Source: an uncultured Actinomycetota bacterium
GTDB taxonomy: Bacteria > Actinomycetota > Aquicultoria > CAYFWW01
Direction of reading: 5' to 3'
Length of the DNA stretch: 64,000 nt
NCBI GenBank assembly: GCA_964346985.1
Contig: CAYFWW010000005.1
Span: forward strand, 17,206-81,205
Shown: in pieces, positions 1 through 64,000 of the stretch
Numbering within the stretch: the first letter of the stretch is position 1
Layout: each line of letters opens with the position of its first letter
Notes under the pieces: model-generated
Told to the model about the DNA's origin: nothing
What the model saw: the letters and a program-made list of their open reading frames with translations, nothing else
Databases searched by the model: none
Position numbers and translations under genes: made by a program

Positions 1-402
1 AATGCCGAAAGCAGGAAGGGTGAAACTTTTGCAGAAATAAAAGGATTAAGTACATACGCACCATTTGCTGCAGCTGCAATGGCAATTTTTATGTTTTCCT
101 TGGCGGGTATCCCTCCTCTGGCTGGGTTTATTGCCAAGTACTGGATTTTTACAGCTGTGATTAGATCAGGTTATACCTGGCTAGCAATTATATCAGTATT
201 GAATAGTGCTTTATCAGCATATTATTATTTACGAGTGGTAAAAGTTATGTATCTTGACTCGGTGAATCAAAAACTTGAAATAGTAGCCTCAGTTTCACTT
301 TCATTTGCTGTGCTGGTAATGGTAGCTTTAACTTTGATTTTAGGGATATTCCCTCAGGTTTTTATGAGATTGACAGAAATGTCAATGATCTCAATTTTTT
401 AA
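1..402 (+). CDS. C-terminal fragment of a complex-I-type antiporter-like membrane subunit (NuoN/MnhD/hydrogenase-4 family), 5'-truncated by the window edge
   Basis: The reading frame is open from position 1. The translation ...FAAAAMAIFMFSLAGIPPLAGFIAKYWIF... matches the conserved C-terminal LAGIPP..GF..K motif of the NuoL/M/N family. The sequence is hydrophobic and helical. Confidence 0.6.
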   Translation, partial: NAESRKGETFAEIKGLSTYAPFAAAAMAIFMFSLAGIPPLAGFIAKYWIFTAVIRSGYTWLAIISVLNSALSAYYYLRVVKVMYLDSVNQKLEIVASVSLSFAVLVMVALTLILGIFPQVFMRLTEMSMISIF

Positions 403-435
403 AAATTTAAGTTTTTAGAGGTTTGGGCAAATTAA

Positions 436-1746
436 ATGGCATATTTATCATTTAAAGGGGGAATTCATCCCCCAGAGAATAAATACCTTTCTGAAGGTAA
501 GGAAATCGTAAACGCAGGCATTCCAGAAGAAATAATTATTCCTTTGAGCCAACATATAGGTGCTCCTTGTGACCCGCTTGTTGAAAAAGGCGACCAGGTC
601 CTTGCCGGTCAGATGATAGGTAAAAGTGAGGCTTTTGTTTCAGCGCCTGTTCATGCCAGTGTATCAGGAAAAGTTAAAGCAATAGAACCCAGGCTAACTT
701 TTACTGGGAATAAAGTCAATTCAATTGTCATAGAGCCCGACCAGGAACAAAAATCAGTAGAGTTTGAAGGATTGTCTGAGCTTTCTGCTGAAAATATTCG
801 CCAAAGAATTAGAGAGTCAGGCCTGGTAGGAATGGGCGGAGCTGCTTTCCCCACTTCGATTAAACTTACTCCGCCAAAAGATAAAAAAATAGACAGCGTT
901 ATTATTAATGGCTGTGAATGTGAACCGTACTTAACTTGCGACCATAGGAATATATTAGAAATGCCTGAAAAAATCATTGCCGGTTTAAAGATAATTATGA
1001 AGACTGTTGAAGCAGAAAAAGGTTATATTGGAATTGAGACGAATAAAATGGATGCTATCGAAGCCATTAAAGGTTTAATTGTAGACGAAGACTTAATAGA
1101 ACTCGTCATTTTAAAGACCAAATATCCGCAAGGTGCTGAAAAACAATTAATTAATGCCATTCTTATGAGAGAGGTTCCTTCAGGATGCCTTCCTGCAGAG
1201 GTAGGTGCTTTAGTTCAAAATGTTGGGACGACAATAAAAATTGCTGAAGCGGTCAATGATGGAAAACCTTTAATAGAAAGGGTATTGACAGTCAGCGGCA
1301 AGGGAGTAACTGAACCTTTAAATCTTTTAGTAAAGATAGGTACGCCGATTTCTCATTTGATTGAAAAAAGCGGAGGTTTTACTGGTGATGTTCAAAAAGT
1401 AATAATCGGTGGCCCAATGACTGGTTTTGCTCAATTTGATATGGGTGTACCAATCCAGAAAGGAACTTCAGGTGTTTTGGCTCTTAATGGCAGTGAGGTC
1501 AAGTTAGCTCTTGATCAACCTTGTGTTAGATGCGGGCGCTGTGTAAATCACTGCCCAATGAAGCTGACTCCTTTGTATTTTTGTTTTTTTGCTGAGAAAG
1601 ACATGATTGATGAATCGGAAGAAAATAATGTTCTAGACTGTTTTGAATGCGGCGCTTGTGCATATGTTTGCCCTTCGAGCAGAAGAATAATTCAATCAAT
1701 TCGCTATCTTAAAGGCAAGGTCTTAGCCAAAAAGAAAGGTGTATAG
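436..1746 (+). CDS. rnfC: Rnf electron transport complex subunit C (NADH-binding, two 4Fe-4S CxxCxxCxxxCP motifs)
   Basis: 436 aa. C-terminal motifs CVRCGRCVNHCP and CFECGACAYVCP. First gene of a canonical rnfCDGEAB order. Confidence 0.9.
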   Translation: MAYLSFKGGIHPPENKYLSEGKEIVNAGIPEEIIIPLSQHIGAPCDPLVEKGDQVLAGQMIGKSEAFVSAPVHASVSGKVKAIEPRLTFTGNKVNSIVIEPDQEQKSVEFEGLSELSAENIRQRIRESGLVGMGGAAFPTSIKLTPPKDKKIDSVIINGCECEPYLTCDHRNILEMPEKIIAGLKIIMKTVEAEKGYIGIETNKMDAIEAIKGLIVDEDLIELVILKTKYPQGAEKQLINAILMREVPSGCLPAEVGALVQNVGTTIKIAEAVNDGKPLIERVLTVSGKGVTEPLNLLVKIGTPISHLIEKSGGFTGDVQKVIIGGPMTGFAQFDMGVPIQKGTSGVLALNGSEVKLALDQPCVRCGRCVNHCPMKLTPLYFCFFAEKDMIDESEENNVLDCFECGACAYVCPSSRRIIQSIRYLKGKVLAKKKGV

Positions 1747-2763
1747 TTGGAAAAAAGACTAATTGTTTCGGCACCACCACATATAAAAACGCAAGCTGAT
1801 ACTAGCTCAGCTATGAGAGATGTAGTTATTTCACTAATTCCTGCCCTATTAGCTTCGATCTATTTCTTTGGACTGAATGCGTTATTAGTGATTGTATCTT
1901 GTATTATTGCTGCAATTTTGACTGAAATTGGCATGAGAAAAATCTTTGGCAAAAAACCTACAATATGGGATGGAAGTGCTGTTGTAACTGGGATTTTGCT
2001 TGCATTTACATTGCCTGCAGCTATACCGTGGTGGATTGCTGCCATTGGAGCTTTTATAGCTATAGCTATTGCTAAAGAAGTTTTTGGCGGGTTAGGTTCG
2101 AACATCTTTAATCCTGCTTTGGTGGGGAGAGCATTTCTCTTATCTTCCTGGGGAGTCTTTATGACGACTTGGTTAAAACCGCTATTCTGGAAAACAATCG
2201 GTGTATTGAACTTTATTACTCCTGGTTTTGAAGAACACAATCTTAAGCTATTCAATGTGCAAGGTAAGGCAGTTGTGGATACTATTACTCAGGCTACACC
2301 TCTGGCTATAGTCAAACAAGGCTTAGATCTGCAAATACCGAGCAACATAGAACTTTTTTTAGGCTCAAGAGCAGGAAGCCTGGGAGAAACATCTGTCCTG
2401 GCTCTTTTGATAGGAGCAGCTTATCTTTTATACAAAGGGCATATTGAATGGAGAATTCCCGGGAGTTTTATCGGATCAGTTTTTGCCCTCTCTTGGATTT
2501 TAGGAAGAGACCCAGTCTTTAGTATTATAACTGGAGGTTTGATTCTAGGTGCATTTTTTATGGCTACAGACTGGGTAACCAGCCCGATTACGGAAAAAGG
2601 TAAGCTAATTTTTGGTTTTGGAGCTGGCCTTTTAGTTGTTTTAATTAGGCAATATGGTGGTTTTCCAGAAGGTGTATGTTATTCAATTCTTTTAATGAAT
2701 GCAGCTACACCTTTGATTGACCGCTATACGAAACCTACGAAATTTGGGGAGGTTTCTGCATAG
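1747..2763 (+). CDS. rnfD: Rnf complex subunit D (NqrB-like membrane subunit); TTG start
   Basis: Polytopic membrane protein. N-terminal SAPPHI region is typical of RnfD/NqrB. The TTG start overlaps the rnfC stop. Confidence 0.9.
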   Translation: MEKRLIVSAPPHIKTQADTSSAMRDVVISLIPALLASIYFFGLNALLVIVSCIIAAILTEIGMRKIFGKKPTIWDGSAVVTGILLAFTLPAAIPWWIAAIGAFIAIAIAKEVFGGLGSNIFNPALVGRAFLLSSWGVFMTTWLKPLFWKTIGVLNFITPGFEEHNLKLFNVQGKAVVDTITQATPLAIVKQGLDLQIPSNIELFLGSRAGSLGETSVLALLIGAAYLLYKGHIEWRIPGSFIGSVFALSWILGRDPVFSIITGGLILGAFFMATDWVTSPITEKGKLIFGFGAGLLVVLIRQYGGFPEGVCYSILLMNAATPLIDRYTKPTKFGEVSA

Positions 2764-3296
2764 TGCAAGAATACGTAAGACCTATAATTATCTTATTCTT
2801 GATATGCTTTATTGCGGCCGGCCTTTTAGCTTATACTTTTTCTTTTACCGATCCTATTATTAAGGAGAATCTGGAAAAAGCTAGAGATGAAGCTCTACAG
2901 CAGGTTAAACCTGATATTGAGAAATTTGAGAAGAAAAAGAAAGATGAATTTTCATATTATGTTGGCCAAAATATAGAAGGGGATACAGCTTACGCTTTGG
3001 AAGTAGAAACGAAAGGATATCAAGGACCGATAACTTTGATAATTGGTATGAACACCGATGGAAGCATATCAGGAGTAAAAATTCTTCAGCAGTCTGAAAC
3101 CCCGGGACTAGGAGCACATATTGCTGATGATTGGTTTCAGGATCAGTTCGCAGGTAAGAGTTATAAAGATGATTTTATGGTAAAGGGTGAATTAAAAGAC
3201 TTGGATGCTATAACCGGAGCAACAATATCCTCAGATTTAGTTGCTAGTTCGGTCAAGGATAATACTCGCAAGCTCTTTGAAAAGGTGGAAGAGTAA
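2763..3296 (+). CDS. rnfG: Rnf complex subunit G (FMN-binding, membrane-anchored); GTG start
   Basis: Single N-terminal TM helix. Contains the FMN-attachment region ...ITGATISS... characteristic of RnfG/NqrC. Confidence 0.85.
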   Translation: MQEYVRPIIILFLICFIAAGLLAYTFSFTDPIIKENLEKARDEALQQVKPDIEKFEKKKKDEFSYYVGQNIEGDTAYALEVETKGYQGPITLIIGMNTDGSISGVKILQQSETPGLGAHIADDWFQDQFAGKSYKDDFMVKGELKDLDAITGATISSDLVASSVKDNTRKLFEKVEE

Positions 3297-3297
3297 T

Positions 3298-3936
3298 ATG
3301 AGTGAATCAAAAAAATCTTTGAAGATGGATTATTGGTACGAATTTAAAAAAGGAATATTTAGTGAAAATCCAACTTTTAAGTTAGTTTTAGGGATGTGCC
3401 CGGTTTTAGCTGTAACAACTGCTGTTGTGAATGGAATAGGTATGGGTTTGGGTACAACTTTTGTACTGTTATGTTCAAATATAATAATTGCTTTATTAAG
3501 AAAATATATACCAGAAAAAGTTAGAATTCCTTGCTTTATAGTGGTCATTGCTACTTTTGTGACTATCACCGATTATGTTATGGCTGCTTTCTCACCAGAT
3601 GTACATAAAGCACTCGGTATATTTGTTCCTCTAATAGTTGTCAACTGCATTATTTTAGGAAGAGCCGAAGTTTTTGCCAGTAAAAATAGAGTATATCCGT
3701 CTATAATTGATGCTTTAGGTATGGGAATCGGATTTACTTTAAATCTATTATTAATAGGTTTTATCAGAGAATTGATTGGAAGTGGTGTCCTTGGTGATGG
3801 GACTGCCCTAAGAATTCAGATTTTTAATCCGGATTATTCAGCGGTTATGCTAATATTGCCACCCGGTGCTTTTATAACCATGGGGCTCTTGCTGGCACTC
3901 TTTAATTCACTAAGTAATCGCAAAAAAAGTGTCTAG
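3298..3936 (+). CDS. rnfE: Rnf complex subunit E
   Basis: The ATG at 3298 gives MSESKK...FKLVLGMCPVLAVTT..., an RnfE/NqrD-type membrane protein. The longer ORF from 3241 overlaps rnfG and is unlikely. Confidence 0.9.
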   Translation: MSESKKSLKMDYWYEFKKGIFSENPTFKLVLGMCPVLAVTTAVVNGIGMGLGTTFVLLCSNIIIALLRKYIPEKVRIPCFIVVIATFVTITDYVMAAFSPDVHKALGIFVPLIVVNCIILGRAEVFASKNRVYPSIIDALGMGIGFTLNLLLIGFIRELIGSGVLGDGTALRIQIFNPDYSAVMLILPPGAFITMGLLLALFNSLSNRKKSV

Positions 3937-3945
3937 GTGATTAGG

Positions 3946-4530
3946 ATGGATAAAGGAAGCTTAATTTTTATATTGATAAGTGCCATCTTAATAAATAATT
4001 TTATTGTCATTCGTTTTTTGGGGATTTGTCCATTTCTTGGTGTGTCCAGGAAAGTTGAAACTGCTATAGGCATGGGGATGGCTGTAATTTTTGTCATGAC
4101 CCTGGCCGGCATTATTTCCTGGATGCTCTATAATTATATTTTAATACCTCTGAAAGTAGAGTTTTTAGAGACTGTTGCTTTTATACTAGTTATTGCTTCT
4201 CTTGTTCAATTAGTTGAAATGTTTCTAAATAAATTCTCTCCGACCTTGTACAGAGCTCTGGGTATTTATTTACCACTAATAACGACCAATTGTGCTGTAT
4301 TGGGAGTAGCCCTTTTAAATATTGATGAATCCTATAATTTTATCCAGATGACCATACATAGTTTTGGAGCTGCTATTGGTTGGACCTTAATTATTGTCTT
4401 ATTTGCCGGAGTAAGGGAGAGGCTTGAATTTTCAGACATACCTGAGCCATTTAGAGGAATGGCTATCGCCTTTATTATTGCGGGATTATTCTCTATGGCC
4501 TTTTTAGGTTTTTCAGGCTTCTTAAGCTAG
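3946..4530 (+). CDS. rnfA: Rnf complex subunit A
   Basis: RnfA/NqrE-like membrane protein (…[11 protein letters not shown]…). The ATG at 3946 is preceded by AGGTGA. An in-frame GTG at 3937 is an alternative start. Confidence 0.9.
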
Positions 4531-4538
4531 GTGATTAA

Positions 4539-5336
4539 ATGATTGAGACAATTGTATTTTCTATAACAACACTGGCGGGACTTGGTATAACATTTGGCCT
4601 TCTTCTTTCCTATGCCTCAAAAGTCTTTTATGTCGAAATAGATCCGAAGCTTAAAAATCTTGAGGAAGCATTGCCCGGTTTGAACTGTGGGGTCTGCGGT
4701 TACGCCGGATGTAATGATTTTGCTTCTGCTGTTTTGCGAGATGATGCACCAGTGGATGGTTGTAAAGCAGGTGGAATCGAAATTGCCAGGGATGTGGCTG
4801 ATATCATGGGAGTCGAATTGGAAGGGGAAGAAGAAGCTTTGGTGGCTGTAGTAAACTGCACAGGCCGCCAAGACGGTGTCGTTGAAAGATTCATCTATGA
4901 TGGAATTAAAGACTGCAACATTGCAAATTCATTGGCTGGAGGCTCTCTTTTATGCACTTATGGTTGTCTTGGAGGCGGCGATTGCATTAAGGCATGCCCC
5001 TTTGATGCTATTACTTATGGCAAAAATAACTCTATCATTATTGAACAGGATAAATGTGTCGGATGTGGAGGCTGTGTAACAGCATGCTCCCGTAATATTA
5101 TTACCTTGATTCCGGTAGAAAAAAGATTAAGGAATCTTTGTGTCAATAAAGAAAAGGGGAAGCTTGTCAGAAAATCATGTGAAGTCGGATGTATTGCCTG
5201 CAAAGCTTGCCAGAAAGCCTGTGAGGTTGAGGCAATTACAATCGAAGATTTTCTGGCTGTTATTGATTATGAAAAATGTGATGATTGCGGAAAATGTGTA
5301 GAAAAATGCCCAACCAATTGTCTTTTGCTTGTCTAA
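4539..5336 (+). CDS. rnfB: Rnf complex subunit B (N-terminal membrane anchor, Cys-rich FeS domain, several 4Fe-4S ferredoxin motifs)
   Basis: CGVCGYAGC and CKAGG motifs plus multiple CxxCxxCxxxCP ferredoxin repeats. Last gene of the rnf operon. Confidence 0.9.
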   Translation: MIETIVFSITTLAGLGITFGLLLSYASKVFYVEIDPKLKNLEEALPGLNCGVCGYAGCNDFASAVLRDDAPVDGCKAGGIEIARDVADIMGVELEGEEEALVAVVNCTGRQDGVVERFIYDGIKDCNIANSLAGGSLLCTYGCLGGGDCIKACPFDAITYGKNNSIIIEQDKCVGCGGCVTACSRNIITLIPVEKRLRNLCVNKEKGKLVRKSCEVGCIACKACQKACEVEAITIEDFLAVIDYEKCDDCGKCVEKCPTNCLLLV

Positions 5337-5343
5337 TTATAAT

Positions 5344-5718
5344 ATGTTATTAAAACGAGCTGATAAATTTCTAATAATATCTCTTTTATCTTTAGCTTTA
5401 TTCCTTTTTATCCCAAACAGAGCTTTTACTAAACGTTATAATTCTACGAGTATTACGGTATATAAAGGCAACGAAATTCTATTTAAAAAGGATTTAAATG
5501 ATGATGGATTCTATTTGATAAAGGATGCTGAAGGAAAGATGTCTTTGCAGATAAAGGATAATAAAGTTAGAGTGGCCGATTCCGATTGTCCTAGAAAAAT
5601 ATGCATTCAACAGGGCTGGATTAGCCAACCGGGCCAAGTAATATATTGTGTACCAAACAATATTATGGTTGAAATAGATTCAAAAAATAAACAGGAAATT
5701 GATTCAGTGCTTAGGTGA
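5344..5718 (+). CDS. Small N-terminally anchored/secreted protein, NusG-domain-II-like (hypothetical)
   Basis: Hydrophobic N-terminus, then a beta-rich domain with CPRKICIQQGW...VIYCVPNNIMVEI. From memory this resembles the NusG_II-type small proteins that accompany Rnf/flavin-trafficking genes in Clostridia. An ATG at 5344 is preferred over the TTG at 5329. Confidence 0.45.
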   Translation: MLLKRADKFLIISLLSLALFLFIPNRAFTKRYNSTSITVYKGNEILFKKDLNDDGFYLIKDAEGKMSLQIKDNKVRVADSDCPRKICIQQGWISQPGQVIYCVPNNIMVEIDSKNKQEIDSVLR

Positions 5719-5722
5719 GAAC

Positions 5723-6253
5723 ATGAAAACAAAAATGATTGCTATTCAAGCTGTTTTTCTGGCATTGGCTTTAATTTTGCATTTTATAGAAAATTTGTTA
5801 GTTCCGCCTTTGCCATTACCAGGAGCTAAACTTGGATTAGCAAATATAATTCCATTGGTCTTAATTTATCTTTATTCGTGGAAAGAAGGCCTTCTAAACT
5901 CAATTTTTAGAGTTTTCTTAGGTTCGATTATTGTTGGTACATTTTTTACTCCGGCATTCTTTTTTAGCATTGCAGGGGCAATTCTTAGCACAATAGCCAT
6001 GTCTGTGGTTATAGCCAGGTTTAGAGAGTTATTTTCAATAATTGGAGTGGGTATAATAGGGGCTGTTGGCCATAACCTGGCTCAGCTTTTTGTGGCCATA
6101 TTAATAACTTCGCATCTCGGAGTTCTTTTATTAAGCCCCTTATTAATTATTATCTCAATTATTACCGGAATGACTACCGGTTATATAGCTTCTATTACCT
6201 TAAAGAGCTTGTTTCAATATAATGTTCAGAGGGTTTATCAAAATATCTACTAA
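5723..6253 (+). CDS. Gx transporter family membrane protein (heptaprenyl-diphosphate-synthase-component-I-like / ECF S-component-like)
   Basis: About 177 aa with 5-6 TM helices. The ATG at 5723 is preceded by AGGTGAG. Pairing with the preceding NusG_II-like gene downstream of rnf is a recurrent arrangement. Confidence 0.5.
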   Translation: MKTKMIAIQAVFLALALILHFIENLLVPPLPLPGAKLGLANIIPLVLIYLYSWKEGLLNSIFRVFLGSIIVGTFFTPAFFFSIAGAILSTIAMSVVIARFRELFSIIGVGIIGAVGHNLAQLFVAILITSHLGVLLLSPLLIIISIITGMTTGYIASITLKSLFQYNVQRVYQNIY

Positions 6254-6343
6254 TTATTTCATTTGTTATATAATTAAGCAGAATTTTTTTATTCTATAAA
6301 AAGCGTTATAATATCAGATTACTGTCTTTAATATGGAGGGGTT

Positions 6344-7039
6344 TTGGCTGAAATTGAAAATAAAATTACGATAAAAGAACTGCCTTGTGAAATTAGGCCG
6401 AGAGAGAGATTATTTGAGCAAGGAACAGGAAGCCTGTCAGATGCGGAACTACTGGCGCTAGTAATTGAAAGCGGTATTAATGGGAAAAATGCACTTCAAC
6501 TGGCTCAAGAGATATTGATTACCTTTGGAGCTCTTAATAAAATACCTTATAAATATCCGGCAGAGTTGTTCTCGGTAAAAGGAATAGGAAAGGCTAAGGT
6601 AGGGAAGATTCTTGCTGCTATCGAGATGGGTAAAAGGGCTTATTTTGGATCAAAATCAGTCGGCCGAAAGATTTCAAACCCTGAAGAAGCTGCTAATTTT
6701 TTATTGCCTGAGCTTGGTTTTTTAGAGCATGAAGTAGTTAAGGTTATTATTTTGAATATAAAAAATATAGTCCTAAGAATGGATACTGTTTCAACCGGGG
6801 GATTAAACAAAGCGTTAGTTCTGCCTAGAGATATTTTTCGCCCAGCATTAAGAGAAAACGGTTCTGCGGTGATTATAGCTCATAATCATCCAAGCGGTGA
6901 TATCCAACCTAGCCAGGCAGATAAAGAATTTACTGAAAGGATTAAACAAGCGGGAAAAACAATAGGAATAAAACTACTTGATCATTTCATCATTGGACAA
7001 GGTAGATATATTAGCTTGAAAAGAATGGGGATTTTATAG
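6344..7039 (+). CDS. radC: RadC-like JAB/MPN-domain protein; TTG start
   Basis: C-terminal HNHPSG JAMM motif and an N-terminal helix-hairpin-helix region. Sits upstream of mreB as in Bacillus. Confidence 0.85.
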   Translation: MAEIENKITIKELPCEIRPRERLFEQGTGSLSDAELLALVIESGINGKNALQLAQEILITFGALNKIPYKYPAELFSVKGIGKAKVGKILAAIEMGKRAYFGSKSVGRKISNPEEAANFLLPELGFLEHEVVKVIILNIKNIVLRMDTVSTGGLNKALVLPRDIFRPALRENGSAVIIAHNHPSGDIQPSQADKEFTERIKQAGKTIGIKLLDHFIIGQGRYISLKRMGIL

Positions 7040-7067
7040 TGACACATTATTCTAGGAGTATAAAGTA

Positions 7068-8099
7068 ATGTTTGATTTTTTATTAGGCCCTTTAGGAAGG
7101 GATATGGCAGTTGATTTAGGGACTGCAACAACCTTGGTTCATGTAAAAGGCCGGGGAATAGTTTTAATTGAACCCTCAGTTGTGGCCATTGAAAAGAAAT
7201 CAGGAAAAATCTTAGCTGTGGGTACAGATGCAAAAAAGATGCTGGGGAGAACTCCTGGCAGTATTGTGGCCATAAGACCTTTAAGAGACGGAGTAATTGC
7301 TGATTTTGATGTAACAGAATCAATGATCCGTTATTTTATTCAGAAAGTACATAACCGCCGTTTTGCCGTTAAACCAAGAGTAGTAGTTTGTGTCCCTTCC
7401 GGTGTGACCGAAGTAGAAAAAAGAGCAGTCTTTGAAGCAACTTTACAAGCTGGAGCTAGAGCTGCTTTTCTTATTGAAGAACCAATGGCTGCAGCCATTG
7501 GGGCCGGTTTACCTATTCAGGAGCCTACCGGAAATATGGTTGTCGATATAGGAGGAGGGACAACTGAGGTAGCAGTCATATCCTTAGGAGGAGTAGTTAC
7601 CAGCATCTCAATTCGCATTGGCGGGGATGAGTGTGATGAATCTATAATCCAGCATGTCAAGAGGGAATACAATATTATGATTGGAGAAAGAACCTCCGAA
7701 GAAATAAAGATTGAAATTGGATCAGCATACCCCCTTTCCGAAGAGGAAGATGCTGAAGTGAGAGGCCGGGATCTATTGACTGGCTTGCCAAAAAACATCG
7801 TTCTTTCATCAGAAGAGATTAGGGCTGCAATGGAAGAACCTGTAAGCTCAATAATTCAAGCTATCAAAAGCACTCTTGAGAAAACACCACCTGAGCTTTC
7901 AAGCGATATTATGGATAGGGGCTTGGTGCTTGCCGGGGGAGGAGCTTTGATGAAGGGTCTTGATGAACGACTGCGTCAAGAAACTGGTATGCCTGTTCAT
8001 GTTGCCGAAGACCCAATGACAGCAGTTGTGTTAGGGTCGGGTAAAGCTTTAGAGGAAATTGATGTATTAAAACAAATACTCATAGGCAGTCAAAGATAG
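7068..8099 (+). CDS. mreB: Rod shape-determining actin homologue MreB
   Basis: 343 aa with actin-fold motifs ([16 protein letters not shown]). TAGGAG ribosome-binding site. Confidence 0.95.
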
Positions 8100-8110
8100 G
8101 TGGATAATGA

Positions 8111-8968
8111 ATGCCTTCTTCTCGAATACCACGTGGTCGTATTGTCTTAGTAATTTTATTGATTATAAGTATCTTACTTTTAACGCTTTATGTTCGTGAA
8201 GGAGAAGAAGGAATACTTCATGATACACAAAGAATAGCTATTGAAATCTTTGCACCTATTCAAAAAGGTGTCTTTGTTATTACATCTCCATTTAAAAAAG
8301 CATATCTTTATATTGCTAATTTTGGAACTGTTTATGACCAAAATAAGGAATTAAAAAAAGAAGTAAAGGAACTCAGGCAAGCTATACTATCTTTAAAGAC
8401 TTTTGAAGAAGAAAATAAGAGACTAAGAGAACTGCTGGCCTTTAAAAAGAAAAATGAATTTGAGACAATAAGTGCTCAAGTTATTGGAAAATCAGCAACA
8501 AACTGGCGATATACAATTATTATCGACAGGGGTTCCAAAGATGGAATAAAAAAGAATATGCCGGTGATTGTAGCCGATGGCCTGGTAGGCCAAGTGACGG
8601 AGGTATCAGGATATGCCTCGCAAGTAAAGCTGATAATAGACCCTAAAAGCGGTGTTGGAGCTCAGTTGTTAGAATCACGCGAGACAGGCATTGTCGAAGG
8701 CGAAGTTGGTGGAAACCTTTCTTTAAGCTTCATAACCCGTGAAGCAAACATCAACAAAGGAGACGCCGTTGTCACCTCCGGTCTTGGGGGATTATATCCG
8801 AAAGGAATTTATATCGGATTGGTTGAGGAAGTAGATCAAAAATCATATAGCTTATATAAGGAAATAATAGTCAGTTCTCCAATAGATTTTTCAAAGCTTG
8901 AAGAAGTAATGATCATTATAAATCCACCGCTAGAACTTCCATTTGAAACAGATAGGGATGGTGGATAA
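8111..8968 (+). CDS. mreC: Rod shape-determining protein MreC
   Basis: N-terminal TM helix, coiled coil, and a beta-rich C-terminal domain. Positioned between mreB and mreD. Confidence 0.85.
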   Translation: MPSSRIPRGRIVLVILLIISILLLTLYVREGEEGILHDTQRIAIEIFAPIQKGVFVITSPFKKAYLYIANFGTVYDQNKELKKEVKELRQAILSLKTFEEENKRLRELLAFKKKNEFETISAQVIGKSATNWRYTIIIDRGSKDGIKKNMPVIVADGLVGQVTEVSGYASQVKLIIDPKSGVGAQLLESRETGIVEGEVGGNLSLSFITREANINKGDAVVTSGLGGLYPKGIYIGLVEEVDQKSYSLYKEIIVSSPIDFSKLEEVMIIINPPLELPFETDRDGG

Positions 8969-9476
8969 ATTGCGGATATGGCAAAAAATAACTTTACTGA
9001 TACTAGCGACTGCAATTTTCCAGTCAACTATAGCACCATATTTGACAATTAAGGGTGTGCAACCAGATTTTATTTTAATAGTTGTGATTTTTTGCGCATT
9101 TATTTATGGTTCGAGCATAGGTGGTATTATGGGTTTTGGCGGTGGTTTGTTCCAGGATATAATTTTGAGTCAAACCTTTGGGATAAATGCCATAATAAAG
9201 ATTATCTTAGGTTATTTAGCGGGTTTTTTTCAAAGAAAAATATTTATGGAGCAACAGTATCTTTCAATATTGGCTATTTTCTTGGCTACAATCTTATCTC
9301 AGATTCTCTATACTATTATAAATTTTATGGTAGGTATTAAATTACCGTTTTGGTCTGTTTTTTGGAGACTATTGATTCCCATGGCCTTTTATAATTCGTT
9401 AATTTCAATTTTTCTTTTCCCTATTCTTGATAAGATATTAAAAGAAAAGGAGGAGCTCAAACCGCTCCAGAATTAA
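8958..9476 (+). CDS. mreD: Rod shape-determining protein MreD (start uncertain: TTG 8943, ATG 8958 or GTG 8961)
   Basis: Small polytopic membrane protein directly after mreC. It overlaps the mreC stop. Confidence 0.7.
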   Translation: MVDKLRIWQKITLLILATAIFQSTIAPYLTIKGVQPDFILIVVIFCAFIYGSSIGGIMGFGGGLFQDIILSQTFGINAIIKIILGYLAGFFQRKIFMEQQYLSILAIFLATILSQILYTIINFMVGIKLPFWSVFWRLLIPMAFYNSLISIFLFPILDKILKEKEELKPLQN

Positions 9477-9485
9477 TATTTTTAT

Positions 9486-11348
9486 ATGGTTAGATTGCCC
9501 GATTTTGTCCATAAAAGACTTGCAATATTTAATCTTATTATTTTGATTATTTTTGCTGTTCTTTTAGGCAGGTTATGGTTTTTACAGATTGCACTGGGAA
9601 ATGAGTATAACCAGCTTGCTGAGAGCAATAGAGTTCGAACTGTAGATATACCCTCTCCTAGAGGCAATATCTATGACCTTAACGGAGAGGTCCTGGTAAA
9701 AAACAGGCCTGGTTTGGCCGTAGCTATAGTTCCCTTTGTCTTTAAAGATAATAGTAAATTGATTGAACGACTGGCATTGCTTTTAGATATTACCCCACAG
9801 GAGATTAAAGAAAAACTTAAAGAAAAAAAGACAGATCCTCTTGAACCAAAGATTATAAAAAGAGATGTCGGTGAAGAAAAAATTACCTATCTTGTCGAAC
9901 ATCAAGCAGAATTTACCGGAATAGAGATAATAACTGAACCCATAAGGGAGTATATATTTGGCAATATGGCACCCCATGTACTTGGATATGTTGGTGAAAT
10001 CTCTAAAAAAGAGCTGAAGTTGAAAGAAAGTCAAAAAATTGAGATGGGTGACATGATTGGCAAGAGCGGGATTGAAAAAGAATATCAGGTATTTCTAAGC
10101 GGTCAAAAAGGACAGAAAAATATTGAGGTTAATGCCAACGGCAGGCCGATTAGAGTAATCAACGAGATTGAACCAATATCAGGCCAAAATTTAAGAATGA
10201 CACTTGATACAAAAATTCAATTGGCTTTAGAGCAGTCCTTAGAAGAAGGAATAAAGCTGGCTCAAAAAAGAGGACATAAAAACGCTAAAGCAGGTGCAGC
10301 TTTGGTTATGGATCCTTATACGGGAGAAATTAAAGCAATGGCCAGTTATCCAGTTTTTGATCCTTCCGAATTTATAGGAGGTATATCTAAAGAAAAATGG
10401 GCTGATTTAAATCGACCAGAGAATAATTTTCCTATGTTAAATAGAGCTGTAATGGCTACTTATCCACCTGGCTCAACCTTTAAATTAGTAACCGGGTTAG
10501 CTGCGCTGCAGGATGGTATGGTTTCTTCAAATAGTACTTTTGTCTGTACGGGAAAATGGATGGATTTAGGCAGAGATTGGCCTAAATATTGCTGGAAAAG
10601 ATCGGGACACGGAAGCTTGAACTTTAATCAGGGTATTGCTTACTCCTGTGATACTGTATTTTACGAGATAGGGTATAGTTTTTATAAAAGAAAAGGTGAA
10701 CCTTTCCAGGAGTGGGCAAGGAAAATGGGGTTTGGTCGTGATACTGAAATTGATCTACCTTCTGAATTAAAAGGCAGGATACCGGATAAAGAATGGAAAA
10801 AGAGATTTTATAAAAATTATCCTGAGCTGCAAACCTGGTTTCCGGGCGATACGGTTAATATGGCGATTGGCCAAGGTGATGTTTTAACATCCCCGATCCA
10901 ACTAGCAAACTTTTATTCGACAATTATAAATGGCGGTAAACTATATAAACCAAGATTGGTCAAGTCCATTCTATCAATAGAGGGAAAAATATCACATAAT
11001 TACAAACCTGAAATTATCGGTGAAATAGGAGTAAAACCCTCTTATCTTCAAGTGGTTAAAAAAGACCTGGAAGCAGTCGTTGAATTCGGTACAGCTTCAT
11101 CAGCTTTTCGAGGTTTTCCGATTAAGATTGGCGGTAAAACCGGAACTTCGCAAGTTAAAGGAAAAGATGATTATGCCTGGTTTGTATCTTTCGCACCTGC
11201 GGAAAAGACGAAATACATTAGTGTCTTTGTTATAGAGCAAGGCGGTAATGGTGGTGAAGCCGGTGCACTGGCTGCCAGGAAGCTATACAGCCAAATCTTT
11301 GATATTGAAGATAAAGGAGTTGAGGGAGTGGTAGACAGATCAAGATGA
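9486..11348 (+). CDS. mrdA: Penicillin-binding protein 2 (elongasome peptidoglycan D,D-transpeptidase)
   Basis: 620 aa. N-terminal TM helix, PBP dimerisation domain, transpeptidase motifs STFK and KTGT. Followed by rodA. Confidence 0.9.
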   Translation: MVRLPDFVHKRLAIFNLIILIIFAVLLGRLWFLQIALGNEYNQLAESNRVRTVDIPSPRGNIYDLNGEVLVKNRPGLAVAIVPFVFKDNSKLIERLALLLDITPQEIKEKLKEKKTDPLEPKIIKRDVGEEKITYLVEHQAEFTGIEIITEPIREYIFGNMAPHVLGYVGEISKKELKLKESQKIEMGDMIGKSGIEKEYQVFLSGQKGQKNIEVNANGRPIRVINEIEPISGQNLRMTLDTKIQLALEQSLEEGIKLAQKRGHKNAKAGAALVMDPYTGEIKAMASYPVFDPSEFIGGISKEKWADLNRPENNFPMLNRAVMATYPPGSTFKLVTGLAALQDGMVSSNSTFVCTGKWMDLGRDWPKYCWKRSGHGSLNFNQGIAYSCDTVFYEIGYSFYKRKGEPFQEWARKMGFGRDTEIDLPSELKGRIPDKEWKKRFYKNYPELQTWFPGDTVNMAIGQGDVLTSPIQLANFYSTIINGGKLYKPRLVKSILSIEGKISHNYKPEIIGEIGVKPSYLQVVKKDLEAVVEFGTASSAFRGFPIKIGGKTGTSQVKGKDDYAWFVSFAPAEKTKYISVFVIEQGGNGGEAGALAARKLYSQIFDIEDKGVEGVVDRSR

Positions 11349-12487
11349 GAATTAATTTAAATAGAGATCGTTTGATAAGACAAATAGACTGGATTCTTAT
11401 ACTTGCTGTTATTACTATTCTTATAATCGGCATACTTATTATATCTTCAGCAACTCACCAGGAAATAACTGAAGGAGATAATCTATCTGAACTTTATCCT
11501 AAACAACTTATCTTTATTGTATTCAGCCTCTTTATTTTAGCAATTACCTGGTTAGTAGATTATCATCAAATCAAGGGTTATTATTTTCATTTATATGGGC
11601 TAAACCTATTTTTTCTTTTATTGGTACTTTTACTTGGCAACACAGAGCCCGGGGCCCAGCGATGGATAGAGATCGGATCTTTTCAGATACAACCGTCAGA
11701 AATATCAAAGATAATAATTATAATCACTCTGGCTGCTTTTTTGTCAACCAGAAAAGGCGATTTGACTGGGATTAAGGATATTGTCTTTGCTTTTATTCAT
11801 ATCTCCATTCCAACTTTTTTTATTTTTTTACAGCCGGATTTGGGCACATCTTTGGTCTTGATTGCTGTTTTAATAGGTCAACTTTTTATTGCTGGAATTA
11901 AAATAAAACATCTTGGGGTAATATTTATTATTGGATTTGTATTAATAGCAATAATTTTTAACTTTAACCTTTTAAAGGAATATCAAATGAATAGGCTTTT
12001 AGTATTTCTTAATCCAGACCTTGATCCACAGGGTGCCGGATACAATTTAAGCCAGTCCAAGATTGCTATTGGATCAGGACAAATATTTGGTAAGGGTTTA
12101 TATTCAGGAACACAAACCAATCTTAGATTTCTACCGGCCAGACATACTGACTTTATCTTTTCTGTAGTCGGAGAAGAGTTAGGCTTTTTAGGTACATCAA
12201 TGGTTTTGGTCCTATATTTTATAATAATTGGTAGAGGAATTGCCATTGCCTTATCGGCGAAAGATATTTACGGAGCTCTGGTTTCCATAGGCATTGTAGC
12301 TATGTGGATGTTTCAAATAACTGTTAATATTGGAATGACTATAGGAATAATGCCAATAACTGGAATTCCACTGCCGTTTCTAAGTTATGGTGGTAGTTCG
12401 ATGTTGATTAATATGGTTTCAGTTGGTCTATTATTGAATATATATAGCCGGAGGTTTAAAACTAGTAGAAAAATTATGACAGTCTAA
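11345..12487 (+). CDS. rodA: SEDS family peptidoglycan polymerase RodA
   Basis: FtsW/RodA/SpoVE family polytopic membrane protein. ATGA overlap with mrdA. Confidence 0.9.
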   Translation: MRINLNRDRLIRQIDWILILAVITILIIGILIISSATHQEITEGDNLSELYPKQLIFIVFSLFILAITWLVDYHQIKGYYFHLYGLNLFFLLLVLLLGNTEPGAQRWIEIGSFQIQPSEISKIIIIITLAAFLSTRKGDLTGIKDIVFAFIHISIPTFFIFLQPDLGTSLVLIAVLIGQLFIAGIKIKHLGVIFIIGFVLIAIIFNFNLLKEYQMNRLLVFLNPDLDPQGAGYNLSQSKIAIGSGQIFGKGLYSGTQTNLRFLPARHTDFIFSVVGEELGFLGTSMVLVLYFIIIGRGIAIALSAKDIYGALVSIGIVAMWMFQITVNIGMTIGIMPITGIPLPFLSYGGSSMLINMVSVGLLLNIYSRRFKTSRKIMTV

Positions 12488-12494
12488 AAATAGC

Positions 12495-13433
12495 ATGAAA
12501 ACACCGATTAAAACCAAACAAATATTTAAAATTTTGAATAGCGTAAAGAAAGAATCATCAAAAAGCTTTAATATACTAATTATTGGTGAAAAAAACGCAG
12601 GTAAAAAAAGTCTGATTGATAACTTAGCAAAGAACAGCTTGGCCCAGGAGGGTTTATTATCACTTAATATTGAAAATCAGAGAGTTGAATATCATCCTGA
12701 ATTTACCGAAGTAGGCAAAAAGGCTGATATCATCTTAATCTTATTGGATGCCACTAAATCAATAAATAGGAACTTAAAAAGTTATTATGATTATTCCAGA
12801 AGAAAATTTAAGAAGTTACCTTTATTAGTATTAAATAAGATTGATTTGAACCCCCGGGTGGAATCCTTGCTTTATGATATCTATCAAATCTTTGATGTTA
12901 AGCCTTCACATGTGTATTTAATCTCAGCTCGAAATAATATCAATATTGATCAACCTTTGATCGAAGGACTATTAAAAGGACTAAAAGAAAAGGAAATTGC
13001 AGTCAGCCGGTCTTTACCTCGTTTTAGAAAGACTGCTGCCCGGCTGATTACAAAAAGAACAGCTCAACAAAATGGAATCATCGGGGCGGTAACTATTATT
13101 CCTGGTACGGATATGCCCATTCTCATGGCAAACCAGATTAAAATGATTCTACAGATATCAGCAATTTATGACAAAGATCTATCCATGGAAAGGATTACTG
13201 AAATACTTTTTACAATTGGCAGTGGATATACTTGGAGAGCTTTAGCACGTCAGTTATTAGACTTTATCCCGGGAGTGGGCTGGATAATTAAAGGATCAGT
13301 AGCTTTTACCGGAACACATCTGATCGGAGAAGCAGCTATAAAATATTTTGAAAAGGGCGGCATATTAACTCCGAATAAGTTACGGGAATTCCTGGAGAAT
13401 GTAACCAAAAGATTAAAAGTGGGTAGGGGCTAA
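12495..13433 (+). CDS. P-loop GTPase-like protein with a C-terminal DUF697-like domain
   Basis: GEKNAGKKS P-loop and LNKIDL (NKxD) motif, but no clear DxxG. The C-terminal region (…IPGTDMPILMANQIKMILQISAIYDKD…) resembles the DUF697/YcjF-type domain as I recall it. Confidence 0.5.
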   Translation: MKTPIKTKQIFKILNSVKKESSKSFNILIIGEKNAGKKSLIDNLAKNSLAQEGLLSLNIENQRVEYHPEFTEVGKKADIILILLDATKSINRNLKSYYDYSRRKFKKLPLLVLNKIDLNPRVESLLYDIYQIFDVKPSHVYLISARNNINIDQPLIEGLLKGLKEKEIAVSRSLPRFRKTAARLITKRTAQQNGIIGAVTIIPGTDMPILMANQIKMILQISAIYDKDLSMERITEILFTIGSGYTWRALARQLLDFIPGVGWIIKGSVAFTGTHLIGEAAIKYFEKGGILTPNKLREFLENVTKRLKVGRG

Positions 13434-15292
13434 TGCCCTCACTTTGGGAACAAATTGAAGAAATACTTCCGGATGTAGAAAAACCTGTTAGATATATAAA
13501 CCGTGAAGTAAATGCAGCTAAAAAGAGTTGGAACCGAGCAGACATTAAAGTTTGCCTTGTTTATCCAGACACATATGAGATTGGTATGTCCAATCTTGGT
13601 ATACAGATTCTATATGCACTTCTAAATTCCAAAAAAGGAATTATTGCCGAAAGAGTTTATAATCCCTGGATTGACTTTGAGAGACAGCTTTTAAATCATA
13701 AAATTCCTCTTTTTTCTTTGGAGACTAACCATCCAGTCAAGGATTTTGATATTCTAGGCATTACTCTTCAGCATGAATTAACATATACGAATATCCTAAG
13801 GCTTTTAGATCTTGCCCGTATTCCACTGTTAGCTGATGAGCGGGATGGAGAATATCCATTAGTGGTAGGAGGAGGACCTGCTGCTTATAACCCAGAGCCA
13901 TTAGCTCCTTTTTTTGATTGTTTTGTAATTGGAGATGGGGAAGAGGTCATTTTTGAGTTAGTGGATATGATCAGAAATTTTAAGAATAATACTCAAAACA
14001 AAAAGGAGCTTTTAAAAGAATTAGCAAGTATTAAGGGAGTTTATGTTCCTAGTTTATATAAAACAATCTATGATGAAGAGGATAGAATTTTACGGATAAA
14101 AAACAGTTCTCATGCCCCCCCAGTAATAGAAAAGAGATTGATAAATGATATAAACTACCAAATTCCTTATGATAATGTAATTGTTCCCTACATGGACATA
14201 GTTCATGAAAGGGTAAATGCAGAGATTATGAGAGGTTGTACAAGGGGCTGCCGCTTTTGCCAAGCAGGTATAATATACAGGCCGGTACGCGAAAAAAAAT
14301 GTAAAGTAGCTCAAGAAGAGATAAGGGAACTGTTTGCTGTTACCGGTCAGGACCAAATCGGGCTTTCTGCATTAAGTTGTAGTGATTATACGAGAATCGA
14401 AGAACTTGTAAATTGCCTGGTTAATGATTTTAGGGGACAGGGTATTTCAATTTCTTTACCGTCCCTACGAGTTGATACTTTTTCGGTTAAATTAGCTTCG
14501 GAAATACAAAAGATTAGAAAAACAGGGTTAACCTTTGCACCTGAAGCCGGCTCTCAAAGGTTACGAAATGTAATTAATAAGCAGATTTCCCAGGAGAATA
14601 TCTTAAAAGCTGCTGAAGCTGCCTTCTATTCAGGATGGTTTAAGCTGAAATTGTATTTTATGATAGGCTTGCCGACGGAAAAGCATCAGGATATTCAGGC
14701 AATGGCCGATTTGATTGACGATATAGTCTTACTGGGACGCCGCACTATATCAAAGAGTGTCAGAAAAAGAATCAAGATAAATGTTAGCATTTCAAATTTT
14801 ATACCTAAACCTCACACGCCTTTTCAATGGTTGCCAATGGATAAAGATGAAAGCTTAAAAGAAAAACAGGATTATCTGAAAGCTAGAATTGTTCAGAGAG
14901 AAGTCAATTTAAAATGGCATGATGTAAAGCAGAGTAGAATCGAGGCTATTTTTTCCAGGGGCGACAGACGACTGTCTGCTGTTTTGCAGTCTTCAATTGG
15001 GAAAGGATGCCGTTTTGATAATTGGTCGGAATTTTTTGATAATAATTTATGGGAGAAATCTTTTTCTGATTCAAACATTAATCCCGATTTCTATCTTTAC
15101 AGGAATATTGGGCATAAAGAAGTCCTTCCCTGGGATCATATTGATACTTTAGTAAAGAAAGAGTTCCTCCTTAGAGAGTTAAGTATGGCTCGTCAAGGAA
15201 GAACCAGTGATGATTGCCGGTTTAGAAATTGTCTTGATTGTGGCCTTTGCAAAGGCCCTGTAAAAAATGTCTTGGACAAAATCAATGATTAA
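13433..15292 (+). CDS. B12-binding-domain radical SAM protein (TIGR03960-like)
   Basis: CTRGCRFCQAG radical SAM CxxxCxxC motif after an N-terminal B12-binding-like domain. About 620 aa, the typical size of the radical SAM protein that recurs upstream of rne/rng in Firmicutes. Confidence 0.8.
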   Translation: MPSLWEQIEEILPDVEKPVRYINREVNAAKKSWNRADIKVCLVYPDTYEIGMSNLGIQILYALLNSKKGIIAERVYNPWIDFERQLLNHKIPLFSLETNHPVKDFDILGITLQHELTYTNILRLLDLARIPLLADERDGEYPLVVGGGPAAYNPEPLAPFFDCFVIGDGEEVIFELVDMIRNFKNNTQNKKELLKELASIKGVYVPSLYKTIYDEEDRILRIKNSSHAPPVIEKRLINDINYQIPYDNVIVPYMDIVHERVNAEIMRGCTRGCRFCQAGIIYRPVREKKCKVAQEEIRELFAVTGQDQIGLSALSCSDYTRIEELVNCLVNDFRGQGISISLPSLRVDTFSVKLASEIQKIRKTGLTFAPEAGSQRLRNVINKQISQENILKAAEAAFYSGWFKLKLYFMIGLPTEKHQDIQAMADLIDDIVLLGRRTISKSVRKRIKINVSISNFIPKPHTPFQWLPMDKDESLKEKQDYLKARIVQREVNLKWHDVKQSRIEAIFSRGDRRLSAVLQSSIGKGCRFDNWSEFFDNNLWEKSFSDSNINPDFYLYRNIGHKEVLPWDHIDTLVKKEFLLRELSMARQGRTSDDCRFRNCLDCGLCKGPVKNVLDKIND

Positions 15293-15980
15293 ATATAGGT
15301 TTTCATATAGTAAAAAAGGCAGACTGCGTTTCTTATCTCATCTTGAACTGACCGGCACATTAATCAAAGCAATACGCAGGTCCGGCCTTCCTTATAAACT
15401 AACCGAAGGCTTTAATCCTCATCCAAAGATTGTATTTAGCCAGGCATTGCCTGTAGGGTTTTCAAGTAGAGAAGAATGGGCAGAATTGACCTTAAAAGAT
15501 GAAATCAAAAAGGAAATATTTAAAGAGCTTTTAAACGAACATTTACCAGAAGAGATAACCATTGATACTTGTTTTGTTATCCGCTCTAAAAGAAGAGAGT
15601 TATCTAAAGACCTCCAGATTGCGAGGTACCGCGTATATTTTAACCAAGAATCAAGTAAAGATAAGATTAAGTTTTGGGTTGAAGGATTAATGAACATGAA
15701 CTGTTTGGAAATTAGAAAAAAAGAAAAGATGAAGCTCATTGAACCCCGAAAAGCTATCTTAAAATTTGAGCTGAAAGATTTTAATCAAAGTTTTTACTTA
15801 GATATTTATCTTAGAGCTGATATTGATAATCCTTTATGGCCAAGCGATATCGAGCATTTGATCATTTCCGATAAAAAATTAAGCCCAAAAAGAGTTAAAA
15901 TTGAAAAAATTGAGCATTTTTTAGAATTTTCTGGTAATCTTATAAAGGTAAAGGATTTTTTTAAACATAATCTAATTTGA
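15285..15980 (+). CDS. Radical-SAM-linked DUF2344 (TIGR03936-like) protein
   Basis: MIKYRFSYSKKGRLRFLSHLEL... matches the conserved N-terminus of the DUF2344 partner of the TIGR03960 radical SAM protein. ATGA-type overlap with the upstream gene. An ATG at 15267 is the alternative start. Confidence 0.7.
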   Translation: MIKYRFSYSKKGRLRFLSHLELTGTLIKAIRRSGLPYKLTEGFNPHPKIVFSQALPVGFSSREEWAELTLKDEIKKEIFKELLNEHLPEEITIDTCFVIRSKRRELSKDLQIARYRVYFNQESSKDKIKFWVEGLMNMNCLEIRKKEKMKLIEPRKAILKFELKDFNQSFYLDIYLRADIDNPLWPSDIEHLIISDKKLSPKRVKIEKIEHFLEFSGNLIKVKDFFKHNLI

Positions 15981-16019
15981 TTTTTTCTGTTCTACCAAGA
16001 AAAGAACAGAATATTTTAC

Positions 16020-16080
16020 GCAAGAGGTGTTACTTTTTTTAACGCCCGGGTAAGTTTAAGGCTTTATTTAACACTCTTGC
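16020..16080 (+). promoter_or_regulatory. Structured 5' leader upstream of RNase G/E: 11-bp long-range stem enclosing a GC palindrome
   Basis: GCAAGAG(G)TGTT at 16020-16031 pairs with AACACTCTTGC at 16070-16080. The loop contains the palindrome CGCCCGGG. It lies about 25 nt before the rng start. Confidence 0.3.
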
Positions 16081-16104
16081 GGCATAATATTTGAGGAAAA
16101 AATT

Positions 16105-17631
16105 ATGTCGCAGAAGCTTAATGAGATTATTATAAACGTTAGTAACTACGAAACAAGAGTTGCTATCCTTGAAGATTATAGTTTAGTAGAGCTATACTAT
16201 GAACGGCAGATAAACCGCTCGGTTGTTGGAAATATCTATCTAGGCCGTGTTATGGATATTCTTCCGGGGATGGAAGCAGCTTTTGTTGACATAGGCCTCG
16301 AAAAAAATGCTTTCCTCTATGTTGAAGAGATTATTGAAAGCTACAAACCTGAATTAGAAGAAGAACAATTAATTCAAAATATCCTTTCCAAAGGTCAGGA
16401 AATAATGGTTCAAATTGTTAAAGAACCGATGGGTGGGAAGGGGGCCAGGCTAACAACACAAGTTGCTGTTCCAGGTAGGTATATTGTTTTACTACCATTT
16501 TCTGAATTTGCAGGTGTTTCAAAAAAAATTGAAGAACAGAGAAGAGAGAAACTCAAAGAAATTGTTGATTCAATCAAACCGAAAGATATGGGCCTTATTG
16601 TCAGAACTGCTGCTGAGAAATGTTATAAAAAAGATTTGAAGTTTGATCTCAGATATTTAAAGAAGATATGGAAGACAATTATACAGCGTAAAAAATTATC
16701 TCACCCACCAAGTTTGATCTATTCTGAATTAGAACTGCCTTTAAGAATAGTTCGTGATGTTTTTTCAGAGAAATTTCAGAAACTTATAGTTGATGACCGT
16801 GAAGTATTTGAAAAAATAATGCTATTACTTGAAAACACTAATCCTGATCTCAAGCCTAGAGTTGAATTGTACACGAAAGCTCTACCAATCTTTGATAAGT
16901 ACCATTTAAATGATGATATCGAAAAAGCGCTTAAACGAAAGGTCTGGTTGCGTTCAGGAGGTTATATTACTATTGATCAGACAGAAGCCCTAACTGCGAT
17001 AGACGTCAATACAGGTAAGTTTATCGGCAGAAATAACCTTGAGGAGACTATACTTCAAACAAACCTTGAAGCTTCGGAAGAGATTGTACGCCAGCTTAGA
17101 TTTAGGGATATTGGTGGGATTATAATAATTGATTTTATAGATATGCAGGAAGAAGAACATAAAGAACAGGTATTCCAATCTTTTAATCAAGCATTGGAAA
17201 CTGATCGGACCAAAACTAGAGTGGTTGAGATTTCAAGTCTTGGATTGATTGAAATGACCAGGAAGAAAGTGTCAGACGGTTTACTTGATTATTTAACCCA
17301 GACCTGTCCTCGGTGTAAGGGAGTAGGCAGAATTTTATCGAACAATAGCAATTTTATTGAAGCGGAGAGAATTATTCATAAAATCTGTGCTTCAAATCGA
17401 CAACCTGCTTTTCTATTTAAAGGTAATATTGAGATTGCATCTATGCTTATTGGGAAAAAAGCATCTGGGTTGAATAGGCTACAAGCCGAGACTGGAAAGA
17501 AGATTTATATTTATGGAGATAATGAAACTCCACCGGAAAATTTCATGAATATAAAAAAAGGTTCTATTAAAGAAGTAGAATATGCTTTTCAAGAATTAGA
17601 AAATCAACGTAAGAATAAGACTATTCTCTAA
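16105..17631 (+). CDS. rng: Ribonuclease G/E family endoribonuclease (catalytic N-terminal-domain type)
   Basis: 508 aa. S1 domain (…VGNIYLGRVMDILPGMEAAFVDIG…), DNase-I-like region and a Zn-link CPRCKGVG. Confidence 0.85.
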   Translation: MSQKLNEIIINVSNYETRVAILEDYSLVELYYERQINRSVVGNIYLGRVMDILPGMEAAFVDIGLEKNAFLYVEEIIESYKPELEEEQLIQNILSKGQEIMVQIVKEPMGGKGARLTTQVAVPGRYIVLLPFSEFAGVSKKIEEQRREKLKEIVDSIKPKDMGLIVRTAAEKCYKKDLKFDLRYLKKIWKTIIQRKKLSHPPSLIYSELELPLRIVRDVFSEKFQKLIVDDREVFEKIMLLLENTNPDLKPRVELYTKALPIFDKYHLNDDIEKALKRKVWLRSGGYITIDQTEALTAIDVNTGKFIGRNNLEETILQTNLEASEEIVRQLRFRDIGGIIIIDFIDMQEEEHKEQVFQSFNQALETDRTKTRVVEISSLGLIEMTRKKVSDGLLDYLTQTCPRCKGVGRILSNNSNFIEAERIIHKICASNRQPAFLFKGNIEIASMLIGKKASGLNRLQAETGKKIYIYGDNETPPENFMNIKKGSIKEVEYAFQELENQRKNKTIL

Positions 17632-18331
17632 TATATTCTTTTGAGCGGTTTTTTAAAAATTTAAAAATTAAAATTAAAGCTAAACCGGTAACAAATCCAC
17701 CTATATGGGCAAACCAGGCAACGCCAGAACTGGACTCAGGTGATACGCTAAATTCTTGCAGCCCGCTAATGACTTGAAGAAAGATCCAAAAACCAATTAC
17801 CAGTGAGGCGGGAAGGCTGATTACTCTTATAAAATAAAAGAATATTACCAAGCTATTAATTTTAGCTCGGGGATATAAGAGGATATAGGCACCTAAGATT
17901 CCGGCAATTGCACCACTCGCTCCCAGGCTTGGGATTTTTGAGAAAGGATCACTCAGTATATGGGCAAATGTTCCACCAAGCCCACATATAAGATAGAAAA
18001 TAATAAACTTAAAACTGCCAAGATAATCTTCTATATTATTTCCGAAAATCCATAGATAAAGCATATTGCTTAATAGATGAATGAGGTTTCCGTGTAAAAA
18101 CATGGAAGAAAAGACAGATAGATAGATTGGATTTACTTCTCCCGGAAATTGGTAAATATTAACGCCGTTGGTTATCTCATAAGGTATTACGGAAAAACGG
18201 TAGAAAAAACCTTCTAATTGCAGGCCTAAAGATATTTCATAGATAAATACTGCAACATTAGCGATGATTATCAAGATGGTCATGATAGGAAATTTTTTTG
18301 TTGGGTTTTCATCTGAAATTGGGATTAACAT
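17621..18331 (-). CDS. Rhomboid family intramembrane serine protease
   Basis: Six TM helices with the GASGAIAG (GxSG) catalytic motif and a downstream His. Convergent with rng, overlapping it by 11 bp. Confidence 0.85.
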   Translation of the reverse strand: MLIPISDENPTKKFPIMTILIIIANVAVFIYEISLGLQLEGFFYRFSVIPYEITNGVNIYQFPGEVNPIYLSVFSSMFLHGNLIHLLSNMLYLWIFGNNIEDYLGSFKFIIFYLICGLGGTFAHILSDPFSKIPSLGASGAIAGILGAYILLYPRAKINSLVIFFYFIRVISLPASLVIGFWIFLQVISGLQEFSVSPESSSGVAWFAHIGGFVTGLALILIFKFLKNRSKEYIRE

Positions 18332-18501
18332 GTTTATTATTTAATCTTGAAATTATAGTTAATTAATAATATAGCAGAAAAGATGTAAAGATAGACAATC
18401 TGGAAAGATAAACTTTTTTAGAAAATTATTAGCAGTGATTGATTAAAGGAATCTATTAGCTTATTATTATTTAAAATCTCTAAATGTTAAGGAGGCAGAT
18501 T

Positions 18502-19077
18502 ATGGGAGTTTGTTTTAGTATAGTTGTTATTGGGCTCCTAGCAATTGTTGGCCTGGCAATTATTTTTGTTATTGCTATCTATAACAGGCTAATTGTGCTA
18601 CGAAACAGAATTGACAATTCTTGGGCCCAGATTGATGTCCAATTAAAAAGGCGGTATGACCTTATACCAAATTTGGTTGAGACTGTTAAAGGCTATGCGA
18701 AACATGAAAAAACAGTATTTGAAGAGGTGACTAAAGCCAGAACTCAAGCAATTAATGCCGGGACTGTTCAAGAACAGTCAAATGCTGAAAATATGTTGAC
18801 CGGGGCCTTGAAATCATTGTTTGCTGTCGCTGAAAACTATCCGGATTTAAAGGCCAATGAAAACTTTTTAATGCTTCAAGAAGAATTATCTGGAACTGAA
18901 AGTAAGATTGCCTATGCCAGACAGTTTTATAATGATACTGTAATGAAATTCAATACAACTATTCAGACTTTTCCTAACAATTTATTAGCTGGAATGCTTG
19001 GTTTTAACCAAAGAGACTATTTTGAAATAGAGGAAGCCTCACGCGAAGCAGTAAAGGTTGATTTTACTGAATCTTAA
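18502..19077 (+). CDS. lemA: LemA family protein
   Basis: N-terminal TM helix followed by a LemA-type domain. The ATG at 18502 is preceded by AGGAGG. Followed by an M48 peptidase, the usual pairing. Confidence 0.85.
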
Positions 19078-19089
19078 TTTTATCTAAAA

Positions 19090-20001
19090 ATGTATGAACA
19101 GATTGCAGCTAACAAATATAAAACTGGCTTCTTAATGTTTGCCTTTTTCATTTTTATAATAATAATTGGCTGGGTTTTTGCTCAAATTTCAGAATTTGGT
19201 TATTTTGCTCTTTTTATAGCGGTTATTATTGCTATTATTGGAAGTTTCGGAAGTTATTATTACAGCGATAAAATAGTTTTGCGGATGAGTAAAGCTAGGC
19301 CAGTTTCCAGGGATGAACTTCCGTACCTTTATCATATTAATGAGGGTTTGGCTATTGCAGCAGGCATTCCTACCCCTAAAGCTTTTATAATAGATGATAC
19401 AGCCCCCAATGCTTTTGCCACTGGTAGAGATCCGGAGCATGCAGTTATTGCCGTGACCAGTGGATTGCTTGACAAGTTAAACAGGCAGGAGCTGGAGGGA
19501 GTTGTCGCTCATGAAATGTCACATATTAAGAACTTTGACATTAGGTTACAAACAGTTACTGTAGTCATGGTCGGCATAATTGCCTTATTATCAGATTGGA
19601 TGTTAAGGACTTTTTTCTGGGGAGGAAGGCGGAGAAGAGATAGTAGTTCTGGAAATATTGGAGTAATTTTAATAGTCGTTGGGTTAGTTCTAGCAATTTT
19701 ATCACCCATAATTGCTCAATTAATAAGATTGGCTATTTCCAGGAAGAGAGAATATTTAGCTGATGCCAGCGGAGCTATGCTCACTCGTTTTCCAGAAGGC
19801 TTGGCTAATGCACTTTTAAAAATATCAGAAGACAAAGAACCCCTGGAAGTAGCAAACAAGGCTACCAGCCCGCTTTATATAGCAACACCTTTTAATCTGA
19901 GAAAACGCCGCGGTTCTTATCTCTGGGAGACTCACCCGCCAATTAAAGAGCGGGTTGCAAAATTACGCGAGATGTCATTTCAACCGGAAGTACCTTCGTG
20001 A
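19090..20001 (+). CDS. htpX: M48 family zinc metalloprotease HtpX-like
   Basis: HEMSHIKNFD (HExxH) motif and several TM segments. Confidence 0.85.
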   Translation: MYEQIAANKYKTGFLMFAFFIFIIIIGWVFAQISEFGYFALFIAVIIAIIGSFGSYYYSDKIVLRMSKARPVSRDELPYLYHINEGLAIAAGIPTPKAFIIDDTAPNAFATGRDPEHAVIAVTSGLLDKLNRQELEGVVAHEMSHIKNFDIRLQTVTVVMVGIIALLSDWMLRTFFWGGRRRRDSSSGNIGVILIVVGLVLAILSPIIAQLIRLAISRKREYLADASGAMLTRFPEGLANALLKISEDKEPLEVANKATSPLYIATPFNLRKRRGSYLWETHPPIKERVAKLREMSFQPEVPS

Positions 20002-20113
20002 TACGTAATATCAGTGATTATGTAAGCCATTGGCTAACCTTTATGAGCTCTCTGCTGATTTTTGACAATAGCTTTCGACAAAAGAATCCTCCAATTACAT
20101 CCTTAACAGCTTT

Positions 20114-20142
20114 TTGACATTGCCTGATTAACCAAGTATTAT
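20114..20142 (+). promoter_or_regulatory. Near-consensus sigma-A promoter (TTGACA-17-TATTAT) with no downstream ORF
   Basis: TTGACA at 20114-20119, a 17-nt spacer, TATTAT at 20137-20142. No ORF longer than 14 codons lies between here and the terminator at 20333-20368. Confidence 0.45.
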
Positions 20143-20332
20143 GTCAGATATCGTTTTCGATTGGGCCACCGGCCGAAACATAAGGGAGATATTGTGAAAA
20201 TGTGAAAACAGTAGTAATATAGTATTAAACCTTGAGGATCTGATTTTTTAGTACAGCAATATCCTTTTAGAAAACCTCCCTATCCCCAGGTTTATCAAGA
20301 AAGTTTGCAGATTCTCAAGGTTTTATTTTATT

Positions 20333-20368
20333 AAAAAAGAGAGGAATAATTATATCCTCTCTTTTTTA
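20333..20368. terminator. Bidirectional intrinsic terminator between convergent htpX region and the small-membrane-protein pair
   Basis: AAAAAAGAGAGGA-ataattata-TCCTCTCTTTTTT. A perfect GC-containing stem flanked by an A-run and a T-run. Confidence 0.65.
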
Positions 20369-20389
20369 ATATATGTATTATTTTAAAAT

Positions 20390-20725
20390 CTATATTGGCA
20401 TTTTTTTCTTGACCATGAAGTAATAGACAAGAGCTCCAATCCAACTAAGTAAAACAACTATTAAAATCCAAATGATCTTGGTGTTTTCAGAAGGATTAGG
20501 AAACTGGTCATCTTGTCTTTTTATTACATCAACCAGCATAAGAACCCAAAAGACTAAACCAGCTATTGCGATTATAAAGAAAATACCCTGGCAACATAAA
20601 ATGCCGATACCAAAAGTACCACCTATTGCTGTACCTACGGCATCATCTTGAGCAAAGGCCATTCCAGAAAAAAGAAGATGAAGAAAAACAACAGATGATA
20701 ATAATATTTTTTTCAATACTTTCAC
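20390..20725 (-). CDS. Small secreted/membrane protein with a C-terminal PLDc_N (YxlE-like) domain, paralogue 1
   Basis: Signal peptide (…FAQDD), a CC-containing TM segment, then …MLVDVIKRQDDQFPNPSENTKIIWILIVVLLSWIGALVYYFMVKKK. This resembles the B. subtilis YxlE / PLD-nuclease N-terminal domain pattern. Confidence 0.5.
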   Translation of the reverse strand: MKVLKKILLSSVVFLHLLFSGMAFAQDDAVGTAIGGTFGIGILCCQGIFFIIAIAGLVFWVLMLVDVIKRQDDQFPNPSENTKIIWILIVVLLSWIGALVYYFMVKKKMPI

Positions 20726-20805
20726 CTCCCAAAATAAACGGATAAATATTGATATTTCAGAAAACTAAATTATAAAAGACTAATTTTTCAAATATCTAAA
20801 AGATG

Positions 20806-21153
20806 TTAAATTGGCATCTTTTTTTTGACCATGAAGTAATATATTATTGCTGCAAGCCAGTTTAATCCAAGAATCCAGCTAACCAGTAATACAATTAGCC
20901 AAATAGTTTTTGTATTTTCTGAAGCATTAGGAAACTGGTCATTCTCTCTTTTAATACAATCTACTAACATAAATATCCAGAAGACAAATAAGGCTAATAA
21001 TACTATAGCTATTAATCCCAAGCAGCATAGGAAAAATATACCAAGGGTTTCACCAAATGCTTCATCAGAGATATCTTGAGCTAGGGCTGGTGTGGCAATA
21101 AGCAAGGGTATTATAAGAGCAATAATGTAAAGAATTTTTTTCAATACTTTCAC
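20806..21153 (-). CDS. Small secreted/membrane protein with a C-terminal PLDc_N (YxlE-like) domain, paralogue 2
   Basis: Same architecture as 20390-20725: identical first eight residues MKVLKKIL and a conserved DQFPNxSENTK…YYFMVKKKMPI C-terminus. Tandem duplicate. Confidence 0.5.
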   Translation of the reverse strand: MKVLKKILYIIALIIPLLIATPALAQDISDEAFGETLGIFFLCCLGLIAIVLLALFVFWIFMLVDCIKRENDQFPNASENTKTIWLIVLLVSWILGLNWLAAIIYYFMVKKKMPI

Positions 21154-21366
21154 CTCCCATAGTGATCTTTTGGCTATAATAACATAACTAAATATCCTAA
21201 GACAATTTCGTTAATCATAAGTCAATATTATTTATTAATAGACTAATAATATGAAGTAACAATTTCCATAATATTATTTATATAATCAGACTCTATTTTA
21301 TAAATTTTTTATTTTTAAATATTATTTAATACTTTTAATAGAATATTAAATGGTAGAATAATTTAT

Positions 21367-22194
21367 ATGCCTGAATTGCCAGAAGTAGAAACCATAAAAA
21401 TAGGTCTCGAAAAGAGAATTGCCGGTAAGACTATCGAGAAAATAAAAATTTACTTTCCCGAGTATATTCGTAGTAATAACCCTGAAGGCTTTTGCCGGAT
21501 TGTGGGTGGAGCCAAGATAAATAGGTTAAGCCGCCAGGGAAAGCTTCTTCTAATTCATCTAGATAATGATTACGTTTTGTTGATTCATCTTAAGATGACC
21601 GGCCAACTCTATATCCCTGGTGCTGAGGATGAAATTGATAAACATGTCCACCTCATCTATCAATTCAAGGAAGGTTTTGAACTTTGGCATCGTGATGTCA
21701 GAAAATTTGGTTATGTTAGATTATTGCCAGAAAAACAATTAAAGCTTGATAAAACTATCAAAAATTTAGGGCCTGACCCGTTTAATCAAAAGTTAAGTGT
21801 CAGCAAGTTTAAGAATATATTGAACAAGCACAGTTCAAAAAAGATTAAAGCCTTATTGCTGGACCAGCACGATATTGCTGGAATAGGCAATATATACGCT
21901 GATGAAATTCTATTTATTGCTGGGATAAAACCGGGCCGCTTAGCTGGTGATTTAAACCAGTACGAAATTAAAAAGCTTCTAAAATCAATTGAAGGAATCT
22001 TGAACCTGGCAATTGAATCAATGGGGACGACCATCCGTGATTTTATCGGAGCTGATGGTTCTGCCGGAAATTTTTCACAAAAATTAAAGGTATATAGGCG
22101 GAATGGCCAGGATTGTTATTGCTGCTCGACTAAGATTCTGAAGTCCAAAATTTCAGGAAGAAGTACTCATTATTGTCCTGAGTGCCAGAGGTAG
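21367..22194 (+). CDS. mutM: Formamidopyrimidine-DNA glycosylase
   Basis: N-terminal MPELPEVE with catalytic Pro2/Glu3. H2TH region. C-terminal zinc finger CYCCS…CPECQ. Confidence 0.9.
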   Translation: MPELPEVETIKIGLEKRIAGKTIEKIKIYFPEYIRSNNPEGFCRIVGGAKINRLSRQGKLLLIHLDNDYVLLIHLKMTGQLYIPGAEDEIDKHVHLIYQFKEGFELWHRDVRKFGYVRLLPEKQLKLDKTIKNLGPDPFNQKLSVSKFKNILNKHSSKKIKALLLDQHDIAGIGNIYADEILFIAGIKPGRLAGDLNQYEIKKLLKSIEGILNLAIESMGTTIRDFIGADGSAGNFSQKLKVYRRNGQDCYCCSTKILKSKISGRSTHYCPECQR

Positions 22195-22197
22195 AAA

Positions 22198-22953
22198 CTA
22201 TTCTATAGCTAATTCATCCATTACTTGTTCGGAGATGTCAAAATTAGAATAGACTTCCTGTACGTCATCACTATCTTCTAGGGCATCGACCAATTTTAAA
22301 ACTTTGCGTGCTTCATCTTTATTTAAATTTATAGTATTTTGAGGAAACATGGTCACTTCCGCTGTTAACGGAGTTATGCCAGCTTTTTTTATGGCTTGGT
22401 TTACTTGTGTGAAATCCTTTGGATCAGTAATTATTTCCCAGTTACTGTTTTCTGAGCGAAGGTCTTCAGCCCCGGCTTCTAAGATTATCTCTAGTAATTT
22501 ATCTTCATCTGATTCATCTTCTTTACTGATTAGAATATAACCTGACTTTTTAAATAAATAACTTACACAACCATCTGTTCCGATTTTCCCTCCGTATTTA
22601 TCGAAAATATGACGTATTTCAGCAGTTGTCCTGTTCCTATTGTCAGTCATGATATCTACCATTAAAGCAACTCCGTTTGGACCATAACCTTCATAGAGCA
22701 ACTTTTCATAATGTACGCCTTCGATATCTCCGGTACCACGCTTAACGGCTATATCGATTTTATCATTGGACATGTTATATGATTTTGCTTTCTCTATAGC
22801 ATTTGCCAGAGCAGCATTCGTATCAGGATTACCGCCACCTTCTTTAGCGGCAACAGTAATATAGCGGCTTAATTTGCTAAATATTTTGCCTCTTTTAGCA
22901 TCTTCTTTTGATTTTTTATGTTTAATCGATGACCATTTTGAATGACCTGACAT
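22198..22953 (-). CDS. yebC: YebC/PmpR family DNA-binding transcriptional regulator
   Basis: MSGHSKWSSIKHKK…GGGNPDTNAALANAIEKAK. Highly conserved YebC family N-terminus. Confidence 0.9.
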   Translation of the reverse strand: MSGHSKWSSIKHKKSKEDAKRGKIFSKLSRYITVAAKEGGGNPDTNAALANAIEKAKSYNMSNDKIDIAVKRGTGDIEGVHYEKLLYEGYGPNGVALMVDIMTDNRNRTTAEIRHIFDKYGGKIGTDGCVSYLFKKSGYILISKEDESDEDKLLEIILEAGAEDLRSENSNWEIITDPKDFTQVNQAIKKAGITPLTAEVTMFPQNTINLNKDEARKVLKLVDALEDSDDVQEVYSNFDISEQVMDELAIE

Positions 22954-22954
22954 C

Positions 22955-23545
22955 TTATCCTCCGTTTACCATCTTAATAAAATATTGATGTATCCGGCCA
23001 TCATGTGTTAATTCGGGATGAAAAGCCGAAACAAGCAAATGGCCTTCCCTGGCCATTACTGCCACATCTTGAAAATACGATAATATTTTAACATTTTTAT
23101 TTGCTGACTCAATCCAGGGAGCTCTGATGAATACACCGCGGAATAGTGGGGGGGTAATATTCTGAATAGACAGATTAGCTTCAAAACTCTCTCGCTGCCT
23201 GCCAAAAGCGTTTCTCCTGGCTTCTATATTCATCAGGTTTAATAGTGGCTGGTCACCTTCGGTAATTTTTTTAGCTATTATTATTAATCCTGCGCATGTT
23301 CCATAAATTGGTTTTTTTTGTTCAGAAAATTTTTTAATGGGTTCGATAAAAGAATATTTAACTAATAATTTGCCAATAGTAGTGCTTTCTCCACCAGGTA
23401 TAATCAATCCATCAATAAGGCTTAATTGAGAGGGGGCCTTAATTTTTACTGCTTTTATTCCGATTTCATTTAGAATATGAATATGTTCCCTAACAGCTCC
23501 CTGAAGGTCAAGAACTCCAATAATAATATCGTTTTTATTTTTCAT
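22955..23545 (-). CDS. pdxT: Pyridoxal 5'-phosphate synthase glutaminase subunit PdxT
   Basis: Class I glutamine amidotransferase. IGVLDLQGAV… and the catalytic CAG are typical of PdxT. Downstream of pdxS. Confidence 0.9.
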   Translation of the reverse strand: MKNKNDIIIGVLDLQGAVREHIHILNEIGIKAVKIKAPSQLSLIDGLIIPGGESTTIGKLLVKYSFIEPIKKFSEQKKPIYGTCAGLIIIAKKITEGDQPLLNLMNIEARRNAFGRQRESFEANLSIQNITPPLFRGVFIRAPWIESANKNVKILSYFQDVAVMAREGHLLVSAFHPELTHDGRIHQYFIKMVNGG

Positions 23546-23665
23546 GAGGATATTTTAACATCAAAACCAGTTGGAAATAGACTGTAGAGATTAGTCAATA
23601 TTATTAACTCTAATATTTTACTATAATAAATTAAGGCAGCGAAAGAGTCAGTACTTTATTTATTA

Positions 23666-24553
23666 TTACCAACCTCTAAACTGAATCAGGTTCTCTTCGC
23701 CGATTTTGTCGATTTCAAGACCAGTCATTGCTTCGCCCAAACCTTTACTAACTCGGGCGACGACTTCGGGGTCCTGGAAATGGGTAGTTGCTTCAACTAT
23801 AGCACTTGCCATTTTCCGGGGATTTTCTGATTTAAAGATTCCACTTCCAACAAATATTCCTTCAGCACCAAGCTGCATCATCAAAGATGCGTCAGCCGGG
23901 GAAGCAATACCGCCGGCCGAGAAATTAACAACAGGCAATTTTTTCAATTCAGTGACTTCCTTAACCTGAGCAAGAGGGGCCTTAAGATTTTTTGCAGCTG
24001 TAGCCAGTTCATCTTTCCGAAGAACTGTTAGCTCTTTAATCTCTTTCATAATTGTTCTCATATGACGTACCGCTTCAACTACATTACCGGTCCCAGCTTC
24101 ACCCTTAGTTCTGATCATAGCAGCTCCTTCGGCAATGCGCCTGAGTGCTTCGCCTAGATTTGTTGCTCCACAGACAAATGGGATTTTAAACTTAGTCTTA
24201 TCAATATGATTGTTTTCATCAGCAGGTGTTAAGACTTCGCTTTCGTCTATGTAATCTATTCCAAGAGATTCTAATACCTGGGCTTCAGCAAAATGTCCTA
24301 TTCTAGTTTTGGCCATAACCGGGATGGATACAGAATTCATAATCTCTTCGATAATTCTGGGATCGGCCATACGTGCAACTCCACCTTGGGCCCGGATATC
24401 AGCAGGTACTCTTTCTAGGGCCATTACCGCAACAGCTCCGGATTCTTCAGCGATTTTTGCTTGTTCAGGCGTGGTAACATCCATTATGACTCCGCCTTTA
24501 AGCATTTCTGCTAATCCTCTTTTTACTTTTTCAGTTCCTTCTTCCTTGATCAT
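23666..24553 (-). CDS. pdxS: Pyridoxal 5'-phosphate synthase lyase subunit PdxS
   Basis: 295 aa (beta/alpha)8 protein, …GGVIMDV…[13 protein letters not shown]… GGAGATG ribosome-binding site. Confidence 0.95.
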
Positions 24554-24960
24554 TACTATTACTTCATCTCCTGTTTATTAATGAAGAATAAATAGAATAT
24601 TACTAAATACTATTATAGCAGGCAACATCTTTAACTACTAACCTGGCAATGCTCAATAAATAGTTAAAATATTGGCCTTTATTATTGAAAATTTCTTTTA
24701 TTACGGGGCTAAGCACATTTATAAAAGTTTATTTTTGTTTCTAAAAGAGGCTTAAAAATCTTTAAAAATTTGAATTGCATAATTTTTATATTAAAATAGC
24801 TTAATCAGTCAGTTGGTTTGATGGTTAAGTTTTATACTCTTTAAACAGGGCATTATAAACAGGGCTGCTGACAGAGAAACCGGCTTTAAATATCTGATCT
24901 TTCTTCTTTTTACAAAATTAGATATATTTGCTATTAGAAAAAAGATTTGCTATCCTAATA

Positions 24961-24980
24961 AAAACATATGTTCGATATAG
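24961..24980 (+). promoter_or_regulatory. LexA(Cheo)-like operator-type motif immediately upstream of ruvC
   Basis: AAAACATATGTTCGATATAG. Matches the Gram-positive SOS box CGAAC-N4-GTTCG in 12 of 14 positions, with the right half perfect. Ends 7 nt before the ruvC ATG. An almost identical 19-mer occurs at 27958-27977. Confidence 0.35.
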
Positions 24981-24986
24981 AAAAAA

Positions 24987-25481
24987 ATGATTATTCTAGG
25001 AATTGATCCAGGGACAGTAAGAATAGGATACGGAATAATTGATGACGCCAGAAATGCATTTGCATTAAAGGACTATGGTTGTCTCACTCTTTCAAAAATT
25101 TCAACTTCTTCGCTAAGGCTTAAGAAGATATACCAGGAAATAGGCGCAATAATTGACGAGCATAAACCTGATGTCCTGGCCATAGAAGAACTTTTTTTCA
25201 GCTCGAATGTCAAAACAGCTTTATCCGTAGGCCAAGCAAGAGGGGTAATTATACTGGCTGCAGCCGATAAAAAAATTCCTACCTTTGAATATACTCCTCT
25301 TCAAGTAAAACAGGCAGTTACAGGTTACGGAAAGGCAGACAAAGAACAGATTCAATTAATGGTAAAATCTTTACTTAAGATGAAAGATATTCCTAAACCT
25401 GATGATGCAGCAGATGGGCTGGCTTTGGCAATCTGCCATGCTAACTCAAGAAAATTCTCAGAAAAAGTAGGGCAGATATAA
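24987..25481 (+). CDS. ruvC: Holliday junction resolvase RuvC
   Basis: MIILGIDPGTVRIGYG… RNase-H-fold resolvase. First gene of ruvCAB. Confidence 0.9.
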   Translation: MIILGIDPGTVRIGYGIIDDARNAFALKDYGCLTLSKISTSSLRLKKIYQEIGAIIDEHKPDVLAIEELFFSSNVKTALSVGQARGVIILAAADKKIPTFEYTPLQVKQAVTGYGKADKEQIQLMVKSLLKMKDIPKPDDAADGLALAICHANSRKFSEKVGQI

Positions 25482-26074
25482 TGATTGGTTATCTCTGTGG
25501 AAAAATTGTTCAAAAAGACGAATCCCGAATTATTCTTGATGTTGGTGGTGTGGGTTATCTTGTTTATCTTTCTTCAAATTCGCTTGCTGCCCTACCCCAA
25601 AATGGCCAGGAAGCAAAAATATTCACCTTTTTACAATTAAGAGATGACTCCATGCAGATGTTTGGTTTTGTAACAATTGATGAAAAAGAGATGTTTGAAA
25701 ATTTGATTTCAATTAATAAAGTAGGCCCCAAATTGGCTATAGCTGTTCTCTCTTCTTTTGGTGCCGAAGAGTTAAAGAAAGCTTTTGCTACAGAAGATAT
25801 TGAATTATTATCTTCTATCCCGGGAATTGGAAGGAAAACTGCTCAAAGGTTAGTCTTAGAGCTAAAGGAGAAGATGGCTTTGCCTGATCTTAAACCTATT
25901 GCTGACCAGCCTGATAATGTTGAATCACCGGTAAAACAAATTCGTGAAGCCTTAAAGAGTTTGGGTTATTCAAGCGCTGAAATATCAGCTGCAATGGAAA
26001 ACATAAGTTATGATGCAGATAATTTTGAACAATACTTAAAGGAGACCCTGAAATATTTAGGAAGCCATAATTGA
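25481..26074 (+). CDS. ruvA: Holliday junction branch migration protein RuvA
   Basis: MIGYL.GK… OB-fold N-terminus and HhH motifs ([11 protein letters not shown]). Confidence 0.9.
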
Positions 26075-26075
26075 T

Positions 26076-27095
26076 ATGGAAGAAGAAAGAGTAGTTAGTG
26101 CAGAACTAAAAGTAGAAGATATAGAATTTGACAGCAACTTAAGGCCTCGATGTTTAAGTGAATTTATAGGCCAAAATAAAATAAAGGAACACCTGGAGAT
26201 ATTTATAAAGGCGACTAAGAATAGGAACGAACACCTTGATCATGTCCTTCTATCCGGTCCTCCGGGCCTGGGCAAGACTACTTTAGCCTACATCATAGCC
26301 ACAGAGTTAGGTGTCAACATAAAGGTTACATCCGGGCCTGCATTAGAGAGATCTGGCGATATTGCAGCCATAATTACTAATTTGGAAGAAAGGGATGTTC
26401 TGTTTATTGATGAGATCCACCGCCTCAATCGATATGTTGAAGAGATTCTATATCCAGCGATGGAGGATTATAAGCTAGATATAGTCATCGGCAAGGGTCC
26501 AAGTGCCCGTTCTATTCGGCTGGACGTTCCGTATTTTACTTTAATAGGAGCTACCACCAGGACTGGCTTGATTACTTCCCCTTTGAGAGACAGGTTCGGG
26601 GTGGTAAACCGCCTTGATATATACCCCCCAGAGGATCTGGAAAAAATAATTACCCGCTCAGCTAAGATACTGAATGTCAAAATAAATAAAGAGGGAGCAT
26701 ATGAGATTGCTAAAAGATCAAGAGGAACACCGCGTATTGCCAATAGGCTGCTTAAGAGAGTCAGAGATTATGCTGAAGTAAAAGCTGACGGATTAATAAA
26801 AAAAGATATTGCCAATAAAGCATTGTGTTTTTTTGAAGTTGATAATATTGGCCTGGATAAAATAGACCAAAGAATAATACTGACAATAATTGAAAAATTT
26901 AAAGGTGCCCCCGTGGGCCTAAATACTTTGGCCATGTCAGTCGGTGAAGAAACAGATACGATAGAAGATGTTTATGAACCGTATCTTCTCCAGCTTGGGC
27001 TTTTACAAAGAACACCAAGGGGCAGGATAGCAACAGACCGGGCATATGAGCATTTTGGGCTCCAAAAAGAAAAAACCGAGAAACCTCTTTTTTAA
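26076..27095 (+). CDS. ruvB: Holliday junction branch migration ATPase RuvB
   Basis: AAA+ Walker [10 protein letters not shown], sensor motifs and a winged-helix C-terminus. Confidence 0.95.
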
Positions 27096-27112
27096 TTAAG
27101 AGATAAATTTCT

Positions 27113-27838
27113 TTAAAGTAAGAAACCAACTAAAAAGACGATCATGATTCCGAATACTAGAAATAATGGATTGACAATTTCTCTTTGCCGGTGAGTTTCA
27201 GGTATTAAATCAGAAGCGGCAATATAAAGAAATGATCCAGCTGCAATCGAGAGTAGTATTCCCAAACTTTGTTCTGATATTTCTTTAACCAGGAATAAGG
27301 AGACGATTGCTCCTATTGGAGTAGCAAGGGCAACTAAATACGAAAAGACCATAGCTTTTGTTTTTTTTATTTGGGAGTGAATCATTATTGACATTACAGT
27401 AATGCCTTCTGGAAACTCGTGAAGAATAACTCCCAAAGTTGCTACCAGACCGATTTTTAAGCTTACCTCAAAACCTATACCTATAATTAAGCCGTCAATT
27501 AAAGAATGAAATCCCAGACTGATCAGGGCTAAAGTGCTTAGATTTTCAAGACGGCACTGTTCATCATGACAATGGTGGCCTGTGATAATACTTTCTAGTA
27601 GATAGAAAAAGATAAAACCAATCAGAATTGTCAGTAGGGCATTTTTAAAGAGTTCAATACTTTCAGGAATAATATGAAAAAATGCAGCTGCAAGCAATGC
27701 ACCGGCAGAGAAACTTAACAGAAAGATTGAGTTTTTTTCAGCCCATCTTTTTTTGTATAAAACAAGATACATACCGGAAATTGTTGATAACCCGGCTATA
27801 ATTCCGAAGAAAAATGTATTGATTATTTGGCTTTCCAT
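27113..27838 (-). CDS. ZIP family metal (zinc) transporter
   Basis: Eight TM helices with an HEFPEG signature and a His-rich loop (HHCHDEQC). Confidence 0.85.
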   Translation of the reverse strand: MESQIINTFFFGIIAGLSTISGMYLVLYKKRWAEKNSIFLLSFSAGALLAAAFFHIIPESIELFKNALLTILIGFIFFYLLESIITGHHCHDEQCRLENLSTLALISLGFHSLIDGLIIGIGFEVSLKIGLVATLGVILHEFPEGITVMSIMIHSQIKKTKAMVFSYLVALATPIGAIVSLFLVKEISEQSLGILLSIAAGSFLYIAASDLIPETHRQREIVNPLFLVFGIMIVFLVGFLL

Positions 27839-27957
27839 TTCGATAATAATTTTAACAGAAAATTAACTTACATGACCAAATCCTAAAATTATTTAACTAA
27901 AGTTTAAACTTATTATCAATAATGAAAAAATAACGCCACCATATCCCTATTGAAAAG

Positions 27958-27977
27958 CAAACACATGTTCGCTATAG
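27958..27977 (+). promoter_or_regulatory. Second copy of the LexA(Cheo)-like motif, upstream of the DUF763 gene
   Basis: CAAACACATGTTCGCTATAG. Shares 17 of 19 positions with the ruvC-upstream copy (AAACA[T/C]ATGTTCG[A/C]TATAG). Lies 35 nt before the DUF763 start. Confidence 0.3.
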
Positions 27978-28011
27978 TAGAAAATATATATAAAACCATT
28001 AAAGGATTGTA

Positions 28012-29088
28012 ATGAGAACTGGAACCATAAAATTGCCTCTCCATGGAGGTAGAGCACCGGCCTGGTTATTTCAGCGGATGAAAAACCTGGCTAGAGAAGT
28101 AATTTTAGTTATGGTCAGCGAATTTGGCCCAGGCTATGTTTTAAATAAACTTTCAGACCCGTTTTGGTTTCAAGCTTTCGGTTGTATACTCGGATTTGAT
28201 TGGCATTCTAGCGGTTTAACCACAACTGTATGCGGAGCACTTAAAGAAGGGATAAGAGGCCTTGAAAATGAGACAGGCCTTTTTGTAGCCGGAGGCAAAG
28301 GCAAAGCCTCTCGCCGAACACCGTTGGACATAAAAAATAATGAAGCTTGGTTGAAATGTAACCCTGATAAATTAATTAAAGCAAGTAAAATGATAGCTAA
28401 AGTTGACAATAATGCGCTTCAAGACGGGTATCAGCTATATCATCATACTTTTGTTTCTAATAGAGATGGAGAATTTGCTGTTATTCAGCAGGGGATGAAT
28501 GAACAAAATCGGTATGCTCGCAGATATCATTGGTTGAGTAAAACTATTAAAGATTATGTTAATGAACCCCATGCGGCGATTTGTTTTCAAGCTAAAGGTT
28601 TGGTTCTGGATTTGACTTCAGCTAAAAGCAGGAAAAATCGAGAAGTTTCCAGCCAAATATCTTCTGAAAAACCAGAAAAGTTATGCAAGGAACTGGTCCG
28701 ATTGAAAGATGCTAATCTTCCAAGACGCCATCAAATCCTGTTGAGTGATATTTATCCAGATAATTTAAAAAGCATATTTCTCAAAACCTATGAGTTTAAT
28801 CCGGCTAGCTTTAAAGAACTGCTCGGTATGCCGGGTGTTGGCCCAAAAACAATTAGAGCATTGGCGCTTATCTCTGAATTAGTTTATGGAGCTGAATTAA
28901 GCTACCAAGATCCGGCTCGTTTTAGTTTTGCCCACGGAGGAAAGGATGGAATACCTTATCCGGTTGACCAGGAGAATTATGACCGTTCCATAGATTATTT
29001 AAACAAAGCTCTAAGAAAATCAAAGATAGGCCAAACCGAAAAAGTTAAAGCTTTAAAACGTCTTTATAATTTTTATAAAGATGATTAG
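28012..29088 (+). CDS. DUF763 domain-containing protein
   Basis: The N-terminus MRTGTIKLPLHGGRAPAWLF… is the conserved DUF763 opening. A C-terminal HhH-like segment (LLGMPGVGPKTIRAL) suggests nucleic-acid binding. Confidence 0.7.
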   Translation: MRTGTIKLPLHGGRAPAWLFQRMKNLAREVILVMVSEFGPGYVLNKLSDPFWFQAFGCILGFDWHSSGLTTTVCGALKEGIRGLENETGLFVAGGKGKASRRTPLDIKNNEAWLKCNPDKLIKASKMIAKVDNNALQDGYQLYHHTFVSNRDGEFAVIQQGMNEQNRYARRYHWLSKTIKDYVNEPHAAICFQAKGLVLDLTSAKSRKNREVSSQISSEKPEKLCKELVRLKDANLPRRHQILLSDIYPDNLKSIFLKTYEFNPASFKELLGMPGVGPKTIRALALISELVYGAELSYQDPARFSFAHGGKDGIPYPVDQENYDRSIDYLNKALRKSKIGQTEKVKALKRLYNFYKDD

Positions 29089-29188
29089 TAAAAAATATTA
29101 AAATATTTTTTACATATTTTTTATAATCAGAAAAGATTCGCATAAACAAAAAAATTTTGTTGATATATAATTGATTCTGGTGAATCCA

Positions 29189-29731
29189 ATGAAGATATTA
29201 ATCCATACCTGTTGCGGTCCTTGCCTGACGGTTCCTTTTTTTGAACTGCAAGGAGAAGGTGAGATAACTGCCTATTTTTATAATCCAAATATTCATCCAA
29301 GCCGAGAGTACATGCATAGGCTAGATTCTTTTATAGCATTTTGCCTGGAGGAAAATATAGATTATAAACTAGGTCTATATGAACCTGTAAAATACTTTGA
29401 TCAAGTTGATTATCATCTCCCTGAAGGGGAGAGATGTCAAAATTGTTATCAGCTTAGATTAAATGAGACTGCTAGTTTTGCCAGCAAAAATGGCTTTCAG
29501 GCTATAACTACCACTATGCTTGTAAGCCCCTATCAGGATTTTGAAAAAATTGTTGACCTGGGGAAGAAAATTGCCGCTGACTTTAAATTAAGCTTTATAG
29601 CCCAGGATTTTCGCCAAAATTACCGCCATACAATAGAAGAATCAAAAAAAAGAAACTTATATCGACAGGGTTACTGTGGCTGCATCATCAGTGAATTTGA
29701 GAGATATTACAGGTCTAAGGATCACGTTTAG
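29189..29731 (+). CDS. queH: Epoxyqueuosine reductase QueH (DUF208)
   Basis: MKILIHTCCGPC… conserved Cys cluster plus CQNCY and GYCGC motifs. Located near queA-tgt. Confidence 0.8.
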   Translation: MKILIHTCCGPCLTVPFFELQGEGEITAYFYNPNIHPSREYMHRLDSFIAFCLEENIDYKLGLYEPVKYFDQVDYHLPEGERCQNCYQLRLNETASFASKNGFQAITTTMLVSPYQDFEKIVDLGKKIAADFKLSFIAQDFRQNYRHTIEESKKRNLYRQGYCGCIISEFERYYRSKDHV

Positions 29732-29832
29732 TCATTTCAGGCTTCTTTCTAATTGCTGGTTTAAAAGATGGAATCTTGGATTTTTAGAAAGAGGCATTTT
29801 GAATAGAGAATGGAGACAGTATCTCAACCCCG

Positions 29833-29841
29833 TGTTATAAT
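29833..29841 (+). promoter_or_regulatory. Extended -10 promoter element (TGTTATAAT) upstream of the 29861 gene
   Basis: TGnTATAAT lies 20 nt before a GGAG ribosome-binding site and the ATG. No good -35 element. Confidence 0.35.
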
Positions 29842-29860
29842 TTTTCAATCGGAGTAAATT

Positions 29861-30157
29861 ATGGAAAATTCGATTATTATGCTCGTAACAGTCTTTTTGA
29901 TCAATCTCCCCTTTGGATATTGGCGGAAAGCGACATTGAAATATTCCCCGTCCTGGTTTATCTCAATTCATCTGCCGATTCCTTTGATTATATATTTGAG
30001 GTTTGATCTAGGATTAAACTTGATTATTATTCCTTTGTCATTTACTTCATTTGTTTTGGGCCAATATTTAGGGGGTAGAATAAGAAAGATGATTCCCGCA
30101 GAAAATAATCAAAGTAAATGTCTTGTGATGGACTTATACAGAATAATTACAAGATAG
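29861..30157 (+). CDS. Hypothetical small membrane protein (3 predicted TM segments)
   Basis: 98 aa, hydrophobic, no recognised motif. Has a promoter-like element and a ribosome-binding site. Confidence 0.4.
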   Translation: MENSIIMLVTVFLINLPFGYWRKATLKYSPSWFISIHLPIPLIIYLRFDLGLNLIIIPLSFTSFVLGQYLGGRIRKMIPAENNQSKCLVMDLYRIITR

Positions 30158-30243
30158 GTTCCATTTTTTAAAGATTATTTTTATTTTCTCTAAATAGTTG
30201 AAAGGTAAAATAAAAATAATATATGCTTAATAAGTGATCAGGT

Positions 30244-30474
30244 ATGGGCTTTGAAGAATTTGGAAAGATTTTAATCTTTGTCGGTATTTTAATTGTTATT
30301 AGCGGGGTAATTATTTTTTTTATTGGAAGAAATTTTTCAATTAAAAAACTACCGGGTGATATATTTTATAAAAATGAAAAAATCACCGTCTTTTTTCCGA
30401 TCGTTTCTATGATTGTCATTAGTATTATTCTAACCATTGTTGTTAATGTAATTCTATATTTTATAAGAAAGTAA
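30244..30474 (+). CDS. DUF2905 family small membrane protein
   Basis: 76 aa with two TM helices and a central KKLPGDIFYKNE motif. Its position immediately upstream of queA is typical for DUF2905. Confidence 0.6.
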   Translation: MGFEEFGKILIFVGILIVISGVIIFFIGRNFSIKKLPGDIFYKNEKITVFFPIVSMIVISIILTIVVNVILYFIRK

Positions 30475-31503
30475 ATGAAAACCTCTCTTTTTGATTATAA
30501 TCTCCCTGAAGATTTAATTGCTCAGAAGCCAATTGAACCCAGGCACAGCTCTAAATTGATGGTTATTGATAGAAAGACGGGAAAGATTGAACATAAAAAA
30601 TTCCATAATCTTCTTGAAATTCTTGATGAAGGAGATTGTTTGGTGATAAATGAAACTAAGGTTTTTCCAGGAAGGTTGATTGGTTATAAAGATGTTAGCG
30701 GTGGAAAAGTTGAACTGCTTTTGCTAAAAGAAGCCGATAATGATCGCTGGGAAGTTTTATCCAAGCCATCTAAAAAATTGAAGAAAGGTAACCGGATAAC
30801 TTTTAAAAACGGCCAATTGAGAGCGTTTATTGAAGAAGAACTGTCTGACGGAAAGAAGATTGTAAGTTTTTCTGTAACCGGGAAAGAATTTTGGCAATAC
30901 TTAAAGAAAATTGGCAAAATCCCACTTCCGCCTTATATAAAGAATAACAATATAAAAAGGCAACGCTATCAGACAGTTTTTGCAAAAGATGAGCATTCAA
31001 TAGCTTCACCTACAGCTGGTTTACATTTTACTGAAGAAATGTTGGATGACCTAATGAAAGAGGGAATTAATATATGCCCGGTCACACTTGATATTGGAAT
31101 TGATACTTTTTTACCTGTTAGAGAAGAAAATGTTGAGGATCATAAGATTCACTCCGAAAGGTATCGGCTTTCAAAAGAGGCAGCTAGGATTATTAATGAT
31201 ACGAAAAAGATGAATAAAAGGGTAGTTGCAGTTGGTACGACAAGCACACGCTTACTAGAGACAGTGGCTAAAGAAGATGGAACGGTGGCTCCTGGTACTG
31301 GATTAACTAGCTTGTTTATATTTCCAGGTTATAAATATAAGACTGTAGATATGCTACTGACAAATTTTCATCTGCCAAAATCAAGCTTGATTATGATGGT
31401 TTCTGCATTTGCCGGATTAGAGTTAATAAGAAAGGCTTACATTAAGGCAATTAAGGAAAGATATTATTTTTATAGTTTTGGGGATGCTATGTTGATAATT
31501 TAA
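30475..31503 (+). CDS. queA: S-adenosylmethionine:tRNA ribosyltransferase-isomerase
   Basis: MKTSLFDYNLPEDLIAQKPIEPR… canonical QueA N-terminus. 342 aa. Confidence 0.95.
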   Translation: MKTSLFDYNLPEDLIAQKPIEPRHSSKLMVIDRKTGKIEHKKFHNLLEILDEGDCLVINETKVFPGRLIGYKDVSGGKVELLLLKEADNDRWEVLSKPSKKLKKGNRITFKNGQLRAFIEEELSDGKKIVSFSVTGKEFWQYLKKIGKIPLPPYIKNNNIKRQRYQTVFAKDEHSIASPTAGLHFTEEMLDDLMKEGINICPVTLDIGIDTFLPVREENVEDHKIHSERYRLSKEAARIINDTKKMNKRVVAVGTTSTRLLETVAKEDGTVAPGTGLTSLFIFPGYKYKTVDMLLTNFHLPKSSLIMMVSAFAGLELIRKAYIKAIKERYYFYSFGDAMLII

Positions 31504-31529
31504 CAATATTTAGAGGAAATTCTTTTCAG

Positions 31530-32639
31530 ATGAGCTTTCAATTCAGAATTATAAAAAAAGACAAGAATACCAAGGCCCGTTTGGGAATAATAAAAACTGC
31601 TCATGGGGAGATTAATACCCCGGTTTTTATGCCTGTTGGCACCAGAGCAGCAGTTAAGACATTATCAGCCGGGGACCTAAAAGAGATTGGGGTACAAGTA
31701 ATTCTCAGTAATGCATACCACCTTTTTCTGCGTCCAGGAGCAGATTTAATAAAGGAAGCCGGGGGCTTGCATCAATTTATGAACTGGGGAAAACCTATCT
31801 TGACAGATAGCGGAGGATTTCAAATTTTCAGCTTGGACAATTCAGCTAAGATTACTGACGAGGGAGTGTATTTCAAATCTATATATGATGGTAGCCAACA
31901 TCTGTTTACACCGAGGATAGCAATAGAAATTCAGCAAAAGATTGGAGCTGATATTATTATGGTCCTAGACCAGTGTGTTGGCTATCCGGAAAACAAGGAG
32001 AAGATAGAGTCCTCTATGCAAAGAACTCTTCGCTGGAGTGAAGAATGCCTAAGTTACAAATCTGAAAATAGTCAGGCTCTTTTTGGAATAATTCAGGGTG
32101 GGATCTATCCTGACCTAAGGATAAGAAGCGCTATAGAAACAGTCAAGATGGATTTTCCCGGGATTGCTATTGGTGGTTTTAGCGTTGGGGAACCGCTGGA
32201 TAAGATGTTTGAAGTAATTAAAGAATTCATCGGTATAATTCCTGAAGATAGGCCGAGATATCTTATGGGTGTTGGTGATCCCTTGAGTATGGTCGAGGCA
32301 ATTATTAATGGTATAGACATGTTCGATTGTGTTTTGCCTACCAGGTTAGCTCGAAACGGAGCCGTAATGACCTGGCATGGAAGAATTAATATAAAAAATT
32401 CAGCCTATAAAGATGATTTTTCATTATTAGACGGTCAATGCGGGTGTTCTGTTTGTAAAACATACTCTAAAGCTTATATCCGCCATCTATATTTAAATAA
32501 CGAGATTTTAGCTCACCGCCTCCTGACCTATCATAATCTTTATTTTATAATAAATATAATAAGAAATGTTAGGAAAGCTTTAAATGAAGGAAATTTGGAG
32601 GATTACTGGAAAGATATTAGAGAAAAAATGTTAAATTAG
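31530..32639 (+). CDS. tgt: Queuine tRNA-ribosyltransferase
   Basis: …ARLGIIKTAHGEINTPVFMPVGT… and a C-terminal zinc site CGCSVCKTYSKAYIRHL. Confidence 0.95.
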   Translation: MSFQFRIIKKDKNTKARLGIIKTAHGEINTPVFMPVGTRAAVKTLSAGDLKEIGVQVILSNAYHLFLRPGADLIKEAGGLHQFMNWGKPILTDSGGFQIFSLDNSAKITDEGVYFKSIYDGSQHLFTPRIAIEIQQKIGADIIMVLDQCVGYPENKEKIESSMQRTLRWSEECLSYKSENSQALFGIIQGGIYPDLRIRSAIETVKMDFPGIAIGGFSVGEPLDKMFEVIKEFIGIIPEDRPRYLMGVGDPLSMVEAIINGIDMFDCVLPTRLARNGAVMTWHGRINIKNSAYKDDFSLLDGQCGCSVCKTYSKAYIRHLYLNNEILAHRLLTYHNLYFIINIIRNVRKALNEGNLEDYWKDIREKMLN

Positions 32640-32657
32640 TATTTTAAGGAGGTACAA

Positions 32658-32915
32658 ATGGAAAATATAACCGGACTGTTTTTTTATCTAATTTTACTTG
32701 GCGGTCTCTTTTACTTCCTTCTGATTAGGCCACAGCAGATGAGAACAAAAAAGCACCAGGAGCTTGTAAAATCATTAAAAAATGGTGATAAGGTGATGAC
32801 CATTGGTGGGATAATAGGGAGGATCAAGTCAATTGACGAAGAATTAATTAAACTGGAAATTGCTGAAAAAGTAATAATAAAAGTATCCAAGTCTGCTATT
32901 ACAAAAATAATATAA
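32658..32915 (+). CDS. yajC: Preprotein translocase subunit YajC
   Basis: 85 aa, single TM helix, …LKNGDKVMTIGGIIGRI… YajC signature. AGGAGG ribosome-binding site. Confidence 0.85.
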   Translation: MENITGLFFYLILLGGLFYFLLIRPQQMRTKKHQELVKSLKNGDKVMTIGGIIGRIKSIDEELIKLEIAEKVIIKVSKSAITKII

Positions 32916-33005
32916 GTTTCTTATCGATTAATAATTGTTGGCCTGTTTAATAGATTTATCTTGCCATGCATATCAAGTGGTGATTTAATAGAGCAGTGAT
33001 TTTTT

Positions 33006-33668
33006 ATGCAAGTTACATTAGATGATGTGAAAAAAAATGAAGAATTGAAAGCCTTTATTATCGAGGCTGATAAAAATCTGGCGTCTATTGGTTTTACAGA
33101 ACATGGTCTTCGTCACTCGGATTTAGTGGCAAATATTGCCAGAAATGTTTTGATTCATTTATCCTTTCCTGAAAGGACTGCTGAAATCGCAGCAATCTCT
33201 GGTTATTTTCATGATATTGGCAATGTTATAAGCAGGACTTTACATGGAATAAGCGGGGCATTACTGGTAAGGCCTTATCTTTTGGATATGGGAATGCCTC
33301 CAAACGAAGTAGCTTTGATAATGAACGCAATCGGAAATAGCGAGGAAGAAATAGGCTCAACAGTCAATGAAGTTTCAGCCGCAGTTGTTCTGGCTGACAA
33401 AAGTGATGTTCATCAAAGCCGTGTTCGTAATCCCGATCCAGCTAGATTTGATATTCATGACCGGGTTAACTTTGCTTCTAAAAAATCTTTCCTAGCAGTC
33501 GATGAAGAAAAAGGGGAGATTATTCTTAAGATTGAAATAGATACAAAAATTTCTCAAGTCATGGAATATTTTGAGATTTTTCTTGATAGAATGACCATGT
33601 GCCGTAAAGCTGCAGAAGTGCTTGATTGCAAATTTAAAATTATAATTAATGAACACGAAATCTTATAG
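33006..33668 (+). CDS. HD-domain phosphohydrolase-like protein
   Basis: …EHGLRHSDLVANIA…YFHDIGN… gives an H…HD metal-binding pattern. Inserted between yajC and secD. Confidence 0.6.
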   Translation: MQVTLDDVKKNEELKAFIIEADKNLASIGFTEHGLRHSDLVANIARNVLIHLSFPERTAEIAAISGYFHDIGNVISRTLHGISGALLVRPYLLDMGMPPNEVALIMNAIGNSEEEIGSTVNEVSAAVVLADKSDVHQSRVRNPDPARFDIHDRVNFASKKSFLAVDEEKGEIILKIEIDTKISQVMEYFEIFLDRMTMCRKAAEVLDCKFKIIINEHEIL

Positions 33669-33681
33669 GGAGTACTAGTTT

Positions 33682-34953
33682 TTGAATACTCAACAGAAGG
33701 CTTTATATTCACTTCTTTTTATATTTGTATTAATCTCAATAAGTATTTATTTAGTCTTTCCTGTTGAGAAATCAACCAAACTGGGCCTGGATTTAAAAGG
33801 AGGAATGAGCGTAATATTAACTGCTCAGGCTACCAAGAAGGCTCCTATAACTGAGGATAAGATGGATCAAGCCAAACTTGTAATAGAAAAAAGAGTAAAC
33901 CGTTTGGGAGTTTCTGAAGCCAGTGTTCAAAGATCAGGCATTGATAATATCTTAATTCAATTACCAGGCATTAAGAATCCACAAAAAGCTCTTGATATAA
34001 TCGGAAAAACAGCTATTTTAGAATTTAAACCAGTCCTGGCGGATGACCAGGCCGGGGGGGATAATTTTACTCTTGGACCCACTGAGATGTCAGGGGATGC
34101 CCTGAGTTCAGCCAGGGCAACCTATGATGATAAGAATGAACCTGTTGTACTGATAAATTTTACATCAAAAGGCAAGAAACAATTTGCCGATGTAACCACT
34201 CGTTATGTTCAGAAAAAATTAGCTATAGTTCTTGACGGGGAAGTAATATCTGCTCCTGTGATAAATGAACCAATTATTCAAGGAAATGCTGAAATATCCG
34301 GTCTAGCTTCAATTGACGAAGCTAAAGAAATTGCCTTAGTTCTTCAAACTGGTGCATTACCAGTAAAGTTAGTTAGGTCTGAAGTAAGGGAAGTTGGCCC
34401 CACACTAGGAAAAGAATCTTTAATTGCCGGTTTAAGAGCAGGTATTATTGGTTTGATACTTGTTGCTATTTATATGGCTATTTACTACCGTGGCTTGGGC
34501 TTAGTAACTTCATTGGCATTGGTAGTCTTTTCCACTATATTTTGGGGCGTTATAGCATTTATATCAAGGTTTATTGGCCAGTGGAGCTTAACTTTGCCGG
34601 GAATTGCCGGAATTATTCTCAGCATTGGGCTCGCGGCTGATTCCAGTATTATTATTTTTGAACGAATTAAGGAAGAAGTCAGGAGCGGAAAAAGCTTTAG
34701 GGTCGCCGTTGATTCTGGTTTTGAAAATGCTTTTAGGACTATAATGGATGCCGATTTTTGTACAGTAGCTGCAGCTTTCTTTCTATATTGGTTAGCTATT
34801 GGACCGGTTAAGGGCTTTGCTTTGACTCTTATTATAGGTATTGTAATTGATATTACTACAGCTTTCTTTTTCACCCATTCAATATTGAGGTTGTTGGCAC
34901 TCTCTAAAAGAATAGTTAAACCGTATATTTTAGGTGTTAAGGAGACAACCTAG
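33682..34953 (+). CDS. secD: Protein translocase subunit SecD; TTG start
   Basis: N-terminal TM helix, periplasmic domain (LGLDLKGGMSV) and a C-terminal six-TM bundle. Confidence 0.9.
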   Translation: MNTQQKALYSLLFIFVLISISIYLVFPVEKSTKLGLDLKGGMSVILTAQATKKAPITEDKMDQAKLVIEKRVNRLGVSEASVQRSGIDNILIQLPGIKNPQKALDIIGKTAILEFKPVLADDQAGGDNFTLGPTEMSGDALSSARATYDDKNEPVVLINFTSKGKKQFADVTTRYVQKKLAIVLDGEVISAPVINEPIIQGNAEISGLASIDEAKEIALVLQTGALPVKLVRSEVREVGPTLGKESLIAGLRAGIIGLILVAIYMAIYYRGLGLVTSLALVVFSTIFWGVIAFISRFIGQWSLTLPGIAGIILSIGLAADSSIIIFERIKEEVRSGKSFRVAVDSGFENAFRTIMDADFCTVAAAFFLYWLAIGPVKGFALTLIIGIVIDITTAFFFTHSILRLLALSKRIVKPYILGVKETT

Positions 34954-35832
34954 ATGAAAATCGATTTCGTGGGTAAAAAATATTATTGGTTCGCTTTATC
35001 AATTTTAGTAATTTCTATTGGGATTGCCAGCATGTTAATAAAAGGTATTCAATTTGGCTTAGAGTTTAGCGGGGGCACGTTATTAGATTTAAGCTTTGAG
35101 AAGAAAGTCCAAGTTAGCGATATTAGAAACGTATTAAGAGATTATAATCTTGCTGATAGCGTGATACAACAGACTCCCGATAAGAAAGAAGAGTTTCTAA
35201 TTCGTTCTAAAAAATTAAAGAGCGAAGAACAGAAGAAAATAATCGACTCTCTCGATGCAAAGCTGAAAATTGCTGAGGTAAATAATATTATAAGCGTTGG
35301 GCCTGGTTGGGGAGAACAAGTCTCCAGAGGAGCATTATTAGCTATGATTGCCTCGTTAATAGTAATATTAATATATATTTCCTTCAGATTTGAATATAAA
35401 ATGGCAATTTGCGCAATTACGGCCTTAATCCATGACGTATTAGTGGTAATAGGTGTCTACGCATTGGTTGGCAGGGAATTAAATCCCAATACGATTGCTG
35501 CCATATTAACCATACTTGGTTATTCACTTTACGACACCATTGTTGTCTTTCATAGAATAAAGGAGAATGTTCAAATTATGGGCAAGAAACCTTTTTCAGA
35601 GATTGTTAATAAATCAATTAACCAGGTAGTTATGCGCTCAATAAATACTTCTTTGACGTCTCTTATACCTGTTGCAGCCATAATTTTAATAGGAGGAGAT
35701 ACACTAAAAGACTTCGCCTTTGCACTTTTTATCGGGATAGCTTCGGGAACTTATTCATCAATTTTTAACGCCAGCCCTATATTGACAATTATCAAGGAAA
35801 GGGAACCGTACTGGAAAACCAGGATTGCCTGA
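34954..35832 (+). CDS. secF: Protein translocase subunit SecF
   Basis: …GLEFSGGTLLDL… and a C-terminal TM bundle. Immediately follows secD. Confidence 0.9.
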   Translation: MKIDFVGKKYYWFALSILVISIGIASMLIKGIQFGLEFSGGTLLDLSFEKKVQVSDIRNVLRDYNLADSVIQQTPDKKEEFLIRSKKLKSEEQKKIIDSLDAKLKIAEVNNIISVGPGWGEQVSRGALLAMIASLIVILIYISFRFEYKMAICAITALIHDVLVVIGVYALVGRELNPNTIAAILTILGYSLYDTIVVFHRIKENVQIMGKKPFSEIVNKSINQVVMRSINTSLTSLIPVAAIILIGGDTLKDFAFALFIGIASGTYSSIFNASPILTIIKEREPYWKTRIA

Positions 35833-35896
35833 TGTGTTGGGAATTGGATAAATTTGGTGGTAAAATTATTTTGTAATTCCAAGGGGGAGGAAAGCA

Positions 35897-36220
35897 ATGA
35901 AAGAAGTTATCGAGAAAAGTTTATATGCGACACTTGGTGCCTGGTTATACATACATGAAAAAGCGGATGAAGTAATTAAAGATTTGGTTAACAAGGGAAA
36001 GTTAGCTCCTGAAGAGGGTAAGACATTCTTAGACGAAATATCAAAAAGGGCAGATGATGAAAAAGAACAGCTTAAAGAAAGGTTTAGTTCGGGTTTTAAA
36101 TCTTTCTTTGAGGAAACCGGTTTGGCCTCTAAAGAAGACATTAAGAATTTGCGTGATTTGTTGGCCCAATTAGAGAATAGGATCTCATCCCTGGAGAAAA
36201 AAGAAGAATCCACAAAATAA
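35897..36220 (+). CDS. Phasin-family-like small alpha-helical protein
   Basis: 107 aa, all-helical, with a C-terminal …SKEDIKNLRDLLAQLENRISSLEKK coiled coil. Overall pattern resembles the 'PHA synthesis regulator phasin' proteins that precede ABC1/UbiB genes in Clostridia. Strong GGGGGAGG ribosome-binding site. Confidence 0.5.
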   Translation: MKEVIEKSLYATLGAWLYIHEKADEVIKDLVNKGKLAPEEGKTFLDEISKRADDEKEQLKERFSSGFKSFFEETGLASKEDIKNLRDLLAQLENRISSLEKKEESTK

Positions 36221-36258
36221 ATTAAAGAAATCTGTCTAAAATATTCAGGAATATTACT

Positions 36259-37896
36259 ATGCCCAGAATATTGCCGCGTAGAAAAAAAATCAAAAGACTT
36301 CGTGAAATTACTGAGGTTGCTGCTAGGCATGGTTTAGGTTTTTATCTTGAGAAATTCCAAATAAATAGGATAATAGGCAAATCTCTTGGCAAAGATAGTA
36401 TAAAAATTGAGAAAGTAGAACTGGCTGCCAAAAAGCTACGCTTATTACTCGAGGACCTCGGCCCGACTTATATAAAGATTGGACAATTATTAAGCATAAG
36501 GCCTGATTTAGTACCTCCTGAAGTAATATTCGAACTTGAAAAACTGCAGGATAATGTATCTCCATTTGACTATGAAATAGTAGAAAAGATAATCAAAAAT
36601 GAATTTGAAAAAAATATATCTGATATCTTTTCGAAATTTGAAAAGGTACCGTTAGCTTCTGCTTCAATTGGTCAAGTTCATGAAGCTTATCTACATGACG
36701 GAACTCATGTCGTAGTAAAAATTCAGCGGCCGGAAGCCAGGGAGATCATTACAGCAGATATGGACCTTATTAAAACTGTCGCTCGGTTAATCAAAGCAAG
36801 AATAGAATTTGTCGATATTGAAGGTGTTGTTGATGAGTTTATTAAATCATTAAACCGGGAACTTGATTACCGGACAGAGGCCAAACACATAGACCGTTTT
36901 CGTTTCAATTTTCGTCAGGACGAGCTGGTAAAGATACCCCTAGTCTACTGGCCATATACAAGTAAAAGAGTTTTGACAATGGAATATATCGATGGAACCA
37001 AGATAAGCGACTTGGCTACTCCGGAGGCATTAGGCATAGATACTTTTAAATTAGCGAAGTTTGGCGCAGAAGCCTTTATGAAACAAGTCTTAGTTGACGG
37101 TTTCTTTCACGGTGATCTACATCCGGCAAATCTTTTAATCACACCAGAAGGGAAAATAGGCTATCTGGATTTTGGGATTATCGGAGAGATAAGTGAGAAA
37201 GATAGAGAGTACGTTACCTATCTATTGGCATCGATAATCCGAAAAGACATTGAGGGAGTTGTCAATTATTCAAGGAAGCTGGGAGTTGAAATCGACCAGG
37301 CACAGGTTTCTTCAATTAAAACTGGGTTAAAAAAAATCATTGACAGATATTATGGAAGGGAGCTTGGGGATATAAAAATTGATGTCATTGGTCGAGAATT
37401 TCTAAATTTGATTTACCAAAATAAGATGAAGATACCAAAAAGATTTGCTCTTTTGGCAAAAGCTTTAATCACAGTAGAGGGAGTTGCCCAAGATTTATAC
37501 CCTGGATTCAATGTCATGGAAGTTGCCAAACCTTATGCTCTAAATCTGATAAAAGAAAAATACAGTTTGATGAAAAATCTGGAAGATTTTACAGAACATT
37601 TCTATCAAAATATTTTATTGCTAACTAAATTCCCTGAGCTTATTTATAGTGTTTTAAATAAGATGGAGTCCGGTGAAATTGAATTTATCAGCCAAAATGG
37701 AAGTAGAGCCAGGCAAGTACAAAAGAGTAAAAATATTAGTAATCTCTACCTGACAATTATTACTATTGCTTTTATAATCAGTTCTGCCTTAATAATTTCT
37801 TTTTCGGATTTTTTAGTAATCGGCCTGATTTTTCTTGGGTTTGGAATTTTTGTAATTTTCGTATTAATATTTCAAATTTTAATCGGAAAAGATTGA
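36259..37896 (+). CDS. ABC1/UbiB family atypical protein kinase with C-terminal TM helices
   Basis: ABC1 kinase motifs (ASIGQVHEA, HGDLHPANLL, DFG). Two C-terminal TM helices. Confidence 0.85.
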   Translation: MPRILPRRKKIKRLREITEVAARHGLGFYLEKFQINRIIGKSLGKDSIKIEKVELAAKKLRLLLEDLGPTYIKIGQLLSIRPDLVPPEVIFELEKLQDNVSPFDYEIVEKIIKNEFEKNISDIFSKFEKVPLASASIGQVHEAYLHDGTHVVVKIQRPEAREIITADMDLIKTVARLIKARIEFVDIEGVVDEFIKSLNRELDYRTEAKHIDRFRFNFRQDELVKIPLVYWPYTSKRVLTMEYIDGTKISDLATPEALGIDTFKLAKFGAEAFMKQVLVDGFFHGDLHPANLLITPEGKIGYLDFGIIGEISEKDREYVTYLLASIIRKDIEGVVNYSRKLGVEIDQAQVSSIKTGLKKIIDRYYGRELGDIKIDVIGREFLNLIYQNKMKIPKRFALLAKALITVEGVAQDLYPGFNVMEVAKPYALNLIKEKYSLMKNLEDFTEHFYQNILLLTKFPELIYSVLNKMESGEIEFISQNGSRARQVQKSKNISNLYLTIITIAFIISSALIISFSDFLVIGLIFLGFGIFVIFVLIFQILIGKD

Positions 37897-37955
37897 CGTC
37901 TGCCTGGAATATCTATATTTTATAATAGAAAACAAAAGAATTATCGAACTAGTAG

Positions 37956-40640
37956 ATGGAGATTAAATTAGAGACAATCTGGGAATATAATGAATACGAC
38001 CATAAGCTCCGGGATGAGCTGTCCAAGCGTCTCGGAGTTTCTTCTTATTTAGCTCAAATATTAAATAATAGGAAGGTAATAGATTATGAATCGGCTTGCA
38101 GCTTTATCAACCCCACTCTTAATAATCTTGAAGACCCATATCTGATTCCTGGAATTGATACCGCAGTTTCCAGGATATATCAGGCAATTAAAAGAAAAGA
38201 AGGAATTTTAATCTATGGTGACTATGATGTTGATGGAATTACTTCTGCGGTTATGCTTGATGATTATCTTCAGCAGAGAGGATGCTTAGTTGATATTTAT
38301 ATACCTTCGCGAGCCGAAGGTTATGGGTTAAACAAGGATACATTAAAAAAATTAGCCGGTAAAGACTTTTCACTTATAATAACTGTCGACTGTGGCACAA
38401 ATAATTATGACGAAATTGATTATGCCAAAAAAATTGGTTTCGATGTTATAGTTACCGACCACCATAATCCCGGGGTAAAAATTCCTAAAGCTATTTCAAT
38501 AGTCAATCCAAAGTTAGGCCAAGAAGAAAATGGCATGAGTGTCCTTTCCGGAGCCGGTGTTGTATTTAAGCTCATCCAGTCTTTGGAAGATGGGAAAATT
38601 CCAGTCCAGTACTTGGACCTAGTCACCTTGGGCACTATTGCTGATGTTGTTCCAATAATAGGTGAGAATAGAAATATCATTGCCGAAGGAGTCAAGCAAT
38701 TTTGTAATACAAAAAGGCCCGGGCTGCAAGCGTTGATTGATGTTTCTGGCTTTAGGGATAAGACAATTCAGGTTGGGCAAATTGCATATGGGCTAGCCCC
38801 CAGGCTTAATGCCAGTGGTAGAATTGATGAGCCATTAGATTCAATAAAACTTCTTAAAGCTATGAATATGAAGGAAGCAATGCCTTTGGCTAAAAGTCTC
38901 GATAAGAAGAACAGAGCTAGGCAAAAACAACAAGAACAGACTTTAGATGAAGCTTTATCAAAGATTAAGCGCGAAATAAACCTTCAGGAAGAAAAAGCTA
39001 TTTTACTGTATGAAGAAGATTGGAATCCTGGCATTATCGGAATTGTTGCCAGTAAACTTGTGGCCAAATTTTACCGTCCGGTAATCCTTTTTACAAAAAA
39101 AGGTATGCTAGCATCAGGTTCAGGAAGAAGTATTGATTCATTTCATTTGCTTGATGCCTTGCAAGATTTAGGAGATTTACTGGAGAATTTCGGTGGCCAT
39201 AAACTAGCTGCTGGATTATCTTTACCATTACAAGGTTTTAGGAATTTTAAGGACAGTTTTTTAAAAATTGCCAATAAGAGAATTTCAGATGACGATCTTA
39301 AACCAAGATTGAATATTGATTTGATTCTTGACCAGTCTGAAGTAACTGAAGACCTTGCTCGAGAAATTAATCTTCTGGCCCCATTTGGAAATGAAAACCC
39401 AAGTCCGGTAATAGTTGTTAAGAATGCCGGTTATCAATCGATAAAAACTTTGAGTAACGGCAAGCATCTCAAGTTTGATTTTCCCACCTTAAACTCTAAT
39501 TTTGAGGTAATTGGATTTAATTATGGTCTATATTTGAATGAATTAAAATCCAGGCAAGATAACCTAAATATAGCCTTCAAAATTGAGAAGAATTATTTTA
39601 AAAGAATTGAAAAATACCAGTTAAAATTGATAGATTTAAAATTTGAGCCAAAATGTAAAGAGACAGCAAGTTTCATAAATAATTTATACAGCCGAGCTAA
39701 AGAGTTTAAAATTGAAACAAGATATTTAAAATATTCTGATTGCTTAAGTTTTAAAAATAAAGAAGACAGTACAAGCTCCGACAATCTAAACTCAGATTCG
39801 AAGAAAAGTGATCTTAGTATCCCCAGGAATATCCGCCTTTTTGATAAACGAAATATAAAATCTAAGAATAATTATTTGAAAGTATCAATAAAAAGAGGCG
39901 GAAAATCTTTAATATTATCAAACAAGCCTGATAAATGTGTAGAACTGGCAAATTTTTTAAGAAAAGAGATTATTTATAAAGAAAACGAGATTGCTTTCTA
40001 TCACAGTGGTTTAAATAAGGCAGATCGCATACAAATATGGCAATTGTTTCGGGATTCAAAAATAGACACTCTTATCTCGACTTATTCATTTATGGAGAAT
40101 ATAAGTATTTTGGATATAAGGAGTTTATATCTATATGATTTACCATTTAATTATAGTTCATTAAAAAAAGTGACAAGCATAGTCGGGCTGGACAACCAAT
40201 TGACTTATATTCACATTCTATTTGGTAAAGGTGATATATTGGAAAATGACCTTATGCTGGAATCAATTTCACCTTCAAGAAAAAGTTTAGCGATTGTTTA
40301 TAGATCCTTAAGAGAATTGGCAGAAAATAATATTATTTTTCACGGTTCAAGAAGAGAAATTCTTGACCATTGCCAAAAGAATTCAAGGTTTAATTTGTTA
40401 GACAAAACTTTTCAAAATAGCTTATTGATTCTTGAAGAGTCTGGCTTAATCAAATTAGAGGATAATAGGGAAAAAATATGGATTGAATTAAAACCTGAAC
40501 CCGATAAAAAAATTGACTTGAATATTTCTTCTAGATATCTAGAGGGAGAAAAAAAACGAGAAGAGTTTTCAGATTTCAAGAAATGGATATTCAATACTGA
40601 ACAGTCTAAATTATTAGCTGCTTTTTACAGCTCTAAATAG
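37956..40640 (+). CDS. recJ: Single-stranded-DNA-specific exonuclease RecJ with a roughly 300-aa C-terminal extension
   Basis: DHH motifs (ITVDCGT, VTDHHNPG) and a DHHA1 domain (…LENFGGHKLAAG…). The C-terminal third resembles a degenerate helicase-C (RecA-like domain 2) fold: …IAFYHSGLNKADRIQIWQLFRDSKIDTLISTYSFMENISILDIRSLYLYDLP…. Confidence 0.85.
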   Translation: MEIKLETIWEYNEYDHKLRDELSKRLGVSSYLAQILNNRKVIDYESACSFINPTLNNLEDPYLIPGIDTAVSRIYQAIKRKEGILIYGDYDVDGITSAVMLDDYLQQRGCLVDIYIPSRAEGYGLNKDTLKKLAGKDFSLIITVDCGTNNYDEIDYAKKIGFDVIVTDHHNPGVKIPKAISIVNPKLGQEENGMSVLSGAGVVFKLIQSLEDGKIPVQYLDLVTLGTIADVVPIIGENRNIIAEGVKQFCNTKRPGLQALIDVSGFRDKTIQVGQIAYGLAPRLNASGRIDEPLDSIKLLKAMNMKEAMPLAKSLDKKNRARQKQQEQTLDEALSKIKREINLQEEKAILLYEEDWNPGIIGIVASKLVAKFYRPVILFTKKGMLASGSGRSIDSFHLLDALQDLGDLLENFGGHKLAAGLSLPLQGFRNFKDSFLKIANKRISDDDLKPRLNIDLILDQSEVTEDLAREINLLAPFGNENPSPVIVVKNAGYQSIKTLSNGKHLKFDFPTLNSNFEVIGFNYGLYLNELKSRQDNLNIAFKIEKNYFKRIEKYQLKLIDLKFEPKCKETASFINNLYSRAKEFKIETRYLKYSDCLSFKNKEDSTSSDNLNSDSKKSDLSIPRNIRLFDKRNIKSKNNYLKVSIKRGGKSLILSNKPDKCVELANFLRKEIIYKENEIAFYHSGLNKADRIQIWQLFRDSKIDTLISTYSFMENISILDIRSLYLYDLPFNYSSLKKVTSIVGLDNQLTYIHILFGKGDILENDLMLESISPSRKSLAIVYRSLRELAENNIIFHGSRREILDHCQKNSRFNLLDKTFQNSLLILEESGLIKLEDNREKIWIELKPEPDKKIDLNISSRYLEGEKKREEFSDFKKWIFNTEQSKLLAAFYSSK

Positions 40641-40822
40641 TGTTTTCAGATAAGTACAACTTTATATTAATCTGGGAAATATGATTTTTTAAGATTTAGA
40701 AAAATAAGATATTTTGAATTTCTTATGATAACAAATTATGAAAAATAATGAGTTTGAATTAAAAAAACAAAAGAAAAGGATTTTTTTAAATAAAAAATGC
40801 ACTAGGTTGCTATAATTAAGAT

Positions 40823-42994
40823 ATGAAAGCAATTAATAAGATGATTAAAAATATAATTAAATATAATCCTGATGCTAATAAGGATAAAATCAAAGAAGCT
40901 TATTTTTTGGCAAAGAAATTACATTTAAACCAACAAAGAAAATCAGGAGAAGATTTTATTAATCATCCTCTTGAAGTGACCAGGATACTGGTCGATCTTG
41001 GAATGGATACAACCACAATAATTGCTGCTCTTTTACATGATGCAGTCGAGGATACAAATGTATCGCTTACTCAAATCAAGAGGCCTTTTAGTCAGGAAGT
41101 TGCAGATTTGATAGATGGTGTTACAAAGCTGGGTAAAATTGAATTTAAAACTGAAGAAGAACAACAAGCTGAGACATTAAGAAAGATGCTATTAGCAATG
41201 ACTAAAGATGTAAGAGTAATAATTATTAAATTAGCTGACAGAACACACAATATGAGAACTATAAATGCTTTGGAACCAGAAAAGAGAAAACAAAAAGCTC
41301 GAGAGACTCTGGATGTTTATGCTCCGTTAGCTCACCGCTTGGGGATTTACTCCATAAAATGGGAACTGGAGGATTTAAGTTTTGCTGTTCTTGAAAATAA
41401 AAAATATAACCAAATCATGAAGATGGTTGCTGAAAGTCGAAACGCCAGGGAAAAATATATTGAAAAGGTAAAAAAAGCTATTAGCAGCAGATTAAAGGAA
41501 GCAAATGTAAAATTTGAAATTTCGGGAAGGCCAAAACATTTTTACAGTATCTATCAAAAAATGGTTAAACGCGGCAAGGAGTTTAATGAAATCTATGATT
41601 TGATGGCTCTAAGGATTATTGTTGAAAATGTTAGGGATTGTTATGCTGCTCTTGGTATTATACATTCAATTTGGAAACCTATCCCAGGTCGATTTAAAGA
41701 CTATATTGCCATGCCTAAATTTAATCTTTATCAGTCGCTCCATACTACCGTCATCGGGCCAGAGGGAAAACCCTTGGAAATACAGATTAGGTCAACTTTG
41801 ATGCACCGCACGGCTGATTACGGAATTGCAGCTCACTGGCGTTATAAGGAAGGCGTAAAAAATGATATTGAATTTGAAGAAAGATTATCATGGTTGCGCC
41901 AGATGCTTGAATGGCAAAGTGATTTAAAAGATCCAAAAGAGTTTATGGAGGCTCTAAAAATTGACTTATTCGAAGACGAAGTTTTTGTTTTTTCTCCAAA
42001 AGGAGATGTCTATAGCTTGCCCAGTGGCTCAACACCCATTGACTTTGCCTATTCTATCCATACTGATGTAGGACATAGTTGTGTGGGAGCTAAAGTAAAT
42101 GGTCGAATAGTCCCTCTGGAATATGAACTAATAAATGGCGACCAGATTGAGATACTAACTTCGAAATCAAGTTCTGGCCCTAGCCGTGATTGGTTAAATA
42201 TTGTAAAGACGTCGAGGGCTAGAAATAAAATCAGGCAGTACTTTAGTAAAGAGCGAAGAGAAAGCTTGGAACAAGTAGGAAAAGATGAATTATATAAGAT
42301 AATGCGACGAAAAGGATTTATTCTGAAAGCCAGGTCTCAACAAAATGTTCTTAAAGAGATTGCTGCCGGGTTTAACTTTAATTCTGTCGATGATTTATAT
42401 TCTAGTATAGGGGCTGGCAAAACATCTCCGCAACAAGTTGCCACCAAATTGATCAATCTTATGACCCATCCTGATGAAAGAGAAATCGAAGAAGAAGATT
42501 ATGAAGAATATATAGCAAAACAAAAAGAAACTTCGACAACCGGCATTAAAGTAAAAGGTGTAGAAGATGTTTTAGTGAGGCTTGCCAGGTGCTGTAATCC
42601 AGTACCTGGAGATAAGATTGTCGGTTTTATTACTAGAGGTAGAGGTGTCTCTGTCCATAGAAATGAATGTACAAACATCGTAGGGTTAAAAGAAGAGAAA
42701 GACAGGTTTATTGAAGTATCATGGGATAAAAAAGTAGCTAAATCTTTTCCAGTTGAAATAAAAGTTGAATCAATTGACAGAAAAAAATTATTAAGAGATA
42801 TAAGTACAATTATCTCTGATGCCGGAGTTAATATTCTAAATGCCAGCGTAGTAACGAGCAAGGATAAAATTGCTATATTGAGATTTGTATTTGAAATAAG
42901 CGATATGGAACATCTTAAAAGCATATTGAATACAATTAACAATGTTGATACTGTTATTTCAACCTACCGAGTAATGCCCGGCCAAAGAAGTTAA
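40823..42994 (+). CDS. relA: Bifunctional (p)ppGpp synthetase/hydrolase Rel
   Basis: 723 aa. HD hydrolase (HDAVEDT), synthetase domain, TGS and ACT C-terminal domains. An extended -10 (TGcTATAAT) ends 6 nt before the ATG, so the mRNA may be leaderless or the start may be a downstream ATG. Confidence 0.95.
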   Translation: MKAINKMIKNIIKYNPDANKDKIKEAYFLAKKLHLNQQRKSGEDFINHPLEVTRILVDLGMDTTTIIAALLHDAVEDTNVSLTQIKRPFSQEVADLIDGVTKLGKIEFKTEEEQQAETLRKMLLAMTKDVRVIIIKLADRTHNMRTINALEPEKRKQKARETLDVYAPLAHRLGIYSIKWELEDLSFAVLENKKYNQIMKMVAESRNAREKYIEKVKKAISSRLKEANVKFEISGRPKHFYSIYQKMVKRGKEFNEIYDLMALRIIVENVRDCYAALGIIHSIWKPIPGRFKDYIAMPKFNLYQSLHTTVIGPEGKPLEIQIRSTLMHRTADYGIAAHWRYKEGVKNDIEFEERLSWLRQMLEWQSDLKDPKEFMEALKIDLFEDEVFVFSPKGDVYSLPSGSTPIDFAYSIHTDVGHSCVGAKVNGRIVPLEYELINGDQIEILTSKSSSGPSRDWLNIVKTSRARNKIRQYFSKERRESLEQVGKDELYKIMRRKGFILKARSQQNVLKEIAAGFNFNSVDDLYSSIGAGKTSPQQVATKLINLMTHPDEREIEEEDYEEYIAKQKETSTTGIKVKGVEDVLVRLARCCNPVPGDKIVGFITRGRGVSVHRNECTNIVGLKEEKDRFIEVSWDKKVAKSFPVEIKVESIDRKKLLRDISTIISDAGVNILNASVVTSKDKIAILRFVFEISDMEHLKSILNTINNVDTVISTYRVMPGQRS

Positions 42995-43003
42995 AGGAGA
43001 ATT

Positions 43004-43453
43004 GTGAGAGCTTTACTGCAAAAAGTAAGTTCAGCAAGTGTTGCTATCGAAAAACAATTGATTTCAAAAATAGGTCCGGGACTGCTAGTCTTTCTTGGAG
43101 CTGAAGAAGGGGACACTGAGGAAGATACTAATTATATTGCCAAAAAAATTAGCCAAATAAGAATTTTTCCCGACAAGCATGATAAATTAAATTTAGATAT
43201 TAGGGATGTTAAAGGTGAAATTTTACTTGTCAGCCAGTTTACATTAGTTGCGGATTGCAAAAAAGGTAATCGACCAAGTTTTAGCCAGGCGCTTTCTCCC
43301 GCAAAAGCAGAAATGTTTTATAATAATCTAGTTCAAAGACTAAAAAGCCTTAATCTAGATGTAAAGACAGGTAAGTTTAAAGCACAAATGAAAATTAAAC
43401 TGGTAAACGATGGACCGGTTACTATCTTTATTGATAGCAGAAAAAGACTCTAG
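43004..43453 (+). CDS. dtd: D-aminoacyl-tRNA deacylase; GTG start
   Basis: 149 aa, …GLLVFLG… and an SQFTL motif. AAAGGAGA ribosome-binding site. Confidence 0.9.
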   Translation: MRALLQKVSSASVAIEKQLISKIGPGLLVFLGAEEGDTEEDTNYIAKKISQIRIFPDKHDKLNLDIRDVKGEILLVSQFTLVADCKKGNRPSFSQALSPAKAEMFYNNLVQRLKSLNLDVKTGKFKAQMKIKLVNDGPVTIFIDSRKRL

Positions 43454-43455
43454 AC

Positions 43456-44088
43456 ATGATGAATATTAAAAAAATTATAGTCGGGCCACTAGGTACTAAT
43501 TGTTATATTATATACAGCGATAAAGAAAAAAAGGCCATAGTAATTGATCCTGGTGGAGATGCTAAAAGGATTATAAATACTTTAGACGAGCTTGATCTTG
43601 AAGTTGAGCACATTATTAATACGCATGGACATTTTGATCATGTTTCAGCCAACTTAGAGATGTATAGAAAAACGAAGAAAAAAATAATGATACATGAAAA
43701 AGATCATTCTTTAATCGATCATCCTCGGCTGGAGGCATTTTCAACAGATAGCAAAGATGGAAAATCGATCTATAAGTTTATCAAAGAGGGAGATGTCCTT
43801 GAAATTGATGGCCAACAAGTTAAAATCATAGAAACACCAGGACATTCACCTGGAAGTATAACCGTAGGTATAGAAAATGCCTTGTTTGTTGGAGATTTAT
43901 TATTCGAAGGTTCGGTTGGCAGGACAGATTTATATGGGGGTAACTTTGAACAGCTAAGGCAGTCATTAGCAAAATTAGTTCTTTATGATGAAGATACAAA
44001 TGTATATCCAGGCCATGGATCTAAGACAACTATAGGTAGGGAATTAATGCAAAATCCATATCTTCAAGAATTTGAAAGGAAAAAGTAA
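43456..44088 (+). CDS. MBL-fold metallo-hydrolase
   Basis: HGHFDH (HxHxDH) zinc motif and downstream His/Asp ligands. Confidence 0.8.
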   Translation: MMNIKKIIVGPLGTNCYIIYSDKEKKAIVIDPGGDAKRIINTLDELDLEVEHIINTHGHFDHVSANLEMYRKTKKKIMIHEKDHSLIDHPRLEAFSTDSKDGKSIYKFIKEGDVLEIDGQQVKIIETPGHSPGSITVGIENALFVGDLLFEGSVGRTDLYGGNFEQLRQSLAKLVLYDEDTNVYPGHGSKTTIGRELMQNPYLQEFERKK

Positions 44089-44090
44089 CT

Positions 44091-45371
44091 GTGGAGATAA
44101 AAGCACCTCGGGGAACTTCTGACGTCTTACCTGAAAAGGCGGCAATCTGGGATTATCTAGAATCAAAAGTAGTAGACATATTTACAAATTTTGGTTATAA
44201 AAAAATAATACTCCCAGTTTTTGAGCATACTGAGATTTTTCAACGCGGTATTGGCCAATCAACCGATATTGTCCAAAAAGAAATGTATACTTTTGAGGAC
44301 AAGGGAGGGAGGAGCTTAACTCTGCGTCCTGAAGGAACAGCCTCGGTGGTCAGGTCTTTTATCGAAAACAAAATGTGGAATAATCCACTCCCGGTCAAGC
44401 TGTATTATATTGGGCCAATGTTTCGCTATGAACGCCCTCAGTCTGGAAGATACCGGGAATTCTGGCAAATGGGGGCGGAAGCCTTGGGTTCCGACGACCC
44501 ATTTCTAGATGTAGAAATGATAATTCTTTTGATGGATTACTTTCGTTCATTAAAACTGAATAAATTAGAATTAAAAATAAATTCTATGGGTTGTTCTAAA
44601 TGTCAACCCGCATATACTGGAGATTTAAAGAAATTTATTGAACCTAATCTTGAAAAGATATGTAAACAATGTCAAAAAAGATATGAAAAAAATCCTTTAA
44701 GGATATTTGATTGTAAGAATAAAGAATGCCAAAAGATATACGGCGATGCTCCAAAATTAACGGATTATCTATGCCAAGAATGCAAAATGCATTTTGACCA
44801 GGTTAAAGATGCTTTAACTGAAAATAATGAAGATTTTGAGGTCGATAAATCTCTGGTAAGGGGCTTTGATTATTACACAAAAACAACATTTGAGATTTGC
44901 TCGCCGGTATTAGGTGCTCAGAATGCAATTGGAGGCGGGGGGAGATATGATGGACTAATAGAATCTTATGGTGGTCCGCCTAATCCAGGGATTGGTTTTG
45001 CTTTGGGAATTGAAAGAATGATATTGGCTATGCAAGCAGAAGAAAGAATGCCAGGCCCGAAAAGAATAAATGATGTATTCGTTGTTTCAGTGGATAAAGA
45101 TAGCAAACCAGAGGTTTTTAAATTATTAATGGAGTTAAGACGTTCTGGTATTTCGGCTGAGATGGATTTTGCCGAAAGAAGCTTGCGCAGCCAGATGAAA
45201 CAAGCAGATAAGAAAAAAGCTGAATATGCATTAATTCTTGGGCCTGATGAAATTAAATCAGGAGTTTGCACAATAAAGGATTTGATTAATGGTACTCAGG
45301 AAAATATTAAAAGAAATAAAGTTTTGGAATATCTATTAAAGAAAAAGAGAGTTAATGAAAGAAAGAATTAA
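44091..45371 (+). CDS. hisS: Histidine--tRNA ligase; GTG start
   Basis: Class II aaRS motifs and a HisS-typical N-terminus (…PRGTSDVLPE…). 426 aa. Confidence 0.95.
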   Translation: MEIKAPRGTSDVLPEKAAIWDYLESKVVDIFTNFGYKKIILPVFEHTEIFQRGIGQSTDIVQKEMYTFEDKGGRSLTLRPEGTASVVRSFIENKMWNNPLPVKLYYIGPMFRYERPQSGRYREFWQMGAEALGSDDPFLDVEMIILLMDYFRSLKLNKLELKINSMGCSKCQPAYTGDLKKFIEPNLEKICKQCQKRYEKNPLRIFDCKNKECQKIYGDAPKLTDYLCQECKMHFDQVKDALTENNEDFEVDKSLVRGFDYYTKTTFEICSPVLGAQNAIGGGGRYDGLIESYGGPPNPGIGFALGIERMILAMQAEERMPGPKRINDVFVVSVDKDSKPEVFKLLMELRRSGISAEMDFAERSLRSQMKQADKKKAEYALILGPDEIKSGVCTIKDLINGTQENIKRNKVLEYLLKKKRVNERKN

Positions 45372-47133
45372 AAATTCACAAAAGACTCATTATTGCAAAC
45401 AATTGAACAGGGATAATATTGACGAGGAAGTTATTTTAGCCGGATGGGTAAATAAGCGTAGAGATCATGGAGGATTGATCTTTGTTGACTTAAGAGATAG
45501 GTCTGGTTTAGTTCAGTTAGTGATAAGCCCGGATGAAAATCCGGAAGCATTTAAGGTTGCCGAAAAAGTTAGAAATGAATTTGTGCTTAAAGTACAGGGA
45601 AAAGTAAGGCACAGACCAAAAGGAACAGTAAACCCCGATTTAGAAACCGGCGAGATTGAAGTTTTTATTGAAAAACTGGAAATTCTTAATTCTTCGCTTA
45701 CTCCTCCGTTCGAGATTGAAGACGAAGTTTCGGTTGATGAAAAAATCCGTTTGAAATATCGTTATCTTGATCTGAGAAGGCCGGTTATGGCCGAATCGAT
45801 TATGTTTAGACATCAGGTAACTGGAAAAGTTAGGCAGTTTTTAGATAGAAATGATTTTATCGAAGTAGAAACACCGATATTAACTAAGAGTACACCTGAA
45901 GGTGCTAGAGATTATCTGGTTCCTTCAAGGATAAGCCAAGGCCATTTTTATGCGTTACCCCAGTCTCCGCAACTTTTCAAGCAGCTTTTGATGATAGCTG
46001 GGTTGGAGCGTTATTACCAAATTGCAAGATGCTTTAGGGACGAAGACTTGAGGGCCGACAGGCAACCGGAGCATACCCAGGTGGATATAGAAATGTCATT
46101 TATCGAGTGCGATGACTTATTAGCATTAGTCGAAGAAATGATTAAAGATATTTTTTCTTTAATAAAGGTTGAAATAGACTTACCTTTTCCAAGATTAACA
46201 TACGATCAAGCTATGTTAAATTATGGATCTGATAAGCCAGATTTGAGATATGAATTAGAAATTAATGATGTCACAGATATTTTTGACAAGACTGCTTTTA
46301 AAGTTTTTTCAGGTGTCATTGAGAAAGATGGCGTTATCAGGGCACTTGTGGTTCCGGGAGGTATATCTTTTACCAGAAAAAAGTTAGATGAATTGATCGA
46401 AACTTCGAAGGAATTTGGAGCAGGCGGTTTAGTCTGGCTTCAGCTAAAAAACCAACAAGATATTAAATCACCAGTAGCAAAATATTTATCTGAACAAGAA
46501 GTTAGGCAGTTAATAGAACAAACAAAGGCAAATTCCGGAGACCTGATTTTAATAGTTGCTGACCAAGAAAGAATTGCGGCTGAGGCATTAGGTGGATTAA
46601 GATCAAATTTAGCAGGTGATTTGAAATTAATAAAAGAAGATTCTTTTAACATGAGTTGGATATTAGATTTTCCACTTTTTGAATATGACACTGAAGAAAA
46701 AAGATATAAATCAAATCATCACCCTTTTACCAGGCCAACTGAAGATACCTTAGCTTTTCTGGAAAAAGACCCGCTTAAAGTAAAAGCCTATGCTTATGAT
46801 TTGATATTAAACGGAGTTGAAATTGGTGGAGGAAGTTTGCGTATTCACAATCAAGATCTCCAAAGAAAGATATTTAAAATTCTAGGCATTGAAGCCAAGG
46901 AAGCTGAATCCAAGTTTGGTTTTTTATTGGAAGCGTTGAAATATGGTGCACCACCTCACGGGGGGATAGCTTTTGGTCTTGATAGAATGATAATGGTTAT
47001 GACCAGAAAAAAATCAATTCGGGATGTTATTGCTTTCCCGAAAACACAAGCTGCAGCTTGTTTATTAACAAAAGCACCAAACTTAGTTAAGCCCGAGCAA
47101 CTTAAAGAGTTGCATTTGCGATTAAGAAAGTAA
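45355..47133 (+). CDS. aspS: Aspartate--tRNA ligase
   Basis: 592 aa. OB-fold anticodon-binding N-terminus, class II motifs (QLFKQLLM, GGGSLRIH). Confidence 0.95.
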   Translation: MKERIKNSQKTHYCKQLNRDNIDEEVILAGWVNKRRDHGGLIFVDLRDRSGLVQLVISPDENPEAFKVAEKVRNEFVLKVQGKVRHRPKGTVNPDLETGEIEVFIEKLEILNSSLTPPFEIEDEVSVDEKIRLKYRYLDLRRPVMAESIMFRHQVTGKVRQFLDRNDFIEVETPILTKSTPEGARDYLVPSRISQGHFYALPQSPQLFKQLLMIAGLERYYQIARCFRDEDLRADRQPEHTQVDIEMSFIECDDLLALVEEMIKDIFSLIKVEIDLPFPRLTYDQAMLNYGSDKPDLRYELEINDVTDIFDKTAFKVFSGVIEKDGVIRALVVPGGISFTRKKLDELIETSKEFGAGGLVWLQLKNQQDIKSPVAKYLSEQEVRQLIEQTKANSGDLILIVADQERIAAEALGGLRSNLAGDLKLIKEDSFNMSWILDFPLFEYDTEEKRYKSNHHPFTRPTEDTLAFLEKDPLKVKAYAYDLILNGVEIGGGSLRIHNQDLQRKIFKILGIEAKEAESKFGFLLEALKYGAPPHGGIAFGLDRMIMVMTRKKSIRDVIAFPKTQAAACLLTKAPNLVKPEQLKELHLRLRK

Positions 47134-47134
47134 A

Positions 47135-47163
47135 TTGAATGGCTTTTTCTTGTGTGCTACAAT
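47135..47163 (+). promoter_or_regulatory. Sigma-A-type promoter TTGAAT-17-(TG)cTACAAT for the downstream structured RNA
   Basis: TTGAAT at 47135-47140, a 17-nt spacer, an extended TG, then TACAAT at 47158-47163. The predicted start of transcription (~47170) coincides with the 5' end of the RNA's closing stem. Confidence 0.45.
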
Positions 47164-47169
47164 CAAAAA

Positions 47170-47347
47170 AAAGCTCTGCCTTGTACGTGAGCATTTGTGA
47201 TTGTGTGAGCCAACACATTCACAAAGGGAACTTAGCTCTATTAGCAGCTTGGATGCCAGATAATGGAACCAAAAAGTTAGTAGGAAAGTACCCACCTGAA
47301 CAAACAGGGTTCAACAATGTGATATGTCCACGGCAAGGCGGGGCTTG
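47170..47347 (+). ncRNA. ssrS: Candidate 6S RNA (SsrS/BsrA-like), about 180 nt
   Basis: 12-bp terminal stem: 47172-47183 AGCTCTGCCTTG pairs with 47334-47345 CAAGGCGGGGCT (two G-U pairs). Further interrupted helices lie inward. Own promoter. Position directly downstream of aspS matches B. subtilis 6S-1 (bsrA, aspS-yrvM intergenic region). The overlapping 69-codon ORF is Cys-rich and has no ribosome-binding site. Confidence 0.45.
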
Positions 47348-47366
47348 ACTCTGAAAGGAGATAAAC

Positions 47367-47909
47367 TTGCCAGCTAGAAGATATACATTCTTTTTATTAC
47401 TGCTTTTAATTTCAGCAATTATTATTTCAGGATGCGGAGGCGGTGGAGGTCAGCCAGCAAGTGATCAAAACACATCAAATACTGCCCAGCCTGATCAAAC
47501 CGGTGGAGACCAGCCACCAGTGCCTACAACAACAACATCAGCACAGGATAAAATCCCACGCGACTTTAAATTAAGCGATGAAATGCCGGATTTTATTAAG
47601 AAAGCAGTTTCAGAAAAGAGACCCTTTGTTATTGTCTTTTTTCTCAAGGGTGATTACACATGGAATGAAGCAAAACCTGAGATTGATAATGTTAAAGAAA
47701 CTTATAAACAGATAAGCTTCTTTTATATTGATATTGATTCAACAAAAAAAGATCCAAAAAAATCTAAACTTGCTAAAGAACTGGAAGTAAACTATCTACC
47801 AGAAATATTTCTCATAAACCAGGAAAGTAAGATTGTATATCAACATAGCGGTTATATAGATCGCGATACTTTTAAGAATGAGATTCATCAGAAGCTTTCT
47901 TTAAAGTAA
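47367..47909 (+). CDS. Lipoprotein with a thioredoxin-like fold lacking the CxxC motif; TTG start
   Basis: Signal peptide plus lipobox (IISGC). Gly/Pro/Thr-rich linker. C-terminal region with thioredoxin-like topology (…FVIVFF…YLPEIFLINQ…) but no catalytic cysteines. AAAGGAG ribosome-binding site. Confidence 0.5.
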   Translation: MPARRYTFFLLLLLISAIIISGCGGGGGQPASDQNTSNTAQPDQTGGDQPPVPTTTTSAQDKIPRDFKLSDEMPDFIKKAVSEKRPFVIVFFLKGDYTWNEAKPEIDNVKETYKQISFFYIDIDSTKKDPKKSKLAKELEVNYLPEIFLINQESKIVYQHSGYIDRDTFKNEIHQKLSLK

Positions 47910-47937
47910 TAATTGAAAATAAGTGTCAGTCGTAATA

Positions 47938-49290
47938 ATGGATTTATTTGATCAGCAGATTAATGAATATCTCGAAAAAAATGCACCTTTAGCCTACAGG
48001 CTTCGGCCAAAAAAAATTGAGGACTTTATTGGCCAAAATGAAATTATTGGCCCGGGTAGAATTTTAAGAAGAGCAATTGAGCAAGACCTGATTCAATCTG
48101 CAATTTTTTGGGGTCCTCCAGGGAGTGGTAAGACAACTTTAGCAGAAATAATTGCTAATATAACAAAAAAACATTTTGTAAAACTTAGCGCAGTAAGTTC
48201 GGATGTTGCTGAAGTCAGAAGAGTTATTTCAGGGGCAAAAGATAGAAACATTATTGATAACCTGGGAACAGTTGTCTTTATTGATGAAATACATCGTTTT
48301 AATAAAAACCAGCAAGATGCTTTACTCCCCGCAGTTGAAGAAGGATTAATAACTTTAATAGGGGCAACTACTGAAAATCCTTTCTTTGAGGTTAATGCGC
48401 CACTTTTATCCCGTTCAAGAATATTTCAGTTTAAACCACTCAACAAAGAAGAAATTAATCAAATCTACACAAGAGCACTTACGGATAAAGAAAAAGGATT
48501 AAAAAAGTACAATTTAAAGATTGAAAAAAAAGCTAAAGAGCATCTTTTAAATTCAGCTAATGGGGATGCCAGGTTATTATTGAATGCTCTGGAATTCTTG
48601 GCAATTGCTGTAGAAGAAGGTAAAAATAAAGAGCGAAATGTTTCTATTGATGAGGCTGAAGAAGCTGTTCAAAAAAGATATGTTGCTTATGATAAAAGAG
48701 GAGACGATCATTATGATACTATCTCAGCTTTTATTAAGAGCATTAGAGGCTCAGATCCAGATGCAGCAGTTTTTTGGTTAAGTAAAATGCTTTATGCAGG
48801 TGAAGATCCAAAGATTATTGCCCGACGATTAATTATTTCTGCATCTGAAGATATAGGACTTGCTGATTCCAATGCACTGAATATTGCTGTTTCTGCAGCT
48901 CAAGCTGTTGATTTTGTAGGCTTGCCGGAAGCCAGAATAAATTTGGCCCAGGCAACAATATATCTTGCATTAGCTCCAAAAAGTAATTCATCATATCTGG
49001 CAATAAAAAAAGCTTTTGATGATGTTGAGAAAAAACATGCTATTGAGGTTCCGGATAGATTAAAAGACAGCAGTTATAAGGGTGCAAAATTTATTGGCCA
49101 TGGTCAAGGTTATCTTTATCCTCATGACTATGAAAATCATTACATTGATCAAGAATACCTGCCTTCAAACTTAAAGGATGCTCGCTATTACCAACCAACA
49201 GCAGAGGGTGAAGAGAAAATAAAAGTCAGCCAGTGGTTAAAAAGAAAAAATGTAGAAAATAAGAATCAAAGGTCCGAGAAGAAAGGCTAG
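47938..49290 (+). CDS. rarA: Replication-associated recombination protein A (AAA+ ATPase RarA/MgsA)
   Basis: Walker A GPPGSGKTT, Walker B VVFIDEIHRF, and a MgsA-type C-terminal domain. An in-frame GTG at 47923 is the alternative start. Confidence 0.9.
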   Translation: MDLFDQQINEYLEKNAPLAYRLRPKKIEDFIGQNEIIGPGRILRRAIEQDLIQSAIFWGPPGSGKTTLAEIIANITKKHFVKLSAVSSDVAEVRRVISGAKDRNIIDNLGTVVFIDEIHRFNKNQQDALLPAVEEGLITLIGATTENPFFEVNAPLLSRSRIFQFKPLNKEEINQIYTRALTDKEKGLKKYNLKIEKKAKEHLLNSANGDARLLLNALEFLAIAVEEGKNKERNVSIDEAEEAVQKRYVAYDKRGDDHYDTISAFIKSIRGSDPDAAVFWLSKMLYAGEDPKIIARRLIISASEDIGLADSNALNIAVSAAQAVDFVGLPEARINLAQATIYLALAPKSNSSYLAIKKAFDDVEKKHAIEVPDRLKDSSYKGAKFIGHGQGYLYPHDYENHYIDQEYLPSNLKDARYYQPTAEGEEKIKVSQWLKRKNVENKNQRSEKKG

Positions 49291-49293
49291 GTT

Positions 49294-49650
49294 TTGTCTC
49301 CGTTAGCAACAAATACTTTTATTGCTATTTTTATTATGCTTGGGATTTTTGCTATTGCTGCTCTTATTTATCTGATAATAACAATGAGAAATATAAACAG
49401 ATTTGTAATTTTTATGGAAAAAGAAGCAACTCCTGTATTATCAAGGCTGCAAAAAACTTTAGAAAAATTAGGAGACGAACTTGATAAAACTGTTGATATA
49501 ATAAATGATGTTCATAAAGTGAGTGAGAGAGTTAATTTAACTATTCAACTGGTGCAGGAAATAGTTACCTCTCCATTCGTTAAACTGGCCGGCTTATCTG
49601 CTGGAGCGAAAAAGATTATACAATCCTTACGTCAAAAGGAAAATGAATAG
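49294..49650 (+). CDS. DUF948 domain-containing membrane-anchored protein; TTG start
   Basis: 118 aa. N-terminal TM helix followed by a helical region with …LSRLQKTLEKLGDELDKTVDIINDV…, the DUF948 pattern. Confidence 0.55.
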   Translation: MSPLATNTFIAIFIMLGIFAIAALIYLIITMRNINRFVIFMEKEATPVLSRLQKTLEKLGDELDKTVDIINDVHKVSERVNLTIQLVQEIVTSPFVKLAGLSAGAKKIIQSLRQKENE

Positions 49651-49686
49651 CAGTAAATCAAAAAAACAAATTTTTAAGGAGGTTTA

Positions 49687-50805
49687 ATGGCAACAACAAA
49701 AAAACCCTCAAGTAAAAATTTTGATAATATTCTTATCTGGCAAAGAAGAATTTGGTTTCTGGTTGGCACCTTAATCCTGATTATCGTTTTATTTTATCTT
49801 TTGAATTTCTTAAAACCTGTAATCACACCTTTTGTCTATGCATTGGCCATAGTCTATATTCTTAAACCGATTGTTGATTTTTTTCAAGATAAAGGAATTC
49901 CTCGGATATTTGCTGTCATTTTAGCCTATTTATTATTCATTTTTATTGTTTCTCTATTCTTAATCTATATTATTCCGATAATTATTGATCAATTTCGAGG
50001 TTTGATTTCATCAATTCCAACTTATATTGAACTAATTGAAAAAAAGGCTCTACTTTATTTAAAAGAAATTGGTAAGATGCATTTACCCTTTGACCTAAAG
50101 AAATTACTAGCGGATTTATTGGATAGGTTAAAAGAGCCCGGGCTAGCTTTTTTTGGACGTATACCCGGATATACAGCTAATGTTGTATCTAGCTTTTTTA
50201 ATATTGTAATCGCTCCGATTTTAGCTTTTTATATATTGAAGGATTATGAACAAATTAGGTTGAATATCCGTAATTTAATACCCATGCGTTACCGAGAAGA
50301 AGTAACTACTGGTATTACCAAGATTGATGAGGTTATTTCAAATTACTTAAAAGGCCAGATTTTTGTTGCCTTAATAGTCGGTTTTCTTATGACTATTGGA
50401 CTTTATATACTGGGAATCGATTATGCATTGATAATAGGAATGATTGGCGGTATTGCTAATATTGTTCCTTATTTAGGCCCTATAATAGGGGCAATACCAG
50501 CTATAATAATCGCCTTTTTTGAGAAGCCTATTTTAGCTTTATGGGTAATAATAGTAATGATAATTATTCAACAAGTTGACAGTTTTCTTATTTCACCTAA
50601 TATTATGAAAAAGCAAATGGACTTACACCCGGCTTTAATAGTCTTCGCTCTTATGGTAGGCGGAATAATTTGGGGAATTCTCGGAATGCTCCTAGCTATT
50701 CCAATAACGGCAGCCGGAAAAGCTGTTATGATGTACTACATAGAAAAATCTCCTTATTATCAGGAGGATAATATAAAAGATGAAACACCAGGAGATAAGA
50801 GATAA
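49687..50805 (+). CDS. AI-2E family transporter (UPF0118)
   Basis: 372 aa, eight TM helices, AI-2E-type topology. GGAGG ribosome-binding site. Confidence 0.8.
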   Translation: MATTKKPSSKNFDNILIWQRRIWFLVGTLILIIVLFYLLNFLKPVITPFVYALAIVYILKPIVDFFQDKGIPRIFAVILAYLLFIFIVSLFLIYIIPIIIDQFRGLISSIPTYIELIEKKALLYLKEIGKMHLPFDLKKLLADLLDRLKEPGLAFFGRIPGYTANVVSSFFNIVIAPILAFYILKDYEQIRLNIRNLIPMRYREEVTTGITKIDEVISNYLKGQIFVALIVGFLMTIGLYILGIDYALIIGMIGGIANIVPYLGPIIGAIPAIIIAFFEKPILALWVIIVMIIIQQVDSFLISPNIMKKQMDLHPALIVFALMVGGIIWGILGMLLAIPITAAGKAVMMYYIEKSPYYQEDNIKDETPGDKR

Positions 50806-53419
50806 TTTTTTATCATTTTTTAAAAAAAGAGATCATACTATAGTAAAAAGTTCTTCTTTGATACCCAATGATCCAACAATGCTCCTGACAGGTGCGGGCA
50901 TGGTTCAGTTTAAACCGATTTTTTTGGGTAACCAAAAAGCTGATTATAATAGAGCTGCTTCTGCTCAAAAATGTGTTAGGACTACTGACATTGATAACGT
51001 TGGTAAAACCGCTAGGCATCTAACTTTTTTTGAAATGCTTGGTAATTTTTCATTTGGGGATTATTTTAAAGAAAAAGCTATTCCTTGGTGCTGGGAATTG
51101 CTTGTGGATGAATATAAACTTGATCCAGAAAAACTTTGGATAACTATTTATAATGATGACGATGAAGCTGCTGAAATATGGCAGAATGAAGCTGGAATTT
51201 CCTCAAATAAGATAGTCCGCCTTGGTGAAGATGATAATTTTTGGGCAGCCGGACCAACCGGTCCTTGCGGGCCTTGCTCAGAAATAATTTTTGACTTTGG
51301 GAAAGAGCGGGCGTGCAGTTCAAATTGTAGTGTTGGTTGTGATTGTGATCGATTTTTAGAAGTCTGGAATTTAGTATTTATGCAGTACGACCGGGACGAA
51401 AACGGTAAATTAAATCCATTGCCGAAAAAAGGAATAGATACCGGAATGGGATTAGAAAGGCTTGCTTCGCTTCTCCAGAATTCAAACACAAATTTTGAGA
51501 CAGATATTATATGGCCTTTAATAGAAAATTTGGTTGAATTATCTGGCCAAGAGTATGAAAAAGAGGATAAATATAAAACCTCAATGAGGATAATTGCTGA
51601 TCATTCTAGAGCTATAACGTTTTTAATTGGAGACGGAGTTATTCCCACAAACGATGGCAGAGGGTATATTTTAAGGAGGCTTCTCAGGAGAACAATTAGA
51701 CACGGAAAGATTATAGGAGTTGATAAGCCTTTTCTTAAAACTATGGTTGAAACTGTGATGGAATCAATGGGTTCTGTCTATCCTGAAATAATTGAGAATA
51801 AAGATTTTATTCTTAAGATAGTACAGAGCGAAGAAGAGCGCTTTAATCAAACATTACGCCAGGGCTTAAGGTTAATAGAAAAAAATATATCTGAATTAGC
51901 TAAAGAAAATAAGAAAGAATTATCTGGTGAAACGGCATTTAAACTGTATGATACTTATGGTTTTCCACTAGAACTTACTGAAGAGATAGCTTCTGAAAGT
52001 GGACTAAAAATTAAAAAAGAAGAATATGAGAAATTGATGGAAAAGCAGAGAAAAACAGGTAGATCGGCCTGGCAAGAATCAGGCTGGGAAGTTAAAGAGA
52101 AACTATACTCAGATTTAGCGAAAAAACTACCCAAGTCTGAGTTTAGTGGTTATGAAGAAGAAGAGACGCAAACAAAAATTTATGCGATTATCAAAAATGG
52201 AAAGCTATGTGATCAACTTAAGAAAAATGATGAGGGTGAAATCGTTTTAGAAAAAACTCCTTTTTATGCAGAAAAAGGAGGTCAAATTGCTGATAAAGGA
52301 TTAATTAAGACCGAGTCTGGGGAATTCGAGGTTTTAGATACTCAAGAGCAAATAGAGGGATTGATCCTACATATGGGTAGAGTAACCAAAGGCAGTATTG
52401 AAAAAACAAATTCTGCTAAAGCCATAATTGAAATTAGACGCAGGCAATTAATTGCCAGAAATCATACGGCAACACATTTATTGCATTGGGCATTGAGATT
52501 AGTTCTTGGTTCTCATGTAAAGCAAGCTGGTTCTTTTGTCGGGCACGATCATCTGCGTTTTGACTTTTCACATTTTCAAGCTATGAATGATGATGAGATA
52601 AAAAAAGTCGAAAATCTTGTTAACCAGAAGATTATTGAAAACCACCCAGTGAGATGTTTTATTACTACTCAAGACTATGCACGTGATATAGGAGCAATTG
52701 CCCTGTTTGGCGAGAAGTATGATGAATATGTCAGAGTTGTTGAATCTGGAAATTTTCATAAGGAGTTATGTGGCGGAACTCACGTTGTTTCAACAGGGGT
52801 TATAGGATTATTTAAAATTTCCTCTGAAACTTCTATTGGGTCTAACTTAAGAAGAATTGAAGCGGTCACATCTCGAAAAGCCATTGAAATTATAAACGAT
52901 AAAGAAAATATAATTAAGAAAATTGAATCTAGACTTGAAACCAATCTAGAACAAATTCCTGAAAAAATTGATTCTTTAGTGGATGAATTAAAAGATACAA
53001 AACAAAAGATTAGTAAAATGCAATCAAAGCAGATAAAGGATGATTTAAGTAAATTATTGAAAGATATTGTGGAAATAAACGGTTACAAGGTTGTGGTGGC
53101 CAAAATAGATGCTTCGGATATGGAAGAATTAAGGTATTATACTGATTTAATCAGAGATGAAACTAAAAGCTGCGTGGTTTTACTTGGCTCGATTACCAAT
53201 GGTAAAGTTCTACTAATTGCTGCAGCAACAAAGGATATAGCCGGTAAAGGCTTCAGCTCTAAAGAATTGATACAAAATGTTGCCCCGCTTGTCGGCGGTG
53301 GAGGCGGAGGCAAGAATGACCTTGCTCAAGCTGGTGGACGAAAAATTGAGAAAATAGATGAAGCTCTTTCGAAAGGGAAAGAATATATTATTGAATTTTT
53401 TACCGGTGATGATAATTGA
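50780..53419 (+). CDS. alaS: Alanine--tRNA ligase
   Basis: 879 aa. MKHQEIRDNFLSFFKKRDH… N-terminus, editing-domain HxxxH/CxxxH zinc motifs, and a C-terminal DHHA1 (GGGGG) region. Confidence 0.95.
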   Translation: MKHQEIRDNFLSFFKKRDHTIVKSSSLIPNDPTMLLTGAGMVQFKPIFLGNQKADYNRAASAQKCVRTTDIDNVGKTARHLTFFEMLGNFSFGDYFKEKAIPWCWELLVDEYKLDPEKLWITIYNDDDEAAEIWQNEAGISSNKIVRLGEDDNFWAAGPTGPCGPCSEIIFDFGKERACSSNCSVGCDCDRFLEVWNLVFMQYDRDENGKLNPLPKKGIDTGMGLERLASLLQNSNTNFETDIIWPLIENLVELSGQEYEKEDKYKTSMRIIADHSRAITFLIGDGVIPTNDGRGYILRRLLRRTIRHGKIIGVDKPFLKTMVETVMESMGSVYPEIIENKDFILKIVQSEEERFNQTLRQGLRLIEKNISELAKENKKELSGETAFKLYDTYGFPLELTEEIASESGLKIKKEEYEKLMEKQRKTGRSAWQESGWEVKEKLYSDLAKKLPKSEFSGYEEEETQTKIYAIIKNGKLCDQLKKNDEGEIVLEKTPFYAEKGGQIADKGLIKTESGEFEVLDTQEQIEGLILHMGRVTKGSIEKTNSAKAIIEIRRRQLIARNHTATHLLHWALRLVLGSHVKQAGSFVGHDHLRFDFSHFQAMNDDEIKKVENLVNQKIIENHPVRCFITTQDYARDIGAIALFGEKYDEYVRVVESGNFHKELCGGTHVVSTGVIGLFKISSETSIGSNLRRIEAVTSRKAIEIINDKENIIKKIESRLETNLEQIPEKIDSLVDELKDTKQKISKMQSKQIKDDLSKLLKDIVEINGYKVVVAKIDASDMEELRYYTDLIRDETKSCVVLLGSITNGKVLLIAAATKDIAGKGFSSKELIQNVAPLVGGGGGGKNDLAQAGGRKIEKIDEALSKGKEYIIEFFTGDDN

Positions 53420-53844
53420 GAATTCTTGCCATTGATATTGGCACAAAAAGAATCGGGCTAGCTTTATCTGATAAATTTGAAATTACCGCTAGCGCATATT
53501 CAGTCATAGAGAGCTCTAACCCGGAAAGTGATCTGCTTGAGATTAAAAAGATTATCAAAAAGGAAAATGTACAAGAAATTATAGTAGGAGTTCCCTTTTC
53601 TTTGCAAGGTGCTGAAAACTCTCAAGCAAAATCAGCCCTTGATTTTATTGATTTTCTTCAAAAAAATCTTTCTATCCCGGTCAAGAAATGGGATGAAAGA
53701 TTAAGTACAGTTGAAGCAGAAAAAGTTCTTATTGATGCAGATATATCAAGAAAGAACAGAAAAAAAGTAATTGATAAGATTACAGCGGCAATTATTTTAG
53801 ATAGTTATTTAAAATATAAAAGAATCAAGAAAGGAATTGAATAG
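53416..53844 (+). CDS. ruvX: Putative pre-16S rRNA nuclease / Holliday-junction-resolvase-like YqgF; TTG start
   Basis: MRILAIDIGTKRIGLALSD… RNase-H-like fold. Directly after alaS, as in Bacillus. Confidence 0.85.
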   Translation: MRILAIDIGTKRIGLALSDKFEITASAYSVIESSNPESDLLEIKKIIKKENVQEIIVGVPFSLQGAENSQAKSALDFIDFLQKNLSIPVKKWDERLSTVEAEKVLIDADISRKNRKKVIDKITAAIILDSYLKYKRIKKGIE

Positions 53845-54868
53845 GATTAGAAAGAAAATAATATTAATTTTTCCTGTTATATTTATTGTATTAATTTTGC
53901 TTGTTTTAGTAATACTATTTTCTGATTTTGGTAGGCTTAATATAGAAGAGAATCAAAATGAAAAAGTTCAGGTAAATATTAATCCTGGAATGAGCACCTC
54001 AGAAATTGCTGCCTTGCTAAAAAAAGAAGGAGTAATATCAAGTATAACTGCATTTAAAATTCAAATTTATCTTAAAGATGCAAGTAGCAAATTACAGGCT
54101 GGCCGCTATCTTATGAAAAAAAATATGTCTAATCAGGAAGCTATTGAAACATTAATTAAAGGCCCAGAAGAGAAATTTTATAGTCTTCCTGTTCCCGAGG
54201 GTTTTTTATTGAAACAAATTGCAGATAGGGTGGGAAGCAGGACTCCTTTGGACAAAGATCTTTTTTATAAAATAGCTAATAGTGAAGCAAGCAAATTTAA
54301 GAGTAAATATAAGTTTTTATCTCATTTACCTGGCAATTCATTAGAGGGATATTTATTTCCCCGGACTTATTTGGTAAAGGAGACAACCAGTGAGGAAGAT
54401 TTAATTCAAGATATGCTGGAGCAATACGAAATTCAAACCAAAAATCTACCTTGGAAGAATATAGAGAAATTAAAAATTAGTTATCACGATGTCATAATTA
54501 TTGCTTCATTAATTGAAAAAGAAGCAAAGGTTGAAGAAGAAAGGCCAAAAGTTTCTGCTGTAATTTATAACCGGCTGAAAAAGAAAATGTTTCTTCAAAT
54601 TTGTGCTACAGTTCAGTATTCTTTACCCGCCTGGAAAGAAAAACTGACAAATGAAGATTTGAAAATCAACTCGCCTTACAATACCTATATAAACAAAGGT
54701 TTACCGCCCGGGCCTATATCAAATCCGGGTTTGCCCTCATTAAATGCAGCTTTAAATCCAGAAAAATCAGATTACCTCTATTATGTTCTAACCAAAGATG
54801 ATAAACACTTTTTTACGTCAAGTTATAAAGAATTTTTAGAAGCTAAACAAAAGTATAATAATAAATAG
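53837..54868 (+). CDS. mltG: Endolytic murein transglycosylase MltG (YceG-like); TTG start
   Basis: N-terminal TM helix, LysM-like segment, YceG domain (…AGRYLMKKNMS…, …PGPISNPG…). Confidence 0.85.
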   Translation: MNRIRKKIILIFPVIFIVLILLVLVILFSDFGRLNIEENQNEKVQVNINPGMSTSEIAALLKKEGVISSITAFKIQIYLKDASSKLQAGRYLMKKNMSNQEAIETLIKGPEEKFYSLPVPEGFLLKQIADRVGSRTPLDKDLFYKIANSEASKFKSKYKFLSHLPGNSLEGYLFPRTYLVKETTSEEDLIQDMLEQYEIQTKNLPWKNIEKLKISYHDVIIIASLIEKEAKVEEERPKVSAVIYNRLKKKMFLQICATVQYSLPAWKEKLTNEDLKINSPYNTYINKGLPPGPISNPGLPSLNAALNPEKSDYLYYVLTKDDKHFFTSSYKEFLEAKQKYNNK

Positions 54869-54895
54869 GTGTTTATTCTGTCTTATGGAGAATTT

Positions 54896-56098
54896 ATGAA
54901 AAAACCGGAACTTCTGGCACCGGCAGGTAATCTGGAAAAACTTGAATATGCTATTGCTTATGGCGCAGATGCGGTATATATAGGAAGTTTTGAATATAGC
55001 CTGCGAGCAGCCGCGGATAACTTTAACTTATCTCAAGTAAAAGAAGCTGTTAAAATAGCACATAGAAATGATAAAAATATTTATCTTGCCTTGAATATCT
55101 TTGCTTTTAATGATGATATTAAAGATTTAGTCAGATATTTAAAAGAGCTAAAAAAGATAAAGCTCGACGCCTTAATAGTTAGCGACCCAGGTATTTTGAA
55201 ATTAGCTATGGAAAATGCTCCAGAGATTCCAATTCACCTTAGTGTTCAATCAAATGTAATGAATATACAAGCAGCAAAATTTTGGCAAAGCCTAAAGATA
55301 AAAAGGCTAACTTTAGCTCGTGAATTATCACTTGATGATGTAAAGGTAATTACTCAAAATGTCGATATAGAGACAGAAATATTCATACATGGAGCAATGT
55401 GCATAGCATATTCGGGCAGATGCCTTATCAGTAACTATTTTACTGGAAGGAATGCAAATAGAGGAGATTGTGCTCAAAGCTGCCGTTGGAAATACTATTT
55501 GCTTGAAGAAATGAGACCCGGTATTTTTTGTAAAGTAGAAGAAACAGATGAGGGAATTTACTTATTTAATTCAAAAGATCTTTGTTTAATAAGAAGAATA
55601 CCGGAATTAATAAAGTCAGGAATTGATAGTTTTAAAATTGAAGGGAGAAATAAAAGCCTACATTACCTGACAACTGCAGTTGGTACGTATCGACGGTTTA
55701 TAGATAATTTTTTTAATAATAAAGATAAGGTAGAGGTGAGGCCAGAATTTATTGAAGAACTTGAAAAAATAAATAGGCGAGGATACACAGAAGGATTTAT
55801 TGCTAAAGATGGAGCTATGGAAGACTTTAAAAAAAGAGCTATAAGTCAAAGTGTTGAATTTATAGGACTGGCAGATCAAAACGCAGATGATGTTATAAAT
55901 GTAAGGAATTGTTTTAAAAAAGGCGATTTCATTGAAGTATTTTGGCCTACCGGTGAGCTAGAATTATTAAGAGTTGAAAAAATTCAACTTGTTGATACTG
56001 GAAAAGAGATAAATACTGCCAACCCAAACATGAATGTCCGACTTAATGACAAAGTTTTTCCTAAGTGGTCTATACTAAGAAAAAGGATAGTAAAATAA
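54896..56098 (+). CDS. Peptidase U32 family protein
   Basis: …KPELLAPAGNLEKLEYAIAYGADAVYIG… canonical U32 N-terminus and an E-x-F-x-H-G-A-x-C motif. An ATG at 54896 with a GGAG ribosome-binding site is preferred over the GTG at 54869. Confidence 0.85.
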   Translation: MKKPELLAPAGNLEKLEYAIAYGADAVYIGSFEYSLRAAADNFNLSQVKEAVKIAHRNDKNIYLALNIFAFNDDIKDLVRYLKELKKIKLDALIVSDPGILKLAMENAPEIPIHLSVQSNVMNIQAAKFWQSLKIKRLTLARELSLDDVKVITQNVDIETEIFIHGAMCIAYSGRCLISNYFTGRNANRGDCAQSCRWKYYLLEEMRPGIFCKVEETDEGIYLFNSKDLCLIRRIPELIKSGIDSFKIEGRNKSLHYLTTAVGTYRRFIDNFFNNKDKVEVRPEFIEELEKINRRGYTEGFIAKDGAMEDFKKRAISQSVEFIGLADQNADDVINVRNCFKKGDFIEVFWPTGELELLRVEKIQLVDTGKEINTANPNMNVRLNDKVFPKWSILRKRIVK

Positions 56099-56127
56099 TT
56101 TTTAGGTAAGGAAAAGTGTGAAAAAAG

Positions 56128-56649
56128 TTGCTATTTAAAATGTTATATCCTGATTTAATAAATGATTCGATATTTGATTTGAACTTTGAGAAATTAACAA
56201 ATATTGGAATCTGTGCTTTGATAGTAGATTTAGACAACACGATGATTCCTCGTGATCATGATAAAACTAATCCTTTACTGAAGAAATGGGTAATAAAAGC
56301 ACAGGAGCATGATATGAAAATTTGTATTATTTCAAATAATGTACATAAAAGGGTAAAGGTTATTGCCGATGAATTAAACTTGCCATTAGTTTCTAGCGCT
56401 ATTAAACCATTTAGTATGGCTTTTAAAAAAGGCTTGAAAATACTTGATAGTTGCCCGGAGGAAACAGCAGTAATTGGCGATCAAATTTTTACTGACGTAC
56501 TTGGAGGAAATTTAGCAGGAATGACAACTGTACTTGTTGAGCCTTTAAGTGATGTTGACCTTATACATACCAAAGCGTTAAGGATTATTGAGCGATTTAT
56601 TATCAAGATTAGAAATAGAAAGTATAAGATTGATGGAAATGGCCATTAA
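56128..56649 (+). CDS. yqeG: YqeG-type HAD-IIIA phosphatase; TTG start
   Basis: DLDNTM HAD motif I, SNN motif and a GDQIFTD motif. Confidence 0.8.
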   Translation: MLFKMLYPDLINDSIFDLNFEKLTNIGICALIVDLDNTMIPRDHDKTNPLLKKWVIKAQEHDMKICIISNNVHKRVKVIADELNLPLVSSAIKPFSMAFKKGLKILDSCPEETAVIGDQIFTDVLGGNLAGMTTVLVEPLSDVDLIHTKALRIIERFIIKIRNRKYKIDGNGH

Positions 56650-56917
56650 AAATGTGCATTTTTATGTTAATGGAATAGTCCAGGGTGTTGGGTTTAGATA
56701 TTATGCAATGCGTCATGCAAACAAAAATAACTTAAAGGGATATGTTAAAAATACAAATGACGGAAGGGTTGAAGTTGAAGTCGAGGGAGATGAAGTAGAG
56801 ATTAATTATTTTTTATCAAGTCTTGAAGTTGGACCGCAAATGTCAGAGGTTAAAAAAATCAGTGATTTAACCGAGCAAGAAATAAAAGAATATGCAAGTT
56901 TTGAGATAAGGTTTTAA
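56633..56917 (+). CDS. acyP: Acylphosphatase
   Basis: …VNGIVQGVGFRYYA…GYVKNTNDGRVEV… acylphosphatase signatures. About 94 aa. Overlaps the yqeG stop. Confidence 0.75.
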   Translation: MEMAIKNVHFYVNGIVQGVGFRYYAMRHANKNNLKGYVKNTNDGRVEVEVEGDEVEINYFLSSLEVGPQMSEVKKISDLTEQEIKEYASFEIRF

Positions 56918-56920
56918 AAA

Positions 56921-57784
56921 ATGACTAAGATAAAACAAAAACTTTGCGGAATAATAGGATATCCACTTACTCATTCGCTCTCACCTATTATGCACAATAA
57001 AGCTTTTGCAGATGTCGGCCTTGATTGGTTCTATATGCCTTTTACTGTTAAAGAAGAAGATTTAAAGGATGCTTTAAAAGGCTTTAAAGCAATAGGGGTA
57101 ATAGGACTTAATGTTACCATGCCTTATAAAAAGAAAGTAATACCATATTTAGATGAAATTGCCCATTATGCAAATTTAGTCGGAGCAGTGAATACTATCC
57201 ATTACATTGAGGATAAAATAGTCGGTTATAACACAGATGGAAGAGGATTTATAGATGCAATTACAGAGGGGTTTAAGTTTATATCAGAAGACAAAAAAAT
57301 TCTACTTATTGGTGCGGGAGGTGCAGCTAGAGCAGTCGCAGTAAGTTTAGCAATGGAAGGGGCAAAGTCTATTATTATAGCCAACAGAACATTTGAGCAT
57401 GCCAATGACATAAAAGAGATTTTAGATAACCATTTTTCTAAATGTGAATCTAAAGTAGTTTCATTAGATAAGTCAATTAATCAGTATTTTAAAAACGTTG
57501 ACATGATTGTAAATGCTACACCGATTGGAATGTACGATAATGAAAAGGAAATACCTTTTTCCTTTAATAATTTTACCGAAAATCATTATGTTATCGATCT
57601 TATTTATAAACCATTACAGACCGAGTTCTTAAAAAGGGCAAAAGAAAGAGGAGCAAAAACAGCTAACGGCCTAGATATGCTTATTTATCAAGGAGCTGCT
57701 GCTTTTAAAATTTGGACAAATATAGATGCCCCGATTGAAGTTATGAAAAAAGCTATAATCGAAGAGATTAAGGGAGCCAATTAA
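56921..57784 (+). CDS. aroE: Shikimate dehydrogenase
   Basis: …GIIGYPLTHSLSPIMHN… substrate-binding N-terminus and a GAGGAARA NADP Rossmann motif. Confidence 0.9.
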   Translation: MTKIKQKLCGIIGYPLTHSLSPIMHNKAFADVGLDWFYMPFTVKEEDLKDALKGFKAIGVIGLNVTMPYKKKVIPYLDEIAHYANLVGAVNTIHYIEDKIVGYNTDGRGFIDAITEGFKFISEDKKILLIGAGGAARAVAVSLAMEGAKSIIIANRTFEHANDIKEILDNHFSKCESKVVSLDKSINQYFKNVDMIVNATPIGMYDNEKEIPFSFNNFTENHYVIDLIYKPLQTEFLKRAKERGAKTANGLDMLIYQGAAAFKIWTNIDAPIEVMKKAIIEEIKGAN

Positions 57785-57785
57785 A

Positions 57786-59492
57786 TTGCCTGAAGAGAAT
57801 AATATTGATATAGAAAAGAAAAAAGAACTTATAAAAAATAGCAGGATGGGTAAGTTATTGCTTGATAAAGGTTTAGTGAATGAAGAACAGCTTCTCGAAG
57901 CTTTTGATTCCTCGGGTGTAAAATCTTTAGCTCATAGGCTAGTTGAGTTAAAAATGGTAAGTGAAGAAGATATTTATAAAGCTATTGCTGAGAAGATGAA
58001 TCTCGAATATATTGATTTAAATGAAAATGAGATAGACCCTAATGCGGCGACGATTATATCTGAGGAAATCGCTCGTAAGTATAATTTAATTCCTGTCAAG
58101 TTTGAGGATGAAACGATGATAGTTGCTATGGCCGATCCAGCAAATGTGCTGGCAATCGATGATTTAAGAGTTATGACTGGTTATGACATAAAACCGGTTG
58201 TTTCAAGTAGTTCAATTATAGACCATGCTATTGATGAGTATTGCGGAATGGACCAGACAGTTGAACAAATGGTCGAAGGCCTAGATGAATTTGAAGTTTC
58301 AGAAGCGCTTGAAGAAGAAGAGGCAGAAAGTGAAAATGCCCCAGTTGTAAAATTAGTTAACTTGATTATCTCGGAGTCTGTGAGAACAAGAGCAAACGAC
58401 GTTCATATTGAACCTCAGGAGAAAGATGTCAGAATTCGTTTTAGGATTGACGGTGTTTTACACGAAGTAATGCGTTCACCAAAAAAAGTTCAAAACGGAG
58501 TAATTTCAAGAATTAAAATTCTTTCAAAATTGGATATTGCTGAAAAAAGGTTACCACAAGACGGCAGGTTCGGATTGGTAATTGATGGTAAAGCAATAGA
58601 TTTTCGAGTTGCAACATTACCAACAATCCACGGGGAAAAAATTGTTTTAAGATTACTGGAGAAAGAAAGTATACTAATATCTCTTGAAGACCTTGGGCTT
58701 GAACAAGACAGCCTAGAAATTTTTTCAAAATCATTTAATAAACCATATGGAGCAATTATGGTTACAGGACCAACAGGATGTGGCAAAACTACTACTCTAT
58801 ATGCGGTTTTAAATGTCATTAATTCTATAGAAAAGAATATAATTACTGTTGAAGATCCAGTTGAATACAGGCTTGCAGGCTGTAATCAGGTTCAAGTAAG
58901 TGAAAAAGCAGGAATGACATTTGCTGCCGGTTTAAGGTCTATTTTAAGAAATGATCCTGATATAGTAATGATAGGAGAGATCAGAGATAAGGAAACAGCT
59001 CAGATTTCTATTGAATCAGCTTTAACCGGCCATTTAGTATTGTCAACTCTACATACAAACGACTCAGCGTCAACTTTAACCCGCCTGACCGAAATGGGGA
59101 TTGAACCATTTTTAACTGCTTCAGCTGTTGATAGTGTTTTAGCTCAAAGGTTGGCCAGAAGGTTATGTCCAGAATGCAAAAAAGAATATAATCCTGAAAA
59201 AGATATTATAGAAAAATATAACCTTCCTAAAAAGAAAGGTAAACCGCCAACTTTATTTAAGGCAGAGGGTTGTAGAGCCTGCAATGATACTGGATATAAA
59301 GGCCGACTGGGATTATTTGAGCTCCTTTTAGTAAGTGAGGAGATAGAAAAACTATGTGTTGACAGAGCAACAGGTGACGATATCTCAAATCAAGCAATAA
59401 AAGAAGGCATGAGAACCCTTAGGGAAGATGGAATTCTTAAAGCATTAAAAGGACATACATCAATTGAAGAAATATTAAGAGTAACTGTTTAA
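57786..59492 (+). CDS. pilB: Type IV pilus assembly ATPase PilB / GspE family, paralogue 1; TTG start
   Basis: 568 aa. GspE N-terminal domains, Walker A GPTGCGKTT, Asp and His boxes, and a tetracysteine motif CPECKK…CRACNDTGYKGR. Confidence 0.85.
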   Translation: MPEENNIDIEKKKELIKNSRMGKLLLDKGLVNEEQLLEAFDSSGVKSLAHRLVELKMVSEEDIYKAIAEKMNLEYIDLNENEIDPNAATIISEEIARKYNLIPVKFEDETMIVAMADPANVLAIDDLRVMTGYDIKPVVSSSSIIDHAIDEYCGMDQTVEQMVEGLDEFEVSEALEEEEAESENAPVVKLVNLIISESVRTRANDVHIEPQEKDVRIRFRIDGVLHEVMRSPKKVQNGVISRIKILSKLDIAEKRLPQDGRFGLVIDGKAIDFRVATLPTIHGEKIVLRLLEKESILISLEDLGLEQDSLEIFSKSFNKPYGAIMVTGPTGCGKTTTLYAVLNVINSIEKNIITVEDPVEYRLAGCNQVQVSEKAGMTFAAGLRSILRNDPDIVMIGEIRDKETAQISIESALTGHLVLSTLHTNDSASTLTRLTEMGIEPFLTASAVDSVLAQRLARRLCPECKKEYNPEKDIIEKYNLPKKKGKPPTLFKAEGCRACNDTGYKGRLGLFELLLVSEEIEKLCVDRATGDDISNQAIKEGMRTLREDGILKALKGHTSIEEILRVTV

Positions 59493-59496
59493 TTCA

Positions 59497-59525
59497 TTGA
59501 CTAAATAGGTTATTGTTTTGATAAT
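59497..59525 (+). promoter_or_regulatory. Sigma-A-type promoter TTGACT-17-GATAAT upstream of the roadblock/GTPase unit
   Basis: TTGACT at 59497-59502, a 17-nt spacer, GATAAT at 59520-59525. Followed by an AAAGGAGG ribosome-binding site and the ATG at 59566. Confidence 0.45.
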
Positions 59526-59565
59526 AAACAGAAATCTTTGATAGATCGTTAAAAGGAGGAAAAGA

Positions 59566-59985
59566 ATGGAAGACTATGAAAATATAGATTCATCTTCCAA
59601 GGGCGATAGGGTAAGACATCAAAGCAGGGCAGAAAAGCTAACAACTGCCTTAGGTGATTTACTTCAGAATTCTCCTGAAATAGAAGCGGCTGCCCTGGTT
59701 AGCCCTGATGGACTTATGGTAGCTTCGGCACTCCCAAGTCATATGCAAGAAGAAAGAGTTGCTGCTATGTCTGCAGCTATACTAAGTCTTGGAGATAGAA
59801 CAGCAAATGAACTGGGGAGGGGGAAACTTACTCAAGTATTTGTCGAGGGTGAAAACGGATTCGTTTTTTTAATGTCCTCAGGACCTAATGCTGTTTTAAC
59901 AGCACTTGCAGGTAAAGGTGCAAAGTTAGGTTTAATATTTTATGACATGAAACATGCAGCAAAGGAGATATCCGAAATTTTATAA
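59566..59985 (+). CDS. Roadblock/LC7 domain protein (MglB-like GTPase regulator)
   Basis: 139 aa. …EIEAAALVSPDGLMVASALP…ERVAAMSAAILSLG…GKLTQVFVEGENGFVFLMSSGPNAVLTALAG… matches the roadblock/LC7 fold pattern of MglB/CvnB. Confidence 0.75.
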   Translation: MEDYENIDSSSKGDRVRHQSRAEKLTTALGDLLQNSPEIEAAALVSPDGLMVASALPSHMQEERVAAMSAAILSLGDRTANELGRGKLTQVFVEGENGFVFLMSSGPNAVLTALAGKGAKLGLIFYDMKHAAKEISEIL

Positions 59986-59999
59986 TTCGATGGTAACAA

Positions 60000-61616
60000 A
60001 TGGCATTAGCTGGTAATTTAAGAGACTTTAGTCTCCCGGATATATTTCAATTAATAAGTTTAAGTAAAAAAACTGGCTCTCTGGATATTGTACGTGATGA
60101 TACAGAGGGGCATGTTTATTTTAAAGATGGTGAAGTTTTTTTTGCCATATCAAACTGGCATCAAGAGTCTCTTGGTAAAAGACTTGTTAACTCAGAAAAA
60201 ATTACCAATGAACAACTAAAAAAATCAGTAAAACAACAAAAAGAAGAGAAACAAAAACGGCGTCTTGGACAGATTCTAATCGAAAAGAAATACATAACTG
60301 AAAATGTGTTGTCAACATTTGTGCAAGAACAGATTCAAGATACAATTTTTGATCTATTCAGATGGCAAGAGGGAGAATTTAACTTTAGAGCTGGAGAAAT
60401 TCCTTCTGAGGAAGACATCGGCCTTTCTGTTTCAGTTGAAAATATTATCATGGAAGGCGCTCGCCGTCTTGAAGAATGGAATAGAATAGTTCAAAAAATT
60501 CATTCATTAGAAATGGTTTTTAATATGGCTTCAGGCCCAGGAGAAGGGACTTTTGAGATTAGCCTGAAACCAATGGAATGGAAAATAATCTGTCTTCTTG
60601 ATGGACAAAAAACAATCAAGGATTTAATTGATATTACTGGTCTTAACGACTTTGAAATTTGCCGAATTATTTATGGTATGTATTCAGCCGGCTTACTTGA
60701 AGAGGCAGAAGAAATTGAAGAGATGGAAACCGCTGAGGAAGAAGTTGAAACAGCTGAAGAAGAGATAGAAGCAGAGCAAGGTGAAGTTGAAGAAGAGGCA
60801 GAAGAAGTACTTGAAACTGAAGAAGATACTGAAAAGATAATTAAAATTGAAGAAGAAGATAAATATTCTATCGAATCCTTAGAAAAGAGATCTCAGGAAC
60901 TTTTAGAAAAACAAGAGACTAAGGAAGAACCAACTCCAGAAATAGCTAAAGCAAAGATTAAAAAAGAAGAAAGTACGAAAAGTATAAAAACTGAGGATAA
61001 ATCTAGACAACAGCAGATTAAGAAATTGCTAAAAGATCTAACCTCAAAAGGCCTTGAAGTAGATTCTGATTTTACAGAAGGGTTGGTAGACGAAGAGGAT
61101 AAGAAAGAAATTTATGAAAAGAAGAAACCTAAGAAAGAAAAGAAAGTTGAAGTTATTGATGGAAAAGAACAAATAGACTCAATAAAAATTGAAGATGATG
61201 AAGCCGTAGAATTAGCTGAAGAGCATGAGGAAAAAGAGGAGATAAAAATTGAGCTTGAAGAAGAACCTATCAAGGAAGAGCCTTCAATACCAAAGATTGG
61301 AAAGATAGATAAAGAAGAAAAAGAGCCGGTTAAAAAAGAAGAGAAAAAAGAAGAAGGACATAAGAAAAAAAAGATTACCGAGCAATCTCTGAAAGATGCC
61401 AAGCGTTTTCCTGCTGGTGTGAGATTTGCTTTAACCGAAGAACTTACATCATTGACAGGTGCTAAAAAATCTGAAGCTAAACAAAAGAAAAAACAGACTA
61501 TTGATGATAAAAAGAAAGAAAAGAGCGAAACAAAAGGGGGAAAACCAAAGGCTGAAAAGGGAGATATAACAAAGGATACTGTCTTAAGGATTATTAATAG
61601 TGTCAAAAAAATATAA
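60000..61616 (+). CDS. PATAN/DUF4388-domain protein with an approximately 300-aa Glu/Lys-rich low-complexity C-terminal region
   Basis: N-terminal GNLRDFSLPDIFQLISLSKKTGSL… is the DUF4388 (PatA-like N-terminal) signature. Residues from about 230 onward are dominated by E and K (EEAEEIEEMETAEEEVETAEEEIEAEQGEVEEEAEE…KKEEKKEEGHKKKK). Confidence 0.6.
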   Translation: MALAGNLRDFSLPDIFQLISLSKKTGSLDIVRDDTEGHVYFKDGEVFFAISNWHQESLGKRLVNSEKITNEQLKKSVKQQKEEKQKRRLGQILIEKKYITENVLSTFVQEQIQDTIFDLFRWQEGEFNFRAGEIPSEEDIGLSVSVENIIMEGARRLEEWNRIVQKIHSLEMVFNMASGPGEGTFEISLKPMEWKIICLLDGQKTIKDLIDITGLNDFEICRIIYGMYSAGLLEEAEEIEEMETAEEEVETAEEEIEAEQGEVEEEAEEVLETEEDTEKIIKIEEEDKYSIESLEKRSQELLEKQETKEEPTPEIAKAKIKKEESTKSIKTEDKSRQQQIKKLLKDLTSKGLEVDSDFTEGLVDEEDKKEIYEKKKPKKEKKVEVIDGKEQIDSIKIEDDEAVELAEEHEEKEEIKIELEEEPIKEEPSIPKIGKIDKEEKEPVKKEEKKEEGHKKKKITEQSLKDAKRFPAGVRFALTEELTSLTGAKKSEAKQKKKQTIDDKKKEKSETKGGKPKAEKGDITKDTVLRIINSVKKI

Positions 61617-61623
61617 GGTAACT

Positions 61624-62178
61624 ATGCAGACTGTAAAGATACTTATTACTGGACCATTTAACGCAGGAAAGACAACATTTATAAAGACTATAAGTGAAAT
61701 TTCAGTTGTTTCCACTGAGAGGGATATTACTGACCATACCAAATCATTGAAGCCAGAAACTACTGTTGCAATGGATTTTGGAAAGATTACAATAGATGAA
61801 AAATTAGCTCTATATTTATTCGGTACCCCTGGGCAGGAAAGATTTGACTTTATGTGGGAAACATTATCTGAAGGGATGCTAGGGTATATCTTAATGATAG
61901 ATGTTTCACGAAAAGAATCTATTAAAGAAGCTAAAACAATACTGGAATTCTTTAAAAAACTATCTGATGTACCATACATTATTGCTCTAAATAAAAAAGA
62001 TATGGCTGATGGATCTATCAATGAGGAAATATTAAGAAAGAAGCTAACTGTTGAACAGAAAATCCCTGTTGTTGAATGCAATTCTTTTGAAAAGGAAAAT
62101 GTTAAAGATGCTTTACTTTGCCTTTTATATTTAATCCTCGATCAAACTGATGAAAAGGAGAAATTAAAGAAACGGTAA
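61624..62178 (+). CDS. MglA-like small Ras-family GTPase
   Basis: About 185 aa. P-loop ILITGPFNAGKTTF, STERD switch-I-like segment, GTPGQ in place of DxxG, NKKD (NKxD). Overall pattern parallels M. xanthus MglA (…GPGLCGKTT…STETDRT…TVPGQ…NKRD). The ATG at 61624 is preferred over an in-frame upstream ATG that overlaps the previous gene. Confidence 0.75.
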   Translation: MQTVKILITGPFNAGKTTFIKTISEISVVSTERDITDHTKSLKPETTVAMDFGKITIDEKLALYLFGTPGQERFDFMWETLSEGMLGYILMIDVSRKESIKEAKTILEFFKKLSDVPYIIALNKKDMADGSINEEILRKKLTVEQKIPVVECNSFEKENVKDALLCLLYLILDQTDEKEKLKKR

Positions 62179-62182
62179 TATT

Positions 62183-62491
62183 ATGCAGGATATTCTGATA
62201 TTTAAATATTTTCTATTATTTTCTTTAATTATAGTAATCGTTTTTTTTATCACTTTTATTATATATCGGCGCAGAAAAAGAGCTAAGAAGAAACAACGCC
62301 CGGTAGAATTATATTTTAGTGATGGTTCAATGATTAAGATTGAACCTGGTACTAAACAGTATTTGACTTATAAAGCACTAGCTAATCATATGTTTAGTGG
62401 ACCTGATATAAAAGATATGCAATCTCGTAGGATAATACGCCGCTATCATAATAAGCATTTCGAGATTTTAAAAAAATCTTATCCTTCCTAA
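62183..62491 (+). CDS. Hypothetical small membrane-anchored protein with a polybasic juxtamembrane segment
   Basis: 102 aa. N-terminal TM helix, then RRRKRAKKKQR, then a roughly 60-aa soluble domain. Last gene before the terminator. Confidence 0.4.
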   Translation: MQDILIFKYFLLFSLIIVIVFFITFIIYRRRKRAKKKQRPVELYFSDGSMIKIEPGTKQYLTYKALANHMFSGPDIKDMQSRRIIRRYHNKHFEILKKSYPS

Positions 62492-62535
62492 GTTTAGAGT
62501 AAAGAAAAGCCTCTAAGTACTCTAAACGTTTTTTT
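62492..62535 (+). terminator. Intrinsic terminator closing the roadblock-PATAN-GTPase unit
   Basis: GTTTAGAGTA (62492-62501) pairs with TACTCTAAAC (62518-62527) across a 16-nt loop, followed by GTTTTTTT. Confidence 0.6.
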
Positions 62536-62595
62536 CAAAAATGCCGATGTGTTAAATGAAAAAAATCTTTATAAGTGAGGTTTTTAATTTGACTG

Positions 62596-64000
62596 CTGCT
62601 GGTCAGAGTTTCGGTGAAATACTTCTGGAATCTAAAGTAATTGACCAAGATCAACTTGTAAGTGCATTAGAAGAACAGCAGGCAACTGGAAAACCCTTCA
62701 GTCAAGTAATTGTTGAAAAAGGTTATGCGACTCAAGAAGATATTCTTTCCAAGTTAGCCGAACTTCTTGGTTTGCCATATGTTAATTTAAATGAATATGA
62801 AATAAATGTCAGCGCTGTGGCTTTAGTCCCTGATAATTTAGCTCGTAAATATATAGCTATACCAATAGATTTCGATAATGAAAGATTAGTAGTAGCTATG
62901 GCCGATCCTGAAAATATGATGGCAATCGACGACCTAAGAATTGTTACCGGTTATGACATTAAATCAGTCGTGGCAACAAAAGACGGGATATTGAGTGCTA
63001 TCGAGAGATATTGTAAGTCAGAGTCAATGGAAGATGCTTTCCAAGACTTAGATGTTGGTGAAGAAGAAAATGAACTGACCAAGCTTCATGAAATTTCTGA
63101 AGATGCACCAATAGTAAAACTGGCTAATTTAATAATTACCAGAGCAGTTAAAGAAGGAGCTTCAGATATTCATATTGAACCACAGGAAAAAGATATCAGA
63201 GTAAGATACAGGATAGATGGTGTTCTACACGAAGTTATGAAGTCGCCGAAAAAGATTCAACCAGCCCTTCTGTCTAGGTTTAAAATAATTGCAAGCTTAG
63301 ATATTGCTGAAAAAAGAAAACCTCAGGATGGTCACTGCGGTTTAAATATAGCTGGAAAAGTTGTTGATTTTCGTGTGGCGACATTACCGACTGTATATGG
63401 GGAAAGGATAGTCCTTAGAATCTTAGAAAAAGAAAGTATCTTACTTGACCTTAATGATTTAGGTTTTTTAAAAGAATCACTAGATAAGTTCAGGAATGCA
63501 TTTATGCAACCCTATGGTGCAATTTTTATTACTGGGCCAACTGGAAGCGGTAAGTCCACCACTCTATATGCAACATTAAATGTTTTAAATACCGAAGATA
63601 AAAACATAGTAACAATTGAAGACCCAGTTGAATACCGCTTACCTGGAATAAACCAAGTACAAATTAATGCCAGGGCTGGCCTATCTTTCTCTAGAGGATT
63701 ACGGTCTATTCTACGCGCGTCTCCTGATATTGTAATGGTAGGGGAGATAAGAGATCATGAAACTGCACAAATTGCTATAGAAGCTGCTTTAACAGGTCAT
63801 TTGGTTTTTTCCACCTTACATACAAATGATGCTCCGGGAGCTATAACCAGACTAACTGAAATGGGTATCGAACCATTTTTAACAGCTTCAGCCCTATCCT
63901 GTATTCAAGCACAAAGGTTAGCTAGAAAACTGTGTTCAGATTGCAAAGAACCTTTCAAACCTACTTCTAAGGTTATTAAAGAGTACGGATTAAAGATAAA
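62596..64000 (+). CDS. Type IV pilus assembly ATPase PilB / GspE family, paralogue 2 (3'-truncated by the window edge)
   Basis: Same domain order as paralogue 1: N-terminal GspE_N (…MADPENMMAIDDLRIVTGYDIK…), Walker A GPTGSGKST, and the start of a Cys motif (CSDCKE). TTG at 62596 with a GAGGT ribosome-binding site; an ATG at 62556 is the alternative start. The frame stays open to position 64000. Confidence 0.8.

Follow-up and report, generated by a model that had tools for sequence, protein, structure and literature searches.

A conserved, structured non-coding element behind htpX in a deep-branching uncultured bacterium, and a candidate small RNA gene with an exposed C-rich loop

The DNA analysed here, a stretch of 64,000 nt which we refer to as the window, comes from an organism whose AlaRS is 56% identical to its nearest non-self match, the named matches being MAGs of deep Actinomycetota, Bacillota and Atribacteria; judged by these matches, the host is a deep-branching, uncultured bacterium of ~34% GC. 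The htpX gene of this organism is followed by a gap, beyond which lies a convergent gene for a small membrane protein with PLDc_N and DUF2516 matches, the nearer member of a tandem pair of paralogues (its partner lies at 20806-21153). A sequence-only reading of the gap had placed in it an orphan unit of ~220 nt that ran from a promoter at 20114 to a strong terminator and encoded no protein, and had proposed that its transcript could be a small RNA (sRNA) or the remnant leader of a lost gene. The gap and its borders hold the following features:

19090..20001, + strand: htpX, membrane protease, M48 zinc metalloprotease (ORF list; Pfam PF01435 on homologues)
20114..20142, + strand: distal promoter-like site TTGACA-17-TATTAT, 11/12 match, specific to the species or strain
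20143..20191, + strand: 5′ extension of a putative long transcript, with a small GC hairpin and AAGGGAG, non-conserved
20192..20223, + strand: putative proximal promoter block, TTGTGA -35 (20192-20197), 17-nt spacer, TAATAT -10 (20215-20220)
20227..20323, + strand: conserved hairpin RNA, ~97 nt (folds of both species, RNAalifold, blastn, L095)
20227-20242 with 20308-20323, + strand: helix P1, a 16-bp basal helix (15-16 bp in the folds of both species)
20264-20268 with 20299-20303, + strand: helix P2a (RNAalifold)
20274-20277 with 20288-20291, + strand: helix P2b (RNAalifold)
20278..20287, + strand: apical C-rich loop CCCUAUCCCC, a candidate anti-Shine-Dalgarno (anti-SD) seed
20324..20332, + strand: U-rich tract directly 3′ of P1 (window, UUAUUUUAU; L081, UUUUUUUAUUU)
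20333..20367, both strands: bidirectional intrinsic terminator (sequence, predicted energy, stems kept in L095)
20390..20725, - strand: small PLDc_N/DUF2516 membrane protein, the convergent neighbour (Pfam PF13396, PF10724; ORF list)

Few genomes near this organism have been sampled. Relatives for comparison were found with the HtpX protein, which in a collection of 5.8 billion proteins had one conspecific copy (P0121, at locus L095) and a next relative of 85% identity (P0002, at locus L081 in MAG GCA_964346885.1), with nothing above 69% beyond that. L095 belongs to a near-identical strain, and the comparative evidence that follows amounts to two distinct sequences, one represented by the window, L095 and the metagenome contig L094, the other by L081 and the metagenome contig L092.

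The gap ends in a strong intrinsic terminator, as the sequence-only reading had it, composed of A6 (20333-20338), a stem strand GAGAGGA (20339-20345), a 9-nt loop (20346-20354), the opposite strand TCCTCTC (20355-20361) and T6 (20362-20367), with a predicted energy of -14.7 kcal/mol in the window and -15.6 in L095. Our terminator scan had a loop limit of 8 nt and missed this hairpin for that reason alone. As T/U runs lie 3′ of the stem on both strands, the terminator is predicted to be able to serve the convergent PLDc_N gene, which agrees with the earlier claim that the two sides share it, as well as + strand transcripts, be they an sRNA or any read-through from htpX. The further claim that such a signal is too good for chance also stands for the terminator: its stems are intact in L095 and its loop is rewritten, with nine differences in 20338-20372 that fall nearly all in the loop, which is the behaviour expected of a Rho-independent terminator (stems kept, loop free).

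Between the distal promoter-like site and this terminator the longest + strand open reading frame has 14 codons (TTG at 20161) and the longest on the - strand 16; our scan thus confirmed that no + strand frame exceeds 14 codons, and the AAGGGAG at 20181-20187 is indeed followed by GTG-AAA-ATG-TGA. No frame of at least 20 aa lies in the conserved block described below and none is common to both species, the micro-ORFs of the window (14 codons +, 16 codons -) differing from the ORFs of L081 (35 aa +, 31 aa -), and we therefore rejected a small protein. No tRNA or tmRNA genes were found.

In a blastn comparison of the window with L081, coding regions align at 67-80% identity, and the sole wholly non-coding match joins 20189-20332 to positions 5218-5358 of L081 (73% over 147 nt, E 1e-13). 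Elsewhere in the gap downstream of htpX, including the distal promoter-like site and 20143-20188, blastn gave no alignment with L081. Thus where the sequence-only reading had asked for conservation of 20150-20330 in relatives, the part from 20189 onwards aligns and the part up to 20188 does not. The near-identical strain L095 gives the same picture, with 22 differences from the window in the 194 nt of 20002-20195 (11%) and none in the 142 nt of 20196-20337, a zero that is uninformative alone because L095 diverges by only ~1% in the background and is identical to the window in another intergenic region too. The left edge of conservation, at 20189-20196, falls at the same place in both comparisons. 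Taken from these alignments, the conserved, structured part of the gap is only 20189-20335, and the conservation of 20189-20332 points to selection on this sequence. The earlier reading therefore chose the right place and drew the wrong boundaries and promoter, and a probe, a deletion or a covariance model should be bounded at 20192-20335, not at 20114-20368.

The main feature of the conserved block is a hairpin of ~97 nt on the + strand, which shows zero differences in L095. The folds of the two species share the basal helix P1, whose 5′ strand is directly followed by a conserved U run (20243-20249), and all three helices, P1, P2a and P2b, emerge from RNAalifold with a consensus energy of -21.45 kcal/mol. 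RNAalifold was run on a manual alignment (checked in Python), MAFFT having set the 3′ strand of P1 off by one base. Among 25 aligned pairs there are one one-sided change (U·G to U-A), one indel, no broken pair and three compensatory double changes: at the foot of P1 an A-U pair becomes G-C, in P1 another A-U becomes U·G, and in P2a U-A becomes A-U. These three double changes are suggestive and not statistical proof, as only two distinct sequences are compared. Sequence variation is found mostly in the internal-loop segments of the hairpin. P1 and P2a contain G·U pairs that, read from the - strand, would turn into A·C mismatches, and so fit the + strand alone; the + strand also has the better folding z-scores, -3.2 and -3.8 vs. 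-1.6 and -2.7 for the - strand.

At its apex the hairpin carries the C-rich loop, contained in an invariant 18-mer, ACCTCCCTATCCCCAGGT (= ACCUCCCUAUCCCCAGGU, 20274-20291), that is identical at 18 of 18 positions in both species. The loop has two adjacent C runs, CCUCCCUAUCCCC, with UCCC and UCCCC within, and no other [CT]CCC...[CT]CCC motif occurs on the + strand in intergenic DNA of the window. Its AUCCCC part is predicted to be unpaired with a probability of at least 0.99 in both species, also in the long isoform that would start at the distal promoter-like site, and its 5′ CCCU part with at least 0.98 in the window vs. ~0.4-0.9 in L081. The 5′ flank of the loop reads ACCU in the window and AUCACCU in L081, where the stretch AUCACCUCC matches the anti-Shine-Dalgarno tail of 16S rRNA. 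The loop sequence was in no relevant paper in our literature search.

Upstream, the putative proximal promoter scores just 8-9/12 in the window, where a TATAGT at 20218-20223 overlaps its -10 and the scan gives GTGAAA-18-TATAGT 9/12. Its counterpart in L081 is TTGTGA(5221-5226)-17-TATAAT(5244-5249), preceded by TG (TGtTATAAT), which scores 10/12 with an extended -10 and ends 7 nt 5′ of the first base of the hairpin. The two versions align without a gap and have identical geometry, and L095 differs from the window in this block at one position, 20195. We predict transcription to start at about 20227-20230. A 6S RNA gene of the same organism (47170-47348, 98.6 bits) is preceded by TTGAAT-17-TGcTACAAT, a promoter of the sigma-70 type, and signals of this type are therefore meaningful in the host. 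The -35 region consists of an exact tandem repeat in the window, TGTGAAAA-TGTGAAAA (20193-20208), and of TGTGAATT-TGTGAAAC in L081. Its TTGTGAA recalls a Rex half-site. A Rex operator at the promoter, or else control by ResD, is a mark of RsaE/RoxS (treated below). Rex operators are inverted repeats of the TTGTGAA...TTCACAA type; the promoter holds a direct tandem repeat without a TTCACAA partner. Neither species has TGTGAA in the neighbouring promoters (lemA-htpX, pldN and fpg), and the repeat 16-mer, allowing up to three mismatches, is no commoner than in shuffles, on which grounds we rejected a shared regulator site.

The element is narrowly distributed in our searches. A search of genome contigs with HtpX gave a best match of 66% (MAGs labelled Aminicenantes), and the core of the element was present in 0 of 80 loci; it was likewise absent from four distant loci with the gene order rhomboid-LemA-HtpX (L082, L083, L096 and L097, GC 42-47%). 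Scanning metagenomes with the invariant 18-mer returned 11 contigs, two of them real (L092, identical to L081, and L094, identical to the window) and the other nine chance matches in contigs of 46-67% GC. Across the genome-contig, protein and metagenome searches no homologue was found outside the deep-branching low-GC lineage, and blastn-short and motif scans found no second copy or paralogue in the window or in 97 loci. A MITE or REP element was rejected, since there is a single copy, which occupies the same locus in the two species. So was an integron attC site, which the imperfect inverted repeat had brought to mind: attC core sites are RYYYAAC and GTTRRRY, and the ends here (ATTAAAC/ATTGAAC and GTTTTAT/GTTCTTT) do not fit them.

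No known RNA family accounts for the hairpin. A gathering-threshold scan of the whole window with Rfam 15 reported 6S RNA alone, and the Rfam search that the sequence-only reading had called for, run with cmscan on 19950-20450 (all 4227 families of Rfam 15, E up to 10), matched no family; the low matches were far below the gathering thresholds of their families and centred on the terminator hairpin. By kind, the element as predicted resembles the UCCC or C-rich sRNAs with which low-GC Gram-positive bacteria occlude SD sequences (RsaE/RoxS, LhrC1-5, the RNAIII hairpins, SprD and FsrA), and which share with it a length of ~100 nt, an own promoter, a 3′ end in a U tract, an SD-complementary C-rich motif in an unpaired hairpin loop and a low-GC host (~34% here). 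It differs from all of them in matching no such Rfam family by sequence or structure, in the 16-bp basal helix that encloses the whole RNA, in being single-copy and in having a host outside the Bacillales. Membership of RsaE/RoxS (Rfam RF01820) was rejected, as cmscan gave no RsaE match at E up to 10 and the element has one loop with two adjacent C runs vs. four separate C-rich regions in RoxS, and the LhrC family of Listeria was rejected for want of an Rfam match and because the element is single-copy with one C-rich loop vs. a multicopy family with three UCCC sites. With the generic trans-acting anti-SD sRNA of the UCCC kind the element agrees in that it is non-coding, has by prediction from sequence its own promoter and terminator, and presents, within a conserved structure with three compensatory changes, a C-rich motif predicted to stay unpaired. 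A UCCC motif displayed in a loop is described as characteristic of the SD-binding sRNAs of low-GC bacteria that block translation initiation (PMC4132741), and C-rich regions are what RoxS uses (PMC5419742).

A conserved, structured non-coding element at this locus is real. The explanation that we prefer, with a probability of about one half, is that 20192-20335 (+ strand) is the gene of a small trans-acting sRNA of the UCCC/C-rich anti-SD kind, located in the 3′ region of htpX; the transcription of this sRNA, its action in trans, its targets and a link to stress are what we infer. The proximal promoter would start transcription at the foot of the hairpin, ~20227-20230, and the transcript would end either at the U tract after P1 (~105 nt) or at the 20333-20367 terminator (~140 nt). 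It would fold into the 16-bp basal helix, a variable internal region and a short apical stem presenting the unpaired loop CCCUAUCCCC, which would pair in trans with the G-rich SD regions (GGGAGG, GGGG) of target mRNAs and so block the initiation of their translation. It is credible that the RNA works like a UCCC-motif sRNA and belongs to no described family. The proposal of a non-coding RNA gene after htpX in the sequence-only reading is accordingly upheld by the conservation, the structure and the lack of an ORF, and the promoter and the 5′ ~50 nt of its proposed unit are not.

The first alternative, which would explain the position and the U tract, is that the hairpin is a cis-acting 3′ element of the htpX mRNA, a terminator, stabiliser or processing signal with no function in trans, and that the promoter is incidental AT-rich sequence. 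The hairpin begins 225 nt 3′ of htpX in the window and ~430 nt in L081, on the same strand, and our terminator scan found no terminator-like site between the htpX stop and the element, or indeed anywhere in 20001-20333, and none there in L081, so that the element is also part of the htpX 3′ UTR. The U tract directly after P1 gives it in both species the look of a conserved htpX terminator, as P1 with a U tract resembles a Rho-independent terminator, and in L081 this is the sole terminator-like signal (4700-6000). Yet terminators rarely keep an unpaired loop region identical at 18 of 18 positions or an identically spaced -35/-10 block upstream when the sequences have diverged so far that no other intergenic DNA can be aligned. 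A three-helix hairpin of 97 nt with an invariant loop also far exceeds, in size and constraint, what termination needs, and in the window a canonical bidirectional terminator follows 10 nt further on, which would make a second, elaborate one redundant. Distant htpX loci of the same gene order, moreover, do without the hairpin. We consider a purely cis-acting role unlikely.

The transcript proposed by the sequence-only reading, a functional sRNA of ~220 nt from the distal promoter to the 20333-20367 terminator, we find rather doubtful. The site is present as described, TTGACA at 20114-20119 and TATTAT at 20137-20142 with a 17-nt spacer, an intergenic match of 11/12, and still scores 10/12 in L095, where the -35 is TTGATA; with the proximal promoter weaker in the window species it could compensate, and the predicted fold of the long RNA preserves the conserved hairpin with its open loop. 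The window holds, however, three sites of at least 11/12 on its two strands, one of the three inside a gene, vs. 2.7 +/- 1.7 in dinucleotide shuffles, so that the count is what chance predicts, the match is weak evidence by itself, and the claim that this promoter was too good for chance fails. In L081 the distal promoter has no counterpart and no alignment could be obtained for 20143-20191, and these two are the least conserved part of the gap, within the hotspot of within-species divergence that spans 20002-20195. The small GC hairpin at ~20160-20178, near the 5′ end of the long form, is broken by substitutions in L095. At most, the distal promoter may drive a longer, strain-specific isoform of the conserved RNA.

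We regard it as quite improbable that the block is instead a protein-binding or DNA-level element, either a - strand RNA whose loop, GGGGAUAGGG, would offer GGA to a CsrA-like protein or a palindromic regulator site. Self-matches do reveal an imperfect inverted repeat at the DNA level, the - strand loop has two GGA motifs, and L081 has a 10/12 promoter-like site for the - strand, ~165 nt upstream when read in that direction. But folded as the - strand the sequence has A·C mismatches in place of the G·U pairs of the + strand, with weaker z-scores, the bidirectional terminator would block the approach from the - strand in the window, and there is one loop only vs. many in known CsrA sponges; a DNA palindrome, for its part, would leave the conserved P2a and P2b, with their compensatory change, unexplained. 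The weakest candidate, scarcely credible to us, is that the element is, or once was, the 5′ leader (attenuator) of a downstream gene that the window organism has lost. The hairpin and U tract could act as an attenuator, and L081 has a + strand ORF of 113 aa with CxxC (5563-5904) after the element that is missing in the window. But that ORF starts ~200 nt past the U tract with another large inverted repeat between, matches no Pfam family, is without a counterpart in the window, and has a weak RBS too distant for the anti-SD loop to sequester; nor does any riboswitch or leader family of Rfam match. The block is preserved to the same degree where the ORF is missing, and in both species it stops at a U tract or terminator with nothing downstream common to the two, against the remnant leader of the sequence-only reading.

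For the trans-acting sRNA that we prefer, target prediction, another check that the sequence-only reading had suggested, yielded candidate sites without specificity. RNAduplex runs of the loop against all 30-nt windows on both strands of the 64 kb gave top matches that were not enriched at start sites, and prediction within 64 kb is non-specific because almost any strong SD offers complementarity to an anti-SD seed. The longest-pairing candidate, with 9 bp and a further 3 bp across a 3-nt bulge, is the best extended match at 32794-32823; it lies inside the yajC codons for IGGIIGRI, and we rejected it as a significant target since it is no better than chance among 42,648 windows. The SD of the adjacent PLDc_N genes, GGGAGGUG, is complementary to the loop flank, as any strong SD is.

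The position behind htpX suggests a second kinship. As there is no terminator between htpX and the element, the proposed sRNA could also come from htpX read-through transcripts, and would then be a 3′UTR-type sRNA with its own promoter, its level tied to the expression of htpX under membrane stress. The element has, by prediction, the features of a type I 3′UTR sRNA: the strand of htpX, no intervening terminator, a common 3′ end and an internal promoter. With such sRNAs (MicL, DapZ) and with CpxQ it shares a place on the same strand after a gene for membrane-protein quality control and the 3′ end of the mRNA. 3′UTR sRNAs are known within envelope-stress regulons, e.g. CpxQ from cpxP (PMC4817254). 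CpxQ is cut from its mRNA by RNase E, depends on Hfq and is enterobacterial, whereas the element has a predicted separate promoter, and neither CpxQ nor the other 3′UTR sRNAs have a sequence relationship with it. A more speculative reading, which we offer as a long shot, is that the RNA would serve a membrane-protein quality-control response as its non-coding arm. It would mimic the 16S anti-SD tail (AUCACCUCC in L081) and lower the translation of membrane or secretory proteins with a strong SD when htpX is induced, and would be functionally analogous to CpxQ and independently evolved. Under that reading the candidate targets are the adjacent PLDc_N proteins, with their SD GGGAGGUG, and yajC.

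If it is transcribed, the RNA would count among the very few sRNA candidates from a deep-branching uncultured lineage that have both structural and comparative backing. It would also mean that the pairing of an exposed C-rich loop with the SD, best known from the Bacillales, recurs far outside that group, and its position behind htpX gives a testable hypothesis of a link to membrane stress.

The source organism of the window is very poorly represented: the closest non-self match to its AlaRS (50780-53419) is 56% identical, and for HtpX (19090-20001) one relative stands at 85%, with the remainder all at 69% or below. The HtpX neighbours are labelled Aminicenantes, whilst for AlaRS the neighbours come from deep Actinomycetota, Bacillota and Atribacteria MAGs. 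Features away from htpX in the window include:

32658-32915, + strand, yajC
37956-40640, + strand, 894-aa protein with RecJ domains (DHH, DHHA1, RecJ_OB) and a C-terminal Helicase_C domain
47170-47348, + strand, full-length 6S (SsrS) RNA gene (98.6 bits, E 1.4e-18)

Within the yajC coding region, GGGAUAAUAGGGAGG (32794-32823, +) is complementary to the C-rich apical loop (20278-20287) of the predicted hairpin RNA 3' of htpX, giving a duplex of 9 bp, a 3-nt bulge and 3 bp (-23.9 kcal/mol); this is the top extended loop match in the window, yet within chance expectation. A short way upstream of the RecJ/Helicase_C gene lies CTGACA-17-TATAAT (37750-37778), one of only three sites in the whole window that match the promoter consensus at 11/12 or better. 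The 6S RNA gene is preceded by a promoter-like TTGAAT-17-TGcTACAAT (about 47126-47161), the Shine-Dalgarno sequence (SD) of the next ORF (47367) follows directly 3' of it, and no obvious terminator separates the two.

For both PLDc_N genes, tandem small membrane-protein paralogues convergent to htpX, the start given by the ORF finder is a GTG located within the SD (20714-20730 and 21142-21160, both - strand). In the first gene a TTG at 20716 (-), 6 nt past GGGAGGTG (20730-20723), is the more likely start, and the resulting N-terminus, MKKILL..., is signal-peptide-like. The start context GGGAGGTGAAA(A/G)TATTG is also kept in the sister-species locus L081 (MAG GCA_964346885.1), which carries, between the hairpin RNA element and the PLDc_N gene:

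L081 5360-5480, long imperfect inverted repeat (AGTGACTTGTGACT...AGTCAAAGTCACT, TTAGTAACTAAT...ATTAGTTAC)
L081 5563-5904, 113-aa ORF with three CxxC pairs

The ORF has no Pfam match, and the window holds no counterpart of either feature.

Comparison of the window with the conspecific strain locus L095 reveals two local hotspots of divergence, 20002-20195 and 20806-21153, against a background identity of about 99%. The gap directly 3' of htpX (20002-20195) exhibits 11% divergence and the second PLDc_N/DUF2516 paralogue (20806-21153) differs at 53 of 348 nt (15%); the first paralogue shows a single difference in 336 nt. This uneven distribution suggests imports by recombination, or diversifying selection acting on one of these two small membrane proteins.

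Follow-up and report, generated by a model that had tools for sequence, protein, structure and literature searches.

Introduction

That LexA controls the recombination-repair operon ruvCAB by way of a Cheo-type box is textbook knowledge for Gram-positive lineages, and M. tuberculosis ruvC is one of the actinobacterial genes with such an SOS box, within about 30 nt of its start codon. The closest described operators are those of the Gram-positive LexA (DinR), for which CGAACRNRYGTTYC has been published as the consensus for Firmicutes and Actinobacteria, i.e., one motif is assigned to both Bacillota and Actinomycetota (PMC2248561). The LexA operators of C. difficile include GGAACAAATGTTTG (lexA), AGAACAAATGTTTG (recA), and AGAACATAAGTTTT (ruvC); ruvC/ruvA belong to the LexA regulon of this species, and binding of LexA to the core SOS operators, including that of ruvCA, has been confirmed by SPR (PMC4234289). 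In S. venezuelae, where the lexA-2 box is TCGAACGTGTGTTT, ruvC/ruvA are also part of the LexA regulon, with a box that begins at position -23 relative to the start codon (PMC9380542). Here we compare with these systems two near-identical sites found in a 64-kb stretch of DNA with a GC content of 35%, hereafter the window.

Results

Two sites upstream of ruvC and a DUF763 gene

Site 1 (24961-24980) ends 7 nt short of the ruvC start codon (ATG, with its A at 24987), and site 2 (27958-27977) lies 35 nt before the ATG, at 28012, of a gene of the DUF763 family. Both are intergenic, have the same orientation, and are directly upstream of their respective genes. They contain the near-identical 19-base sequences AAACATATGTTCGATATAG (24962-24980, before ruvC) and AAACACATGTTCGCTATAG (27959-27977, before the DUF763 gene), so that the shared 19-nt motif reported in a first-pass annotation was read where it had been placed. 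The genes and putative operators are:

24961-24974, minus strand: putative LexA operator 1, upstream of ruvC (plus strand AAAACATATGTTCG, minus strand CGAACATATGTTTT; 13/14 to CGAACRNRYGTTYC; exact CGAAC-N4-GTTT)
24987-25481, plus strand: ruvC (164 aa; Pfam RuvC, 2.9e-53; NCBIfam equivalog, 2.4e-65)
25481-26074, plus strand: ruvA (197 aa), its start overlapping the ruvC stop (Pfam RuvA_N, HHH_5, RuvA_C)
26076-27095, plus strand: ruvB (339 aa; Pfam RuvB_N, 1.2e-81, AAA_lid_4, RuvB_C)
27958-27971, minus strand: putative LexA operator 2, in the DUF763 -35/-10 spacer (plus strand CAAACACATGTTCG, minus strand CGAACATGTGTTTG; 13/14 to CGAACRNRYGTTYC; exact CGAAC-N4-GTTT)
28012-29088, plus strand: DUF763 gene (358 aa; Pfam DUF763, 2.1e-131), its product containing a conserved HhH-like segment, GVGPKT

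With up to three mismatches allowed, the 19-mer AAACAYATGTTCGMTATAG has exactly two matches in the window against an expectation of 0.07 from shuffles, only 1 of 100 of which contained two. Exact CGAAC-N4-GTTT occurs at sites 1 and 2 only, while 0.17 occurrences were expected from Markov-1 simulations; at least two anywhere in the window were found in 2% of the simulations, promoter adjacency not being required. Both occurrences fall in the non-coding DNA (ca. 8% of the window), and the chance of a second exact match within these ca. 5 kb is about 0.01-0.04; all these figures relate to two sites and to a pattern defined post hoc, after the sites had been seen. At both sites the distance between the box and the TATAG sequence is 1 nt. 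No further box was detected in ca. 20 kb of additional DNA of the same species (nuo/rnf and type IV pilus genes). Viral contigs, searched in view of a possible mobile-element origin, contained two matches to the 19-mer, estimated to be about the number expected by chance for a collection of that size.

Match to the LexA consensus

Read on the minus strand, sites 1 and 2 (CGAACATATGTTTT and CGAACATGTGTTTG, respectively) each share 13 of 14 positions with the published consensus CGAACRNRYGTTYC (PMC2248561), and both fit the clostridial LexA operator search motif GAAC-N4-GTTT (form from PMC4234289). The first-pass annotation had compared the sites with CGAAC-N4-GTTCG and counted one mismatch per half-site. 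This needs correction: all deviations are in the left half-site (two bases at site 1, one base at site 2) and the right half-site is perfect. Because the minus strands agree so closely with the consensus and fit the clostridial motif, the left-half "mismatch" is, judged from these sequences, a normal feature of LexA operators. The proposed LexA (Cheo) reading is, therefore, not only retained as the best explanation but stands on firmer ground than originally supposed, and the two sites are probably LexA operators. Neither lexA nor recA was found within the window or in the ca. 20 kb of additional same-species DNA.

Promoter context

The candidate promoter elements and an additional degenerate site are:

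24948-24956: extended -10 TGcTATCCT, alternative ruvC -10 (read from the sequence)
24976-24981, plus strand: TATAGA, candidate -10 of a putative leaderless ruvC promoter, 5 nt before the ATG (read from the sequence)
27893-27906, plus strand: degenerate second site TTAACTAAAGTTTA, between the ZIP and DUF763 genes (could be chance)
27950-27955, plus strand: -35 TTGAAA of the DUF763 promoter (promoter scan, TTGAAA-17-TATAGT, 10/12)
27973-27978, plus strand: -10 TATAGT of the DUF763 promoter (promoter scan)

At the DUF763 gene the LexA-type box fills the 17-nt spacer of the promoter TTGAAA-17-TATAGT, which supports the earlier suggestion that TATAG is part of a -10 element. For ruvC the same suggestion is only plausible. 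Here the box abuts TATAGA, which failed the sigma-70 promoter scan because it has no -35 and no conserved T at hexamer position 6. There is no Shine-Dalgarno sequence upstream of the ruvC ATG, and since TATAGA lies only 5 nt before this start codon, the ruvCAB mRNA is probably leaderless; at relA and fpg, too, a -10 element is followed closely by the ATG. Wherever exactly the ruvC promoter that we infer is located, only 13 nt separate the end of the box from the ATG and, consequently, any promoter must overlap the box or lie upstream of it.

The ruvC box starts at -26 from the start codon. Among metagenome loci related by RuvB, a Cheo-type box is present in 6 of 28 distinct ruvC upstream regions, and 7 of the 13 Cheo-type boxes in 227.5 kb of such loci are located at most 250 nt upstream of ruvC. 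Together with the reports on C. difficile and S. venezuelae, these recurring boxes support the view, already expressed in the first-pass annotation, that ruvCAB is an SOS target.

Conservation and lineage

Operator 1 is identical in four same-species contigs. Operator 2 is kept in two strains (L001 and L002); in L001 the N4 spacer ACAT reads ACTT, which is the sole strain difference inside either box. The cores are thus preserved in two to four same-species contigs, but their flanks are also ca. 97-100% identical and, therefore, these strains are too similar for footprinting. Relatives at intermediate distance were not encountered in the collections searched, the next homologues being distant: the nearest other relatives reach at most 68% (RuvB), 56% (AlaS), and 63% (DUF763) identity, and the best identity in a scan of the genome collection was 62%. 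The gene order pdxST-yebC / ruvCAB / queA-tgt-yajC-secDF / recJ-relA-dtd-hisS-aspS / alaS-ruvX-mltG fits a Bacillota/Actinomycetota-like lineage, and among the named AlaS relatives Actinomycetota predominate, with Bacillota also present.

The DUF763 gene

DUF763 is a widespread family of proteins of ca. 360 aa, present in thousands of bacterial and archaeal genomes, without a solved or recognizably similar structure and mentioned in a single indexed paper. Its invariant residues are G275, G277, and R282. The HhH-like segment noticed earlier in the protein was recovered as a weak Pfam HHH match (3.3e-4, below the curated cut-off) at residues 263-285.

The further proposal that DUF763 is a co-regulated DNA-damage gene was not borne out elsewhere. 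A promoter-proximal box was found in none of 80 genome loci (80 nt before the gene), including those of Actinomycetota, Bacillota, and Dehalococcoidia, and in neither of two metagenomic relatives (L168 and the syntenic L165). In five of the 80 genome loci the 8-base core is matched once with one mismatch, at 86-298 nt upstream, which is about what chance would give. A relaxed box scan of the actinomycetotal and bacillotal DUF763 loci yielded nothing, nor was an enriched palindromic dyad detected upstream of DUF763 loci. No conserved or DNA-repair neighbors were seen across the loci, and no similarity of DUF763 to repair enzymes was found in fold or sequence; the gene adjoins queuosine genes in two genomes and overlaps queH in L165. 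The indexed literature searched contains no report of DUF763 as an SOS gene. Since none of the 82 other loci possesses a promoter-proximal box, recruitment of DUF763 by LexA would be lineage-specific, and it is unproven and a candidate only. In strain L001, the degenerate site TTAACTAAAGTTTA is an exact GAAC-CAAA-GTTT.

Other classes of element

RecA-NDp, the PafBC-dependent promoter of the mycobacterial RecA-independent damage response, offers a second route to the induction of repair genes in Actinobacteria. The only match to this promoter (TGTCRGTG-N8-TANNNT) points away from ruvC and none lies upstream of DUF763. The match, TGTCAG-N10-TATAAT, has the right spacing for RecA-NDp and is located in the ruvC-pdxS spacer (24873-24852, minus strand), pointing at pdxS; it is about what chance predicts for 128 kb of two-strand sequence, bears no resemblance to the 19-mer shared by the two sites, and does not account for them. 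Structured RNA was also rejected. No Rfam family or stable fold overlaps either site (fold z-score 0.13); at the gathering threshold Rfam returned only 6S RNA, elsewhere in the window, and no credible match emerged when both spacers were scanned by E-value. Zur/Fur/PerR boxes, considered because of a divergent ZIP transporter, were rejected on sequence, as were Rex, CcpA cre, and NrdR boxes and ECF-sigma -35/-10 pairs.

Discussion

Alternative explanations

The sites could be bound by another, lineage-specific regulator that recognizes the palindrome AACAYATGTT, in which case the likeness to a LexA box would be coincidental or due to a LexA-like paralogue (e.g., prophage-type, HdiR-like). Site 1 does contain a perfect 10-bp palindrome (AACATATGTT), there are only two sites, the window carries no lexA, and DUF763 is an SOS gene at none of the other loci examined. 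However, agreement with the LexA consensus is not confined to the inner palindrome but includes the CG...GTTY flanks, giving 13 of 14 positions, the downstream operon ranks among the core LexA targets of both candidate parent phyla, and Cheo-type boxes recur at the equivalent place upstream of ruvC in other lineages. No other Gram-positive regulator is known to have the LexA-box consensus. We consider another regulator unlikely. Chance combined with shared promoter composition, leaving an operator at neither site, is far-fetched, even though the window is AT-rich, TATAG-like -10 elements are common, and the statistics were obtained post hoc: the rarity of both the 19-mer in shuffles and the exact operator motif in simulations, the latter even before both matches are required to adjoin a promoter, argues against it, and the consensus that is matched was defined independently (PMC2248561).

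It is also conceivable that the ruvC site alone functions as a LexA operator and that the DUF763 site is fortuitous or non-functional in an AT-rich promoter, DUF763 not being damage-regulated. The 82 other loci without a promoter-proximal box would agree with this, as would the lack of repair neighbors and of any resemblance to repair enzymes, and the association with queuosine genes. Yet the DUF763 site comes closer than the ruvC site to the palindromic CGAAC-N4-GTTCG (one deviation versus two) and sits exactly in a promoter spacer; it shares its spacing to TATAG with the ruvC site, and a second exact match in so little non-coding DNA would be rare. Restriction of LexA control to ruvC seems, on balance, quite improbable.

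Proposed regulation and its significance

We regard it as likely that both 14-bp cores are operators for a Gram-positive-type LexA repressor, which would repress ruvCAB and DUF763 until DNA damage occurs. A LexA of the Cheo/DinR type would bind both cores, on the minus strand relative to CGAACRNRYGTTYC. Because the box lies one base upstream of the TATAG -10 element, the LexA dimer would occupy the promoter spacer and RNA polymerase would be blocked. Upon DNA damage, RecA-stimulated self-cleavage of LexA would derepress ruvCAB and DUF763 together. That DUF763 is LexA-repressed and damage-induced in this deep-branching Actinomycetota/Bacillota-like lineage, with a DNA-binding or DNA-processing role in damage tolerance, is a tentative and rather doubtful proposition.

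The ruvCAB half of this proposal mainly extends a known pattern, i.e., a poorly sampled uncultured lineage has probably retained the ancestral SOS box of Gram-positive bacteria. What is useful is the DUF763 site, as it provides a testable lead for a domain of unknown function and a candidate new damage-induced gene; if DUF763 is indeed repressed by LexA, a first functional handle on this family would be gained. This lead is a weak one, since conservation of the regulation does not extend beyond the source species.

Comparison with known LexA systems

Like the Cheo/DinR box CGAACRNRYGTTYC, the two sites are imperfect palindromes of 14 bp with GAAC-N4-GTTY, keep its purine/pyrimidine pattern in the spacer (ATAT and ATGT on the minus strand), and are located in or adjoining the core promoter. 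The operon downstream of site 1, ruvCAB, is also the one controlled in S. venezuelae and in C. difficile, where ruvCA is bound by LexA as determined by SPR. They differ in that both carry an additional G-M-TATAG extension, which we ascribe to the -10 element and not to the operator, in that one of the two targets is DUF763, and in that the cognate LexA is putative. The resemblance extends to actinobacterial ruvC loci, in which pdxS-pdxT-yebC neighbor ruvCAB, as here, although in the window these genes diverge from ruvC on the opposite strand. On the plus strand, the ruvC box has AAAC instead of GAAC as its left half-site, in a genome of 35% GC. As in the actinobacterial ruvC SOS boxes (S. venezuelae, PMC9380542), however, the box is at most ca. 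30 nt from the ruvC start codon, and high-GC metagenome loci likewise have TGAACACATGTTCG or TGAACAGGTGTTCG immediately before ruvC.

Two similar sites upstream of ruvC and DUF763

The positions given in the first-pass annotation for two near-identical sequences, one upstream of ruvCAB and one upstream of a gene encoding a 358-aa protein with a domain of unknown function (DUF763), proved correct:

24961-24980: ruvC site, AAAACATATGTTCGATATAG; ruvC ATG at 24987 (sequence read)
24987-27095: ruvC, ruvA and ruvB (Pfam-confirmed)
27113-27838, minus strand: divergent ZIP transporter gene (Pfam)
27950-27955: -35 element TTGAAA, upstream of DUF763 (promoter scan)
27958-27977: DUF763 site, CAAACACATGTTCGCTATAG; DUF763 ATG at 28012 (sequence read)
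27973-27978: -10 element TATAGT, 17-nt spacer from TTGAAA (promoter scan, 10/12)
28012-29088: DUF763 protein (Pfam; weak HhH match)

Both sites fall in non-coding DNA, which makes up ~8% of the window, and are the sole matches in the 64 kb to the degenerate 19-mer AAACAYATGTTCGMTATAG with up to three mismatches allowed (0.07 expected from shuffles; two matches reached in 1 of 100). They are also the only two exact matches to CGAAC-N4-GTTT in the window, for which Markov-1 simulations gave an expected count of 0.17 and reached two in 2% of cases, and they rank first and second for GAAC-N4-GTTC when the search is limited to non-coding segments of 50 nt or longer (3.4 kb in total). Four contigs from other assemblies of the same species contain both boxes but are overall too similar to be informative; the single in-box substitution among these strains changes the N4 spacer from ACAT to ACTT (in the strain contig L001), which is consistent with an operator. 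Sequence of the same species extending past the ends of the window (~20 kb) contained no box, lexA or recA.

The motif had been described as LexA-like on the basis of a mismatch count of the plus strand against the palindrome CGAAC-N4-GTTCG. On the minus strand the sites read CGAACATATGTTTT and CGAACATGTGTTTG, and each agrees with the Gram-positive LexA consensus CGAACRNRYGTTYC, given for Firmicutes and Actinobacteria (PMC2248561), in 13 of its 14 positions, the R-N-R-Y spacer pattern among them. Both also fit GAAC-N4-GTTT, a form used for clostridial LexA operators (PMC4234289). This favors the LexA-like reading. The G-to-A “mismatch” common to both sites is, on the opposite strand, the ordinary GTTT half-site. 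Published LexA operators include those of C. difficile, i.e., GGAACAAATGTTTG (lexA), AGAACAAATGTTTG (recA), AGAACATAAGTTTT (ruvC) and GGAACTAATGTTCG (uvrB) (PMC4234289), and the second lexA box of S. venezuelae, TCGAACGTGTGTTT (PMC9380542).

Promoter context

At DUF763 the 14-bp box (27958-27971) lies wholly within the spacer of the TTGAAA-17-TATAGT promoter, which bears out the earlier suggestion that TATAG forms part of a -10 element. For ruvC the same suggestion fared less well: the box (24961-24974) is likewise separated by one base from TATAGA (24976-24981), but this hexamer failed the promoter scan, lacking a final T and a -35. Five A's separate TATAGA from the ruvC ATG, and the upstream sequence read contains no Shine-Dalgarno (SD) sequence. 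Several other window genes have a -10-like hexamer 6-7 nt before the start codon and lack an SD, e.g., relA (TGcTATAAT, 40809-40825) and fpg (TGgTAGAAT, 21351-21369); counting also position 18484 and ruvC (24976-24989), extended -10-like elements (TGnTAnnnT) end 5-7 nt before the start. Only 31 of the 62 window genes have an SD-like tetramer. Leaderless mRNAs are frequent in Actinobacteria, and these layouts suggest that they are frequent in the source genome as well. From the proximity of TATAGA to the ATG, the missing SD and the similar layouts elsewhere, we infer that the ruvCAB transcript is leaderless. Alternatively, ruvC may be transcribed from an extended -10, TGcTATCCT (24948-24956), in which case the start would fall inside the box; a protein on the ruvC box would obstruct RNA polymerase with either candidate.

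At 433 nt (24554-24986), the spacer between pdxS and ruvC is of unusual length. No ORF, Rfam match or stable fold was found in it, nor any Rfam family or unusually stable RNA fold over either site region. Within this spacer, AAACAGGGC is repeated in tandem (24845-24853 and 24859-24867) and there is, just upstream of the ruvC box, a direct repeat of ATTTGCTAT (24926-24934 and 24945-24953, 19 nt apart), the second copy of which forms the candidate extended -10. On its minus strand, TGTCAG-N10-TATAAT (24852-24873) is laid out like the RecA-independent (PafBC) damage promoter of mycobacteria; a promoter of this type for ruvC was rejected, since the match faces pdxS and occurs about as often as chance would give. 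The ZIP-DUF763 spacer holds a degenerate second box, TTAACTAAAGTTTA (27893-27906), which in strain L001 (12907-12920) reads exactly GAAC-CAAA-GTTT and precedes the main box by 52 nt; this second box may be a weak extra operator or due to chance.

The DUF763 family

DUF763 proteins form a large family (8000 matches in many phyla, each ~60% identical to the query), whose HhH-like segment is conserved and represents the only hint of DNA binding. The proposal that DUF763 is a DNA-damage gene finds no support in the upstream regions: a box within 80 nt before the gene was found in none of 80 genome loci (Chloroflexota, Actinomycetota, Bacillota, Thermotogae, Atribacteria and other phyla), nor at the loci of two relatives, L165 (63% identity) and L168. 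Five of the 80 loci match the 8-base core once with one mismatch, 86-298 nt upstream, which is about the chance level; under relaxed criteria, the Actinomycetota and Bacillota loci yielded at best 2-3 mismatches at unrelated positions, and no enriched palindromic dyad was detected upstream of the family. No neighboring gene is conserved across the loci examined. The order DUF763-queH-DUF2905-queA-tgt-yajC (28012-32639) is common to L165 (6001-10469), where the DUF763 and queH genes share 4 nt, and absent from the other 80 loci; it could reflect shared ancestry or a link with queuosine metabolism. No clue to function came from the protein: solved structures gave no match by sequence or family profile, there is no NCBIfam model for the protein, its AlphaFold model (moderate quality, pLDDT 70) returned no fold relative, and the sole mention of DUF763 in the indexed literature is a 2005 domain census.

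Interpretation of the sites

We consider it probable that both sites are LexA operators just upstream of the -10 that keep ruvCAB and DUF763 repressed until DNA is damaged. LexA on these boxes would repress both transcription units, and damage would lift the repression. For ruvC, this is regulation of a type already known; for DUF763, it is a prediction specific to this lineage, which the comparative and structural evidence neither supports nor excludes.

Another regulator on the boxes could obstruct RNA polymerase in the same way, and the DNA covered contains no lexA; set beside the 13/14 consensus matches, we regard this as unlikely. Slightly less likely still, in our opinion, is that the ruvC site is functional and the DUF763 site fortuitous: the boxless DUF763 loci elsewhere fit such a situation, while the identical one-base spacing and the placement within a recognizable promoter speak for a second operator. 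Pure chance, which did occasionally produce two matches in shuffled sequence, seems very improbable for a pair that is unique in the window and located before two genes.

Lineage and comparison with known systems

A scan of GTDB representatives gave nothing above 62% identity, and the best relatives of AlaS and RuvB are only 50-56% and at most 68% identical, respectively. Most named AlaS relatives are Actinomycetota MAGs (Aquicultorales, Geothermincolales, Hakubella), with single Bacillota, Anaerolineae, Deferribacteres and Atribacteria entries. The gene order is mixed: pdxS-pdxT-yebC (22198-24553) adjoins ruvCAB, which we take to be an actinobacterial pattern, although here it lies on the opposite strand to ruvC, whereas the downstream order ruvB...queA-tgt-yajC-secDF...recJ-relA-dtd...hisS-aspS...rarA...alaS-ruvX-mltG-U32 is presumably of Bacillota type. 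RecJ (37956-40640, 894 aa) is an unusual fusion of the common DHH/DHHA1/RecJ_OB core with a Helicase_C region, weakly similar to RecQ, at the C-terminus, and a 6S RNA (Rfam RF00013, 98.6 bits) lies at 47170-47348 between aspS and a thioredoxin-like gene. The Cheo/DinR LexA box has been assigned to both Bacillota and Actinomycetota (PMC2248561) and the motif is, therefore, expected in this part of the tree.

Among the 80 closest metagenome RuvB loci (59-68% identity), 28 distinct ruvC upstream regions were readable, and 6 of these have a Cheo-type box just before ruvC (e.g., TGAACACATGTTCG and TGAACAGGTGTTCG); in one locus, L101, AAAC-TTCA-GTTC is followed by GTAC-ATAT-GTTC. Seven of the 13 Cheo-type boxes in the RuvB loci (227.5 kb) fall within 250 nt upstream of ruvC. 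With boxes recurring before ruvC elsewhere, the ruvC site is an ordinary case of this arrangement. The view of ruvCAB as an SOS target, already put forward in the first-pass annotation, agrees with these regions and with the experimentally supported LexA targets ruvCA in C. difficile, where SPR demonstrated binding of LexA to core SOS operators, ruvCA among them (PMC4234289), and ruvC/ruvA in S. venezuelae; relative to the start codon, the Streptomyces ruvC box begins at -23 (PMC9380542), compared to -26 in the window.

Follow-up and report, generated by a model that had tools for sequence, protein, structure and literature searches.

The aspS gene, which encodes aspartyl-tRNA synthetase, occupies positions 45355-47133 on the + strand of the 64-kb stretch of DNA analysed here (the window) and was recognized from the ORF list and from its Pfam tRNA-synt_2, GAD, and OB-fold domains. 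It ends at 47133 and the next ORF, which has a TTG start, begins at 47367, giving the 233-bp spacer that the first-pass annotation had described. That ORF (47367-47909, +) is a thioredoxin-like lipoprotein gene, as indicated by a Pfam Thioredoxin_2 match and by a lipobox, IISGC, in its translation. It is followed by rarA/mgsA (47923-49290, +; Pfam MgsA_C, AAA_assoc_2, and AAA), which encodes an AAA+ ATPase and is conserved as a neighbor of 6S in Firmicutes-type genomes. The order in the window is hisS-aspS-6S-lipoprotein-rarA. In a wider view, positions 40823-53419 hold relA/spoT, (dtd), an MBL-fold hydrolase, hisS, aspS, 6S, the lipoprotein gene, rarA, DUF948, an AI-2E transporter, and alaS, a gene order that is that of a Firmicutes-like housekeeping block.

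6S RNA is a small RNA of about 180-200 nt whose structure resembles an open promoter and which restrains the main RNA polymerase. Its transcript is usually abundant and stable and builds up towards stationary phase. The whole 64-kb window was scanned against 4227 Rfam families, at gathering thresholds and then at E≤1, and at both levels the sole match is RF00013 (6S/SsrS). This match covers 47170-47348 on the + strand with 98.6 bits (gathering score 46.4, E-value 1.4e-18) and is full length and untruncated, spanning model positions 1-187 of 187. No second 6S copy was detected in the window at E≤1. The first-pass annotation had proposed a candidate 6S RNA of about 180 nt downstream of aspS and had suggested a covariance-model search with RF00013 as a check. 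The full-length match, 179 nt long and far above the gathering score, bears the proposal out. On the evidence of the Rfam match, the fold z-score, and covariation across 9 sequences, 47170-47348 (+) is almost certainly a canonical 6S RNA gene (ssrS/bsrA-type, 179 nt), corresponding in both position and structure to Bacillus subtilis 6S-1 (bsrA).

The aspS stop codon is 36 nt from the 6S RNA, and a promoter-like site lies between them. A -35 hexamer, TTGAAT (47135-47140, +), begins 2 nt past the stop codon, and an extended -10 element, TGcTACAAT (47155-47163, +; hexamer TACAAT at 47158-47163), was found by the same consensus scan. The two hexamers are separated by 17 nt, with TGc directly preceding TACAAT. 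This is the only sigma-70-like site across 46600-48100; shuffled versions of that region carry a mean of 4.0 such sites, and the lone promoter match is not significant. The -10 hexamer ends 6 nt ahead of the first RF00013 model position (47170), which is also the predicted transcription start, and this local anatomy suggests that the primary transcript starts at about 47170.

Promoter-like sites recur at the corresponding place in relatives. L020 has TTGACA-17-TAAAAT, L021 has TTGATA-17-TGcTAATAT, and L026 has TTCACA-17-TGcTATATT, and in these three loci the 6S match begins 8-12 nt past the end of the -10 hexamer. L022 carries TGcTATATT and L027 TGcTAGTAT at the equivalent place. L021, L022, L026, and L027 share an extended -10 motif, TGcTAnnAT, located 6-12 nt ahead of the 5' end of 6S. 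It is this recurrence, rather than the lone match in the window, that supports a dedicated extended -10 promoter. The TTGAAT-17-TGcTACAAT promoter named in the first-pass annotation is present, at 47135-47163, with equivalents in relatives, and the start of transcription that had been placed at the 5' end of the RNA (about 47170) coincides with the first position matched by Rfam.

The RNA has the parts expected of a 6S RNA. A terminal helix can be read directly from the sequence, in which 47172-47183 (AGCTCTGCCTTG) pairs with 47334-47345 (CAAGGCGGGGCT) over 12 bp with two G-U pairs, just as the first-pass annotation had it. This helix is contained in a longer closing stem (5' strand 47171-47194, 3' strand 47324-47346, +) present in the minimum-free-energy fold, where it has 22 pairs, and in the comparative consensus. 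Consensus helices 2 and 3 correspond to helix P2, the 'downstream duplex', which the Rfam alignment places at 47201-47211 (UUGU-G-UGAGCC) paired with 47308-47317 (GGUUCAACAA). The central bubble is roughly 14 x 14 nt. Its 5' strand (47212-47225, +; AACACAUUCACAAA) is unpaired in the Rfam consensus, the comparative consensus adds no more than a weak helix of 2 pairs, and its 3' strand (47294-47307, +; ACCUGAACAAACAG) is defined by the Rfam alignment. Beyond the bubble an irregular apical, or upstream, stem-loop extends from GGG (47226-47228) to CCC (47291-47293) and comprises consensus helices 5-8 (47226-47293, +). A small hairpin is predicted within the 3' bubble strand, CCUG (47295-47298) with CAGG (47305-47308); it is predicted in 7 of the 9 homologues, in which the stem sequences differ. 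The + strand folds with a minimum free energy of -72.3 kcal/mol (z = -6.44), a stability reached by none of 200 shuffled sequences, whereas the fold of the - strand is weaker (z = -2.93).

Nine distinct 6S sequences, the window and 8 relatives whose RNAs are 56-64% identical to that of the window, were aligned with MAFFT. RNAalifold recovers 53 pairs in 8 helices from this alignment. The first-pass annotation had recommended looking for compensatory changes downstream of aspS in related genomes; the relatives keep the structure, with compensatory changes in 25 of the 53 pairs. In an independent count, standard pairs occupy 91.1% of cells across the 53 pairs and nine sequences. When the 3' partners are shuffled, 80.5 +/- 1.1% of cells are paired and none of 500 shuffles reaches the observed value; when the partners are slid by 1-3 columns, 39-46% are paired. 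The covariation score is 0.434, compared with 0.228 for the shuffled and 0.07-0.12 for the slid controls. Consensus helix 1, the closing stem, has 21 pairs, 8 of them with compensatory changes, and 89.8% of its cells are paired. In the apical stem (consensus helices 5-8) the figure is 91-98%, with compensatory changes in 13 of 23 pairs. The sequences flanking the bubble, CCAACAC and ACCCACCUG, are almost invariant in the alignment. In nine lineages, then, compensatory changes have maintained a long closing stem, P2, the central bubble, and the apical stem.

The rod with a central bubble put forward in the first-pass annotation can be seen in both the Rfam alignment and the comparative consensus, but the fold predicted from this one sequence has no open bubble. 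Instead, that fold forms an 11-bp hairpin at 47195-47224 (nt 26-37 with nt 44-55) that masks the 5' bubble strand together with the predicted start of the product RNA. Replacing the hairpin by P2, as in the canonical fold, lowers the stability by 4-5 kcal/mol, and the predicted ensemble of this RNA gives P2 a probability of about 0.001. The hairpin was considered as a conserved structure and rejected, with 41.8% of cells paired, equal to the controls. It may have arisen as an artefact of the prediction or be a peculiarity of this sequence, and as such would not count against membership in the 6S family.

Loci of relatives were reached via AspS, using species-representative genomes and assemblies that encode the best protein matches. 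In 8 divergent relatives Rfam places 6S directly downstream of aspS and on the same strand, with scores of 83-111 bits. Lucifera butyrica scores 111.3 bits, a Halanaerobiaceae MAG 102.6, and a Bacillota MAG 101.7; at the closer loci L020, L021, L022, L026, and L027 the 6S that follows aspS scores 83.3-89.8 bits. The common neighborhood is relA-dtd-MBL hydrolase-hisS-aspS-[6S]-rarA-mnmA. The lipoprotein gene between 6S and rarA is found in the window organism only, and rarA comes next in L001, L021, L022, L026, and L027. L012 has a T-box leader before aspS; none was detected upstream of hisS-aspS in the window by Rfam at E≤1.

L024 and L025 gave no 6S match with Rfam even at E≤1; the L024 contig ends 124 nt after aspS. 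L025 (Logan SRR16352836; AspS 60% identical) has a gap of about 300 nt after aspS, at 3124-3429, without an Rfam match, and the gap is followed by the gene for a 1210-aa S8 peptidase, not by rarA. The L025 gap could reflect loss of 6S, its relocation, or strong divergence.

Contigs L018, L019, and L023 belong to the same organism and are identical across 47135-47366. A scan of metagenome DNA found that organism only (L018 and L019; 99.5-99.9% identical) and so added no covariation. A scan of genome contigs by shared 8-mers found relatives of no more than 57% identity, with 6S after aspS in 3 of 17; the others are Proteobacteria, Planctomycetota, and similar groups in which 6S is located elsewhere. 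The AspS homology search covered 5.8 billion protein clusters. The window AspS is 99% identical to P0001, from contig L023 of the same organism, and the best of the 8000 scored relatives is otherwise 62% identical; an exact-sequence look-up of the window AspS gave no match. Since AspS has no relative above 62% identity outside its own organism, the lineage appears to be sparsely sampled; it may be either deep Actinomycetota-like or Bacillota-like. Among the named AspS relatives, Actinomycetota-labelled MAGs come first, Ca. Oleimmundimicrobium (class Ca. Aquicultoria) being one of them, and Firmicutes come next.

A location downstream of aspS and close to rarA characterizes the 6S-1 subtype, and this is where the window RNA lies, as do the 6S RNAs of the 8 relatives. 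According to a 2002 study cited in PMC10578484, bsrA sits in the aspS-yrvM region of B. subtilis. The first-pass annotation was correct in giving bsrA the same position downstream of aspS. The presence of rarA next to 6S has been described across Firmicutes (PMC8414754).

At the 3' end, the 6S RNA is followed after 7 nt by the ribosome-binding site of the lipoprotein gene, AAAGGAG (47355-47361), and after 19 nt by the start of that gene. A scan of the gap between 6S and the lipoprotein gene found neither a terminator nor a second promoter-like site, and no convincing + strand terminator was found across the genes that follow 6S in the window. Because a terminator is missing and the lipoprotein gene is only 19 nt downstream, 6S is probably co-transcribed with the lipoprotein and rarA genes, with its 3' end generated by nuclease processing. 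Co-transcription with a downstream gene is known for 6S in Escherichia coli, in ssrS-ygfA (PMC2848244). The arrangement after 6S varies among the relatives. Intrinsic terminators follow 6S in L001, L003, and L027, and L006 has a long inverted repeat with a T-run. L021 resembles the window, as rarA begins 24 nt after its 6S match. In L020 the gene after 6S is on the opposite strand.

Several other readings of the locus were weighed. An ORF of 69 codons (47139-47348, +; ORF list) overlaps the whole RNA and could be taken as the gene for a 69-aa peptide containing Cys. It is uninterrupted across the entire element, starts with ATG, and encodes 4 Cys, yet it has neither a Shine-Dalgarno sequence nor a match to a Pfam family. 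None of the 8 relatives has a + strand ORF spanning the whole 6S, all 8 pairwise alignments of the window with the relatives contain frame-breaking indels (not multiples of three), and the substitutions keep base pairs, not codons. On the identical contig L023 the gene caller left the gap between aspS and the lipoprotein gene empty. The ORF is judged spurious, and there is virtually no chance that it is a protein-coding gene; the first-pass annotation had likewise held that the stretch is better explained as non-coding. It is also very unlikely that the element is a structured, cis-regulatory 5' leader of a lipoprotein-rarA operon instead of a free-standing, trans-acting RNA. The missing terminator, the ribosome-binding site 7 nt downstream, the lack of another promoter-like site ahead of the lipoprotein gene, and the position of rarA in L021 would all suit a leader, but the Rfam 6S match is full length, and co-transcription of E. 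coli ssrS with ygfA does not make 6S a leader there (PMC2848244). Moreover, the intrinsic terminators after the homologous RNA in L001, L003, and L027 and the opposite-strand gene in L020 indicate that the element is conserved independently of the genes downstream.

Two further readings accept the RNA as 6S and differ in how it is made or how it behaves. No + strand terminator was found between aspS and 6S in a terminator scan of 46600-47366, and read-through from aspS into 6S is therefore possible. The RNA could then lack an effective promoter of its own and be cut from hisS-aspS read-through transcripts as a product of their 3' UTR, with the promoter-like site incidental. The short distance from the aspS stop codon, the number of promoter-like matches (1, when 4.0 are expected by chance in 1.5 kb), and the known nuclease maturation of 6S RNAs (PMC10578484) speak for such an origin. 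Against it, the -10 element has an extended TG and stops 6 nt short of the first model position, and promoter-like sites or TGcTAnnAT occur 6-12 nt upstream in L020, L021, L022, L026, and L027 in spite of diverged flanks. We consider this origin unlikely while allowing it some weight. There is a slim chance that 6S is the first cistron of a terminator-less 6S-lipoprotein-rarA transcript and that the 47195-47224 hairpin is a lineage-specific conformer in which the RNA occludes itself, concealing both the bubble and the start of the product RNA. If that were true, polymerase capture would be governed by a structural switch or by temperature, and not by abundance alone. The reading as a canonical 6S RNA gene is the one followed below.

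Binding of RNA polymerase and synthesis of a product RNA would be expected here by homology, from membership in the 6S family. The folded RNA would mimic an open promoter and occupy the active site of the sigma-A/sigma-70 RNA polymerase holoenzyme, and when nutrients are scarce the housekeeping holoenzyme would be held back in the 6S-bound form. As NTP levels rise, the polymerase would copy the 5' bubble strand from C47214 into a short, G-initiated product RNA, which would unzip P2, refold the 6S RNA, and free the polymerase. The start of the product RNA was placed by homology, through alignment to the B. subtilis 6S-1 template. C47214 (RNA nt 45) is the predicted template start, and the predicted product RNA is 5'-GUUGGCUCACACAAUC (beginning 5'-GUUGGCUCA..., 5'-GUUGGCUC). 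The template motif of the window, GAGCCAAC followed by ACAUUC (also given as UGAGCCAAC followed by ACAUUC), aligns with GACCGAAC of B. subtilis, which is copied there into the product RNA 5'-GUUCGGUCAAAACUA (PMC12005410). At the sequence level, 9 of 9 sequences have C as the homologous template nucleotide. In B. subtilis the product RNA of 6S-1 starts with GTP and that of 6S-2 with ATP, and GTP initiation makes 6S-1, not 6S-2, an efficient template (PMC3753640). When the rearrangement caused by the product RNA was modeled with 14 template nt blocked, the nine sequences did not agree on a 'bubble collapse helix'.

The closest resemblance among known systems is to B. subtilis 6S-1. Both RNAs lie directly after aspS with rarA nearby, and in its consensus structure the window RNA shares the rod shape of 6S-1, made up of a closing stem, P2, a central bubble, and an apical stem. 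RNAs of the B. subtilis 6S-1 type are described as having a small hairpin in the 3' bubble strand when free (PMC8876501), and one is predicted here; the product RNA is G-initiated in both, 5'-GUUCGGUCA... in B. subtilis and, by prediction, 5'-GUUGGCUCA... in the window. The window RNA is shorter, 179 nt versus about 190-197 nt. B. subtilis 6S-1 is made as a 208-nt precursor (PMC10578484), whereas little or no 5' leader is expected in the window, given that just 6 nt separate the -10 element from the mature 5' end. The rarA gene of B. subtilis is monocistronic and runs in the opposite direction (PMC8414754), while in the window a same-strand lipoprotein gene follows 19 nt downstream without a terminator. 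A further difference is the non-conserved 5' hairpin that competes with P2 in the predicted fold of the window RNA. B. subtilis 6S-2 (bsrB) belongs to the same Rfam family and has the same overall fold, but it is ATP-initiated and lies at another locus (PMC3753640); the window RNA has the template C and the 6S-1 locus.

E. coli 6S (ssrS) shares the Rfam family and the architecture, and the same mechanism, an open-promoter mimic released by product-RNA synthesis, is expected. Probable co-transcription with a downstream protein gene and a 3' end made by processing are likewise features in common with ssrS-ygfA (PMC2848244). The synteny differs, with ygfA in E. coli and aspS/rarA in the window. 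The E. coli product RNA starts at U44 with ATP, in contrast to the G initiation predicted here, and an extended 9-bp 3'-bubble hairpin forms in E. coli only after product-RNA synthesis (PMC8876501), whereas a short hairpin is predicted in the free window RNA. Ms1 RNA of Actinobacteria was compared as well, since Actinomycetota-labelled MAGs are the closest named relatives by AspS. It too is a structured RNA that binds RNA polymerase, with a length of about 200-300 nt. It binds the core enzyme, not the holoenzyme, and constitutes a separate family (PMC9130861). Identity with Ms1 was rejected, as 6S is the only Rfam family that matches the window at E≤1.

The feature is an ordinary 6S RNA gene, one that would be called by any annotation pipeline using Rfam; its position after aspS is already known, having been described in 2002, and the locus leaves the current understanding of 6S RNA unchallenged. 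For annotation purposes, the 233-bp spacer can be labelled ssrS (6S RNA, 6S-1 type) and the 69-codon ORF removed. The hisS-aspS-6S-rarA order, first described in B. subtilis, reaches into a poorly sampled lineage, whose nearest AspS relatives share only about 60% identity with it. 6S is described as widespread in bacteria except Actinobacteria, which have Ms1 instead (PMC9130861). Canonical Rfam 6S RNAs of 83-84 bits are present at the Firmicutes-type aspS-rarA position in L022 (4339-4520) and L026 (4307-4488), whose hosts are Actinomycetota-labelled MAGs (Ca. Oleimmundimicrobium, class Ca. Aquicultoria, and an unclassified MAG).

Follow-up and report, generated by a model that had tools for sequence, protein, structure and literature searches.

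Four genes, encoding a Roadblock protein, a PATAN-domain protein, a small Ras-like GTPase and a small membrane protein, lie between two pilus-assembly ATPases in the 64,000-nt stretch of DNA analysed here (hereafter the window). This cassette is a conserved companion of type IV pilus genes in Actinomycetota and their relatives, and is neither a one-off insert nor a true MglA/MglB pair.

The cassette and its flanking ATPases

The locus holds the following features:

57786-59492, + strand: PilB1, PilB/GspE-type assembly ATPase, 568 aa (T2SSE 1e-141, MshEN 5e-21)
59497-59525, + strand: promoter-like site TTGACT-17-GATAAT, 10/12 match, within the 73-nt PilB1-Roadblock spacer
59566-59985, + strand: Roadblock/LC7 protein, 139 aa (Robl_LC7 1.7e-19)
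60000-61616, + strand: PATAN protein, 538 aa (DUF4388 7e-38)
60000-60704, + strand: PATAN (DUF4388) and winged-helix-like subdomain, residues 1-235
60168-60332, + strand: α-clip insertion, residues 57-111, a homologue of the c-di-GMP-binding MshEN_N repeats found at PilB N-termini
60705-61559, + strand: acidic E/K-rich linker, residues 236-520, partly helical
61560-61616, + strand: conserved C-terminal amphipathic basic helix (…DITKDTVLRIINSVKKI) and stop codon
61600-62178, + strand: small Ras-like GTPase, MglA family, GTPGQ type, 192 aa (ATP_bind_1, Arf, Ras, TIGR00231 small_GTP)
62183-62491, + strand: small membrane protein, 102 aa, with N-terminal TM helix, polybasic stretch and conserved motif
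62492-62535, + strand: intrinsic-terminator-like hairpin, 10-bp stem at 62492-62527, then G and U7
62589-64000, + strand: PilB2, second PilB/GspE-type ATPase, cut by the window end (T2SSE 7e-123, MshEN 3e-22)

Open reading frames and the T2SSE/MshEN matches agree with the preliminary description in placing PilB ATPases on both sides of the four genes, and the families it proposed (Robl_LC7, DUF4388 and small GTPases) were all matched. The cassette genes are co-directional and tightly packed, with gaps of 14 and 4 nt and a GTPase start that overlaps the PATAN stop by 17 nt; PATAN and GTPase genes abut or overlap in nearly all loci compared. The promoter-like site and the hairpin appear to belong to this unit. 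The promoter described earlier as near-consensus is present, and a diverged relative keeps both hexamers at the same place (TTGACA-16-GATAAT) in a changed spacer sequence, but such sites are not in excess (29 in the window vs 27.6 +/- 5.9 in shuffled sequence). The intrinsic terminator is terminator-like by folding (-12.7 kcal/mol, z = -2.76), and the 98%-identical relative L002 keeps it but for a single change at the base of the stem; a terminator scan that needs at least three G-C pairs and a loop of 3-8 passed over it.

PilB1, which begins 1 nt after the aroE stop, scores 634 bits against TIGR02538 and shares 56% identity with PilB2. The start first given for PilB2, 62596, is out of frame; the gene begins at TTG 62589, 9 nt after GAGG, with an alternative in-frame ATG at 62556 as called in L002, where the protein is 568 aa in full. 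Against NF053729, the NCBIfam MshE-related c-di-GMP motif (cut-off 38), PilB2 reaches 47.7 and PilB1 stays at 32.8, and the second half of the MshEN_N motif at the PilB1 N-terminus is degenerate. Pilus genes were to be sought downstream of the second ATPase, and in L002 PilB2 is followed by PilT, PilC, pilin, PilD, minor pilin and PilM, so that the locus is that of a type IV pilus.

The closest matches of the Roadblock protein are 7f8m, an unnamed Robl protein (3e-27), conservon CvnB5 (1e-12) and MglB (8e-3). The GTPase carries the motifs G1 GPFNAGKT, G2 TTVAMDFG, G3 LFGTPGQERF and G4 NKKD, and, compared with Rab, 12 extra residues separate G1 from G2. Neither sequence nor fold ranks any one of MglA, Rab and Arf above the others as its match.

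The α-clip of the PATAN protein scores 44.5 against NF053729, over the cut-off of 38, and aligns with PilB residues 20-82 (6olj, 1e-4). Its second half-motif, RLGQILIEKKYITENVLSTFVQEQ, matches the relaxed pattern at 10/11 positions and the first, counted by hand, at 8/11. The window copy has other residues in place of the first Arg and of the two turn glycines (E66 and K97 at the turns), which makes c-di-GMP binding doubtful. Our analysis finds this PilB-like α-clip in PATAN proteins where the module adjoins pilB and not in the Chloroflexota/Aquificota versions without nearby pilB (47/4/1/9), a correlation that covers just two or three independent lineages. As described before, a large E/K-rich tail follows (residues 236-538: 25% E, 20% K). 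The linker ranges from 0 to 1230 aa in relatives and is modelled mostly at pLDDT <50, with three helices at 239-349. It ends in a helix of pLDDT ~90 with a hydrophobic moment of 0.57 (vs 0.34 in shuffles) and a net charge of +2.2, whose pattern, [R]DPx[VI]x[RK]xL[LI]xR[LI][IM]xG[VI][RK]GL, recurs in Actinomycetota, Chloroflexota and Aquificota. A family-wide amphipathic C-terminal helix on a variable acidic linker is another finding of this analysis. PATAN is again linked with a PilB-type ATPase in a separate cluster, PATAN-CheR-REC-PilB-like-CheW-MCP-CheA-CheB.

The fourth gene encodes, as first noted, a small polybasic membrane protein, with a single N-terminal hydrophobic helix and then RRRKRAKKKQR; it matched no family among the Pfam and NCBIfam models. 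We find that this gene is nevertheless conserved. Its motif VELYFSDGSMIKIEPGTKQYLTYKALANHMF (residues 41-71, 62303-62395) recurs as VxLGFxDGSxxxLxxxDPxxxAΦRxΦAxxL in the gene that follows the GTPase gene at 32 loci, each of them of Actinomycetota type, and an HMM built without the window matched a single one of the window's 819 six-frame ORFs, the small-protein ORF itself (E = 0.002).

Conservation beside pilus genes

First described as an insert, the cassette is not a private one: it stands almost universally beside pilB-pilT-pilC across Actinomycetota. In the 63 Actinomycetota species genomes that carry the GTPase's nearest relatives, the gene directly upstream of the GTPase is PATAN in 57/57, Roadblock precedes the GTPase in 56/56 and pilB follows it in 47/52. 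Metagenome contigs show the same Roadblock, PATAN, GTPase and pilB synteny; one relative, L090, is without Roadblock and the small gene. PATAN-GTPase adjacency reaches Chloroflexota and Aquificota, where no pilB was found within 10 kb, so a link to pili is not inherent in the pair. The association of PATAN and a Roadblock partner with MglA-family GTPases was already published (Makarova 2006; Wuichet and Sogaard-Andersen 2014, PMC4316618); the preliminary description mentions it for PATAN. Its statement that no such switch is characterised in this lineage still holds within the literature that could be searched.

A Bacillus/Clostridia-like lineage is not supported. The housekeeping order of the window (ruvB-queA-tgt-secDF-recJ-relA-hisS-aspS-alaS-ruvX-mltG-aroE) is not specific to Bacillus/Clostridia, its alaS-ruvX-mltG-aroE segment is seen directly in Actinomycetota loci, and AlaS and PATAN have their best named relatives in MAGs of basal Actinomycetota, Coriobacteriia, Aquicultorales and Geothermincolales, not in Bacillota. 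The same order of genes occurs in a Coriobacteriia MAG.

A proposed regulator of pilus extension and its alternatives

We lean, at somewhat better than even confidence, towards the view that the cassette is a G-protein system dedicated to controlling the machinery that extends type IV pili, and that it acts on PilB/PilC through the PATAN protein. The GTPase would be the switch, with the catalytic Gln present and the intrinsic Arg finger absent, and would be regulated by a Roadblock dimer of GAP type, the role that MglB has towards MglA (PMC3199381) and that is proposed for conservon Roadblocks. The PATAN protein may serve as output or adaptor, its PATAN domain with the α-clip engaging the PilB N-terminal region and/or the PilC cytoplasmic domain and so deciding where or when pili may extend or are blocked; cell polarity, pilus number and timing are candidate outputs. 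In Synechocystis, a PATAN domain on its own is enough to bind PilC-NTD and the N-terminal half of PilB1 and to reverse phototaxis (bioRxiv 10.1101/2021.06.11.447907). The basic C-terminal helix on its acidic linker could be an anchor, holding the PATAN protein at the membrane or on the complex of GTPase and Roadblock. The small membrane protein, in which the DGS motif is conserved, might be a fourth subunit that sets the complex at the membrane. Binding of c-di-GMP through the α-clip may be a second input.

It was first suggested that the GTPase selects between, or spatially separates, the two flanking PilB motors, which we now consider unlikely. Two full-length PilB paralogues do flank the cassette, an arrangement kept in a Coriobacteriia MAG, another contig and a related low-GC species; their MshEN motif scores differ across the cut-off, and the region in which they differ is the N-terminal one at which PATAN binds Synechocystis PilB1. 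However, PilB occurs upstream of the cassette in 0/47 GTDB Actinomycetota loci, and most loci have a single PilB, with which the cassette works in most lineages. Neighbour-joining groups the four PilBs from the window and L090 to the exclusion of all others in 158/200 bootstraps, so the duplication is younger than the cassette, and PilB1 is an old paralogue restricted to the window's clade. Flanking PilBs limited to a small clade are a later elaboration and not the module's reason to exist; choosing a motor therefore cannot be its core job, and could at most be a secondary, clade-specific specialisation.

It seems equally improbable that the module is conservon-like, with the PATAN winged-helix-like subdomain binding DNA and controlling transcription of the pilus operon or other genes according to GTPase state. 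Weak TrmB, MarR and HTH matches occur in 12/62 PATAN relatives, CvnB is the closest of the named structures to the Roadblock protein, and the GTPase is ~60% identical to Actinomycetes proteins that sources name "ATP/GTP-binding protein" (in many Actinomycetes copies G4 is degenerate, which leaves guanine specificity uncertain there). Against this, the locus holds neither a CvnA-type histidine kinase nor a DUF742 protein, the long acidic tail is ill-suited to a DNA-binding protein, contacts between proteins are a common role of winged-helix folds, and Han et al. place PATAN regulators at the membrane, binding PilB/PilC, and argue against DNA binding (bioRxiv 10.1101/2021.06.11.447907).

That the cassette regulates a non-pilus process (cell envelope, glycan export or growth-zone placement) beside a frozen pilB neighbour is more improbable still: alaS-ruvX-mltG-aroE is as conserved as the cassette linkage, which could thus partly be frozen gene order, glycosyltransferase, flippase and Wzy genes separate cassette and pilB in some Actinomycetes, and pilB is missing from the vicinity of the Chloroflexota and Aquificota versions, but cassette and pilB remain neighbours whether aroE lies between them (basal Actinomycetota) or before the cassette (Actinomycetes), the PilB-derived α-clip is confined to pilB-linked lineages, and cyanobacteria give independent experimental PATAN-PilB links.

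Relation to known systems

Like MglA/MglB of Myxococcus xanthus and Thermus thermophilus (Group 1), the proposed regulator pairs a Ras-like GTPase with a Roadblock partner encoded nearby, has the bacterial-type G1-G2 insertion and is linked to type IV pili; its GTPase fold matches MglA as well as any Rab or Arf. The earlier reading as an MglA/MglB-type pair holds in the broad sense of the MglA family and of a Roadblock/LC7 domain, but not in the strict one. In place of the MglA TVPGQ and RT, the GTPase has GTPGQ and TT (a Thr precedes the G2 Thr, where the arginine finger would be), which rules out the M. xanthus/Thermus type, and the Roadblock protein is nearer CvnB5 than MglB, to which its similarity is marginal. 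The PATAN and small-protein genes are also integral to the cassette, and mglBA does not sit beside its partners' genes (PMC4316618), whereas the cassette sits inside a pilus locus. SofG/BacP of M. xanthus likewise has a small GTPase dedicated to PilB/PilT positioning (as cited from Bulyha 2013 in PMC4316618), but SofG belongs to Group 1 with an arginine finger, has no known Roadblock partner, works with bactofilins and is encoded outside the pilus locus.

The motifs place the GTPase in Groups 2-5 of the MglA family and probably in Group 5, an assignment based on motifs and taxonomy and not on a tree with the published Group sequences. Group 5, known from comparative genomics alone (Wuichet and Sogaard-Andersen 2014), shares G3 GTPGQ, Thr in the Arg-finger place, a canonical NKxD G4, an occasional PATAN neighbour and a distribution over Actinobacteria, Chloroflexi and Aquificae. 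Its Roadblock partner has an Asp-Gly pair, described for the MglB partners of Group 2-5 GTPases (PMC4316618) and conserved here (SPDGLM). The main text of that study describes varied neighbourhoods and does not report pilus linkage; in contrast, Roadblock-PATAN-GTPase order hardly varies among the closest 80 relatives here, and in Actinomycetota it is linked to pilB.

The actinobacterial conservons (CvnA-D; mycobacterial Mfp operon) have the same order of Roadblock, middle protein and GTPase, a similar Roadblock and the GTPGQ/TT catalytic signature. The conservon's middle protein, MfpC, has been reported to act as a GEF (PMC11343762), and by analogy the cassette's middle gene may have a regulatory role. 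Unlike conservons, the cassette has no CvnA histidine kinase, PATAN instead of DUF742, G4 NKKD instead of NxFD, and pilus genes as neighbours. The α-clip also resembles the MshEN c-di-GMP receptor domain (Wang et al., 2016, PMC5013675) in motif score and alignment, but the replaced Arg and glycines differ from it, and c-di-GMP binding is putative.

The PatA-type response regulators of cyanobacteria (Synechocystis PixE, PixG, LsiR and PilG) also carry PATAN with an α-clip insertion, and through PilB1 and PilC this domain sets the direction of pilus-driven movement. The cassette's PATAN protein differs in having an acidic linker and conserved amphipathic helix at its C-terminus and no receiver domain, and its input would be the GTPase rather than phosphorylation.

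A type IV pilus locus and its cassette

The cassette lies between two PilB genes at the 3' end of the window, and all six genes are closely packed on the plus strand:

57786-59492, + strand, PilB1, 568 aa
59566-59985, + strand, Roadblock protein, 139 aa
60000-61616, + strand, PATAN protein, 538 aa
61600-62178, + strand, GTPase, 192 aa
62183-62491, + strand, small protein, 102 aa
62589-64000, + strand, PilB2, running past the end of the window

PilB2 was initially taken to start at 62596, which is out of frame; the TTG at 62589 or the in-frame ATG at 62556 reads through. Both PilB proteins carry T2SSE and MshEN domains, and TIGR02538 PilB is the top NCBIfam model for each. The domain assignments first made by reading the sequence held in HMM searches, with Robl_LC7 found in the Roadblock protein (1.7e-19), DUF4388/PATAN in the PATAN protein (7e-38, in two stretches) and Ras, Arf and small_GTP in the GTPase. 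In L002, a 98%-identical relative, the genes directly after PilB2 encode PilT, PilC, a prepilin with its prepilin peptidase, minor pilins and PilM, including domain matches to N_methyl (pilin), Peptidase_A24 and PilM_2. The genes directly 3' of PilB2 in this relative are therefore pilus genes rather than secretion or competence genes, in agreement with the type IV pilus locus proposed in the preliminary description, and with PilB, PilT, PilC, a prepilin with an N-methylation motif, a prepilin peptidase and PilM, the gene content qualifies as that of a type IVa pilus locus.

The intergenic gaps are only 14 and 4 nt, and the first 17 nt of the GTPase gene overlap the end of the PATAN gene; this spacing points to a single transcription unit. 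The terminator credited to this unit is recovered at 62492-62535 as a hairpin with a 10-bp stem and then G and U7 (-12.7 kcal/mol, z = -2.76), which is kept in L002. As for the promoter, the proposed TTGACT-17-GATAAT is indeed present at 59497-59525, but such sites are equally frequent in shuffled sequence. The comparative evidence is better than this site-frequency evidence: the diverged part of L093, a scaffold of a related low-GC species, holds TTGACA-16-GATAAT at the same intergenic position with a wholly different spacer. The L093 scaffold (JABAOF010084547.1) is chimeric at 680-760, where the 5' end of the Roadblock gene is present twice: one part, from a diverged relative, spans the end of PilB1, the intergenic region and the Roadblock start, and 'NN' links it to a promoter region and Roadblock start identical to those of the window.

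Conservation of the cassette and duplication of PilB

We mapped the window proteins by tblastn onto 80 GTDB species genomes with the closest GTPase relatives (43-61% identity). In Actinomycetota (63 loci), PATAN is directly upstream of the GTPase in 57/57, Roadblock is upstream in 56/56, and PilB is downstream in 47 of the 52 loci with at least 3 kb of flank. The corresponding counts for Chloroflexota and Aquificota are 14/15, 7/13 and 0/10. The usual Actinomycetota order is alaS-ruvX-mltG-aroE-Robl-PATAN-GTPase-(small gene)-pilB-pilT-pilC, which also occurs in independent metagenome contigs, and at almost all loci the PATAN gene runs up to or into the start of the GTPase gene. A basal group including Candidatus Solincola has mltG…Robl-Robl-PATAN-GTPase-aroE-pilB-pilT-pilC instead, so that the cassette and pilB remain neighbours regardless of the side on which aroE stands. 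The preliminary description had regarded the four genes as an insert, a view that does not survive the finding of the same gene order beside pilB-pilT-pilC in dozens of Actinomycetota species. A metagenome scan with the PATAN domain gave five loci only. In some Actinomycetes (L004:11614-15515 and L006:10998-19066), glycosyltransferase, polysaccharide-flippase and Wzy_C (O-antigen-ligase-like) genes lie between the cassette and pilB, possibly serving pilin glycosylation.

The relatives of the window proteins and the gene order also bear on the lineage. The best GTPase match among GTDB representatives is 61%, and the best non-self match of AlaS is 56% identical. Most of the named AlaS matches at 50-53% belong to 'Actinomycetota bacterium' MAGs, Candidatus Aquicultorales, Geothermincolales and Hakubella, along with single Bacillota, Anaerolineae and Atribacteria entries, and the top named relatives of the PATAN domain (54-61%) are Actinomycetota, Coriobacteriia and Anaerosomatales MAGs. 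The order upstream of the cassette, ruvB-queA-tgt-secDF-recJ-relA-dtd-hisS-aspS-rarA-alaS-ruvX-mltG-…-aroE, had been read as Bacillus/Clostridia-like. It is not specific to either: the alaS-ruvX-mltG-aroE block was directly seen in Actinomycetota loci. Actinobacteria, too, typically have the longer order. Given these relatives and this gene order, the most likely source of the window is an uncultured lineage of unusually low GC (35%) near the basal Actinomycetota. Within the same stretch, two ORFs flanking the MgsA/RarA gene (47367-47909, +, 180 aa; 49294-49650, +, 118 aa) had no Pfam match at 1e-8; in Actinomycetota loci, the interval from rarA to alaS contains DUF948 and DUF6167 genes. A full-length 6S/SsrS RNA (RF00013, 98.6 bits) at 47170-47348 (+), between aspS and the 180-aa ORF, is the sole Rfam match in the 64 kb.

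What sets the window apart is the pair of flanking PilB paralogues, a trait it has in common with a few relatives. No PilB stands upstream of the cassette at any of the 47 GTDB Actinomycetota loci, and the flanked arrangement is found in the window, the related low-GC species (L092, L093), the contig L091 and the Coriobacteriia MAG L090. L090 has 61% GC, and from the AI-2E transporter through to the minor pilins its genes stand one by one in the window's order; the stretch at 8267-13294, however, is without the Roadblock and small fourth genes, and for this reason PATAN-GTPase appears to be the minimal core. PilB1 and PilB2 share 56% identity, which is no more than either shares with other actinobacterial PilBs. 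In 158/200 neighbour-joining bootstraps, the two PilBs of the window and the two of L090 group to the exclusion of all others, and orthology of the upstream and downstream copies between the two loci has low support (62 and 102 of 200). Thus, from the scarcity of two-PilB loci, the identity and the exclusive clade, the duplication is old, but clade-specific and younger than the cassette, which counts against a choice between the two PilB motors, as proposed earlier, being the primary function of the cassette. The two motors may have diverged in regulation, as is hinted by their scores against NF053729, the NCBIfam model of an MshE-related c-di-GMP motif (cut-off 38), which PilB2 passes with 47.7 and PilB1 fails with 32.8. 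Each N-terminus (57786-57950 and 62589-62760) has one good and one degenerate half-motif.

The PATAN protein and the small fourth protein

The same model matches the PATAN protein (44.5, above the cut-off of 38) at residues 57-111, a helical insertion termed the α-clip that aligns with the PilB N-termini. The window and Actinomycetota proteins have it, and the shorter proteins of Chloroflexota and Aquificota lack it; its presence tracks pilB adjacency (47/4/1/9), with few independent lineages behind the correlation. Against the relaxed pattern of the MshEN tandem motif (RLGxx(L/V/I)(L/V/I)xxG(L/V/I)(L/V/I)xxxxLxxxLxxQ, 24 residues), the α-clip scores 10/11 for motif II and, counted by hand, 8/11 for motif I. 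The window version has other residues at R1 of motif I and in place of both turn glycines, which makes c-di-GMP binding by this α-clip uncertain. AlphaFold2 pLDDT exceeds 90 over most of residues 1-240, covering PATAN and a winged-helix-like region with hints of a wHTH.

Beyond this region, the protein continues into a tail of 25% Glu and 20% Lys, an acidic linker whose length varies from 0 aa in Aquificota through 100-290 aa in Actinomycetes and 303 aa in the window to 850-1230 aa in the Solincola group. The linker leads to a terminal helix shared by every lineage, with the consensus RDPx[VI]x[RK]xL[LI]xR[LI][IM]xG[VI][RK]GL-COOH, and DITKDTVLRIINSVKKI in the window. This segment, a confident helix in the predicted structure, is amphipathic (hydrophobic moment 0.57 vs 0.34 for shuffles) and basic (+2.2). 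It may be a membrane-targeting helix or a tethered peptide for the GTPase/Roadblock complex; the data fit both. Six loci of basal Actinomycetota, including Candidatus Solincola sediminis (L027, L035, L038, L041, L044 and L046, at about 5-10 kb in each), have two tandem Roadblock genes, and their PATAN proteins of 1081-1465 aa have Glu/Ala/Pro-rich tails of 850-1230 aa ending in the same helix. At another locus (L089:10001-20284), a close PATAN relative of 249 aa (55% identity) heads a chemosensory operon in the order PATAN-CheR/TPR-REC-PilB-like ATPase (MshEN + T2SSE, 622 aa)-CheW-CheW-MCP-CheA-CheB, which by gene content represents an independent PATAN-PilB-type linkage.

The small protein matched no Pfam or NCBIfam family. 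It has a single N-terminal hydrophobic helix followed by RRRKRAKKKQR. At 32 loci, all of Actinomycetota type, the product of the small gene that follows the GTPase has VxLGFxDGSxxxLxxxDPxxxAΦRxΦAxxL at its C-terminal end. An HMM of this motif, built without the window, matched one of 819 six-frame window ORFs (E = 0.002), namely the small protein at the syntenic position, with the sequence VELYFSDGSMIKIEPGTKQYLTYKALANHMF. A jackhmmer search seeded with the window protein returned near-identical copies only and no actinobacterial fourth gene, so homology here draws on a weak reverse-HMM score and on position. A clear N-terminal transmembrane helix is specific to the window lineage, and the actinobacterial proteins start with a basic MRWxxRR…GRHA segment. 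Judged by motif and position, the fourth gene is conserved in Actinomycetota-type loci.

The GTPase and a possible controller of pilus extension

Overall similarity does not place the GTPase. Among solved structures, Rab35 (1.6e-9) and Thermus thermophilus MglA (2.6e-8) are equally distant, and in a fold search with the AlphaFold model, Sec4, MglA and Arf tie at E of ~1e-10 to 1e-9, so the fold cannot decide family membership. Motifs are more informative. Of the MglA-family classes, Group 1 (Myxococcus, Thermus, SofG) has TVPGQ and an arginine finger beside the G2 threonine, and Groups 2-5 have GTPGQ with threonine at the arginine-finger position (PMC4316618). The G3 of the window GTPase is LFGTPGQERF, with Gly where Group 1 MglA has Thr (Asp in Ras). 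In its G2 region, ETTVAMDFG, the second Thr pairs with the switch I Thr of Rab in the alignment, and the residue before it is Thr, not Arg. These motifs are invariant in 89 relatives save for conservative changes at a few flanking positions. The GTPase, called MglA-like in the preliminary description, is therefore not MglA in the strict, Group 1 sense; GTPGQ, Thr for Arg, a bacterial MglA-type insertion of 12 residues between G1 and G2 relative to Rab3C and its Roadblock partner fit Groups 2-5. The Roadblock gene, two genes upstream, encodes SPDGLM, whose Asp-Gly pair is the one known from Roadblock proteins coupled to Group 2-5 GTPases (PMC4316618). Among structures, the Roadblock protein is closest to the unnamed Robl protein 7f8m (3e-27), followed by conservon CvnB5 (1e-12) and MglB (8e-3); we found no useful literature on PDB codes 7F8M and 9JUE. 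The NKxD guanine-specificity motif is kept in the GTPases of the window, Chloroflexota and Aquificota and lost in many of Actinomycetota (L004, L008, L027, L041, L067, L072 and others), where NRxxG, ARSIPE, ATRIED or LTRADR replaces it and G1-G3 are invariant.

Known systems suggest how such a device might work. MglB is the Roadblock GAP of MglA (PMC3199381), the middle conservon protein MfpC is the reported GEF of MfpB (PMC11343762), and in Synechocystis a PATAN domain alone binds the PilB1 N-terminal half and PilC-NTD and reverses pilus-driven phototaxis (bioRxiv 10.1101/2021.06.11.447907). In the mechanism we propose, the GTPase (Gln79, no Arg finger) would cycle under Roadblock control, and the PATAN protein would read or set its state and, by contacting PilB and/or PilC, permit pilus extension. 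The complex would be positioned at the membrane by the terminal helix together with the small protein, and c-di-GMP would be a possible second input. More speculatively, and with considerable doubt on our side, the four subunits (a Roadblock regulator, an Arg-finger-less GTPGQ-type GTPase, a PATAN adaptor and a small DGS-motif membrane subunit) might form an ancestral G-protein device dedicated to controlling the pilus extension motor in Actinomycetota and relatives. Its adaptor would mimic the PilB N-terminus with a c-di-GMP-type α-clip, joined through the length-variable acidic linker to the terminal amphipathic helix, and both GTP and c-di-GMP signals would feed into the device, which would have been subfunctionalised over two PilB paralogues in the window clade. 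If so, PATAN proteins would be the long-sought effector class of non-Group-1 MglA-family GTPases.

Papers of 2006 and 2014 (the latter by Wuichet and Sogaard-Andersen, PMC4316618) already described the PATAN-MglA/MglB neighbourhood, and the window adds a member to a cassette family known from computation rather than being a unique invention. Our literature search found no paper on the Actinomycetota pilus-locus cassette, its terminal helix or its fourth gene, nor one testing any cassette member. The locus is not the surprise first proposed, and still a well-defined, widespread system worth experiment. Myxococcus-type MglA is the one case in which the control of type IV pili by a small GTPase is understood; the majority of MglA-family GTPases (Groups 2-5) and of PATAN proteins outside cyanobacteria have no known function, and actinobacterial pilus regulation is essentially unexplored. 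The fixed cassette, shared by dozens of Actinomycetota species, with abundant freshwater Nanopelagicales among the groups that have it, and by the low-GC relative from which the window comes, offers a testable chain from GTPase state through PATAN to PilB/PilC, with the C-terminal helix and the DGS motif as specific mutation sites.

Among known systems, PatA-type proteins have a C-terminal receiver domain, whereas the window PATAN protein, in which Pfam Response_reg found no match, has the acidic linker and conserved helix instead. Conservons place the DUF742 protein CvnC between Roadblock and GTPase, the position held here by PATAN, and their Group 2 GTPases have NxFD and DAR at G4/G5 where the window GTPase has NKKD and, in its G5 region, ECNSFEK. 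Conservon identity is ruled out, because neither a CvnA-type histidine kinase nor DUF742 was matched in any of the six proteins (Pfam, NCBIfam). Kinship of the PATAN protein with CvnC was likewise dropped after a Pfam scan of 62 PATAN relatives, in which DUF742 was not among the 25 most-matched families listed (E up to 1), leaving a positional analogy. The closest likeness is to Group 5, described as having a canonical [NT]KxD G4, broad taxonomic spread and an occasional PATAN neighbour. The window GTPase, with NKKD as in Groups 4 and 5, PATAN adjacent and relatives in the three phyla given for Group 5 (Actinomycetota, Chloroflexota and Aquificota), is a non-Group-1 member of the MglA family and, by motifs and taxonomic range, probably belongs to Group 5.
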